From IMG/VR virus record IMGVR_UViG_646311924_000014: 30,487 nucleotides of DNA; one strand, 5' to 3'. The notes beneath the pieces are model-generated. The model had not been told where the DNA came from. It worked only from the letters and a program-made list of their open reading frames with translations, and did no database searches. The position numbers were made by a program, and so were the translations under genes. Numbering within the stretch: the stretch's first letter is position 1; the number at the start of each line of letters is the position of its first letter. Of this stretch, positions 1 to 30,487 are shown piece by piece. This stretch comes from a virus. Its lineage: Duplodnaviria > Heunggongvirae > Uroviricota > Caudoviricetes.

Positions 1-1236
1 CTATGATAACCGCGCATTCAACATGGCTACCTGTTCGTCGTTCATGTCATCAATCCACATACCGTAAATTTCATACACCATCTGCGCAGTTTCATGCCCC
101 ATTTGGCTGGCTATAAATGCCGGGTTCGCTCCTGCCGTCAACAGCCAGCAGGCAAAAGTATGCCGCGTATGGTACGGATTACGGCGGCGAATACCAGCAC
201 GTTTTACTGCTGCATTCCACCTTGCCCCCAAACTGCTTACCGAGTAATAAGGTTTTTGTTTTCCGTTACACACCCTGGGCATGAAAACAAAATGCAGTTT
301 TTGCTTTTCGGTTCTGCCGTACTCCCGATGATAAAAGGTGATTTCGCTTTTGCGATGATGCCCGGTCAGTTTGTATTGCTCCTTCAGTGCTTCAAGAGCA
401 GGCTGCAGTAGTGTTACCGTCCGGATCCCCGCATTTGTTTTTGGGGGACCGAACATATCCAGTATCGTCAGGTTTCTTCTGACATTCACAACTCCCTTCT
501 CGAAATCCACATCCTCCCACGCCAGAGCAGCCAGTTCCCCGTGACGAAGCCCGGAGTATACGGCAAATTTCCACAAGTTCTGGCTCTGTCCTTTTTCACT
601 TTCCATTAATGCATTGAATTCTGTTTTAGATAACGGGTCAGGCTTTATTCTGTTTCTCTGTAATTTCTTTACTCCTTCAAATGGTTTGGTTGATATAAAT
701 CCCGACTGATACGCAAAACGTAACAACGAACAGAGCAGGGCGATATAGTTATCAACTGTGCGCACGGTTCTTCCTTTTTTGTTGGATCTTGGATTATCCA
801 GGTAAAGCGTTTCTCCATGCAGCAGTTCATTCCGGTAGTTTAAGATATCGCTATAACGAATATGCGATATCGGAGTACTCTCACAAATTATTATCCTGAG
901 TGTTTTTAATTGTGATTTCGTTTTCTTCATTGTGTTTGTTGTTAACTCTGTTTCTTTAATTTTTGTCCAGATATCACAAAGCTCCCCGAACGTTTTTATG
1001 ACCCTCGTTGTCACCATTTTTGCCCCAGTGCTGGACTGGGGAAAACGTCTTAAATACTCAAACTCACCGGAATTGATTTCATGAACTATCAACGCTCTTA
1101 AATTCCCGGCTTTTTTAATGTTACTGTTAGTAACCTCCCAGCCTTTCAATGTTTCCCGACATCGTTTTCCTCGAAACATGAACCAGATGCGAATGTATTT
1201 ACCTCGAATCTCGACACCTGTTGGTAATTTAGACAT
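1..1236 (-). CDS. int: Phage tyrosine integrase (411 aa), Rac/lambdoid type; stop codon is at window position 1-3
   Basis: Full-length minus-strand ORF; C-terminal region carries the R...HxxR...Y catalytic pattern of tyrosine recombinases (HTRHTFA... YxxY); sits next to an excisionase-like gene. Confidence 0.9.
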   Translation of the reverse strand: MSKLPTGVEIRGKYIRIWFMFRGKRCRETLKGWEVTNSNIKKAGNLRALIVHEINSGEFEYLRRFPQSSTGAKMVTTRVIKTFGELCDIWTKIKETELTTNTMKKTKSQLKTLRIIICESTPISHIRYSDILNYRNELLHGETLYLDNPRSNKKGRTVRTVDNYIALLCSLLRFAYQSGFISTKPFEGVKKLQRNRIKPDPLSKTEFNALMESEKGQSQNLWKFAVYSGLRHGELAALAWEDVDFEKGVVNVRRNLTILDMFGPPKTNAGIRTVTLLQPALEALKEQYKLTGHHRKSEITFYHREYGRTEKQKLHFVFMPRVCNGKQKPYYSVSSLGARWNAAVKRAGIRRRNPYHTRHTFACWLLTAGANPAFIASQMGHETAQMVYEIYGMWIDDMNDEQVAMLNARLS

Positions 1237-1237
1237 A

Positions 1238-1453
1238 TCATGAGTCTTTGATAAACTGATTTATCTTTGGATAGTTATACCAGATAATCCCTCGCTTACT
1301 GTCTGGCTTCCCTAAAGGAGATACTCGTTTGAAGTGGAAGCCTTCCACCCAACAGTTCTGGCGGTATGCTTCAATTTGTCTGGCCCCCAGACCAGTGCGA
1401 AGCATCAGGCCGTATTCAACCATCCACTCTTCATTAAAGATTACTTGTGCCAT
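1238..1453 (-). CDS. xis: Excisionase-like small DNA-binding protein (71 aa from the internal ATG MAQVIF...)
   Basis: Small ORF immediately upstream of int on the same strand (stop at 1238-1240, int start at 1236); size and position typical of xis; start chosen at ATG 1451-1453. Confidence 0.6.
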
Positions 1454-1552
1454 CGCATCACCTCTGGCAGGCGCCAATGTTAGACTTAAATTGACGCCCG
1501 ATGTTGATTATTAATAATCAGCTATGAAGTTTTAATTTGAATACAATGCAAT

Positions 1553-1813
1553 TCACGAGGACTGAAGTTTCTCGCAATTAAAATTTATCAGTTTTACTTT
1601 CTGCTCTCTGGAAACGCCTGCTTCTTTTTTACCTGAGAGCATTTTTTCGCATTCTGATTTCGTTAGTTTAGATTTTGAATATCTTGTCCAGTTAGTAGGA
1701 GTGCCACCTTCCTTTTCAATAGTGGCGGTAATTTTATACATGAACACCTCCATTATTATTTCCAGTGGTTCGTTTATTTCATCGTTCGAGTGCTTCTTTT
1801 TCACTTCCACCAT
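1553..1813 (-). CDS. Hypothetical prophage early-region protein (86 aa)
   Basis: ORF with ATG start, same strand as int/xis, Lys-rich; no family recognised; overlaps the 3' end of the Lar-like ORF in another frame. Confidence 0.4.
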   Translation of the reverse strand: MVEVKKKHSNDEINEPLEIIMEVFMYKITATIEKEGGTPTNWTRYSKSKLTKSECEKMLSGKKEAGVSREQKVKLINFNCEKLQSS

Positions 1814-1940
1814 AACCGGTTCGGGATTCGCATCCGTTACACTTCGCTCGGTAATATCCTGAAATGGCTTTCACCGTTACTGATGGACAACCACAAAATG
1901 GACATGGTTTAACATTGTCATATCTCATAATTTTTCTCAT
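1779..1940 (-). CDS. Lar/RalR-like restriction-alleviation protein (53 aa, Cys4 motif)
   Basis: Hand translation: MRKIMRYDNVKPCPFCGCPSVTVKAISGYYRAKCNGCESRTGYGGSEKEALER; CPFCGC...CNGC zinc-ribbon pattern and position next to recT as in the Rac prophage; below the 60-aa cut-off of the ORF track. Confidence 0.5.
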   Translation of the reverse strand: MRKIMRYDNVKPCPFCGCPSVTVKAISGYYRAKCNGCESRTGYGGSEKEALER

Positions 1941-1983
1941 AAAAATATTTCAAGTTGGCGGTGCATTACACCGCCAGGCTGAA

Positions 1984-2196
1984 TTATTCCTCTGAATTAT
2001 CGATTACACTGTATTCCCCGGTTAATACAGAGGAATCTGCAGGATCGATTGTCAGTGGTTCCTTTTCATCCATTGATACTGCACGCTGGATCTCAATTGA
2101 TACGGGCAGATATTTGAACAGGCGACGAATAGCCGTTTTCTTTGCCATTTCTTCCCAGTGAGTTACCCACGGCCCGTTATTACCAGCTTTACTCTG
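1984..2196 (-). pseudogene. recT: 3' fragment of recT (ssDNA-annealing recombinase), truncated by IS629
   Basis: Minus-strand frame open from the IS boundary to TAA at 1984-1986, encoding ...WEEMAKKTAIRRLFKYLPVSIEIQRAVSMDEKEPLTIDPADSSVLTGEYSVIDNSEE, recalled as the RecT C-terminus; no upstream part of the gene exists on the other side of the IS. Confidence 0.6.
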
Positions 2197-2238
2197 TGAA
2201 CCGCCCCGGGTTTCCTGGAGAGTGTTTTATCTGTGAAC

Positions 2239-3129
2239 TCAGGCTGCCAGATCATCGTTTCCGATGGAAGCATAATAAGCTTTTTCTGCTTCTGCCGGAG
2301 GAGTATGGCCCAGCCTTCCCAGCAATCGTCGATTGTTATACCAGTCCACCCACGTTAGTGTGGCCAGTTCCACTTCTGCACGGTTTTTCCAGCTCTTACG
2401 GTGTATTACCTCCGCTTTGTAAAGACCATTGATGCTCTCAGCCATCGCGTTGTCATACGAGTCGCCTGTACTCCCTGTTGATGCCAGTAATCCGGCTTCT
2501 TTTAGTCGCTCCGTATAGGCCAGTGACACATACTGAGAGCCTTTATCGCTGTGATGGATGGTGCCAGACGGACGACGGGCCCACAACGCCTGCTCCAGCG
2601 CATCCAGCACGAATGTCGTTTCCATAGACGATGAGACCCGCCACCCCACGATGTATCCGGCAAACACATCAATGATAAACGCCACATAGACGAAGCCCTG
2701 CCATGTGCTGACGTAAGTAAAATCAGCCACCCACAGCTGGTCAGGTCGTTCTGCCACGAACTGACGGTTTACGCGGTCGCCTGCGGCAACGGCTTTCCGG
2801 CTGATGGTCGTACGGACCTTTTTACCCCGGAGAACACCGGCAAGTCCCATAACCGCCATGAGACGTGCCACTGTACATCTGGCCACCCTGATTCCTTCCC
2901 GTAACAACTGACGCCAGACTTTACGCACACCGTACACCTGATGATTTTCATCGTATACGCGCTGTATCTCTCTCTTCAGCCAGTCGTCGTGCTGCGCACG
3001 GGCACTGCGTTTATCCGGATGATGTCGCTGTTGCTGACAATGGTAATACGTTGACGGGGCAATATGCAGTTCGCTGCATACCGGTCCGACCCCGTACTGC
3101 TCACGCAGCTTATCCAGCAGTGGCATCAT
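2239..3129 (-). CDS. IS629 OrfB (DDE transposase catalytic domain, 296 aa; expressed as OrfAB by -1 frameshift)
   Basis: IS3-family OrfB sequence pattern (…HSDKGSQY…YDNAMAES…); starts at ATGATG directly after the A6 run that ends orfA. Confidence 0.9.
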
Positions 3130-3452
3130 TTTTTCCAGAGGCGGTCGAACTCCGCCTTCGCAAAATAAGCGGAAGCCTGGCGAAGGATATCGTTACTGCG
3201 GCGCAGTTCACGATTTTCACGTTCCAGCTCTTTCAGACGCTGACGTTCAGCGCTGGTGAGCCCACCATCACCGCCCCCGGTATCCCGCTCATGCTGGCGA
3301 ACCCAGACACGCAGAGTCTCCGGCGTACAGCCAATCTTTGGGGCAATGGAACAAATTGCCGCCCACTGTGAGTCATATTCATCCTGACTTTCCAGAACCA
3401 TACGAATCGCCCGCTGACGGACTTCGGGGGAAAAACGAGTATTTTTAGTCAT
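3126..3452 (-). CDS. IS629 OrfA (HTH transposase N-terminal protein, 108 aa)
   Basis: [23 protein letters not shown]... with a leucine-zipper-like C-terminus, typical IS3-family OrfA. Confidence 0.9.
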
Positions 3453-3510
3453 CCTGTTTACCTCTTTCTCAGGGAGTTTAGTCTCCAGGATTTCCGGGGC
3501 GGTTCAGTTT

Positions 3511-3705
3511 TTGTTGGAGAACGGAATAATGTATCGCCTCGCTGGAAAAATGACGCCTTACTCGCATCACCTGGATGCGGGGCGGTTTAGCGTGAAAACG
3601 GGCGAGGCGGGCAATGGTCATGCTTTTACGCAGGTTAAATTCACCCCAAAAGGTGTTCAGTGGATTGCTGGTCTGCTTGCTGCATGGAGAGCTACCGCAG
3701 CATGA
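3511..3705 (+). pseudogene. Truncated ORF abutting the right end of IS629; probable 3' remnant of a lysis-region gene (antirepressor or endolysin?)
   Basis: Open frame starts 5 bp after the IS end with no plausible ATG or RBS; lies just upstream of Rz; identity not recognised. Confidence 0.25.
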
Positions 3706-3942
3706 AGATGATAAAAACGGACTGGAAATTTTTGCTGGTCTGGCTGATTCCGTTTTTATGGGTGGTTGCCCGGTTAATTACTGCTATTAAGGGGTAAAGA
3801 TGTCAGACAAACTCATAATGCTGGCGAAGGGCCTTTGTGTAATCGTCGGTATTTCATTTTCACTAATGCTGGTTGTTCTTTTTCTTTCCATAACCTGGAT
3901 GGCGTTGACTTCGGCAGGGCTGGTGGGGTGAGCATAAACCGA

Positions 3943-4401
3943 ATGCTTTCCGCGTTTACCGTTATTCTGCTGGTGGTCTGTGGTGCGCTTAGTCTGGGGC
4001 TGAATCATTACCGCGATAACGTCATCACCTACAAAGCGCAGCGCGATAAAAAAGCCAGAGAGCTGGAGCTGGCAAACGCAACCATTACTGATATGCAGGT
4101 GCGCCAGCGCGATGTTGCTGCGCTCGATGCAAAATACTCGAGGGAATTAGCCGATGCGAGAGCTGAAAATGAAACTCTGCGTGCTGATGTTGCCGCTGGT
4201 CGTAAGCGCCTGCGGATCAACGCCACCTGCTCCGGTACCGTGCGTGAAGCCACCGGCACCTCCGGCGTGGATAATGCAACCGTCCCCCGACTGGCAGACA
4301 CCGCTGAACGGGATTATTTCATCCTCAGAGAACGGTTGATGACAATGCAGAAGCAGCTGGAAGGGGCACAGGACTATATCCGCACTCAGTGCCTGAACTA
4401 A
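3943..4401 (+). CDS. Rz: Rz inner-membrane spanin (i-spanin)
   Basis: N-terminal TM segment then coiled-coil; strong similarity to recalled lambda Rz (…NHYRDN.ITYKAQRDK.ARELELANA.ITDMQ.RQRDVAALDAKY…ERDYF.LRERL.TMQKQLEG.Q.YI…); ATG at 3943 chosen over the TTG at 3835 reported by the ORF track. Confidence 0.85.
   Translation: MLSAFTVILLVVCGALSLGLNHYRDNVITYKAQRDKKARELELANATITDMQVRQRDVAALDAKYSRELADARAENETLRADVAAGRKRLRINATCSGTVREATGTSGVDNATVPRLADTAERDYFILRERLMTMQKQLEGAQDYIRTQCLN
4154..4339 (+). CDS. Rz1: Rz1 outer-membrane lipoprotein spanin (o-spanin), embedded in Rz in the +1 frame
   Basis: Lipobox (LVVSAC) followed by a Pro-rich segment (CVKPPAPPAWIMQPSPDWQTPLNGII), matching lambda Rz1; fully nested within Rz. 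Confidence 0.8.
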   Translation: MRELKMKLCVLMLPLVVSACGSTPPAPVPCVKPPAPPAWIMQPSPDWQTPLNGIISSSENG

Positions 4402-4739
4402 GTTTTGCTGATGCGCCGTATCGTCGCTGTATTCCCTCATTAACAGAGACCGCAGCCCGACAGGGAGACTCCTCTGCGCGAGTGTGCGGGGAGAATCAAA
4501 AACGATACGCACCGGGGTTTACCGCGTTAACGGAGCGCGGCGTTGTCCCCTCATGGTCGCTGGTTCGGTGCGATGGTGGAAGAAACCGGACGATGTGTTA
4601 CCTCGCAAGACCTGTTATGTCATGTGTCTGATTTGTGATTTAAGTCGGATAATTGTCGTTGCCATTAAGCAGAGGATTGATGGCCGACAGGGTGGCATTG
4701 TTAGAATAAGACTTATTCTTATCTGTGCCGGGAATGAAA

Positions 4740-5066
4740 ATGAAAAGAAATCTTCCGTTAATTATTTTGTTGTCTTCTCTGGTTATGGGCTGTACGCAAC
4801 ATAAAACAGATATGCCCCGACAGTTGGTTAAGGCATTACCACAATATCCGGCCTATGCAGCGGCAAATTATATAAAGGGACGGGTTGATGTGAAGTTTGA
4901 TATTGGTGCTGATGGTACTGTCACCCGAATTGAGTTTATCCGTTCAGAGCCGCACCATCTGTTTGATGAGCAGGTTGTAAAGGCGATGGCAAAATGGCGA
5001 TTTGAGAAGGACAGGCCGCGTAAAGGCGTGAAGAAAACGTTTATCTTTAGTCCTTCTGCACCCTGA
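4740..5066 (+). CDS. Lipoprotein consisting of a TonB C-terminal-like domain (about 108 aa)
   Basis: Signal peptide with lipobox (LSSLVMGC); mature part LPQYPAYAAANYIKGRVDVKFDIGADGTVTRIEFIRSEPHHLFDEQVVKAMAKWRFE aligns by eye with E. coli TonB CTD ([34 protein letters not shown]...FEREVKNAMRRWRYE); start taken at ATG 4740. Confidence 0.6.
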   Translation: MKRNLPLIILLSSLVMGCTQHKTDMPRQLVKALPQYPAYAAANYIKGRVDVKFDIGADGTVTRIEFIRSEPHHLFDEQVVKAMAKWRFEKDRPRKGVKKTFIFSPSAP

Positions 5067-5197
5067 TTATTTCATCAGAAATTAATTATCACTCTGTTGT
5101 TATTCTGTACATTCCGGCTGGGTAAGTCTTGTTCCGCCGGGTATGAAGATGAAATATTGTTGGAGGACAGTGGGTACCTGCTCCTGTAACCGAACGT

Positions 5198-5398
5198 TCA
5201 TTTCTCGTTATTTGTCATGCTGGCCGGACGCAGATGCGTTGCATCTGTTGCCAGCCTTCTCCTGCAGGCTTCAATAACCCACGCTGAAAAGTTACCGGAA
5301 CCTTTATGTTCAAGGGCGATATTGATCTGTTCAATCATGTGATTGGGGAAACGGATATTGCGGGTTGTGGTTCTGCGGGTCCGGTTTTTCGATGACAT
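5198..5398 (-). CDS. YlcI/DUF3950-like small protein (66 aa), putative ribbon-helix-helix DNA-binding protein
   Basis: MSSKNRTRRTTTRNIRFPNHMIEQINIALEHKGSGNFSAWVIEACRRRL resembles recalled DLP12 YlcI; good RBS (AAAGGA) before ATG 5398; sits just upstream of the packaging genes. Confidence 0.5.
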   Translation of the reverse strand: MSSKNRTRRTTTRNIRFPNHMIEQINIALEHKGSGNFSAWVIEACRRRLATDATHLRPASMTNNEK

Positions 5399-5439
5399 AT
5401 TTATTTCCTTTACTGATTGCCATATGACGGGGATTTTAC

Positions 5440-5805
5440 ATGGCTGAGCTTCGTACACTCCAGAGCAGAATCAAAACACTGAATACCCGACGGGTGAATA
5501 TTCTGAAGGGTGAACAGCGTCGTGTCAGTGGCAGTGCACGTGTTTCCCTCAAGCGTCATATCTGGCTCAGGGATGCCGGGCAGTGCTGTCTCTGTGGTCG
5601 TGTGGTTGACCTCTGTGACAGTGAACTCGATCACCGAATTGCACTTCAGTTCGGTGGTGGTAATGAGGAGACGAATCTCTGGACGCTCTGTACCGAATGC
5701 CATCGACAAAAGTCTGCTCGTGAAGCGGCGGGTGGTATGCCGGACCCGACGCTGCCGGAGGTGTCCGGAGGTAGTGGCAGAGCGGACGACATCATCGGAC
5801 TGTAA
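5440..5805 (+). CDS. HNH endonuclease (packaging-associated)
   Basis: CxxC...DHRIALQFGG...N..LCTECH zinc-finger HNH motif; directly upstream of the terminase genes as in HK97-like cos phages. Confidence 0.85.
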   Translation: MAELRTLQSRIKTLNTRRVNILKGEQRRVSGSARVSLKRHIWLRDAGQCCLCGRVVDLCDSELDHRIALQFGGGNEETNLWTLCTECHRQKSAREAAGGMPDPTLPEVSGGSGRADDIIGL

Positions 5806-5895
5806 CCCGAGCGGGGGGGTATCATCCGGCGTAAAAAACGATCGCTCCGGACACCGCGCCCCCTCTCACGCAGAGAAAAAATTCCCGTTTCAGGG

Positions 5896-6021
5896 CAGTT
5901 AACATGTTAACTGGCTGTCCGGGCATTTTTGCGGTTTTTATCTTTATTATTCAGTTTGTTGTGCGAAAAAAATGTTAACTGGCTTTTTCATCAAATGTTA
6001 ACCAGGCAGCAGTTAACATTT
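5896..6021. promoter_or_regulatory. Candidate packaging (cos/terminase-recognition) region with five copies of ATGTTAAC in palindromic arrangement
   Basis: Perfect 18-bp palindrome CAGTTAACATGTTAACTG (5896-5913); AATGTTAACTGG (5971-5982); inverted pair AAATGTTAAC-N9-GTTAACATTT (5993-6021); located between HNH and terS. Confidence 0.35.
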
Positions 6022-6093
6022 GCGGCATGAGACGCCGGGAAAAATGGGCTGAACCATACCCGGCTGAGTGCGTTCTGGACCCGGGAGGAGGCT

Positions 6094-6657
6094 GTGCTGA
6101 CAACGCAAAAACGAAAATTTGCGCTGGCGCTCATGTCCGGGAAAAACAAAACAGCGTCAGCCATTGCCGCTGGTTATTCGGCGAAGACCGCCAGGGTTAA
6201 AGGCTCGCAGCTGGCAAAAGATCCGGAGGTGCTTGCGTTTATAGCCCGTAAACAATGCGAGACGGTGGAGGTGGATGAGGTTCCTGTTTACCGGCAGAAA
6301 AAATCAGAGCAGGAGGATAAACCCCGTCGCCGTGAGGCGGCTGCAATACCACAGCCGGACGAAAACAATCCGGAGATGCCACCGTCCGCGGTGATGTCTC
6401 CTGGTATTGAATATATGGAGGATGGTCTTCCCGATCCGGTGAAAGCGATGGGGCGTCTTCTGGTGGAGAACATTAATACCGACCCCAGGCTGGCGCTGGA
6501 TGCGGCTTATAAGCTGGCGCAGTTCACGCACCATAAAAAAGGGGATGCCGGTAAAAAATCGGCAAAAGGTGACGCGGCGAAAAAAGCGGCTAACCGTTTT
6601 GCGGTGCCACCACCACCCCGCCTGGTGGTGAATAATGATAATGAGGGCAACGGATGA
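6094..6657 (+). CDS. Terminase small subunit
   Basis: GTG start 8 nt after a perfect GGGAGGAGG Shine-Dalgarno; N-terminal HTH pattern (…FALALMSGKNKTASAIAAGYSAKTA…) typical of small terminase; ATGA overlap with terL. Confidence 0.8.
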   Translation: MLTTQKRKFALALMSGKNKTASAIAAGYSAKTARVKGSQLAKDPEVLAFIARKQCETVEVDEVPVYRQKKSEQEDKPRRREAAAIPQPDENNPEMPPSAVMSPGIEYMEDGLPDPVKAMGRLLVENINTDPRLALDAAYKLAQFTHHKKGDAGKKSAKGDAAKKAANRFAVPPPPRLVVNNDNEGNG

Positions 6658-8315
6658 TACCTGTGTGGAGCACGGCCTGCCCGGACTGGGCAGAGCGCCT
6701 GAAAAAGGGGCTGTCGATTATTCCGGCTCCGATTTATCCGGACCAGGCTGCACATGCACTGGCGATTTTTAAACAACTGCGAATTGTGGATGCACCGGGT
6801 AGCCCGACATTCGGGGAGTCCTGTGCACCGTGGGTGTTTGACCTGGTGGCGGCCCTGTTTGGCTCCTACGATGCGCAGACCGGTGTTCGCCATATCAAGG
6901 AAGTGTTTATCCTTATCCCCAAGAAAAACTCGAAGTCCACGCTGGCTGCGGGGATCATGATGACGGCGCTGTTACTGAACTGGCGGCAGGCGGCGGGCTA
7001 CACCATTCTGGCCCCGACCGTGGAGGTGGCGGCTAACGCCTTCAACCCTGCCAGGGATATGGTACGACGGGACGATGATCTGGATGACCTCTGTCAGGTG
7101 CAGACACATATCCGGACCATCACCCATCGGGTGACGGACACCACCCTGAAGGTGGTGGCAGCCGATCCGAATACGGTGTCCGGTATCAAGTCCGTGGGGA
7201 CTCTGATTGATGAACTGTGGCTGTTTGGCAAGCAGTACAAGGCGGAAGACATGCTACGTGAAGCCATCGGCGGGCTTGCCTCCCGTCCGGAAGGGTTTGT
7301 GGTGTATACGACCACCCAGTCGAATGAACCGCCCGCCGGGGTGTTCAGACAGAAACTGCAGTATGCCCGGGATGTGCGCGACGGCAAAATTCATGATCCG
7401 CACTTTCTGCCGGTGATTTTTGAGCATCCTCCTGAAATGGTGGAAAGCGGGGCTCACCTGCTGATGGAAAACCTCGCCATGGTTAACCCGAATCTCGGTT
7501 ATTCGGTGGATGAGGCCTTTCTGTACCGGGAGTACCGTAAAGCCCGGGAGGCTGGTGAGGAAGCATTTCGTGGCTTCATGTCAAAACACGCCAATGTGGA
7601 AATTGGTCTTGCCCTGCGTTCTGACCGCTGGGCAGGGGCGGATTTCTGGGAGCAGCAGGGCAGGCGCGTCAGCCTGGACGATATCCTGCAGCGCGCTGAT
7701 GTGGTGACGGTGGGGATTGACGGCGGGGGCCTGGATGATCTGCTGGGAATGTACGTGACTGGCCGTGACAGGGAAACCCGCGAATGGCTGGGCTGGGGCC
7801 ATGCCTGGGTGCATGAAACCGCGGTGGTCAGACGGAAGAGTGAGGCATCCCGGTTTCAGGATTTTGTGGCCTGTGGAGACATGACGATTGTCCGTCGGGT
7901 CGGGGATGACACGGCGGAAGTGGCGGAGTATGTGCGTCGTATTCATGAGGCTGAGTTACTGGATCATATCGGTATTGACCCGTCAGGTGTGGGGCAGATT
8001 CTGGATTCACTGGCGGAAGCCGGGATCCCCGATGAGAGTGTGGTGGGGATAAGCCAGGGCTGGAAGCTGGGCGGGGCCATCAAAACCACCGAGCGCAAAC
8101 TGGCTGAAGGGGTGCTGATTCACGGTGATCAGCCCCTGATGGCCTGGTGTGTCGGTAATGCCCGGGTGGAGCCTAAAGGTAACGCCATTCTTATCACCAA
8201 ACAGGCCAGCGGACGGGGAAAAATTGACCCGCTGATGGCGCTGTTCAATGCGGTCTCCCTGATGTCCCTTAACCCGGAACCGAAAAAGAAAGAATATGCG
8301 GTTTTTTTCATATAA
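6654..8315 (+). CDS. Terminase large subunit (553 aa)
   Basis: Size, position and ATPase/nuclease organisation of HK97-type TerL (…LIPKKNSKST… P-loop-like segment; acidic nuclease motifs in the C-terminal half). Confidence 0.9.
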   Translation: MIPVWSTACPDWAERLKKGLSIIPAPIYPDQAAHALAIFKQLRIVDAPGSPTFGESCAPWVFDLVAALFGSYDAQTGVRHIKEVFILIPKKNSKSTLAAGIMMTALLLNWRQAAGYTILAPTVEVAANAFNPARDMVRRDDDLDDLCQVQTHIRTITHRVTDTTLKVVAADPNTVSGIKSVGTLIDELWLFGKQYKAEDMLREAIGGLASRPEGFVVYTTTQSNEPPAGVFRQKLQYARDVRDGKIHDPHFLPVIFEHPPEMVESGAHLLMENLAMVNPNLGYSVDEAFLYREYRKAREAGEEAFRGFMSKHANVEIGLALRSDRWAGADFWEQQGRRVSLDDILQRADVVTVGIDGGGLDDLLGMYVTGRDRETREWLGWGHAWVHETAVVRRKSEASRFQDFVACGDMTIVRRVGDDTAEVAEYVRRIHEAELLDHIGIDPSGVGQILDSLAEAGIPDESVVGISQGWKLGGAIKTTERKLAEGVLIHGDQPLMAWCVGNARVEPKGNAILITKQASGRGKIDPLMALFNAVSLMSLNPEPKKKEYAVFFI

Positions 8316-8378
8316 CCCTGTTCACACTGTAACCATCACGAACCGCTCCGGCGGTTTTTTTATTTTCAGGAGGCTGAT

Positions 8379-16099: not shown

Positions 16100-19000
16100 A
16101 TGGCGACGTTACGTGAACTGATTATCAAAATTTCGGCAAATTCGCAGTCATTCCAGTCGGAGATCCAGCGGGCTTCCCGTATGGGCAGTGAATATTACCG
16201 GACCCTGCAGAATGGCGGGCGTCAGGCCGCTGCGGCAGCCCGGGATCAGCGACGTGCCCTGGCAGAACTGAACAGCCAGTTGACGGAAATTCGCGGTTCT
16301 GCTGTCGGAATGGCTGGCGCATTTGCCGGTGCCTTTGCCACCGGACACCTGATTTCACTGGCTGATGAGTGGAGTTCCGTGAATGCCCGTCTGAAACAGG
16401 CGTCGCAGTCATCTGATGAATTTTCGTCATCACAGAAAGTGCTGATGGATATCAGTCAGCGGACAGGTACCGCTTTTTCGGATAATGCGGCCCTGTTTGC
16501 CCGCTCGGCAGCCTCAATGCGTGAATATGGTTACAGTGCTGATGATGTGCTGAAGGTGACGGAGGCCATTTCCACGGGGCTGAAAATCTCCGGTGCCAGT
16601 ACGGCTGAGGCGGGTTCGGTGATCACCCAGTTCAGCCAGGCGCTGGCACAGGGTGTGTTGCGCGGTGAGGAATTTAATTCGGTCAATGAAAGTGGTGACC
16701 GGATCGTACGTGCACTGGCTGCGGGTATGGGCGTGGCCCGTAAAGATCTGAAGGCGATGGCGGACGATGGTCAACTGACGGCGGATAAAGTCGTTCCTGC
16801 GTTAATCAGCCAGCTGGAGGTATTGCGTGATGAATACGCGGCCATGCCGGAAACGGTCTCTGACGGGATCACAAAGGTGGAAAACGCCTTTATGGCCTGG
16901 GTGGGTGGTGCGAATGAGGCCAGCGGGGTGACGAAAACGCTCTCCGGCGTGCTGAACGGTGTTGCCGGACAGATTGATAATGTGGCAACAGCCGTGGGGG
17001 CACTGGTTGCCGTCGGGGTTGCCCGGTACTTTGGCAATATGGCCTCCGGAGCGATGTCTGCCACGGCAGGACTTGTGACGGCTGCACGTAATGAAGTTGC
17101 ACTGGCGGAAGCACAGTTCAGGGGAACGCAGATTGCCACGGCGCGGGCAAGAGCAGCCGTGTACCGTGCTCAGCAGGCCGTGGCGGCAGCCCGCGGGACG
17201 GAGATGCAGATTGCTGCAGAAGCCCGTCTGGCGGCCACACAGGAACGCCTGAACAGAAATATTGCTGCCAGAAGCGCCGCCCAGAATGCGCTGAACAGTA
17301 CAACGGCGGTGGGCTCACGTCTGATGAGCGGTGCGCTGGGGCTGGTTGGTGGCGTACCCGGACTGGTGATGCTGGGGGCTGCAGCATGGTACACGCTGTA
17401 CCAGAATCAGGAGCAGGCCAGGGAGTCTGCGCGCCAGTATGCACTGACGATAGATGAAATCGCGCATAAAACGCCGTCAATGTCTTTGCCTGAAGCCTCA
17501 GATAATGAAGGACGAACACGGGCGGCGCTGACAGAGCAGAACCGACTGATTGATGAACAGGCCAGTCGGGTGAAATCCCTGCAGGAAAAAATCGCAGGAT
17601 ATCAGTATGTTCTGGCGAACCCGGGCTGGACGACCGGTGACGGATTCATGATAAACCATCTGACCTCGGTGAAGACCGTAACGGAAGGGCTTGCTCAGGC
17701 AACAGAGCAGCTTGCCGTTGAGCAGTCCCGTCTGGCACAGATGCAGGAAAAAGCGCAGTCCATTCAGGATGTGCTTGCCGGGCTGGAAGACCGTCGTGTG
17801 GCGTTAATTCGTCAGCAGGCGGCAGAGCAGAATAAGGTGTACCAGTCCATGCTGGTTATGAACGGTCAGCATACGGAATTCAACCGTCTGCTGGGGCTGG
17901 GTAATGAACTGCTTCAGCAGCGGCAGGGACTGGTGAATGTGCCGTTACGGCTGCCACAGGCCACTCTGGATGATAAACAGCAGAGTGCCCTGACAAAAAC
18001 AGAGCGTGAGCTGGCCCTGTCCAGACTGAAAGGGGAAGAAAAAGAGCGTGCCCGGCTGGGGTATGCGGCGGATGACCTTGGTTTTGTGGGGGATTCGTAT
18101 CAGGAGGCGAGACAGCGTTATATCAGTAATGCTCTGGAAGCCTGGCGTAATAACGAGGCGAACAAACCTAAATCCCGGGGTGGAAAATCAGAGACGGAAA
18201 AAGCGGAAGACAGTTTTTCCCGGCTGCTGAAGCAGCAGAAGGCGCAACTGGCACTGGCCGGTCAGAATACAGAGCTGGCGAAGCTGAAGTACCAGACTGC
18301 GCAGGGCGAACTGAAAACCCTGACGGAGATACAGAAGCAGGAGCTGCTGCGCAATGCGGCCCTGATTGACCAGCAAAAAATCCGGGAACAGTTGCGATCC
18401 CGGGAAGAGACACTGAAGAATGAGAATGCGGCTGCGCGTGCGTCGAATGATGCTGAACTGCTGGGGTACGGGCAGGGGGAGCGAGCCAGAGAACGCATGC
18501 GGGAGTTGCAGCAGATCCGCGACAGCTTCCGCCAGAAGGATGCGGACCTTCAGTCTCAGTATCAGACCGGGGATATCAGTGAGGATTTTTACAGACAGGC
18601 TCTGGCACAGAACGCGCAGTATCTGAGTGAACGCCTTAAAGACCAGGAAACTTTTTATGCCGAATCGGATGCGCAGCGTGCGGACTGGCAGAAAGGGCTG
18701 CAGGAGGGATTCAGTAACTGGGTGGATAATGCGTCCGATTACGCCTCACAGGCAGCACAGCTTGCGACGGAGGGTATCTCAGGGATGGTGAATAACATCA
18801 CGGAGATGCTGAACGGAAACAAAGTGGAATGGCGCAGCTGGGCCTCATCCGTACTGCAGGAAATATCAAAAGTTCTTATGAATGCGGCCATTGTCAACGG
18901 AATTAAGACGGCGGCAAACGGTATGTCCGGTGCGGGAGGATTTCTCGGCAGCATTGGTGACTGGCTGGGCGGAGCGGTGGCCAATGCAAAAGGCGGCGTG

Positions 19001-19342
19001 TATACCTCGGCAAACCTGAGTGCGTACAGCAACAGTATTGTGGATACGCCCACGTACTTTGCCTTTGCAAAAGGGGCCGGGCTGATGGGGGAGGCCGGAC
19101 CTGAAGCCATTATGCCCCTGACCCGGGCGGCGGATGGCTCGCTGGGTGTGCGCGCGGTGGGCAGTATGAACGGCAGTGCGGGTCTGGTGTATTCCCCGGT
19201 CTACCATATCGCCATTCAGAATGACGGGACTAATGGCCAGATAGGGCCGGAGGCGGCAGGCAGTCTTGTGCAGCTGATTGACCAGCGGGTGCAGGCGGTG
19301 ATGCTGTCCATGCGACGTGACGGAGGAATGCTGAGTGGCTGA
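16100..19342 (+). CDS. Tail tape measure protein (1080 aa)
   Basis: Length, Ala/Gln-rich coiled-coil composition, glycine-rich hydrophobic segments, position after G/GT. Confidence 0.9.
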   Translation: MATLRELIIKISANSQSFQSEIQRASRMGSEYYRTLQNGGRQAAAAARDQRRALAELNSQLTEIRGSAVGMAGAFAGAFATGHLISLADEWSSVNARLKQASQSSDEFSSSQKVLMDISQRTGTAFSDNAALFARSAASMREYGYSADDVLKVTEAISTGLKISGASTAEAGSVITQFSQALAQGVLRGEEFNSVNESGDRIVRALAAGMGVARKDLKAMADDGQLTADKVVPALISQLEVLRDEYAAMPETVSDGITKVENAFMAWVGGANEASGVTKTLSGVLNGVAGQIDNVATAVGALVAVGVARYFGNMASGAMSATAGLVTAARNEVALAEAQFRGTQIATARARAAVYRAQQAVAAARGTEMQIAAEARLAATQERLNRNIAARSAAQNALNSTTAVGSRLMSGALGLVGGVPGLVMLGAAAWYTLYQNQEQARESARQYALTIDEIAHKTPSMSLPEASDNEGRTRAALTEQNRLIDEQASRVKSLQEKIAGYQYVLANPGWTTGDGFMINHLTSVKTVTEGLAQATEQLAVEQSRLAQMQEKAQSIQDVLAGLEDRRVALIRQQAAEQNKVYQSMLVMNGQHTEFNRLLGLGNELLQQRQGLVNVPLRLPQATLDDKQQSALTKTERELALSRLKGEEKERARLGYAADDLGFVGDSYQEARQRYISNALEAWRNNEANKPKSRGGKSETEKAEDSFSRLLKQQKAQLALAGQNTELAKLKYQTAQGELKTLTEIQKQELLRNAALIDQQKIREQLRSREETLKNENAAARASNDAELLGYGQGERARERMRELQQIRDSFRQKDADLQSQYQTGDISEDFYRQALAQNAQYLSERLKDQETFYAESDAQRADWQKGLQEGFSNWVDNASDYASQAAQLATEGISGMVNNITEMLNGNKVEWRSWASSVLQEISKVLMNAAIVNGIKTAANGMSGAGGFLGSIGDWLGGAVANAKGGVYTSANLSAYSNSIVDTPTYFAFAKGAGLMGEAGPEAIMPLTRAADGSLGVRAVGSMNGSAGLVYSPVYHIAIQNDGTNGQIGPEAAGSLVQLIDQRVQAVMLSMRRDGGMLSG

Positions 19343-19676
19343 GATAAAAACGCTGCATCTGGTCCCGCGTGAAGGGATGCAGGTGAGTGAGAAGCCGTCG
19401 GTGGTGAGGGTGCGGTTTGGTGACGGTTATGAACAGCGCCGCCCCACAGGGCTGAATCCTCAACTGAAGACGTTTCAGGCGGTGTTCCGGGTGACGGATG
19501 AGTCAACCCGGCGCTGGCTGGAAGAGTTTTTATCGTGGCATGGTGGTTACCGTGCCTTTTTGTGGCGACCGCCGAAACATAACCGGACGGTGAGGGTGGT
19601 GTGCCGGGAGTGGAGCGTCACGGATAACGCCCGGTACAGTGATTTCAGTTGTACGATTGAGCAGGTGGTGAACTGA
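19335..19676 (+). CDS. M: Minor tail protein M (lambda gpM homologue)
   Basis: 113 aa; position and similarity to recalled lambda M; GTG start overlapping the tape measure stop. Confidence 0.8.
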   Translation: MAEIKTLHLVPREGMQVSEKPSVVRVRFGDGYEQRRPTGLNPQLKTFQAVFRVTDESTRRWLEEFLSWHGGYRAFLWRPPKHNRTVRVVCREWSVTDNARYSDFSCTIEQVVN

Positions 19677-20374
19677 TGCAGGACATTCATGAAGAAAGTC
19701 TGAACGAGTCGGTTAAATCAGAGCAGTCACCGCGGGTGGTACTCTGGGAAATCGACCTGACGGTACAGGGTGGTGAGCGGTATTTTTTCTGTAATGAGCT
19801 GAATGAAAAAGGGAAGGCGGTCACCTGGCAGGGGCGGCAATATCAGGTATACCCGATTGACGGCAGCGGTTTTGAGATGAACGGGAAGGGCAGCAGTGCC
19901 AGACCGTCGCTGACGGTGTCCAATCTGTTTGGTCTGGTCACCGGGATGGCGGAGGACCTGCAGAGCCTGGTGGGGGCCACGGTGGTCCGCCGCCGGGTGT
20001 ATGCCCGTTTTCTGGATGCGGTGAATTTTGTGGCGGGCAATCCGGAAGCGGACCCGGAGCAGGAGCTGAGCGACCGCTGGGTGGTGGAGCAGATGTCAGA
20101 GCTGACGGCCATGACAGCCTCGTTTGTGCTGGCAACACCGACGGAGACGGACGGGGCGCTGTTTCCCGGTCGCATCATGCTGGCGAACACCTGTATGTGG
20201 GATTACCGGGGAGATGAATGCGGGTATAACGGTCCTGCGGTGGCGGATGAGTTCGACAACCCCACCACGGATATCCGTAAGGACAGATGCAGCAAGTGCA
20301 TGCGCGGGTGTGAGATGCGCGGCATGGTGGCTAATTTTGGCGGTTTCCTTTCCATTAATAAACTTTCGCAGTAA
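19676..20374 (+). CDS. L: Minor tail protein L (lambda gpL homologue)
   Basis: Near-colinear with recalled lambda L, including the C-terminal Cys cluster (CGYNGPAVADEFD…CSKCMRGC…FGGFLSINKLSQ). Confidence 0.9.
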   Translation: MQDIHEESLNESVKSEQSPRVVLWEIDLTVQGGERYFFCNELNEKGKAVTWQGRQYQVYPIDGSGFEMNGKGSSARPSLTVSNLFGLVTGMAEDLQSLVGATVVRRRVYARFLDAVNFVAGNPEADPEQELSDRWVVEQMSELTAMTASFVLATPTETDGALFPGRIMLANTCMWDYRGDECGYNGPAVADEFDNPTTDIRKDRCSKCMRGCEMRGMVANFGGFLSINKLSQ

Positions 20375-20384
20375 ATCCTGTTTT

Positions 20385-21128
20385 ATGACACAGACTGAAT
20401 CAGCGATTCTGGCGCATGCCCGGCGGTGTGCGCCAGCGGAGTCGTGCGGCTTCGTGGTGAGAACGCCGGAGGGGGAGCGGTATATCCCTTGTGTGAATAT
20501 CTCTGCAGAGCCGGAGGCGTATTTTCGTATTGCACCGGAAGACTGGCTGCGGGCAGAGATGCAGGGGGAGATTGTGGCACTGGTCCACAGTCATCCCGGT
20601 GGTCTGCCCTGGCTGAGCGAGGCCGACCGGCGGCTGCAGATAAAAAGTGCACTGTCCTGGTGGCTGGTCTGCCGGGGGGAAATTCATAAATTCCGCTGTG
20701 TGCCACATCTGACAGGACGGCGCTTTGAGCACGGGGTGACGGACTGTTACACGCTGTTCCGGGATGCCTACCATCTGGCGGGAATTGATATGCCGGATTT
20801 TGAGCGTGAGGATGACTGGTGGCGCAACGGTCAGAACCTGTACCTGGACAATATGGAGGCGACTGGTTTTTACAGGATTTCCCTGCCTTCCGCACAGCCT
20901 GGCGATATTCTGCTGTGCTGCTTTGGTGCTTCGGTACCGAACCATGCCGCCATTTACTGCGGCAACGGTGAGCTGCTTCACCATCTGCCTGAACAACTGA
21001 GTAAACGGGAGAGGTATTCCGAAAAATGGCAACGACGAACGCATTCAGCCTGGCGTCACCGCCACTGGCACGCATCTGCCTTCACGGGGATTTACAACGA
21101 TTTGGCCGCCGCCTCAGCCTGTATGTGA
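20385..21128 (+). CDS. K: Tail assembly protein K (lambda gpK homologue; JAB/MPN plus NlpC/P60-like domains)
   Basis: MTQTESAILAHARRCAPAESCGFVV…HSHPGG… closely matches lambda K; 3' end overlaps I by about 100 nt. Confidence 0.9.
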   Translation: MTQTESAILAHARRCAPAESCGFVVRTPEGERYIPCVNISAEPEAYFRIAPEDWLRAEMQGEIVALVHSHPGGLPWLSEADRRLQIKSALSWWLVCRGEIHKFRCVPHLTGRRFEHGVTDCYTLFRDAYHLAGIDMPDFEREDDWWRNGQNLYLDNMEATGFYRISLPSAQPGDILLCCFGASVPNHAAIYCGNGELLHHLPEQLSKRERYSEKWQRRTHSAWRHRHWHASAFTGIYNDLAAASACM

Positions 21129-21706
21129 ACACGGCAGCGGAAGCCATCCGGGCGCTGTCGTTACAGGTGCCCGGATTCCGCCGTCAGATGAACGAAGGCT
21201 GGTACCAGATACGTATTGCCGGTGATGACACGGCACCGGAGGCGGTGTACGCCCGTCTTCACGAACAGCTGGGTGAGGGAACGGTCATCCACATTGTGCC
21301 GCGACTGGCCGGGGCCGGAAAGGGTGGACTGCAGATTGTGCTGGGGGCGGCAGCCATCGTGGGCTCTTTCTTCACGGCCGGAGCATCGATGGCAGCCTGG
21401 GGTGCAGCGCTGAGTGCCGGCGGTTTTTCTGCCACCACGATGCTGTTTTCACTGGGTGCCAGCATGATACTGGGTGGTGTGGCACAGATGCTGGCCCCGA
21501 AGCCAAAAACACCGGAATACAGGGCAACGGATAACGGTAAACAGAACACGTACTTTTCGTCGCTGGACAACATGATTGCCCAGGGTAACCCGATGCCGGT
21601 GCCTTACGGGGAAATGCTGGTTGGCTCCCGCCGTATATCCCAGGACATCAGTACCCGTGATGAAGGCGGGGGCGGAAAGGTCGTGGTTATCGGGCGGCAG
21701 GCATAA
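21026..21706 (+). CDS. I: Tail assembly protein I (lambda gpI homologue)
   Basis: …ARICLHGDLQRFGRR…IHIVPRLAGAGKGG…NGKQNTYFSSLDNM… matches lambda I. Confidence 0.9.
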   Translation: MATTNAFSLASPPLARICLHGDLQRFGRRLSLYVNTAAEAIRALSLQVPGFRRQMNEGWYQIRIAGDDTAPEAVYARLHEQLGEGTVIHIVPRLAGAGKGGLQIVLGAAAIVGSFFTAGASMAAWGAALSAGGFSATTMLFSLGASMILGGVAQMLAPKPKTPEYRATDNGKQNTYFSSLDNMIAQGNPMPVPYGEMLVGSRRISQDISTRDEGGGGKVVVIGRQA

Positions 21707-21868
21707 AAGCGAAAAAATCCCGCAGTGCTCACGGACAGGAACTGCGGGAGCGTTACGAAGATTGAGTGTAAGGAATTATTCTTATGTCACGACAAAAACA
21801 TTAACTCAGAGAGGGAGGATGTGCCGTTCTTTTCAGGGAGAAAGGATTTATCGTCCTGAGGAATAAAG

Positions 21869-21892
21869 GTAAGGGGCCCGCCCCTTACCTGA
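21869..21892 (-). terminator. 10-bp perfect stem-loop immediately downstream of sodC
   Basis: AGGTAAGGGG-CCCG-CCCCTTACCT, 5 bp beyond the sodC stop. Confidence 0.4.
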
Positions 21893-21896
21893 CTGA

Positions 21897-22424
21897 TTAT
21901 TGAATGATGCCGCAGGCCATTCTCGCACCACCACCGCCCAGGGGCTCCGGATGGTCATGATGGTTATCACCGCCAGCATGAAGCATGAGAGAACGCCCTT
22001 TAATCTCTTTTAATGAGTTCAGTCTCGGGGCCAGGACCGGGTAGTTCGCTTTTCCGTCATGCGTCACGAACAGCGCAGGGAGGTCGCCCAGGTGTCCATC
22101 CGGAGACCAGGGGCCAAGATGTTTGCCGGTGTTTTTCGGGTCAAAGTGACCGCCAGCCGATAATGCTGCGACCGGTTTTCCGTCTTTCAGTGCCGGGGCG
22201 CAATTTCCTTTTTCGTGCACATGAAAACCATGAATGCCTTCAGACAGAGAGTGAAGGGCTGGTGTGAACAGCAGACCGTAGGGGGTCTCCTGAATGGTTA
22301 TTTTTCCAATGCTGACTTCTTTTCCGTCAGCACTGACAAGGTTCATTGGGACTTCCTGTTCTGCTGCGTATCCGCATGATGCTGCTGTCAGCATGGCAAT
22401 GGCAGCAATGATTTTACATTTCAT
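21897..22424 (-). CDS. sodC: Periplasmic Cu/Zn superoxide dismutase (prophage-borne SodC)
   Basis: Signal peptide [20 protein letters not shown]; Cu/Zn SOD motifs (GFHVHEKG, histidine ligands, C-terminal [12 protein letters not shown]); opposite strand to the tail operon. Confidence 0.9.
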
Positions 22425-22557
22425 AAAACCCTCATTAATTCCGTTAACAGACTGAGCTTGCTGGTTACAGGGTAACAAACAGCGTTCTGATGATATCGCG
22501 CAATAGCTGTGCAATATCCTATCACTGCGATTAATAATACCAATTGAGAGGAACATT

Positions 22558-25500
22558 ATGGGCAAAGGTGGCGGCAGGGCGCACACGCCTCGAGAGGCGA
22601 AGGATAATCTCAAATCCACGCAGATGATGAGTGTGATTGATGCGATTGGTGAGGGACCGATAGAAGGCCCGGTGAAGGGGCTGCAGAGTATCCTGGTGAA
22701 CAAAACCCCGCTGACGGACACGGACGGTAATCCCGTGATACACGGTGTGACTGCGGTCTGGCGTGCCGGGGAGCAGGAGCAGACACCACCGGAAGGCTTT
22801 GAGTCCTCCGGAGCTGAAACCGGACTGGGCGTGGAAGTGACGAAGGCAAAGCCGGTGACGCGCACCATTACGTCCGCGAACATTGACCGCCTGCGGGTTA
22901 CCTTCGGGGTGCAGTCACTGGTGGAGACCACCTCAAAGGGTGACCGTAACCCGACGTCTGTCCGCCTGCTGATTCAGCTTGAGCGTGGTGGTAAATGGAT
23001 GACGGAAAAGGATGTCACCATTAACGGCAAGACCACCTCGCAGTTCCTGGCGTCGGTGATTCTGGATAATCTGCCGCCCCGGCCCTTTAACATCCGGATG
23101 GTCAGGGAGACGGCGGACAGCACCACGGACCAGCTGCAGAATAAGACGCTCTGGTCGTCATACACCGAAATCATCGATGTGAAACAGTGCTACCCGAACA
23201 CGGCGATTGTGGGGCTGCAGGTGGATGCGGAGCAGTTTGGCGGTCAGCAGATGACGGTGAACTACCATATCCGCGGTCGCATTATTCAGGTGCCGTCAAA
23301 CTATGACCCGGAAAAACGCACGTACAGCGGCATCTGGGACGGCAGCCTGAAACCGGCATACAGCAACAACCCGGCCTGGTGTCTGTGGGACATGCTGACT
23401 CACCCGCGCTACGGGATGGGAAAACGTCTGGGGGCGGCGGATGTGGACAAATGGGCGCTGTATGCCATTGCGCAGTACTGCGACCAGACGGTGCCGGATG
23501 GTTTCGGGGGCACAGAGCCGCGGATGACCTTTAATGCATACCTGTCACAACAGCGTAAGGCGTGGGACGTCCTCAGTGATTTCTGCTCGGCGATGCGCTG
23601 TATGCCGGTATGGAACGGCCAGACGCTGACGTTCGTTCAGGACCGCCCGTCGGATGTGGTGTGGCCGTACACCAACAGCGATGTGGTGGTGGATGATAAC
23701 GGCGTGGGGTTTCGCTACAGCTTCAGCGCCCTGAAGGACCGCCACACGGCGGTGGAGGTGAATTACACCGACCCGCAGAACGGCTGGCAGACCTCCACGG
23801 AACTGGTGGAAGACCCGGAAGCCATACTGCGCTACGGGCGCAACCTGCTGAAGATGGATGCGTTCGGCTGCACCAGTCGCGGTCAGGCCCACCGTGCCGG
23901 GCTGTGGGTGATAAAGACCGGACTGCTGGAAACGCAGACGGTGGATTTCACGCTCGGGTCACAGGGGCTGCGTCACACACCCGGTGACATTATTGAAATC
24001 TGTGATAACGACTATGCCGGGACCATGACCGGCGGACGTATCCTGTCCATCGATGCCGCCAGCCGCACCCTGACACTGGACCGTGAGGTGACCCTGCCGG
24101 AGACAGGTGCCGCCACGGTGAACCTGATTAACGGCAGCGGTAAGCCGGTGAGCGTGGCCATCACTGCACACCCCGCGCCGGACCGGATACAGGTCAGCAC
24201 CCTGCCTGATGGTGTGGAGACATACGGTGTATGGGGACTCTCCCTGCCGTCACTGCGTCGTCGCCTGTTCCGCTGTGTCTCCATCCGGGAAAACACGGAC
24301 GGCACCTTTGCCATCACGGCGGTGCAGCACGTGCCGGAAAAAGAAGCCATCGTGGATAACGGGGCGCACTTTGACGGCGACCAGAGCGGCACGGTGAATG
24401 GTGTCACGCCGCCAGCGGTGCAGCACCTGACCGCCGAAGTCACCGCAGACAGCGGGGAATATCAGGTGCTGGCGCGCTGGGACACGCCGAAGGTGGTGAA
24501 GGGCGTGAGCTTCCTGCTTCGCCTGACCGTGGCAGCGGATGACGGCAGTGAGCGGCTGGTCAGCACGGCCAGGACGACAGAAACCACATACCGCTTCACG
24601 CAACTGGCGCCGGGGAACTACAGGTTGACAGTCCGGGCGGTAAATGCGTGGGGACAGCAGGGCGATCCGGCATCGGTATCGTTCCGGATTGCCGCACCGG
24701 CAGCGCCGTCTCGGATTGAGCTGACACCGGGCTATTTTCAGATAACCGCCACGCCGCATCTTGCGGTTTATGATCCGACGGTACAGTTTGAGTTCTGGTT
24801 CTCGGAAAAGCGGATTGCTGATATCAGGCAGGTTGAAACCACAGCCCGCTATCTTGGCACGGCGCTGTACTGGATAGCTGCCAGTATCAATATCAAACCG
24901 GGCCATGATTATTACTTTTATATCCGCAGTGTGAACACCGTTGGCAAATCGGCATTTGTAGAGGCTGTCGGTCAGCCGAGTGATGATGCATCAGGCTATC
25001 TGGATTTTTTCAAAGGCGAGATAGGGAAAACCCATCTGGCTCAGGAGCTGTGGACGCAGATTGATAACGGTCAGCTTGCGCCTGACCTGACTGAAATCAG
25101 GACGTCCATAACGGATGTCAGCAATGAAATAACACAGACCGTCAATAAGAAACTGGAAGACCAGAGTGCAGCGATCCAGCAGATACAGAAGGTTCAGGTT
25201 GATACAAATAATAACCTGAACAGCATGTGGGCAGTGAAGCTGCAGCAGATGCAGGACGGACGCCTTTATATTGCGGGTATCGGTGCCGGTATTGAGAACA
25301 CCCCCGACGGCATGCAGAGTCAGGTGCTGCTGGCAGCAGACAGGATTGCGATGATTAATCCTGCGAATGGCAACACAAAGCCGATGTTTGTTGGTCAGGG
25401 CGATCAGATATTCATGAATGAAGTGTTCCTGAAATATCTGACGGCTCCCACCATTACCAGCGGCGGTAATCCTCCGGCATTTTCCCTGACACCAGACGGG

Positions 25501-26055
25501 CGACTGACGGCGAAAAATGCGGATATCAGTGGCAGTGTGAATGCGAACTCAGGAGCGCTCAACAATGTCACGATTAACCAGAACTGTACGATTAAGGGCA
25601 TGCTGGAGGCGACCCAGGTCAGAGGGGATTTCGTTAAAGCTGTATCAAAAGCCTTCCCGAAAAAAGTCGGTACGTGGGGTAACACGGAAACACCAAACGG
25701 TACGGTTACAGTCACCATCAGCGATGATCATAACTTTGACCGCCAGATTATTATTCCGCCCATTATTTTTAACGGTATAGCGTATGACGATCCGGGGAGC
25801 GGAAATAACCCAGGAGGCACGCGATACACGGGGTATGGTTTTGAAGTTCGCAAAAACGGCGTATTAATCGCATCCAGAGAAACTAAAGGGGCCATTCCCG
25901 GTAGTTACAGTGCAGTTATTGATATGCCTAGTGGTGGTGGTAGCGTCACTCTGGAGTTTAAGATTTTCCAGAAAGGCAATCAGGGGGCAGGCAATATCAC
26001 CGACTGTACGGTGATTGTGACCAAAAAAGCTGCTTCCGGCATCAGTATTCGTTGA
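22558..26055 (+). CDS. J: Host specificity / central tail fibre protein J (1165 aa)
   Basis: Long colinear similarity to recalled lambda J from [18 protein letters not shown] through the fibronectin-like middle region; extreme C-terminus diverged. Confidence 0.95.
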
Positions 26056-26077
26056 AATATTTATAACCCCAATAAAG

Positions 26078-26102
26078 GGCGTCAGGAATGACGCCTTTTT
26101 TA
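26078..26102 (+). terminator. Rho-independent terminator-like hairpin after J
   Basis: GGCGTCA-loop-TGACGCC followed by a T-tract. Confidence 0.5.
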
Positions 26103-26125
26103 TTGCAGAAAAGCGAGAGGTAATT

Positions 26126-26725
26126 ATGCGTAAACTTTATGCCGCCATTTTGTCCGCAGCCATTTGTCTGACCGTATCCGGTGCGCCTGCATGGGCGTCT
26201 GAGCAGCAGGCCACGCTGAGCGCGGGGTATCTTCATGTCTCGACGAACGCTCCCGGTAGCGATAATCTTAACGGGATTAACGTGAAATACCGTTATGAAT
26301 TCACGGACACGCTGGGGCTGGTGACGTCATTCAGCTATGCAGGAGACAGGAATCGCCAGATTACCCGTTACAGCGATACCCGCTGGCATGAAGATTCCGT
26401 GCGTAACCGCTGGTTCAGCGTAATGGCGGGGCCGTCTGTGCGCGTGAATGAATGGTTCAGCGCGTATGCGATGGCGGGAGTGGCTTACAGCCGTGTGTCG
26501 ACTTTCTCCGGGGATTATCTCCGCGTAACTGACAACAAGGGGAAAACGCACGATGTGCTGACCGGAAGTGATGACGGTCGCCACAGCAACACGTCTCTGG
26601 CGTGGGGGGCTGGCGTGCAGTTTAACCCGACCGAATCCGTGGCCATTGATATTGCTTATGAAGGCTCCGGCAGTGGCGACTGGCGCACTGACGGTTTCAT
26701 CGTGGGTGTCGGTTATAAGTTCTGA
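26126..26725 (+). CDS. lom: Lom-like outer membrane protein (Ail/Lom/OmpX family)
   Basis: Signal peptide, alternating amphipathic beta-strand pattern, C-terminal aromatic (…GYKF); position after J as in lambda. Confidence 0.85.
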
Positions 26726-26752
26726 TTAGCCAGGTAACACAGTGTTATGACA

Positions 26753-26778
26753 GCCCGCCGGTTCAGGCGGGCTTTTTT
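26753..26778 (+). terminator. Rho-independent terminator after lom
   Basis: GCCCGCC-GGTTCA-GGCGGGC followed by TTTTTT. Confidence 0.6.
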
Positions 26779-26789
26779 GTGGGGTGAAT

Positions 26790-30487: not shown

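Follow-up and report, generated by a model that had tools for sequence, protein, structure and literature searches.

How does the 3' end of a phage recT gene come to lie directly against an insertion sequence, with the Rz and Rz1 lysis genes beyond the other end of that element? This is the question raised by the left part of a 30,487-nucleotide (30.5-kb) stretch of viral DNA, referred to here as the window. The first-pass annotation, made from the letters alone, read the arrangement as a large IS-associated deletion in a prophage that kept its virion genes, and we have followed this up by comparison with intact relatives.

The window is 100% identical to Escherichia coli O111:H- strain 11128 (AP010960.1), the only public record in which its recT-IS junction is seen. 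It represents a lambdoid prophage of the Sp10/Rac type that has decayed at the ttcA site of that strain; the window begins at int, and ttcA itself falls outside it. Strain E2855 (NZ_AP018796.1), a close relative, carries an undeleted version of the prophage at ttcA, which is 98.6-100% identical to the window. Over the left arm the identity is 100%, and the ttcA-adjacent E2855 prophage combines an intR/xisR module with a recET early arm.

The element is a complete IS629/IS1203 of 1310 bp (2197..3506, minus strand), as the first-pass annotation had suspected, and is 100% identical to the copy found in the antirepressor gene (ant) of E2855 and other O111 genomes. Its terminal inverted repeats, IRR at 2197-2221 and IRL at 3482-3506, are imperfect (they agree at 22/25 positions) and start TGAACCGCCCCGG. 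Both reading frames lie on the minus strand: orfA (3452-3126; Pfam HTH_Tnp_1) overlaps orfB (3129-2239; Pfam HTH_21/rve) at an A6 run, and an IS3-family ALIL frameshift pseudoknot is found at 3055-3171 on the same strand (121.5 bits). We assigned the family (IS629/IS1203; IS3 family, IS51 group) from structure, Pfam, and the RefSeq label carried by an identical copy, “IS3-like element IS1203 family transposase”; the size, the inverted repeats, the two overlapping ORFs with their frameshift pseudoknot, and a 3-bp target-site duplication are all those of IS629/IS1203. The duplication is seen at simple insertions: GTT-IS-GTT in E2855 and other genomes, and TTG-IS-TTG in O157 strain F3113, where an identical IS629 copy interrupts the recE gene of the ttcA-site prophage. 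The element is multicopy in these genomes, with tens of identical copies and up to 40 places per record. We compared copies in order to reveal a recombinant IS, and all of them, one from O157 included, were 100% identical; a hybrid element would therefore be invisible.

Alignment to E2855 bore out the large deletion and defined the missing segment. By blastn, window positions 1-2196 and 2197-5119 each match E2855 at 100%, with order and orientation kept, and lie 22,247 bp apart there. The blastn alignment and the junction sequences place a single clean loss between recT and the IS (E2855 1723831-1746077), at 2196..2197 of the window. There is no microhomology and there are no extra bases at the breakpoint, and the IS end is intact. 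To its left, as proposed, is the 3' end of recT (1984..2196, minus strand; Pfam RecT, E=1.4e-12), consisting of the last 70 codons and stop of a 269-codon gene and equal to the final 213 bp of recT in E2855, where the gene is 810 bp long (E2855 bases 1723618-1723830). Codon 200 of recT directly abuts the intact IS terminus, the junction reading TACCAGCTTTACTCTG followed by TGAACCGCCCC.

On the right-hand side the first-pass description needs amending. A truncated ORF followed by Rz/Rz1 is indeed present; this ORF, at 3508..3705 on the plus strand, is what remains at the 3' end of a KilAC/ANT antirepressor gene, 65 codons in all (Pfam ANT, E=5e-14), and RefSeq lists the gene as a pseudogene in E2855. 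An antirepressor gene is not itself a lysis gene, yet this one is placed within the lysis cassette. The two flanks of the IS differ (...ACTCTG-IS-GTTTTTG..., that is, CTG on the left versus GTT on the right), in agreement with the earlier argument that this is no simple insertion with a duplication, and no matching duplication with contiguous recT was found.

The history of the right-hand flank can be read from the relatives. E2855 carries the IS as a simple insertion that interrupts the antirepressor gene, which lies between lysozyme and Rz, and that is flanked by GTT on either side (...CTGTT-IS-GTTTTTG...; the ancestral ant 5' junction reads TTCCGGCTGTT followed by TGAACCGCC), and genomes without the IS carry a single GTT at this site. 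The same arrangement is present in 26 complete genomes when traced by its right junction and in 29 when traced by its left, all of them O111-type, and a protein look-up with the 58-aa ant remnant returned only this ancestral arrangement. Comparison of these sequences shows what the ancestor of the lineage carried: an IS629/IS1203 inserted in the antirepressor gene, with GTT duplicated. In the window the existing IS copy is intact at this original ant site, with the same right flank as in the 26 complete genomes, and the loss begins at the first base beyond IRR and takes one copy of the duplication. The missing segment reaches up to the last base before IRR and the IRR-side GTT has gone with it, leaving the GTT at 3507..3509 as the surviving copy from the original ant insertion; the duplication is broken in the window (CTG/GTT) because of the deletion. 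On these alignments recT is only the far endpoint of the deletion, the IS having been present in ant beforehand. Insertion of the IS into recT as its original site was considered and rejected, the ancestral site being the ant gene (GTT-IS-GTT in O111-type genomes).

What did the prophage lose, and what did it keep? According to the E2855 annotation, the lost 22,247 bp held most of recT, recE, kilR, sieB, a repressor/cro pair, the replication genes, a Q-like antiterminator (a call that rests on a DUF1133 match and a weak Phage_antitermQ match), two tRNA genes, holin, lysozyme, and the 5' part of ant. The early regulatory, replication, and holin/endolysin genes that the first-pass annotation had noted as absent between recT and Rz are all in this segment, and neither the ORFs nor the E2855 annotation place repressor, replication, Q, holin, or endolysin genes anywhere else in the 30.5-kb window. 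The functional immunity, replication, and lysis genes of an inducible phage thus all fall within the deleted 22,247 bp.

Left of the junction, the prophage keeps an intR-type tyrosine integrase of 411 aa, identical to E2855 intR, at its left end at ttcA (1..1236, minus strand) and, by 100% alignment to the E2855 annotation, the excisionase gene xisR (1238..1453, minus strand). The RalA antitoxin sRNA is also kept (1557..1735, plus strand; Rfam RF02694, 225 bits); it lies opposite a DUF1187 gene and adjoins ralR (1779-1928, minus strand by annotation). Beyond the ant fragment are a 43-aa hydrophobic ORF (3800..3931, plus strand; hypothetical protein WP_001280923.1, with no Pfam match) and the sole lysis genes remaining, Rz (3943..4401, plus strand; Pfam Phage_lysis, E=2e-49) and the embedded Rz1 (4154-4339, plus strand; Pfam Rz1, E=8e-21). 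A simple promoter scan, which has low power, found no sigma-70-like site on the plus strand between the IS and terminase. Over 5440..28374 (plus strand) the HK97-type module for packaging, head, and tail is intact: HNH, TerS, TerL, protease-capsid, portal, connectors, tail, TMP, J, lom, and tail fibre, with sodC inside it on the minus strand (21897-22424). Three DUF1076/NleG-family effector genes, placed by alignment to the E2855 annotation, form the cargo at the right end (28436..30487, plus strand). The ORFs are as long as the corresponding genes annotated in E2855 and 11128, so the virion-assembly module and the cargo (sodC, lom, and three nleG genes) are complete, as had been claimed.

From this gene content we infer that the prophage does not respond to induction, cannot copy its DNA or turn on its late operon, and is unable to lyse its host, because repressor/cro, the replication genes, Q and the late promoter, holin, and endolysin are gone. 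It keeps int/xis and the virion genes, together with cargo (sodC, lom, nleG) that would be expressed independently.

The next question is how the deletion arose, and here the fate of the same IS copy in other strains is informative. Across O111 genomes this single copy has passed into no fewer than five distinct derived states. In RM9322, 7-16 37A, and 14614 it has been rejoined to other loci, with flanks GTT-IS-CCT. UTAK-8 has two ant junctions about 270 kb apart and inverted, a join between different prophages through the IS; the flanks are ATG-IS-GTT and GGC-IS-GAC, and 4 bp of flank have been lost next to IRR, that is, at the same IS copy and the same end as in the window. In two O111:H8 strains the IS has gone from ant and the footprints left behind, -2 bp and -1 bp, shift the reading frame, which shows excision-type activity at this copy.

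We consider it probable that the ant::IS629 insertion underwent a one-step, transposase-dependent adjacent deletion of 22 kb, giving a prophage without induction or lysis. The 3'-OH freed at IRR would attack the same strand 22 kb off and not beside the other IS end, and replication or repair would then fix the deletion, possibly with assistance from the IS-excision enhancer (IEE) reported in O111:H8. Such a “sloppy strand transfer” model has been set out, together with the point that copy-out-paste-in transposition alone regenerates the donor, so that an adjacent deletion calls for a further step of resolution, as yet uncharacterised (bioRxiv 10.1101/2023.06.07.543989). Three observations count toward one step: the 4-bp flank loss in UTAK-8, the excision footprints in O111:H8, and the absence of an intermediate with a recT-IS junction. 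This junction, which would be common to any recT::IS629 intermediate, had no match among 5,426 complete E. coli genomes, a collection without AP010960.1 itself, and as an exact 32-mer it had none among GTDB species-representative genomes and JGI metagenomes. When the 54-aa recT remnant was used as an exact-protein query, every match was either a frameshifted recT or an unrelated truncation of recT that ends near window positions 2148-2162, and none had this junction.

A possible though less favoured route takes two steps. A second IS629 would have entered recT in the same orientation, duplicating CTG and creating a second junction predicted as GGGGCGGTTCA followed by CTGGCTGCGCACCAGC; RecA-dependent recombination between the direct 1.3-kb repeats would then have looped out the 22 kb and one IS, leaving CTG-IS-GTT. 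These are exactly the junctions observed, and the products of the one-step and two-step routes are identical, so sequence alone cannot separate them. The tens of identical IS629 copies in these genomes would have provided the partner, and missing duplications are documented from recombination between ISs (PMC11708052). It also speaks against the one-step reading that this IS copy is rejoined to other loci elsewhere in the O111 lineage; for RM9322, 7-16 37A, 14614, and UTAK-8, IS-IS recombination would be the simplest reading. However, two steps require two independent events inside one 22-kb interval and an intermediate junction that is absent from every collection searched, and the UTAK-8 flanks, with 4 bp lost by IRR, are no simple reciprocal swap, indicating that adjacent deletions act at this copy too.

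Could the IS instead have joined parts of two different prophages by inversion or translocation, the missing genes being relocated in the genome? IS-linked joins between prophages exist in relatives, as the inverted junctions of UTAK-8 illustrate. In the window, however, both flanks are 100% identical to one single E2855 prophage, their order and relative orientation are kept as a deletion but not an inversion predicts, and beyond the right flank come the late region and the nleG cargo of that same prophage. We regard this explanation as highly improbable, and an inversion or inter-prophage join was rejected on the preserved order and orientation of the flanks. Hardly credible at all is an assembly artefact in which 11128 truly has IS629 in both recT and ant and the assembly collapsed the two and dropped the 22 kb between them: a 1.3-kb multicopy repeat is a classic source of collapsed assemblies and the junction is known from a single record, but we take AP010960.1 to be a finished, Sanger-sequenced chromosome with gap closure; even a collapsed assembly presupposes a real recT-IS junction, which was found nowhere else, and genomes assembled from long reads have undergone rearrangements of their own at this IS copy, showing that the locus is truly unstable.

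A more far-reaching idea is that this IS629 copy, with IEE, acts as a recurrent “prophage immobiliser” under selection, with independent strains time and again shedding lethal or mobile phage functions at this one site and the effector cargo (nleG, sodC, lom) always kept, and that the remnant, which has int/xis and an intact packaging and virion module, may still be excised, while Sp10-like prophages in the same cell could use or rescue its genes in trans. We think this very unlikely; the count of five states fits a hotspot and is silent on selection or trans-mobilisation.

The deletion would explain why the O111 prophage carries its virulence cargo (three NleG, SodC, and Lom) as a fixed and harmless element and not as a mobile phage. 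For annotation the value is practical: the prophage can be recorded as defective, recT and ant as remnants, and the IS as one lacking its duplication through an adjacent deletion. The locus is a clean, base-resolved example of IS629 reshaping EHEC prophages and shows nothing new in principle. Descriptions of EHEC prophages inactivated by ISs go back to 2009, the year in which the genome of strain 11128 was published, and IS629/IS1203-associated deletions or excisions in EHEC were reportedly covered by Ooka et al. in 2009 (Genome Res) and Kusumoto et al. in 2011 (Nat Commun). The phenomenon is already known as an ordinary, well-documented route of prophage decay in EHEC.

Among known prophages, Sp10 of O157:H7 Sakai and Rac of K-12, at the ttcA/Rac attachment site, share the integration site of the window prophage and the same early arm of intR, xisR, ralR, recT, recE, kilR, and sieB (PMC2669165). 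In Sp10, too, the late region is HK97-like and effectors are carried as cargo. Whereas genes for regulation, replication, and lysis are all still present in Sp10, which is transferable at low efficiency, the window prophage has lost all these genes; Rac decayed otherwise, keeping early genes and losing most late ones. Among known deletions, those associated with an IS3-family element in E. coli B likewise abut an existing IS copy without target-site duplication, and range from 14 bp to 48.9 kb. They involve another IS in a strain without the prophage load of EHEC and were caught as they arose, whereas the deletion in the window was deduced from genome comparison. It also resembles the IS629/IS1203-linked adjacent deletions and excisions in EHEC genomes, summarised in PMC9943667 and bioRxiv 10.1101/2023.06.07.543989. 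Element, kind of host (with IEE reported in O111:H8), prophage target, and outcome, an immobilised phage, are the same; so is the start at an intact IS end with one duplication copy lost, and 22 kb fits the sizes reported, which run from a few nucleotides to more than 40 kb. Nothing essential differs, and it is the junction in the window that is specific to strain 11128.

The element at 2197-3506 is a complete, 1310-bp member of the IS3 family, whose termini (IRR, 2197-2221; IRL, 3482-3506) are imperfect inverted repeats that start TGAACCGCCCCGG and match at 22/25 positions. Its two reading frames, orfA (3452-3126; Pfam HTH_Tnp_1) and orfB (3129-2239; HTH_21 and rve), lie on the minus strand and overlap at an A6 run, with the ALIL frameshift pseudoknot of the IS3 family at 3055-3171 on the same strand (Rfam, 121.5 bits). 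Length, ends, reading frames, frameshift signal, and the 3-bp duplication in simple insertions are all those of IS629/IS1203, two names that are in use for near-identical elements; where other genomes carry the identical copy, RefSeq labels it “IS3-like element IS1203 family transposase.” All IS copies that we compared were 100% identical.

To the left of the element lie the last 70 residues of RecT (1984-2196, minus strand; Pfam RecT, E=1.4e-12), and to the right the C-terminal 65 residues of a KilAC/ANT antirepressor (3508-3705, plus strand; E=5e-14), followed by Rz (3943-4401) with Rz1 (4154-4339) embedded in it. The first-pass annotation placed the IS between a truncated recT and a truncated lysis region. 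The recT half of this stands; the right-hand ORF is, by its Pfam match, the antirepressor gene (ant), which is located within the lysis cassette and is itself no lysis gene. The differing 3-bp flanks that it described (CTG on the left, GTT on the right) can be read directly in the junction sequence. Between the ant remnant and Rz there is also a conserved 43-aa hydrophobic ORF (3800-3931, plus strand), without a Pfam match and with no annotation beyond “hypothetical”; a small membrane protein tied to the lysis cassette is one possibility for its product.

The window matches the chromosome of Escherichia coli O111:H- strain 11128 (AP010960.1, 1743106-1765685 for window 528-23107) at 100% identity. 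Its undeleted form is found in E2855 (NZ_AP018796.1), adjoining ttcA, where 1721635-1723830 corresponds to window 1-2196 and 1746078-1749000 to window 2197-5119, both at 100% identity and in the same order and orientation. The window lacks exactly 22,247 bp of E2855 (1723831-1746077). In the E2855 prophage, the IS sits in ant as a simple insertion with GTT on both sides (...GGCTGTT-IS-GTTTTTG...), IS-free genomes have one GTT at this site, and the right and left ant::IS junctions occur in 26 and 29 complete genomes, respectively, all of the O111:H8/NM type or close to it; the IS therefore resided first in ant. The lost stretch runs from the first base beyond IRR to recT codon 200, with the IS terminus intact and neither shared nor filler bases at the breakpoint. 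An older IS copy kept intact in place, and a loss that starts right at its end and takes one copy of the duplication, give the event the structure of an IS-adjacent deletion. That a deletion exists, anchored at a pre-existing IS, we regard as established with very little doubt.

According to the E2855 annotation, the deletion removed 31 protein-coding genes, of which two are already pseudogenes in E2855, along with two tRNA genes and portions of another two genes. The lost segment begins with the 5' 597 bp of recT, recE, a racC-like gene, ydaE, kilR, sieB, and ydaF, and includes a divergent pair of HTH regulators in the repressor/cro position, ydaT, replication genes (the ydaV ATPase among them), a DNA cytosine methyltransferase, an O-methyltransferase with its ATP-binding partner, and the nin-region genes DUF1367 and YbcO. 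Also lost are a DUF1133 gene in the Q position (with a weak Phage_antitermQ match), tRNA-Ile, tRNA-Arg, TerB, a SASA/DUF6645 esterase, a class II holin, YdfR, lysozyme, and 500 bp at the 5' end of ant. Elsewhere in the window we found no gene for a repressor, replication function, antiterminator, holin, or endolysin.

What is kept includes intR, xisR, a DUF1187 gene, Rz/Rz1, a TonB_C-like gene, HNH, TerS, TerL, protease-capsid, portal, connectors, tail genes, J, lom, the tail fibre, sodC, and three DUF1076/NleG genes, with packaging, head, and tail ORFs of the same lengths as annotated intact genes. Three claims of the first-pass annotation thus hold: a large IS-associated deletion (by alignment to E2855), the loss of early regulatory, replication, and holin/endolysin genes (all in the lost segment), and a complete virion-assembly module with cargo (from ORF lengths, sodC, and the nleG genes). 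Adjoining the recT remnant on the left, the toxin-antitoxin pair of the Rac-type early arm has survived intact: the RalA antitoxin sRNA (1557-1735, plus strand; Rfam, 225 bits) and the gene for the RalR toxin (1779-1928, minus strand). Toward its 3' end, the portal gene (10528-13107) carries a 162-bp (54-codon) tandem repeat at 12115-12647 (3.3 copies, 94% match); this region is ∼161 bp shorter in E2855, whose portal is annotated as frameshifted, and in most O111:H8 relatives. Upstream of ∼12.5 kb, the window and E2855 mismatch almost exclusively within 10000-12500, a clustering that suggests a recombination patch or repeat-number change.

The ant::IS copy has met other fates in O111. In RM9322, 7-16 37A, and 14614 (locus positions 5301-7100), the ant 5' flank (GTT) is kept and the other IS end meets an IS256 fragment, then nleG and espM1 (GTT-IS-CCT); here the same copy was rearranged in another way, on its IRL side. 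In UTAK-8 (NZ_CP168991.1, ∼2.555 and ∼2.825 Mb), the ant halves lie ∼270 kb apart, inverted: one IS copy links the Q region of another prophage to ant 3' (ATG-IS-GTT), and the other links ant 5', short by 4 bp, to a truncated J, lom, and a tail fibre gene (GGC-IS-GAC). These flanks represent no simple reciprocal swap, which implies several superimposed IS-linked events. In two O111:H8 strains ant lacks the IS and is frameshifted exactly at the insertion point: 7-32 9A has CTGTGTGTTGG where CTGTTTTTGTTGG is expected (−2 bp, with a G within the former T5 run), and 02-3334 has lost one T (−1 bp). These scars look like IS629 excision footprints.

We consider it reasonably probable that the deletion arose in one step, driven by the transposase. 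The 3'-OH freed at IRR normally goes to the same strand, 3 bases outside the other IS end; here it would instead have attacked outward on that strand, 22 kb off, joining the IS end directly to recT, and replication of the joined strand would give a chromosome with the IS kept and the interval gone. A review credits this “sloppy strand transfer” idea to Kusumoto et al. 2011, and cautions that donor resolution is not explained by the copy-out-paste-in pathway alone (bioRxiv 10.1101/2023.06.07.543989). Literature support comes from IS150, of the same family, for which long-term evolution lines yielded 14 adjacent deletions, the smallest 14 bp and the largest 48,894 bp (PMC11708052). We also count in favor of one-step deletion the loss in UTAK-8 of 4 bp of flank beside the same IS copy, at the same end, and the frameshifting footprints left in 7-32 9A and 02-3334.

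Exactly the same product would result if a further IS629 had inserted into recT, with duplication of CTG, and the two direct copies had then undergone homologous recombination; this is a possible but doubtful alternative. The rejoining of the ant::IS copy to other loci in RM9322, 7-16 37A, 14614, and UTAK-8 speaks for it, and a hybrid IS would be unrecognizable given the identity of all copies. However, its intermediate must carry the recT-IS junction, which is absent from 5,426 complete E. coli genomes (a set without AP010960.1), from GTDB species-representative genomes, and from JGI metagenomes; this favors one-step deletion. Assembly collapse and relocation, rather than loss, of the 22-kb segment are each very improbable.

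IS-linked change is also seen in related prophages. The ttcA prophage of O157:H7 F3113 has a 100% identical IS629 (locus positions 7189-8498) as a simple insertion in recE (TTG-IS-TTG), so that in prophages of this type the early arm is a repeated IS629 target across EHEC lineages. An unrelated 4.56-Mb E. coli genome (AP025205.2, 2438807-2450971) holds a ttcA Rac-type prophage with the same 54-aa recT remnant, which a copy of IS1 joins to a TolA-like gene, holin, lysozyme, and Rz; this is an independent case, analogous to the window, of an early region lost in association with an IS.

In lambdoid phages, late transcription depends on Q together with the promoter next to it, and holin and endolysin are required for lysis; on gene content, we therefore infer that the prophage is non-inducible and lysis-defective, and it does not qualify as a functional phage. 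The genome of strain 11128 was published in 2009, and IS629-driven deletion and immobilization of EHEC prophages have reportedly been described since that year by Ooka et al. and Kusumoto et al. (summarized in PMC9943667 and bioRxiv 10.1101/2023.06.07.543989); the present deletion is an instance of this known phenomenon. That the IS copy and the IS-excision enhancer (IEE) form a selected, recurrent, cargo-sparing immobilizer, or that the remnant continues to serve in trans, seems to us highly unlikely. The window prophage shares its site and early arm with the Sp10/Rac type. Sp10, the homologous prophage of O157 Sakai, is transferable at low efficiency (PMC2669165) and retains functions that the window prophage has lost; the 22,247-bp deletion plausibly ended that capacity here.

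Follow-up and report, generated by a model that had tools for sequence, protein, structure and literature searches.

A lambdoid prophage lipoprotein built on a TonB C-terminal domain, a possible decoy for TonB-dependent uptake

In an O157-type lambdoid prophage, the stretch between the spanin and terminase genes contains a small gene whose product resembles the C-terminal domain (CTD) of TonB and little else, and the question raised by this locus is what use a phage, or the lysogen that carries it, might have for the transporter-contacting end of an energy-coupling protein. The locus was analysed within a stretch of 30,487 nt, referred to here as the window, and its setting is defined by the following features:

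3943-4401, plus strand: Rz i-spanin gene (Pfam Phage_lysis, 1.9e-49)
4154-4339, plus strand: Rz1 o-spanin gene, embedded in Rz (Pfam Rz1, 7.7e-21)
4402-4590, no strand assigned: conserved non-coding segment 3' of Rz, present also in phages without the module (alignments)
4591-5240, plus strand: accessory ('moron') module with the TonB-like gene (alignments, GC content, co-travel)
5198-5398, minus strand: YlcI/YnfO (DUF3950) gene, convergent with the TonB-like gene (Pfam DUF3950, 4.2e-20; EDL933 annotation)

The interval 4591-5240 behaves as a moron: some related phages have it and others lack it, while the genes on both sides are conserved. In the Stx1 phage Stx1_14040 it is replaced by approximately 250 unrelated bases, and many related phages are without the gene. 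The GC content of the module is 0.42-0.46 compared to 0.55-0.58 in its flanks, and the entire module moves as one unit, at 95-100% identity, in 416 genomes. A search of Rfam returned nothing within 4300-5500. The sequence-only reading had placed the gene where lambda carries bor, which is approximately correct: positions 4412-4527, just 3' of Rz, share homology with the sequence that lies upstream of bor in lambda, but bor itself is absent from the window and the TonB-like module comes next. Phage 21 and the MNCRE44 prophage carry bor/iss and the TonB-like gene as divergent neighbours. The TonB-like gene is on the late-gene strand, opposite to bor. The genes for Bor of lambda and for Iss also encode small lipoproteins and occupy the accessory region of lambdoid prophages that separates the lysis genes from cos/terminase, although neither protein has any sequence or fold relation to the TonB-like lipoprotein.

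The gene and its product are laid out as follows:

4730-4734, plus strand: Shine-Dalgarno-like GGGAA, a plausible ribosome-binding site 5 nt 5' of ATG 4740 (sequence)
4740-5066 including the stop codon, plus strand: coding sequence of a 108-residue lipoprotein with a TonB C-terminal domain (open reading frame, PGAP start, Pfam, dN/dS)
4740-4793, plus strand: signal peptide and lipobox, MKRN / LPLIILLSSLV / LVMG-C (read from the sequence)
4815-5051, plus strand: TonB C-terminal domain, formed by residues 26-104 and corresponding to positions 153-231 of E. coli TonB (gapless alignment, AlphaFold, Foldseek)
5019-5048, plus strand: predicted β3 strand, residues 94-103, GVKKTFIFS region (model; aligned to TonB 221-230)

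Two alleles are distinguished here, type A being that of the window and type B a 71%-identical sister allele. The longest open reading frame at this position is 4725-5066, with ATG 4740 as the start codon; this is the PGAP start in the 100%-identical EDL933 copy (WP_000828070.1) and the sole ATG kept by type B, which retains AGGAA as the counterpart of GGGAA. The protein begins with MKRNLPLIILLSSLVMGC, followed by TQHK, and presents a positively charged n-region (MKRN), a hydrophobic h-region (LPLIILLSSLV) and the lipobox L-V-M-G-C, whose Cys18 is encoded by 4791-4793 and followed by Thr at position +2. The lipobox is found in 13 of the 15 family members, Cys18 is invariant in an alignment of seven family sequences, and the +2 residue within the family is Thr, Ser or Ala and never Asp. 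In E. coli, lipoproteins that have no Asp at +2 are sorted to the outer membrane, and by this rule the phage protein would be lipidated and delivered there, with a tether of only about 8 residues between Cys18 and the domain.

The assignment of the domain is secure by several routes. The profile search proposed as a check by the sequence-only reading matched Pfam TonB_C (PF03544) over residues 36-103 (5.5e-15; 56 bits against a cut-off of 24.6) and TIGR01352 (2.6e-15; 56.5 bits against 27.1), and a gapless match of 79 residues was obtained to the solved CTDs of E. coli TonB (1u07, 2gsk and 2grx; E ~5e-16), with 31 of 78 residues (40%) identical to TonB 153-230, again without gaps. Structure prediction, the second proposed check, gave an AlphaFold model with pLDDT ~97 across residues 30-100 and the α/β fold of TonB_C, in which a three-stranded sheet packs against two helices (helices at 38-42 and 76-83; strands at 47-55, 61-70 and 94-103). 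The best Foldseek matches are exclusively TonB CTDs, among them TonB from its complex with BtuB (2gsk_B; rmsd 1.0 Å over 79 columns, TMt 0.92). All 13 PDB matches at E <= 0.001 are CTDs of TonB or of the TonB homologues FusB and TonB2, and three more TonB CTD structures follow at E 0.002-0.015. Fold and core are shared with the free domain (1u07, 1xx3) and with its complexes with BtuB (2gsk) and FhuA (2grx) at rmsd 1.0-1.4 Å.

The residues retained tell the same story. The YP motif of TonB is kept (Y36-P37, equivalent to Y163-P164), as is the aromatic core, in which F53, F75, W86, F88 and F103 stand for TonB F180, F202, W213, Y215 and F230, with the single change of Tyr215 to Phe. Outside the signal peptide, the constant residues of the 15 family members are P26, P34, Y36, G47, V49, G59, P71, F75, W86 and P93, joined by the near-invariant F103, and TonB is identical at all 11 positions (P153, P161, Y163, G174, V176, G186, P198, F202, W213, P220 and F230). 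The β3 edge strand is predicted to be intact by both the AlphaFold model and the Foldseek superposition. The remainder of TonB is missing: the best score to TonB equivalog profiles (NCBIfam PRK10819) is 73 bits, below the cut-offs of 265-448, only positions 157-240 of the 249 in PRK10819 are matched, and the 108-residue protein has neither the transmembrane anchor nor the Pro-rich rod. Read from its sequence, the mature protein comprises just a TonB C-terminal domain on a predicted lipid anchor, which bears out the original description of a lipoprotein consisting essentially of this domain, without the energy-coupling N-terminal region of TonB.

This gene is common. Of 5426 complete E. coli genomes, 416 contain the type A allele and a further 1225 type B, which is also that of the MNCRE44 prophage and the classical phage 21. 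The family as a whole is carried by 23% to 30% of the complete genomes of this species, with O157:H7 strains and human clinical isolates among the carriers. Members of the cluster bear generic database names (for instance 'TonB family protein'); the phage 21 record lists a 'TonB C-terminal domain protein'. The suggestion that this is not a described phage function stands with one proviso: a full-text literature search found no functional description, but the gene itself is routinely annotated as 'TonB family protein'. No PADLOC model matches it. Over its C-terminus, the gene product J of the prophage shares 95% identity with J of mEp460 and 41% with J of lambda; the TonB-like gene shows no link to one receptor-binding type of J, since the other carriers Lys8385Vzw and JLK-2012 have different J types.

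From its sequence and predicted structure, the phage lipoprotein could quite plausibly serve as an unpowered, outer-membrane-anchored competitor of cellular TonB encoded by an accessory gene, and this is the reading tentatively preferred here. As a bare TonB C-terminal domain, it would be held in the outer membrane on its short tether, having kept the TonB core and the exposed edge strand β3, with which the Ton box pairs in the 2gsk and 2grx complexes. Without a transmembrane anchor and Pro-rich rod, it could not be energised by ExbB/ExbD, and an intact β3 lacking any such link would allow the Ton box to be captured but no work to be done on it. By capturing Ton boxes, whether on TonB-dependent transporters loaded with ligand or on colicins that bear one, the domain would compete with scarce cellular TonB. 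The likely gain for phage and lysogen would be a reduced entry of TonB-dependent phages (of the T1 and phi80 types), group B colicins and microcins, at the cost of some iron and B12 uptake. The fuller proposal, that a single 10-kDa protein is a natural phage-borne TonB decoy that makes lysogens broadly tolerant of TonB-dependent phages as well as of group B colicins and microcins, is possible but on balance doubtful.

Compared to TonB, the phage protein is a stand-alone domain on a predicted outer-membrane lipid anchor, with no N-terminal helix, Pro-rich spacer or link to ExbB/ExbD, and it ends only five residues (SPSAP) past β3. Against its action as a decoy, TonB residues Q160 and R166, which are implicated in transporter contacts, are replaced by Leu or Tyr and by a near-invariant Tyr, respectively. 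The prevalence of the family in E. coli likewise makes a strong constitutive inhibition of TonB-dependent uptake unlikely. The lack of a PADLOC match and of a link to one J type count on the same side, as do the chromosomal relatives outside E. coli described below.

Artificial constructs offer a functional parallel. Periplasmic TonB fragments made in the laboratory inhibit TonB-dependent transport (Howard et al. 2001, J Bacteriol 183:5885, as related in PMC9841981), and an ompT(ss)-TonB(33-239) construct inhibited ferrichrome transport and led to iron-limited growth, although the inhibition by exported TonB constructs may act partly via ExbD and not the transporters (bioRxiv 10.1101/2020.01.05.895219). 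These fragments likewise comprise the periplasmic C-terminal region of TonB without a membrane anchor, and by analogy they would represent the working mode predicted here. They are, however, soluble, overexpressed and contain more of TonB, whereas the phage lipoprotein is natural, minimal and predicted to be lipid-anchored. A parallel in strategy is offered by Llp of T5 and Cor of phi80, N15, HK022 and mEp167, superinfection-exclusion lipoproteins that reside in the outer membrane's inner leaflet, where they bind FhuA from its periplasmic side and thereby shut out phages, ferrichrome and colicin M. A fold shared with Llp was detected by Foldseek in many small phage proteins (Llp paper). As small phage lipoproteins, they would serve by analogy as a precedent for the blocking of TonB-dependent transporters. 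Llp and Cor form a single family, however, with a fold unrelated to the TonB-CTD fold, and the model of the phage lipoprotein had no significant match in a library of viral structures. Moreover, Llp and Cor are specific to FhuA and act allosterically through its plug, whereas a TonB-domain decoy would target the Ton box common to all such transporters.

If the decoy reading is true, it would describe a new principle of exclusion, in which the common energy-coupling step is blocked in place of single receptors and bacteriocin tolerance is also gained, and it would provide a natural counterpart of the TonB-Ton box inhibitors designed as antibiotics (PMC9841981). Its carriage by phage 21 and by between a fifth and a third of sequenced E. 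coli, O157:H7 included, would entail possible effects on iron uptake, on sensitivity to colicins, microcins and siderophore-conjugated antibiotics, and on the host range of therapeutic phages in many pathogenic E. coli. Should the decoy reading fail, the locus still represents a strongly conserved and very common prophage gene together with a chromosomal gene family.

It is this chromosomal family that gives rise to the strongest alternative. The nearest relatives outside E. coli, at 45-53% domain identity, are stable chromosomal lipoprotein genes of Raoultella, Klebsiella, Serratia and Erwinia, none of them phage-borne, and their products have the same length and architecture, a lipobox and one TonB_C domain. 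They share with the phage protein the motifs SEPxHLFD and KWRFE which, with the Tyr in place of TonB R166, set the family apart from TonB. The phage protein is nearer to these small lipoproteins than to TonB; they differ from it in their conserved chromosomal synteny, with no prophage involved. In five species of Raoultella and Klebsiella, the gene is syntenic with those of a Spy-like periplasmic protein and a glycine-zipper lipoprotein, which points to a housekeeping role in the envelope that need not involve phages. The phage gene could accordingly be an envelope-physiology lipoprotein borrowed by phages, with a ligand other than the Ton box (peptidoglycan, another outer-membrane protein or ExbD) and a part in stability or stress tolerance, as a lysogenic-conversion factor like bor/iss, its neighbour in phage 21 and the MNCRE44 prophage. 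This joint claim is credible but rather unlikely: the residues that the family keeps are essentially those of the TonB core, with the β3 edge intact, no pointer to another ligand was found, and the chromosomal genes might just as well serve the host to restrain its own TonB-dependent uptake.

A further alternative is an accessory role late in infection. Three diverged phage lineages have the gene directly 3' of the lysis cassette on the late strand: E. coli type A, E. coli type B (to which phage 21 belongs) and, with a homologue of 40% identity, a Klebsiella phage. This shared position also counts for the preferred reading. Neither the terminator scan nor RNA folding revealed a terminator between Rz and the gene. 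The protein also matches PHROG 1267 (1.9e-42), labelled 'Rz-like spanin', and it might act at or after lysis by altering outer-membrane receptors, which would keep progeny from being wasted on debris, or by aiding the spanins. The spanin label itself was rejected, as there is no Rz1 match, the C-terminus FIFSPSAP is not hydrophobic, as the C-terminal transmembrane segment of a u-spanin would be, and the genuine Rz/Rz1 pair is already present. A late role in any form appears improbable given that the junction of lysis and terminase genes is a general hot spot for accessory genes (bor in lambda), that many related phages do without this one, and that the prophage of the window has lost Q, holin and endolysin and still has the TonB-like gene intact.

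Two overlapping features lie on the 5' side of the gene:

4699-4707, plus strand: extended -10-like element TGTTAGAAT, candidate promoter of the module (sequence, conservation)
4703-4719, no strand assigned: perfect 8-1-8 palindrome AGAATAAG-A-CTTATTCT (sequence)

The -10-like element has one mismatch to TGnTATAAT and shows no variation among the 67 type-A loci that were aligned in register, and type B keeps 15 of the 16 bases of ATTGTyAGAATAAGAC (the left arm of the palindrome and the -10) despite a dS of ~1.5. Transcription would probably begin from this conserved promoter, with added transcription in intact phages by Q-antiterminated late read-through, as no terminator was found on either side of the gene, toward Rz or toward the terminase genes. 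A scan for promoters and terminators found no plus-strand promoter and no terminator here, the consensus search having missed TGTTAGAAT for its poor -35. The want of both a good -35 and a terminator counts against the preferred reading; of the promoter and terminator that a moron would carry for itself, the conserved extended -10 is the part seen here.

The palindrome had been described as perfect, about 20 bp upstream of the start and over a possible -10, and it is found exactly so, at 4703-4719, overlapping TGTTAGAAT and 20 nt from ATG 4740. The further suggestion of operator control is not supported, and the reading in which a phage repressor, Fur or another regulator represses the gene through this site has little chance of being right. 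The 8-1-8 geometry is that of lambdoid operators and covers the candidate -10 and start site, the palindrome is intact in 62 of 69 type-A loci, and 40 nt (4697-4736) are identical in an allele with an 89%-identical protein although the bases just upstream differ. Yet 0.44 perfect 8+8 palindromes with a 1-nt spacer are expected per window in Markov simulations, so the palindrome alone is not beyond chance (with spacers of 0-3, 6 were observed against 2.0 +/- 1.6 expected). The right arm is mismatched in 5 of the 69 type-A loci and missing altogether in type B, in which the left arm and -10 are kept. No similar site exists elsewhere in the window, and none with three or fewer mismatches occurs elsewhere in positions 1-35000 of the complete carrier phage JLK-2012, a range that includes cI/cro; the lack of a related site there speaks against an operator for the phage repressor. 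The Fur-box consensus is matched at just 11 of 19 positions by hand count, and RNA folds of the 5' and 3' regions of the gene are no different from those of shuffled sequences (palindrome region, z = -1.0). The palindrome is real, but it is probably not an operator.

Finally, the gene is under purifying selection, with dN/dS of ~0.13 (0.10-0.17 against sister alleles) at a dS of ~1.5, where synonymous sites are saturated; this, too, counts for the preferred reading. The notion of a functionless, inert fragment of a captured tonB, which is echoed in the labels 'partial tonB-like membrane protein' (LR597643.1, phage ev017) and 'TonB fragment' (OV696612.1, phage Perceval) and in C-terminal frameshifts of several type-B sequences, is scarcely credible in view of this constraint, of a lipoprotein signal peptide gained and conserved across lineages, of the closer kinship to small lipoproteins than to TonB, and of more than 1600 intact genome copies of the gene.

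Between positions 4400 and 5400 the window contains one convincing plus-strand gene. The longest open reading frame of the region is 4725-5066, and ATG 4740 is the real start of this TonB-like gene, because the 100%-identical EDL933 gene (WP_000828070.1) uses the same start, because it is the sole ATG kept in the sister allele type B (the window carries type A) and because GGGAA precedes it at 4730-4734. The product of 108 amino acids begins MKRNLPLIILLSSLVMGC followed by TQHKTDM-PRQLV... and its N-terminus comprises a basic n-region, a hydrophobic core of 11 residues and a lipobox ending in Cys18, a residue invariant in near and distant relatives. The C-terminus extends 5 residues beyond β3.

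The sequence-only reading described a lipoprotein made of essentially the TonB C-terminal domain alone, and this description holds. Profile searches confirm the domain (Pfam TonB_C, 5.5e-15 and 56 bits, cut-off 24.6; TIGR01352, 2.6e-15), and the enterobacterial TonB equivalog models are matched only through their last ~85 positions, at best with 73 bits against cut-offs of 265-448. The N-terminal membrane anchor and Pro-rich rod are absent, and with them all energy-transducer parts of TonB. Residues 26-104 align without gaps to residues 153-231 of E. coli TonB (1u07, 1xx3, 2gsk, 2grx; E about 5e-16), with identity at 31 of 78 positions. An AlphaFold model computed from a 15-sequence family alignment confirms the fold, with pLDDT about 97 for residues 30-100 and the helix-strand-strand-helix-strand order of TonB. 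Every top place in a Foldseek search was taken by a TonB C-terminal domain, that of the BtuB:TonB complex superposing at 1.0 Å over 79 columns (TM 0.92); a library of predicted viral structures returned no significant match. The residues invariant in the family beyond the signal peptide are all the same in TonB (P153, P161, Y163, G174, V176, G186, P198, F202, W213, P220 and F230). TonB Q160 and R166, which are implicated in transporter contacts, are replaced.

The window is a lambdoid prophage of O157:H7 type. Many O157, O145 and O111 genomes match it with 100% identity from 4400 on; EDL933 is one of them, and its annotation names the gene product 'TonB family protein'.

Features of the window upstream of the TonB-like gene
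1-1236, minus strand: rac-type integrase
1557-1735: RalA antitoxin sRNA (225 bits)
2239-3452: IS629/IS1203 element, with an ALIL frameshift pseudoknot at 3055-3171
3943-4401: Rz, the upstream neighbour of the TonB-like gene
4154-4339: Rz1

The integrase, RalA and insertion element are followed directly by Rz, with nothing of Q, holin or endolysin between; the window prophage lacks all three and looks chimeric or defective, and positions 1-5100 were found as a single piece in no complete E. coli genome of the collection. On the other side of the TonB-like gene lie a convergent DUF3950 gene and then HNH endonuclease and terminase genes. Farther along are Lom (26126-26725) and, beyond the tail fibre gene, a tandem array of three type III effector genes of the NleG family (28436-30487; Pfam T3SS_NleG, 1e-43 to 1e-47). 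Phage comparison and base composition mark about 4591-5240 as an accessory module: Stx1 phage Stx1_14040 has about 250 unrelated bases in its place, and the GC content of the module is 0.42-0.46 versus 0.55-0.58 in the flanks. The earlier placement of the gene 'where lambda carries bor' is only approximately right, since 4412-4527, directly after Rz, is homologous to the lambda bor upstream region but bor itself is missing from the window. In phage 21 and the E. coli MNCRE44 prophage, bor/iss and the TonB-like gene are adjacent and divergently oriented. The ~190 non-coding bp after Rz (4402-4590) are kept whether or not a phage has the module, recur between bor/iss and the TonB-like gene in type-B phages, have no Rfam match, and may hold a bor-side promoter or other element.

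Of 5426 complete E. coli genomes, 416 carry the type-A module, usually as a single copy; most of them belong to Shiga-toxin-producing lineages. A few sequenced phages have it as well (Lys8385Vzw, JLK-2012 and four Stx1a phages). Type B, with 71% protein and 72% DNA identity to type A, is present in 1225 of the 5426 genomes and in phage 21, whose depositors named the product 'TonB C-terminal domain protein'.

The favoured reading is that the lipoprotein would act as an unpowered, Ton-box-binding competitor of TonB. The protein would be exported and lipidated at Cys18, with a tether of ~8 residues joining the lipid anchor to a docking domain that would present a free β3 edge; in the BtuB and FhuA complexes (2gsk, 2grx) the transporter Ton box reportedly adds a strand to TonB β3. 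Lacking a connection to ExbB/ExbD, the domain would bind Ton boxes and do no work, and would therefore compete with scarce cellular TonB; the carrier would be expected to gain tolerance of TonB-dependent phages and of group B colicins and microcins. The mechanism is credible because artificially exported periplasmic TonB fragments abolish ferrichrome transport and give iron-limited growth (Howard et al. 2001, described in PMC9841981), an inhibition since repeated that may run partly through ExbD (bioRxiv 10.1101/2020.01.05.895219), and because two other phage lipoproteins, Llp and Cor, sit in the inner leaflet of the outer membrane, the predicted site of this protein as well, where they bind FhuA from the periplasm and shut out phages as well as ferrichrome and colicin M (bioRxiv 10.64898/2026.03.26.714494). 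Their fold is unrelated and, if the competitor reading is true, the target also differs, being the Ton box common to all TonB-dependent receptors. The reading stays tentative, somewhat below an even chance, because a gene so frequent in O157:H7 strains and human clinical isolates is unlikely to impose a strong constitutive block, because Q160 and R166 are replaced, and because the chromosomal relatives point to a role in the host envelope that is not necessarily phage-related. If the reading is true, the product would join the phage lipoproteins that put TonB-dependent receptors out of action from the periplasm; phage 21 together with E. coli K-12 offers an easy test system. The earlier remark that this is not a described phage function stands insofar as full-text searches brought up no study of its function and a 2024 review on superinfection exclusion includes Cor and nothing of a TonB-domain kind; the gene itself had already been named by annotation pipelines and the phage 21 depositors.

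The chromosomal relatives leave room for a rival reading, which we consider unlikely, that the protein binds a different ligand and serves the envelope or lysogenic conversion. An exhaustive profile search returned further proteins of ~110 residues consisting of a lipobox and a single TonB_C domain, chromosomal in reference genomes of Raoultella, Klebsiella, Serratia and Erwinia; five Raoultella/Klebsiella species share the order lacZ, lacI, a Spy-like gene, a glycine-zipper lipoprotein gene and the TonB_C lipoprotein gene. The phage domain is 45-53% identical to these lipoproteins versus 40% to TonB, which makes the phage gene a member of a minimal TonB-domain lipoprotein family and not a recent piece of tonB. 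In the Raoultella/Klebsiella loci L003-L005 the lipoprotein gene adjoins one for a YagU/DUF1440 inner-membrane protein, and homologues of both (61% and 56% identity) flank the lysis cassette of Klebsiella phage ST13-OXA48phi12.4 (L103, 1277-1903 and 4968-5336), hinting that the two genes were captured together or are linked in function.

A late-phase or lysis accessory role is improbable. It would fit the constant position after the lysis genes, where a Klebsiella phage also carries a 40%-identical lipoprotein homologue on the same strand, and the PHROG label 'Rz-like spanin' of phrog_1267, which the protein matches over its full length (1.9e-42). Spanin identity was rejected, and the label is very probably a misannotation of the TonB_C lipoprotein family, because the phage has true spanins of its own and this protein neither resembles Rz1 nor ends in a membrane segment.

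The palindrome AGAATAAG-A-CTTATTCT lies at 4703-4719 exactly as claimed and overlaps TGTTAGAAT (4699-4707), a near-consensus extended -10; in simulations, 0.44 such palindromes per window are expected by chance for the same spacer and about 2 for spacers 0-3. Its reading as an operator fared poorly. The 16-mer ATTGTyAGAATAAGAC (-10 plus left arm) keeps 15 of its 16 positions in type B, between alleles whose synonymous sites are saturated, and the ribosome-binding site is kept too; the right arm is absent from type B and carries a substitution in 5 of 69 type-A loci, the -10 being invariant in all 67 compared in register. No other site within three mismatches occurs in the window or the first 35 kb of JLK-2012, cI and cro included. 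From these comparisons we therefore conclude that the constrained element is probably the promoter -10 and that a two-fold symmetric operator is a poor prospect; a lineage-specific regulator might conceivably act there. Neither a terminator nor a remarkable RNA fold was found next to the gene, so in an intact phage the gene should also be transcribed by late-promoter read-through; in the strain of the window, expression could come only from a local promoter. Within the gene, a near-consensus sigma-70 match on the minus strand (4867-4894; TTCACA, 16 nt, TATAAT; 11/12) is directed to its 5' end, with the -10 on conserved codons (N-Y-I) and the -35 not conserved in type B. A perfect 18-bp palindrome, CAGTTAACATGTTAACTG (5896-5913), between the HNH endonuclease and small terminase genes may be related to DNA packaging or cos cleavage; others lie at 1505-1520, 10333-10350 and 21870-21887.

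That the gene is an inert tonB fragment is scarcely credible, since dN/dS of 0.13 at dS of about 1.5 between the two types indicates strong purifying selection rather than decay. Between the TonB-like gene and nu1 of type-B metagenome contig L098 lies a 163-aa Cys-rich ORF with a signal peptide (888-1379, minus), which has no Pfam match and is unannotated in the MNCRE44 and phage 21 records. Several type-B sequences (P0010, P0012, P0013, P0015, P0018, P0019 and P0021), one cluster of which has 130 members, are frameshifted from around KWRFEK, which deletes the β3 strand and could reflect assembly error, decay or switching.

What the first reader, a model, noticed from the sequence alone, without database searches (positions are those of the whole stretch)
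5896..6021. Cluster of palindromic ATGTTAAC repeats between HNH endonuclease and terS: candidate packaging site
A perfect 18-bp palindrome CAGTTAACATGTTAACTG, a further AATGTTAACTGG and an inverted pair AAATGTTAAC-N9-GTTAACATTT lie in the 290-bp non-coding gap upstream of the small terminase gene. Repeated short motifs here are typical of terminase recognition sites, and the adjacent HNH endonuclease is a known partner in cos cleavage in HK97-like phages.
Basis: partly seen in the sequence, partly recalled or inferred. Interest (0 to 1): 0.4.

Follow-up and report, generated by a model that had tools for sequence, protein, structure and literature searches.

The report
Terminase address label beside phage cos site
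The ATGTTAAC repeats are real and are most likely the sites where this Shiga-toxin-type prophage's small terminase recognises its own DNA, lying 30-155 bp inside the genome end next to the cos cut, an ordinary kind of element that had not been described for this very common phage family.

Summary
Five exact ATGTTAAC half-sites lie at 5898-6019, and nowhere else in the 30.5 kb window. They sit in the 288-bp gap between an HNH endonuclease gene and terS.

The cut itself is not in the repeats. PhageTerm mapping of a 97%-identical phage (Lys8385Vzw) gives a 10-nt 3' cohesive end. That end corresponds to window 5855-5864, 32 bp upstream of the first palindrome. The repeats therefore occupy +34 to +155 of the packaged left end, the position of lambda's cosB.

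Comparative data support a function as small-terminase (TerS) recognition sites:
- A sister prophage lineage keeps every site position but changes all five sites together to ATGTTTAY. Substitutions in the predicted TerS recognition helix accompany the change, while TerL stays 97% identical.
- A satellite island with no terminase genes keeps all five sites 100% identical, although its spacers are only 67% identical.
- Satellites that encode their own TerS keep the same cut-site core but carry different repeats.

In other Enterobacterales genera a single imperfect palindrome sits at the same offset and contains the terS start codon (ATG TTA AC).

Verdict: a cosB-like recognition array, a new member of a known kind. 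TerS binding itself is untested.

The parts
5440..5805 (+). HNH endonuclease gene (121 aa), the presumed partner of TerL in cos cleavage
   Evidence: Pfam PF01844, E 7.5e-7. The same position upstream of cos and terS is seen in relatives from many genera.
5813..5864 (+). Left part of the conserved cos core: G7 run 5813-5819, CGATCG 5839-5844, GGACACCGC 5849-5857
   Evidence: Conserved from E. coli to Serratia, Erwinia and Pantoea, and in satellites. The pattern GGACACCGCNCCCCNTCTCA retrieved more than 120 IMG/VR stretches.
5855..5864 (.). Inferred 10-nt 3' cohesive end CGCGCCCCCT; the top-strand cut lies between 5864 and 5865
   Evidence: The Lys8385Vzw record ends ...CGCCCCCCCT and starts CTCACGCAGAG. 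The paper reports cos with 3' cohesive ends, CGCCCCCCCT, by PhageTerm (PMC7946995). Placed on the window by homology, with one substitution at 5858.
5865..5897 (+). Conserved right part of the core (+1..+33), CTCACGCAGAGAAAAAATTCCCG..., with an A6 tract at 5876-5881
   Evidence: 85% identical to satellite L255 and 76% to L170. Present in all lineages whatever their repeat type.
5896..5913 (.). Perfect 18-bp palindrome holding half-sites 1 (5898-5905, minus strand) and 2 (5904-5911, plus strand). It is the homologue of the ribosome-binding-site/start-codon region of terS in short-gap relatives.
   Evidence: In 20 loci from other genera the same offset holds GT(A/T)AAC-ATG-TTAAC, with ATG as the terS start.
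5912..5971 (.). AT-rich spacer (63% AT in a 54% GC window) with T-tracts at +62, +71 and +79 and an A7 tract at +102; probably a bent segment
   Evidence: T-tract positions are kept in five lineages although the spacer sequence is only 61-67% identical.
5949..5961 (.). ATTCA-N4-GTTG element in mid-spacer (+85); a possible weak IHF-like site, unresolved
   Evidence: Kept at +84/+85 in the window, L255, L170 and L298, but not in L299. There is no match to the IHF consensus at one mismatch or fewer in the gap.
5972..5979 (+). Half-site 3 (+108), within AAAATGTTAACTGG
   Evidence: Same offset in L172, L255, L170, L298 and L299.
5993..6021 (.). Inverted pair AAATGTTAAC-N9-GTTAACATTT: half-site 4 (5995-6002, plus strand, +131) and half-site 5 (6012-6019, minus strand, +148)
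   Evidence: The 9-nt spacing is kept in L170 with the changed motif.
6084..6091 (+). Shine-Dalgarno sequence GGAGGAGG of the present terS start
   Evidence: Read directly from the sequence.
6094..6657 (+). terS (187 aa), Terminase_2 family. The predicted N-terminal helix-turn-helix (helices 19-25 and 33-41) is the proposed reader of the half-sites. The start GTGCTGAC is a decayed copy of ATGTTAAC.
   Evidence: Pfam. AlphaFold model with pLDDT above 90 for residues 1-55. Foldseek match to the SF6 TerS DNA-binding domain 4zc3: target-normalised TM 0.85, rmsd 1.6 A. Alignment of homologues.
6654..8315 (+). terL (553 aa), HK97-type large terminase
   Evidence: Pfam PF03354 and PF20441. PDB 6z6d, HK97 TerL, E 1e-9.

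Best explanation
The gap between the HNH gene and terS is the cos site of this lambdoid (Pankowvirus / BP-4795-type) prophage, and it has two parts.

1. Cleavage core. This widely conserved segment runs from about 5813 to 5897. TerL, helped by the HNH protein, cuts here to leave a 10-nt 3' overhang (5855-5864).

2. Recognition array. Immediately inside the left end are five ATGTTAAC half-sites:
   - a divergent overlapping pair at +34/+40;
   - a single site at +108;
   - a convergent pair at +131/+148.
   An AT-rich spacer with phased T-tracts separates the first pair from the rest.

I infer that the N-terminal helix-turn-helix domains of the oligomeric TerS (SF6/SPP1 G1P type) bind these half-sites. 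DNA bent over the spacer would position TerL and HNH on the core for the initial cut and for packaging towards terS. This is the job cosB does in lambda.

Status of each step:
- Shown by sequence and comparison: the repeats, their fixed offsets, and their covariation with the TerS type.
- Shown experimentally only in a close relative, by read-start (PhageTerm) analysis: the cut position.
- Inferred: TerS binding, DNA bending and the order of events.
For: Position. Lys8385Vzw is 97% identical here. Its record starts at the equivalent of 5865 and ends with CGCCCCCCCT, which the authors report as a 3' cohesive end.

Concerted change. Lineage L170/L171 has the same HNH-gap-terS-terL layout, and its TerL is 97% identical. 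It keeps the sites at +34, +40, +108, +132 and +149, but all five read ATGTTTA(T/C). A second TerS with the same substitutions (P0033, L300) also has ATGTTTAY.

TerS residues. The two ATGTTTAY-type TerS share A25E, T32S and V35C relative to four ATGTTAAC-type TerS: the window's, P0014, P0016 and P0034. These residues flank or lie in the predicted recognition helix 33-41.

Selective conservation. Satellite island L255/L296 has no terS, terL or HNH. Its half-sites are 38/38 identical to the window while its spacers are 56/84 identical.

Module swapping. Satellites that encode only a TerS (P0059, P0053) keep the same core but carry AAAAGTTACAC repeats from +32. Another lineage pairs a different TerS with AAAAGTTAAAG repeats from +33/+34.

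DNA-level constraint. In short-gap relatives Leu2 of terS is TTA in 14 of 14, against about 3% TTA among the other Leu codons.

Variants. L298 and L299 have a sixth half-site inserted exactly 10 bp after site 4.

Precedent. TerS has an SF6-type DNA-binding domain. Lambda cosB (three TerS sites next to cosN) is the established precedent (PMC6092414).
Against: - No binding, footprint or packaging assay exists for this TerS or this DNA.
- The cut site rests on one PhageTerm analysis of a relative, transferred here by homology.
- HNH is also diverged between the window and L170 (79% identity). That pair alone cannot separate TerS from HNH as the reader of the sites.
- The satellite TerS P0059 and P0053 share the KTARVKG helix with the window but pair with a different repeat, so helix residues 32 and 35 cannot be the whole specificity code.
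- Short-gap relatives, including the phage FSL SP-016, have a single imperfect palindrome. The extra sites are therefore not universally required.
- HK97 TerS, a different family, binds a single site at +15..+29 that includes an A-tract. An A6 tract conserved at +12..+17 here could be an alternative or additional TerS contact.
- Among 62 close E. coli variants the whole gap is almost invariant, so that comparison does not single out the motifs.
Confidence: 0.75

Rival explanations
1. The repeats are non-functional debris from serial duplication of the 5' end of terS. The ancestral start codon region ATG TTA AC was copied several times when about 190 bp were added.
For: In 20 relatives ATGTTAAC is the terS start itself. 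Each plus-strand copy in the window opens with ATG TTA AC. Copy 4 (ATGTTAACCAGGCAGCAG) resembles the ancestral ATGTTAACAGCGCAGAAG. The present start GTGCTGAC is a decayed copy.
Against: Duplication may well be how the copies arose, but it does not explain how they are maintained:
- 38/38 identity in a satellite whose spacers are 67% identical and which has no terS.
- Concerted change of all five copies in L170 and L300.
- Two copies are inverted, and offsets are fixed to within 1 bp across lineages.
- The TTA codon is fixed in short-gap lineages.
Confidence: 0.07
2. The sites are recognised by another packaging component, the HNH endonuclease or TerL, or by a host factor, rather than by TerS.
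For: HNH differs by 21% between the window and the ATGTTTAY lineage, so it also covaries in that pair. In HK97, HNH gp74 acts at cos.
Against: - Satellites that carry their own repeat type encode a TerS but no HNH or TerL.
- TerL is 97% identical across the motif switch.
- HNH proteins of this class have no known site-specific DNA-binding domain (general knowledge, not tested here).
- The substitutions shared by the ATGTTTAY-type TerS flank or lie in the predicted TerS recognition helix.
Confidence: 0.1
3. The palindromes act at RNA or expression level: hairpins, leader peptides, or an operator controlling terS and late-gene expression.
For: - The ancestral site overlaps the ribosome-binding site and start codon of terS, so TerS binding there could also affect its own expression.
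- Small ORFs start at each plus-strand copy, for example 5904-5978 (24 aa, hydrophobic; read).
- A weak promoter-like match lies on the minus strand at 6001-5972.
Against: - RNA folding of 5865-6110 is not better than shuffles (z -0.98).
- No Rfam match.
- Promoter and terminator matches are at chance level.
- The small ORFs are not conserved: MLTA* in L255, an unrelated 14 aa in L170.
- Satellite L255 keeps the array with no terS downstream.
Confidence: 0.05
4. The 18-bp palindrome is itself the cos cleavage site.
For: Cleavage sites often show twofold symmetry. The palindrome is the most conspicuous feature of the gap.
Against: The mapped cohesive end of the near-identical phage lies 32 bp upstream, in the GC-rich core. 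The palindrome sequence changes between lineages while the core stays constant.
Confidence: 0.03

Closest known systems
Lambda cosB (gpNu1 sites R3, R2, R1 with IHF site I1, next to cosN)
   Same: - Several copies of a short TerS recognition sequence in mixed orientation.
- They lie on the terS side of the cut, within about 30-160 bp of the end.
- A bendable AT-rich segment separates them.
- Specificity varies between related phages while the cut site is shared, and satellites exploit this (PMC6092414).
   Different: - TerS is not a Nu1-family protein (Pfam Terminase_2).
- The end is a 10-nt 3' overhang, not a 12-nt 5' overhang.
- An HNH gene accompanies the terminase.
- No clear IHF consensus is present.
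- The motif is unrelated to the lambda R sites.
HK97 cos (HNH gp74-assisted TerL cleavage, 10-nt 3' overhang, TerS site at +15..+29)
   Same: - HNH gene directly upstream of cos, with terS directly downstream.
- HK97-type TerL (6z6d).
- 10-nt 3' cohesive end.
- Recognition sequence downstream of the cut, and an A-tract near +12..+17.
   Different: HK97 TerS is a different family and binds one 15-bp site by threading DNA through its channel. Here TerS has an SF6-type helix-turn-helix domain, and there are five repeated half-sites spread over 120 bp.
SPP1/SF6 pac region (G1P TerS binding repeated boxes in pacL and pacR on bent DNA)
   Same: Same TerS family and the same fold of the DNA-binding domain. 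Multiple short repeats on AT-rich, probably bent DNA near the cut (SPP1 pac organisation recalled from general knowledge).
   Different: SPP1 and SF6 package by the headful mechanism with imprecise ends. This system gives defined cohesive ends and uses an HNH partner.
cos-carrying satellites (SaPIbov5 with HNH-dependent cos phages; EcCICFT073 with lambda and phi80)
   Same: Satellites found here carry the helper-type cut site. L255 copies the helper's whole recognition array. L165 and L168 bring their own TerS with their own repeats. This parallels the known strategies of cos mimicry and packaging redirection.
   Different: The helper family is different, and redirection would be by a TerS homologue rather than an Rpp-type protein. 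None of these islands has been tested here.

Membership tests
Lambda-type cosB | Lies next to the cohesive-end cut, on the terS side | tested here: met
   The cut is inferred at 5864/5865 from the Lys8385Vzw ends and PhageTerm. The sites are at +34..+155.
Lambda-type cosB | Multiple copies of a TerS-binding repeat | tested here: inconclusive
   Five exact half-sites that covary with the TerS type. Binding itself cannot be tested with these tools.
Lambda-type cosB | TerS of the gpNu1 winged-helix family | tested here: not met
   The only Pfam hit is PF03592 Terminase_2. The fold matches the SF6 TerS DNA-binding domain.
Lambda-type cosB | IHF site between the repeats | tested here: inconclusive
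   No WATCAANNNNTTR match at one mismatch or fewer in the gap. A conserved ATTCA-N4-GTTG at +85 and phased T-tracts are present.
Lambda-type cosB | 12-nt 5' cohesive ends at cosN | tested here: not met
   A 10-nt 3' end is reported for the close relative.
HK97-type HNH-dependent cos | HNH endonuclease gene next to the terminase genes | tested here: met
   PF01844 at 5440-5805.
HK97-type HNH-dependent cos | HK97-family large terminase | tested here: met
   PF03354 and PF20441. The only PDB hit is HK97 TerL 6z6d, E 1e-9.
HK97-type HNH-dependent cos | 10-nt 3' overhang | tested here: met
   Literature value for the 97%-identical Lys8385Vzw, consistent with its record ends. Not measured for this prophage.
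HK97-type HNH-dependent cos | HK97 gp1-type TerS binding a single site at +15..+29 | tested here: not met
   TerS belongs to Terminase_2. The recognition candidates are five repeats at +34..+155. An A6 tract at +12..+17 exists, but its role is unknown.
SPP1/SF6 pac system | G1P-type TerS with an N-terminal helix-turn-helix domain | tested here: met
   Pfam E 1.5e-8. Model residues 1-55 have pLDDT above 90. Target-normalised TM 0.85 to 4zc3.
SPP1/SF6 pac system | Headful packaging without defined cohesive ends | tested here: not met
   PhageTerm classifies the close relative as cos with 3' ends.

The most novel reading that the evidence does not exclude
cos in this widespread phage group is a two-part, exchangeable system. 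A near-universal cleavage core, found from Enterobacterales to Burkholderia phages, is read by TerL and HNH. Next to it lies a short-repeat 'address label' read by the TerS helix-turn-helix domain.

Natural specificity switches already exist. ATGTTAAC, ATGTTTAY, AAGTTACAC and AAGTTAAAG each pair with their own TerS N-terminal domain, and the first switch involves as few as three residues (A25E, T32S, V35C).

Two sister satellites at the same chromosomal site use opposite strategies. One copies the helper's label. The other brings its own TerS and its own label.

The ancestral label overlapped the terS start codon, and in E. coli it was expanded into a five-site array.
Probability: 0.55. Interest if true: 0.6.

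Novelty: new member of a known kind. Interest (0 to 1): 0.5.

Why it matters
This gap is present in 1241 of 5426 complete E. coli genomes, up to 7 copies per genome, and carries no annotation. It belongs to the phages that carry Stx1, Stx2a and Stx2c.

Knowing which bases direct packaging would help explain which prophages and satellites in a Shiga-toxin-producing strain can be packaged by each other's terminases. This is a recognised route for spreading virulence genes among the many defective prophages of E. coli O157 (PMC2669165).

How small terminases recognise DNA is still debated (wrapping versus threading). The natural pairs of TerS variants and matching site variants found here differ at very few residues and bases. 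That makes a recognition code directly testable by gel shift and by swapping residues and sites.

Tried and rejected
- RNA structure. Folding 5865-6110 gives z -0.98 against shuffles, and Rfam gives no match. Rejected.
- Promoter or terminator. Matches are at chance level.
- IHF site. No consensus match at one mismatch or fewer inside the gap. Only a weak conserved ATTCA-N4-GTTG remains.
- Peptide coding. The 24-aa ORF at 5904-5978 is not conserved in L255 or L170.
- Per-column conservation in 62 close IMG/VR variants. The whole gap is nearly invariant, so this is uninformative.
- Contig or record ends as evidence for the cut:
  - L072 starts at T5864 and L178 ends 4 nt past the cut. These are isolate assemblies in which repeats break contigs, so I did not count them.
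  - Burkholderia phage records start at inconsistent offsets, with terS 27-61 nt from the record start. The vB_CB2a record break lies 18 nt to the right of the inferred E. coli cut. Not used.
  - The phi330 record is circularly permuted.
- Literature search for the literal motifs and overhang found nothing relevant beyond PMC7946995. I found no paper describing the repeats.
- SfI/SfV cos belongs to a different terminase lineage.
It was rerun without that sequence.

Full report
OBSERVATION

- the perfect 18-bp palindrome CAGTTAACATGTTAACTG is at 5896-5913;
- AATGTTAACTGG is at 5971-5982;
- AAATGTTAAC-N9-GTTAACATTT is at 5993-6021.

The octamer ATGTTAAC occurs five times on both strands of the window: 5898 (minus), 5904, 5972, 5995 (plus) and 6012 (minus). 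All five lie within 122 bp. Shuffles predict 0.65 copies for the whole 30.5 kb. Copies with one mismatch elsewhere are at chance level.

The gap runs from the stop of an HNH endonuclease gene (5440-5805) to the GTG start of terS (6094) and is 288 bp long. Downstream lie terL (6654-8315), a protease-capsid fusion and the portal gene.

WHAT THE WINDOW IS

The segment is 96-98% identical to Stx1a-, Stx2a- and Stx2c-converting lambdoid phages such as BP-4795, 2851, 1717 and YYZ-2008, genus Pankowvirus. The gap occurs at 80% coverage or more in 1241 of 5426 complete E. coli genomes, up to seven copies per genome. RefSeq annotates nothing under it.

WHERE THE DNA IS CUT

One relative, phage Lys8385Vzw (MT225100), was sequenced from induced particles.
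- Its record begins CTCACGCAGAGAAAAAATTCCCG, which equals window 5865 onward.
- Its record ends ...GGACACCGCCCCCCCT.

The window has CGCGCCCCCT at 5855-5864, one substitution. By homology the top-strand cut lies between 5864 and 5865. The repeats therefore occupy +34 to +155 of the packaged left end.

So the cleavage site is in the same gap but 32 bp outside the coordinates of the finding. A 10-nt 3' overhang next to an HNH gene and an HK97-type TerL (PDB 6z6d, E 1e-9) matches the HNH-dependent cos class described for HK97.

THE SMALL TERMINASE

TerS is not of the HK97 type.
- It hits Pfam Terminase_2 (E 1.5e-8).
- It hits the SF6 small-terminase DNA-binding domain weakly by sequence.
- An AlphaFold model built on 20 homologues gives pLDDT above 90 for residues 1-55, with helices at 4-14, 19-25, 33-41 and 44-55.
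- That domain superposes on the SF6 DNA-binding domain 4zc3 with target-normalised TM 0.85 and rmsd 1.6 A.

Helices 19-25 and 33-41 form the helix-turn-helix.

COMPARISON WITH DISTANT RELATIVES

I used an alignment of TerS homologues to fetch loci from one genome per species. Twenty loci came from Kluyvera, Phytobacter, Serratia, Atlantibacter, Kosakonia, Rouxiella, Enterobacter, Citrobacter, Erwinia, Pantoea, Buttiauxella and others. Salmonella phage FSL SP-016 behaves the same way.

All carry the same core: GGGGGGG...GGACACCGCNCCCCCT|CTCACGCACAGAAAAAATTCCCC. After only 39 nt the core runs into ...GGAGGGTGTAAAC ATG TTA ACA GCG.... In these relatives:
- the ATGTTAAC motif is the terS start codon plus the next five bases;
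- it forms the right half of an imperfect palindrome GT(A/T)AAC-ATG-TTAAC at the same offset (+34/+40) as the window's 18-bp palindrome.

The window's palindrome is therefore the homologue of the start region of terS in short-gap relatives. The E. coli Stx-type lineage has about 190 extra bp. These hold three further copies, a new Shine-Dalgarno sequence, and a start (GTGCTGAC) that is a decayed copy of the motif.

The Leu2 codon is TTA in 14 of 14 short-gap lineages, while TTA is about 3% of the other Leu codons in the same genes. In the window it has become CTG. This points to selection on the DNA sequence TTAAC rather than on the protein.

COVARIATION WITHIN E. COLI

Contigs encoding the 76%-identical TerS P0024 (L170, L171) have the same HNH-gap-terS-terL layout, and their TerL is 97% identical. 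The half-sites sit at +34, +40, +108, +132 and +149, as in the window. All five read ATGTTTA(T/C):
- TATAAACATGTTTATA;
- AAATGTTTATACCC;
- AAATGTTTAC-N9-GTAAACATTT.

A second TerS, P0033 (L300), also has ATGTTTAY. Four TerS variants of 68-100% identity (the window's, P0014, P0016, P0034) keep ATGTTAAC.

The residues that separate the two groups are A25E, T32S and V35C. They lie at the end of helix 2, at the N-cap of helix 3 and in the first turn of helix 3. Both derived half-site types already exist in the short-gap palindrome: its left half, read on the bottom strand, is ATGTTTAC, and its right half is ATGTTAAC.

Variants L298 and L299 add a sixth half-site exactly 10 bp after site 4 and shift site 5 by 10 bp. 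That is one helical turn.

SATELLITES

A scan of IMG/VR for the core pattern found the following.

L255 is the same island as L296, located between tRNA-Pro/yejM and yejO in E. coli S1-CAM-02-A.
- It encodes an integrase, Ash, Icd-like proteins, a D5-type primase, SSB, a capsid protein and a decoration protein.
- It has no terS, terL or HNH.
- Its last feature is the cos core followed by the complete five-site ATGTTAAC array at +34, +40, +108, +132 and +149.
- Against the window the half-sites are 38/38 identical and the spacers 56/84 (67%). At 67% background identity, 38 matches in a row have a probability of about 2e-7 (my arithmetic).

A sister island sits at the same chromosomal site (L165, L297).
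- It has the same integrase type and a DUF4222 protein.
- It carries the cos core, two AAAAGTTACAC repeats starting at +32, its own Terminase_2 TerS (P0059) and a capsid-like protein.
- It has no terL or HNH.

L168 (TerS P0053) has four AAAAGTTACA(C/T) copies, two of them forming an inverted pair.

A low-GC lineage pairs yet another TerS with AAAAGTTAAAG repeats from +33/+34.

Across lineages the core is constant, the first repeat always starts at +32 to +34, and the repeat sequence tracks the TerS N-terminal domain. Some elements bring only a TerS together with their own repeats.

THE SPACER

The stretch +48..+107 is 62-77% AT in a 54% GC genome. T-tracts near +62, +71 and +79 and an A-tract near +102 are kept in position across five lineages, although the sequence diverges. 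This suggests a bent segment.

A clean IHF consensus is absent. A conserved ATTCA-N4-GTTG at +85 is noted but unresolved.

MECHANISM PROPOSED

TerS oligomers bind the half-sites through their helix-turn-helix domains. The divergent pair lies next to the core, and the single site plus the convergent pair lie about 70-110 bp further in. The bent spacer brings these together.

TerL and HNH are thereby positioned on the core and make the staggered cut that leaves the 10-nt 3' end. Packaging then proceeds rightwards into terS.

This is how lambda cosB works, but the protein family differs. The recognition-site layout also contrasts with HK97 itself, where one 15-bp site at +15..+29 is threaded through the TerS ring. 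Binding, bending and the order of events are inferred, not shown.

RIVALS
- Pure duplication debris probably explains how the copies arose. It does not explain the perfect conservation in a satellite without terS, the concerted motif switch, or the fixed offsets.
It is disfavoured by the satellites that encode only a TerS.
- RNA-level or coding roles are not supported.
- The palindrome as the cut site contradicts the mapped ends.

NOVELTY AND SCORE

The cos overhang of this phage type is published for one relative. I found no description of the repeat array, of its covariation with TerS, or of these satellites' packaging modules in the searchable literature.

It is a new member of a known kind, a cosB-like recognition array. 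It occurs in a very common and medically relevant prophage family, and its natural specificity variants make TerS-DNA recognition testable. Interest 0.5. Confidence in the main explanation 0.75.

Noticed in passing
L255 10735-10950; L296 (NZ_CP145707.1 3356008-3367106): An island of about 11 kb at tRNA-Pro, between yejM and yejO. It encodes an integrase, Ash, Icd-like proteins, DUF4222, a D5 primase, SSB, PerC, a major capsid protein and a decoration protein, but no terminase or HNH genes. It ends with the cos core plus the complete window-type five-site ATGTTAAC array. It looks like a satellite that copies its helper's packaging signal. Full-length matches occur in 14 complete E. coli genomes.
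   Followed up: partly
L165-L167, L297 (GCA_012987925.1 AATOBA010000003.1 55090-75578); L168/L169: A sister island at the same chromosomal site, with the same integrase type. It carries the cos core, AAAAGTTACAC repeats, its own Terminase_2 TerS (P0059, 46% identical) and a capsid-like 307-aa protein, but no terL or HNH. A related TerS (P0053) sits next to AlpA with four or five such repeats. These islands seem to bring their own TerS and their own address label.
   Followed up: partly
window ~5813-5819; L002 1546-3004 (LC567822.1): In PPompW prophages an IS110-family element, ISEc20, ends inside the G7 run at the left edge of the cos core. The lysis genes and HNH are missing upstream, while the core and the repeat array are intact.
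   Followed up: no
window 5904-5978: A small ORF starts at half-site 2 and stops at the TAA inside half-site 3: MLTGCPGIFAVFIFIIQFVVRKKC, 24 aa, hydrophobic. It is not conserved in L255 (MLTA*) or L170 (an unrelated 14 aa), so it is probably not a gene.
   Followed up: yes
L298 and L299, +131..+166 from the cut: Two E. coli prophage variants carry a sixth half-site inserted exactly 10 bp after site 4, and the inverted site 5 is shifted by the same 10 bp. This preserves helical phase.
   Followed up: partly
L294/L295 (Burkholderia phage vB_CB2a, PV072763.1 ends): A Burkholderia phage with a 35%-identical TerS keeps ...CTCACGCGCAGAAAATTT|CCCCTTTTCAGG... and a terS start ATG GCT TTA ACA. The record break is 18 nt to the right of the inferred E. 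coli cut. Related records start at different offsets, so their ends look arbitrary.
   Followed up: partly
L168 +60..+115 from the cut: The long gap of this TerS-bearing island is homologous to the window's spacer. It retains one ATGTTAAC (AAAATGTTAACACC) at about the site-3 position, among its own AAAAGTTACAC repeats. It may be a hybrid label.
   Followed up: no
window 4725-5066 and 8379-13107: A TonB C-terminal-domain ORF (113 aa) lies between the Rz lysis gene and HNH. The head genes are ordered terL, then a protease-capsid fusion (645 aa), then a portal protein (859 aa) with a long C-terminal extension.
   Followed up: no

Follow-up and report, generated by a model that had tools for sequence, protein, structure and literature searches.

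An antisense SodC-F1 moron in the I-J tail gene spacer of a lambdoid STEC prophage, next to a putative PasB-type sRNA remnant

Two phage-borne genes for a Cu,Zn superoxide dismutase (SOD), named sodC-F1 and sodC-F2, were described in E. coli O157:H7 on the prophages named CP-933R and CP-933V. They differ only at nucleotide 335, where T encodes Leu112 in F1 and C encodes Pro in F2 (D'Orazio et al. 2008, PMC2569942). The SodC-F enzyme accumulates in uninduced cultures in log phase, in stationary phase and anaerobically, and a 299-bp fragment upstream of the sodC-F ATG drives lacZ in K-12 independently of RpoS (PMC2569942). Part of the product is cut by signal peptidase I behind residue 20 and becomes soluble in the periplasm, while the rest is lipid-modified at Cys17 (signal peptidase II) and stays in the membrane (PMC2569942). 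SodC-F1 is a dimer with 19,380 U/mg, a specific activity roughly threefold that of chromosomal SodC, and its resistance to protease, EDTA and heat by far exceeds that of the chromosomal enzyme (PMC2569942). Mutants lacking sodC-F1/F2 survive H2O2 less well; this published phenotype concerns H2O2 sensitivity in vitro, and losing chromosomal sodC in addition does not add to it (PMC2569942).

Related enzymes are known from the E. coli chromosome and from Salmonella phages. Chromosomal E. coli SodC (1ESO) has the same fold and ligands as the enzyme studied here, is periplasmic as well and shows about 60% identity to it (in agreement with the 61% given in PMC2569942). It is however monomeric and RpoS-dependent, is made only aerobically in stationary phase, lacks a lipobox and is inferior in both activity and stability (PMC2569942). 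Salmonella phage Gifsy-2 carries sodCI (STM1044), likewise a phage-borne antisense moron for a dimeric Cu,Zn SOD within the tail gene cluster. Expression and stability properties of its product are similar to those of SodC-F (D'Orazio et al., PMC2569942), but its slot differs, lying between a lom-like gene and gpL, and it shows 58.8% amino-acid identity to our protein. The sodCIII gene (STM0924) of Salmonella phage Fels-1 occupies the same slot as the gene described here, between the gpI and gpJ homologues, in the same antisense orientation, and also encodes a Cu,Zn SOD with a signal peptide. Both proteins share 60.5% amino-acid identity, whereas the non-coding flanks are unrelated; in Fels-1 the sodCIII cassette fills the entire spacer and a PasB-like element is absent. 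The tail fibre region of Fels-1 also contains the Hfq-binding sRNA isrG (L004 385-663, Rfam 290 bits), a further sRNA among phage tail genes.

Small RNAs have been reported from this region too. PasB is an 83-nt Hfq-dependent sRNA of EPEC E2348/69 (NC_011601.1, 1466343..1466261, minus strand; Pearl Mizrahi et al. 2021, PMC8550237, Table S6). Since I ends at 1466255 and J starts at 1466496 in this genome, PasB is located directly after I and antisense to the tail operon. In Sakai the Hfq-CRAC peaks EcOnc22, 23 and 24 were reported (Tree et al. 2014, Table S2). We mapped these peaks 22-84 nt from the start of J in the prophages Sp15, Sp14 and Sp11 (L006 3215-3275; L007, L008), again antisense to the tail operon. 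The Sakai coordinates of that study were checked for an offset and none was found, the PasA probe mapping inside the EcOnc51 peak. EcOnc22-24 lie over a hairpin which is followed by a T run on the sense strand, resembling an intrinsic terminator just upstream of J.

We compared these systems with a sodC gene in the virus record IMGVR_UViG_646311924_000014, a stretch of 30,487 nucleotides referred to here as the window. The window represents a lambdoid prophage; along 22.5 kb it shares 98.8-99.7% identity with prophages from STEC strains, O111 among them. The gene lies in an 851-bp spacer (21707-22557) extending exactly from the stop codon of I to the ATG of J. Tail assembly protein I (21026..21706, plus strand) forms the left flank of the slot; it matches Pfam Lambda_tail_I (7.4e-16) and is called 'tail assembly protein' by RefSeq in identical loci. 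The right flank consists of the J ribosome-binding site (GAGAGGAA) and the gene for tail tip protein J (together 22546..26055, plus strand; CDS 22558-26055), which contains six GpJ-specific Pfam domains. Base composition differs between cassette and neighbours, with 52.8% GC in the sodC CDS and 39.8% in its upstream region compared with 60.4% in I, 56.7% in J and 54% in the whole window.

The sodC CDS comprises 175 aa plus stop (21897..22424, minus strand). Its product matches Pfam PF00080 Sod_Cu with E 3.9e-32; the alignment, at 111.9 bits (cut-off 28.9), spans profile positions 3-133 of 133. For the NCBIfam SodC equivalog NF007628 it reaches 218.4 bits (cut-off 165) at positions 2-172 of 172. 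Two dozen solved bacterial Cu,Zn SODs, including the enzymes of Haemophilus ducreyi, Yersinia, Salmonella (SodCI) and E. coli, match with E values of 1e-48 to 1e-62, and with solved homologues at about 1e-62 the fold is settled. A program-made ORF list gave 344 aa instead of 175 aa for this frame, as the list extends to the most upstream start. We regard the ATG at 22424 as the real start for three reasons: the ribosome-binding site GAGGG (22429..22433, minus strand), read from the sequence, precedes it by 4 nt, the HMM alignments begin at residue 2, and the RefSeq annotation covers the same 528 nt. Residues 1-20 form a signal peptide: its n-region contains basic residues, its core is hydrophobic, and it carries the lipobox AASC at 22385-22374, which includes Cys17. 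Alignment to human SOD1 places the Cu ligands at His68, 70, 93 and 149 (human His46, 48, 63, 120) and the Zn ligands at His93, 102, 111 and Asp114 (human His63, 71, 80, Asp83), and these columns are likewise conserved when the PDB structures are aligned. The counterparts of human Arg143 and Cys146 are Arg168 and Cys171, Arg168 being the active-site arginine. Cys75 and Cys171 align with both cysteines of E. coli SodC and constitute the disulfide pair.

An earlier reading made from the letters alone, the first-pass annotation, had proposed a Cu/Zn SOD with a signal peptide on the strand opposite to the tail operon. Profile matches, intact metal-ligand histidines and signal peptide all agree with this description, and the comparison with chromosomal sodC that it suggested gave the identity of about 60% mentioned above. 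It had also pointed to phage-borne sodC genes in pathogenic enterobacteria, of which Fels-1 sodCIII and Gifsy-2 sodCI are examples. The feature is real and had been correctly described and interpreted. Its proposed function, periplasmic protection against oxidative stress, needs partial correction: the oxidative-stress part is in line with the H2O2 sensitivity of deletion mutants (PMC2569942), but a purely periplasmic location is not, as the protein is partly a lipoprotein (AASC, Cys17).

Codon 112 of the window gene is CTG (Leu), nucleotide 335 being T, and the gene is therefore the SodC-F1 allele. Hence it was already known and is the same gene as the characterised SodC-F1 of O157:H7, with which it has Leu112, the 175-aa precursor, the 155-aa mature form and AASC in common. 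The 851-bp spacer is 100% identical to sodC-annotated loci in O157:H7, O111, O145 and O103 genomes, and no difference from O157:H7 SodC-F1 is detectable in the gene. The prophage host does differ, that of the window gene being closest to O111-type STEC prophages versus O157:H7 for SodC-F1/F2. As sodC is annotated in hundreds of genomes and was biochemically characterised in 2008, its discovery value is low. Only modestly new are the composite nature of the spacer and a promoter-deletion scar beside a PasB-type sRNA body.

Searching 5,426 complete E. coli genomes, we found the spacer at full length and with 99.6-100% identity in about 546, mostly STEC. They include O157:H7, O111, O145, O103 and others, with sodC annotated (WP_000649829.1). 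The gene is also annotated in the deposited Stx2a-converting phages EH2201 and EH1846. By contrast, 188 of the 190 phage records matching the I-J region show an I-J gap of only about 240 bp without sodC, and the same short gap lacking sodC is seen in the Sakai prophages Sp11, Sp14 and Sp15 and in PP6 of E2348/69. Megablast matches of sodC-less genomes end at query base 106, corresponding to window position 21812, and homology picks up again at the J ATG. The about 105 bp at 21707-21811 thus belong to the phage backbone and share 92-98% identity with PhiR5_1 and O26:H11 11368, whose spacers lack sodC. Where the whole spacer had been taken as the moron at first, this holds for the sodC cassette and not for the first roughly 105 bp, which carry a PasB-type remnant of the backbone. 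The cassette itself is a moron in the sense of Juhala and Hendrix: extra DNA between neighbouring genes with its own terminator and a differing base composition. No transposon-like direct or inverted repeats were found flanking the cassette, and ordinary mosaic cassette exchange therefore looks likelier than transposition. In a donor scan with one genome per species, none of the matches listed to sodC-F exceeded about 69% identity; the best among them, at 62-69%, came from Serratia, Pseudomonas and Leminorella.

Transcription of sodC would end at a predicted intrinsic terminator (21862..21890, minus strand) identified by terminator scan, in which a 10-bp GC-rich stem (21890-21867) is followed by TTTATT. 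The fold has a free energy of -17.4 kcal/mol with z = -2.67, its T tract is interrupted, and the terminator is kept in a divergent sodC allele of isolate AF10, described below. An own stem-loop terminator had been part of the first description and was recovered here. A weak Rfam match to STnc400 lies over the sodC 3' end and terminator (21857-21933, minus strand). With 23 bits it is far below the gathering score of 80, so that we rejected this identity; the match is probably terminator-hairpin noise. Within the spacer, Rfam searches of the window and of related loci gave no match reaching the gathering score, STnc400 being the sole hit there.

Upstream of sodC, 133 bp separate its ATG from that of J, and with 39.8% GC this region is AT-rich as had been noted. 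It contains the J ribosome-binding site and presumably the sodC promoter. The view that it is shared divergently with J did not hold, as J needs no promoter here and the region is therefore not truly divergent. A stringent sigma-70 consensus scan of the sodC upstream region detected no promoter. Relaxed position weight matrix (PWM) scoring yielded a low-confidence candidate, TTGGTA-N16-TGaTAGGAT (22516..22543, minus strand), scoring 9.3 compared with 8.5 for the 90th percentile of the background. The -10 of the candidate is not kept in the AF10 allele. A 32-nt block (CTATTGCGCGATATCATCAGAACGCTGTTTGT; 22475..22506, minus strand) is 100% identical in both sodC alleles while the surrounding spacer is 78% identical. 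Judged by this conservation it is the best candidate for a functional element, perhaps part of the promoter or a site for a regulator. The block could not be matched to any known regulator box, and inspection of the sodC upstream region by eye for PhoP, FNR and Fur-like boxes revealed only weak partial matches.

Taken together, the locus is almost certainly the SodC-F1 moron carried by a lambdoid STEC prophage, in the form of a self-contained antisense cassette of about 745 bp in the I-J spacer that is expressed in the lysogen and yields an exported SOD. The cassette would consist of promoter, ribosome-binding site, CDS and terminator. In the lysogen, host RNA polymerase would transcribe sodC from a promoter within the AT-rich stretch that immediately precedes J, independently of both late (Q-dependent) transcription and RpoS. 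The signal peptide would direct export; signal peptidase I would release part of the protein as a soluble dimer into the periplasm, the other part being lipidated at Cys17 and anchored in the membrane. Superoxide would be dismutated at a canonical Cu (His68, 70, 93, 149) and Zn (His93, 102, 111, Asp114) site, by an enzyme expected to surpass the monomeric chromosomal SodC in activity and stability. Anatomy, ligands, allele identity, distribution and absence from sister phages were observed directly in this analysis; expression, localisation, activity and the H2O2 phenotype are taken from the literature (PMC2569942). The exact sodC promoter is a prediction, with the negative stringent scan and the poor conservation of the best relaxed candidate in AF10 speaking against it, and any role in infection is likewise presumptive, resting on the analogy to SodCI of Salmonella.

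Location of sodC within the tail morphogenesis operon could indicate that the enzyme benefits the phage in lytic growth, perhaps as a safeguard for the virions or the producing cell, instead of the lysogen. We consider this highly improbable, since the gene runs opposite to the late operon and possesses a terminator of its own, the protein is expressed in uninduced cells from a promoter that works on a plasmid in K-12 (PMC2569942), and most sister phages do without sodC. Expression in the lysogen independent of late transcription, as originally proposed, is consistent with the published uninduced expression and the active 299-bp upstream fragment (PMC2569942). The cassette is a clear textbook case of a moron, and sodC is a lysogenic-conversion gene with which STEC may better withstand oxidative stress.

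In the blood isolate AF10 (NZ_OZ546911.1, L091 1493-2396) the I-J slot is occupied by a divergent sodC, which shares 81% amino-acid and 79% nucleotide identity with the window gene and keeps all ligands, a lipobox (LATSC) and the GAGGG ribosome-binding site. This type of allele is rare, with at most about 6 of the 5,426 genomes falling into that identity band. Between the two alleles, 21% apart in nucleotides, dN/dS is 0.13, which indicates purifying selection as judged from the coding sequences. These values bear on the question whether sodC-F has spread simply because the phage tail module spread, as a neutral hitch-hiker without benefit for the lysogen. Near-clonal identity in hundreds of genomes fits such a recent phage spread, and a triple sodC mutant was no more sensitive than single-class mutants (PMC2569942). 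Neutral spread nevertheless appears improbable to us in view of the low dN/dS with all catalytic residues kept, the antisense sodC genes of the Salmonella phages Fels-1 and Gifsy-2 and the lowered H2O2 survival of sodC-F1/F2 deletion mutants (PMC2569942).

Within the backbone part of the spacer we found a candidate PasB-family sRNA body with intrinsic terminator (21712..21794, minus strand), 92% identical to the element in the PhiR5_1 and O26:H11 11368 spacers. The terminator (21748-21712, minus strand) consists of CCCGCAG...CTGCGGG followed by T6 with a hairpin energy of -16.1 kcal/mol and is the second minus-strand terminator of the spacer. The published PasB Northern probe (AATCCCGCAGTGATCGCGGAGCT) corresponds to the terminator hairpin of the element. 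PasB of E2348/69 (PMC8550237; Zhu et al. 2026 preprint) lies at the same place after the I stop, on the same strand and with the same terminator hairpin. Based on shared position, strand and probe hairpin, we therefore interpret 21794-21712 as a diverged PasB-family body plus terminator. The PhiR5_1 copy is intermediate, sharing about 77% with PasB and 92% with the window copy, whereas direct local alignment of the window element to PasB of E2348/69 covers the terminator only (22 of 24 positions). PasB is not contained in Rfam 15, with zero matches on the loci tested (L009, L002 and Sakai Sp15, L006). An Hfq-dependent transcript of about 83 nt has been shown for this family in E2348/69 only, and the window copy is a putative member. 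Two other identities were considered for the element. AgvB/AsxR-type anti-sRNAs (Tree 2014) were rejected because they sit near pR' and not in the tail region, and EcOnc22-24 were rejected because their peaks lie in the J-proximal half of sodC-less spacers.

A near-consensus promoter, TTCACA-N16-TATAAT, precedes the PasB body in E2348/69, PhiR5_1 and AF10; the -10 reads TAATAAT in O26 11368 and AATAAT in Sakai Sp15. In the window TTCACA-N16-TATAAT is absent, and the best PWM match at this position is weak. The arrangement in AF10 would account for the difference. Its minus strand shows the order sodC, terminator, about 50 nt, TTCACA-N16-TATAAT, PasB body and terminator, with the PasB promoter bracketed by CTCTGA and CTCTGC. 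Removing the 49 nt between these repeats gives exactly the junction found in the window, so that the left junction of the sodC cassette (CTCTGAGTTAAT; 21800..21811, minus strand) appears as the scar of a 49-nt deletion by comparison with AF10. The common STEC allele is thus best read as an AF10-like arrangement that would have lost the PasB promoter by deletion at the short repeat CTCTG. The sodC alleles accordingly differ in the survival of a neighbouring sRNA promoter.

Loss of this promoter raises the question whether the PasB-like RNA could still be made as part of a two-gene unit. RNA polymerase might read through a weak sodC terminator, with termination or processing at the strong second terminator, and sodC expression would then also deliver an Hfq-binding 3'-UTR sRNA. 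The element is suitably placed, on the same strand as sodC and 68 nt (21795-21862) downstream of its terminator. Body and terminator of the element are intact and match copies that have a promoter at 92% identity, the T tract of the sodC terminator is interrupted, and PasB is a genuine Hfq-dependent sRNA in E2348/69 (PMC8550237). On the other hand the sodC hairpin is strong (-17.4 kcal/mol), and the supplementary tables of the EHEC Hfq-CRAC paper mention neither 'sodC' nor 'superoxide'. The remnant may also be too young to have decayed: with the spacer at least 99.6% identical across genomes, conservation carries no signal on it. We therefore regard such read-through as unlikely, though less so than the neutral spread discussed above. 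If it did occur, the deletion at the CTCTG repeats would have fused a formerly independent sRNA gene with a protein moron into a single transcription unit, the sRNA being co-regulated with sodC.

The I-J spacer of the window is thus a composite of a PasB-type sRNA element and the sodC cassette. The J-proximal segment is the part replaced by the sodC cassette, and the segment corresponding to EcOnc22-24 is therefore absent from the window. Across the genomes compared, the I-J spacer repeatedly hosts antisense cargo, namely PasB, EcOnc22-24, sodC-F and, in Fels-1, sodCIII. The composite spacer, its differing alleles and the use of the same slot in Fels-1 may be of modest use for work on prophage sRNAs and on moron insertion sites.

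Several other genes were noticed in the prophage. The left prophage end carries a tyrosine integrase of 411 aa (1-1236, minus strand) and an excisionase-like ORF (DUF1233; 1238-1477, minus strand). Adjoining the integrase is a RalR-type toxin ORF (1553-1813, minus strand; Pfam DUF1187, 2e-38), which is overlapped by the antitoxin sRNA RalA (1557-1735, plus strand; Rfam RF02694, 225 bits), together representing a type I toxin-antitoxin locus. An IS3-family element (2239-3452, minus strand) is found in the early region, composed of orfA (3126-3452) and orfB (2239-3129) and including an ALIL frameshifting pseudoknot (Rfam RF01497, 3055-3171). Immediately 3' of J lies a gene for a Lom/Ail outer-membrane protein (26126-26725, plus strand; Pfam Ail_Lom, 1e-117); lom is a second classic lysogenic-conversion gene of the tail region. 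It is followed by a collagen-repeat tail fibre gene at 26784-28103. Downstream of the tail fibre gene, three tandem genes for NleG-family type III effectors (Pfam T3SS_NleG, 1e-43 to 1e-47) occupy 28436-30487 on the plus strand, the third copy being cut by the end of the window.
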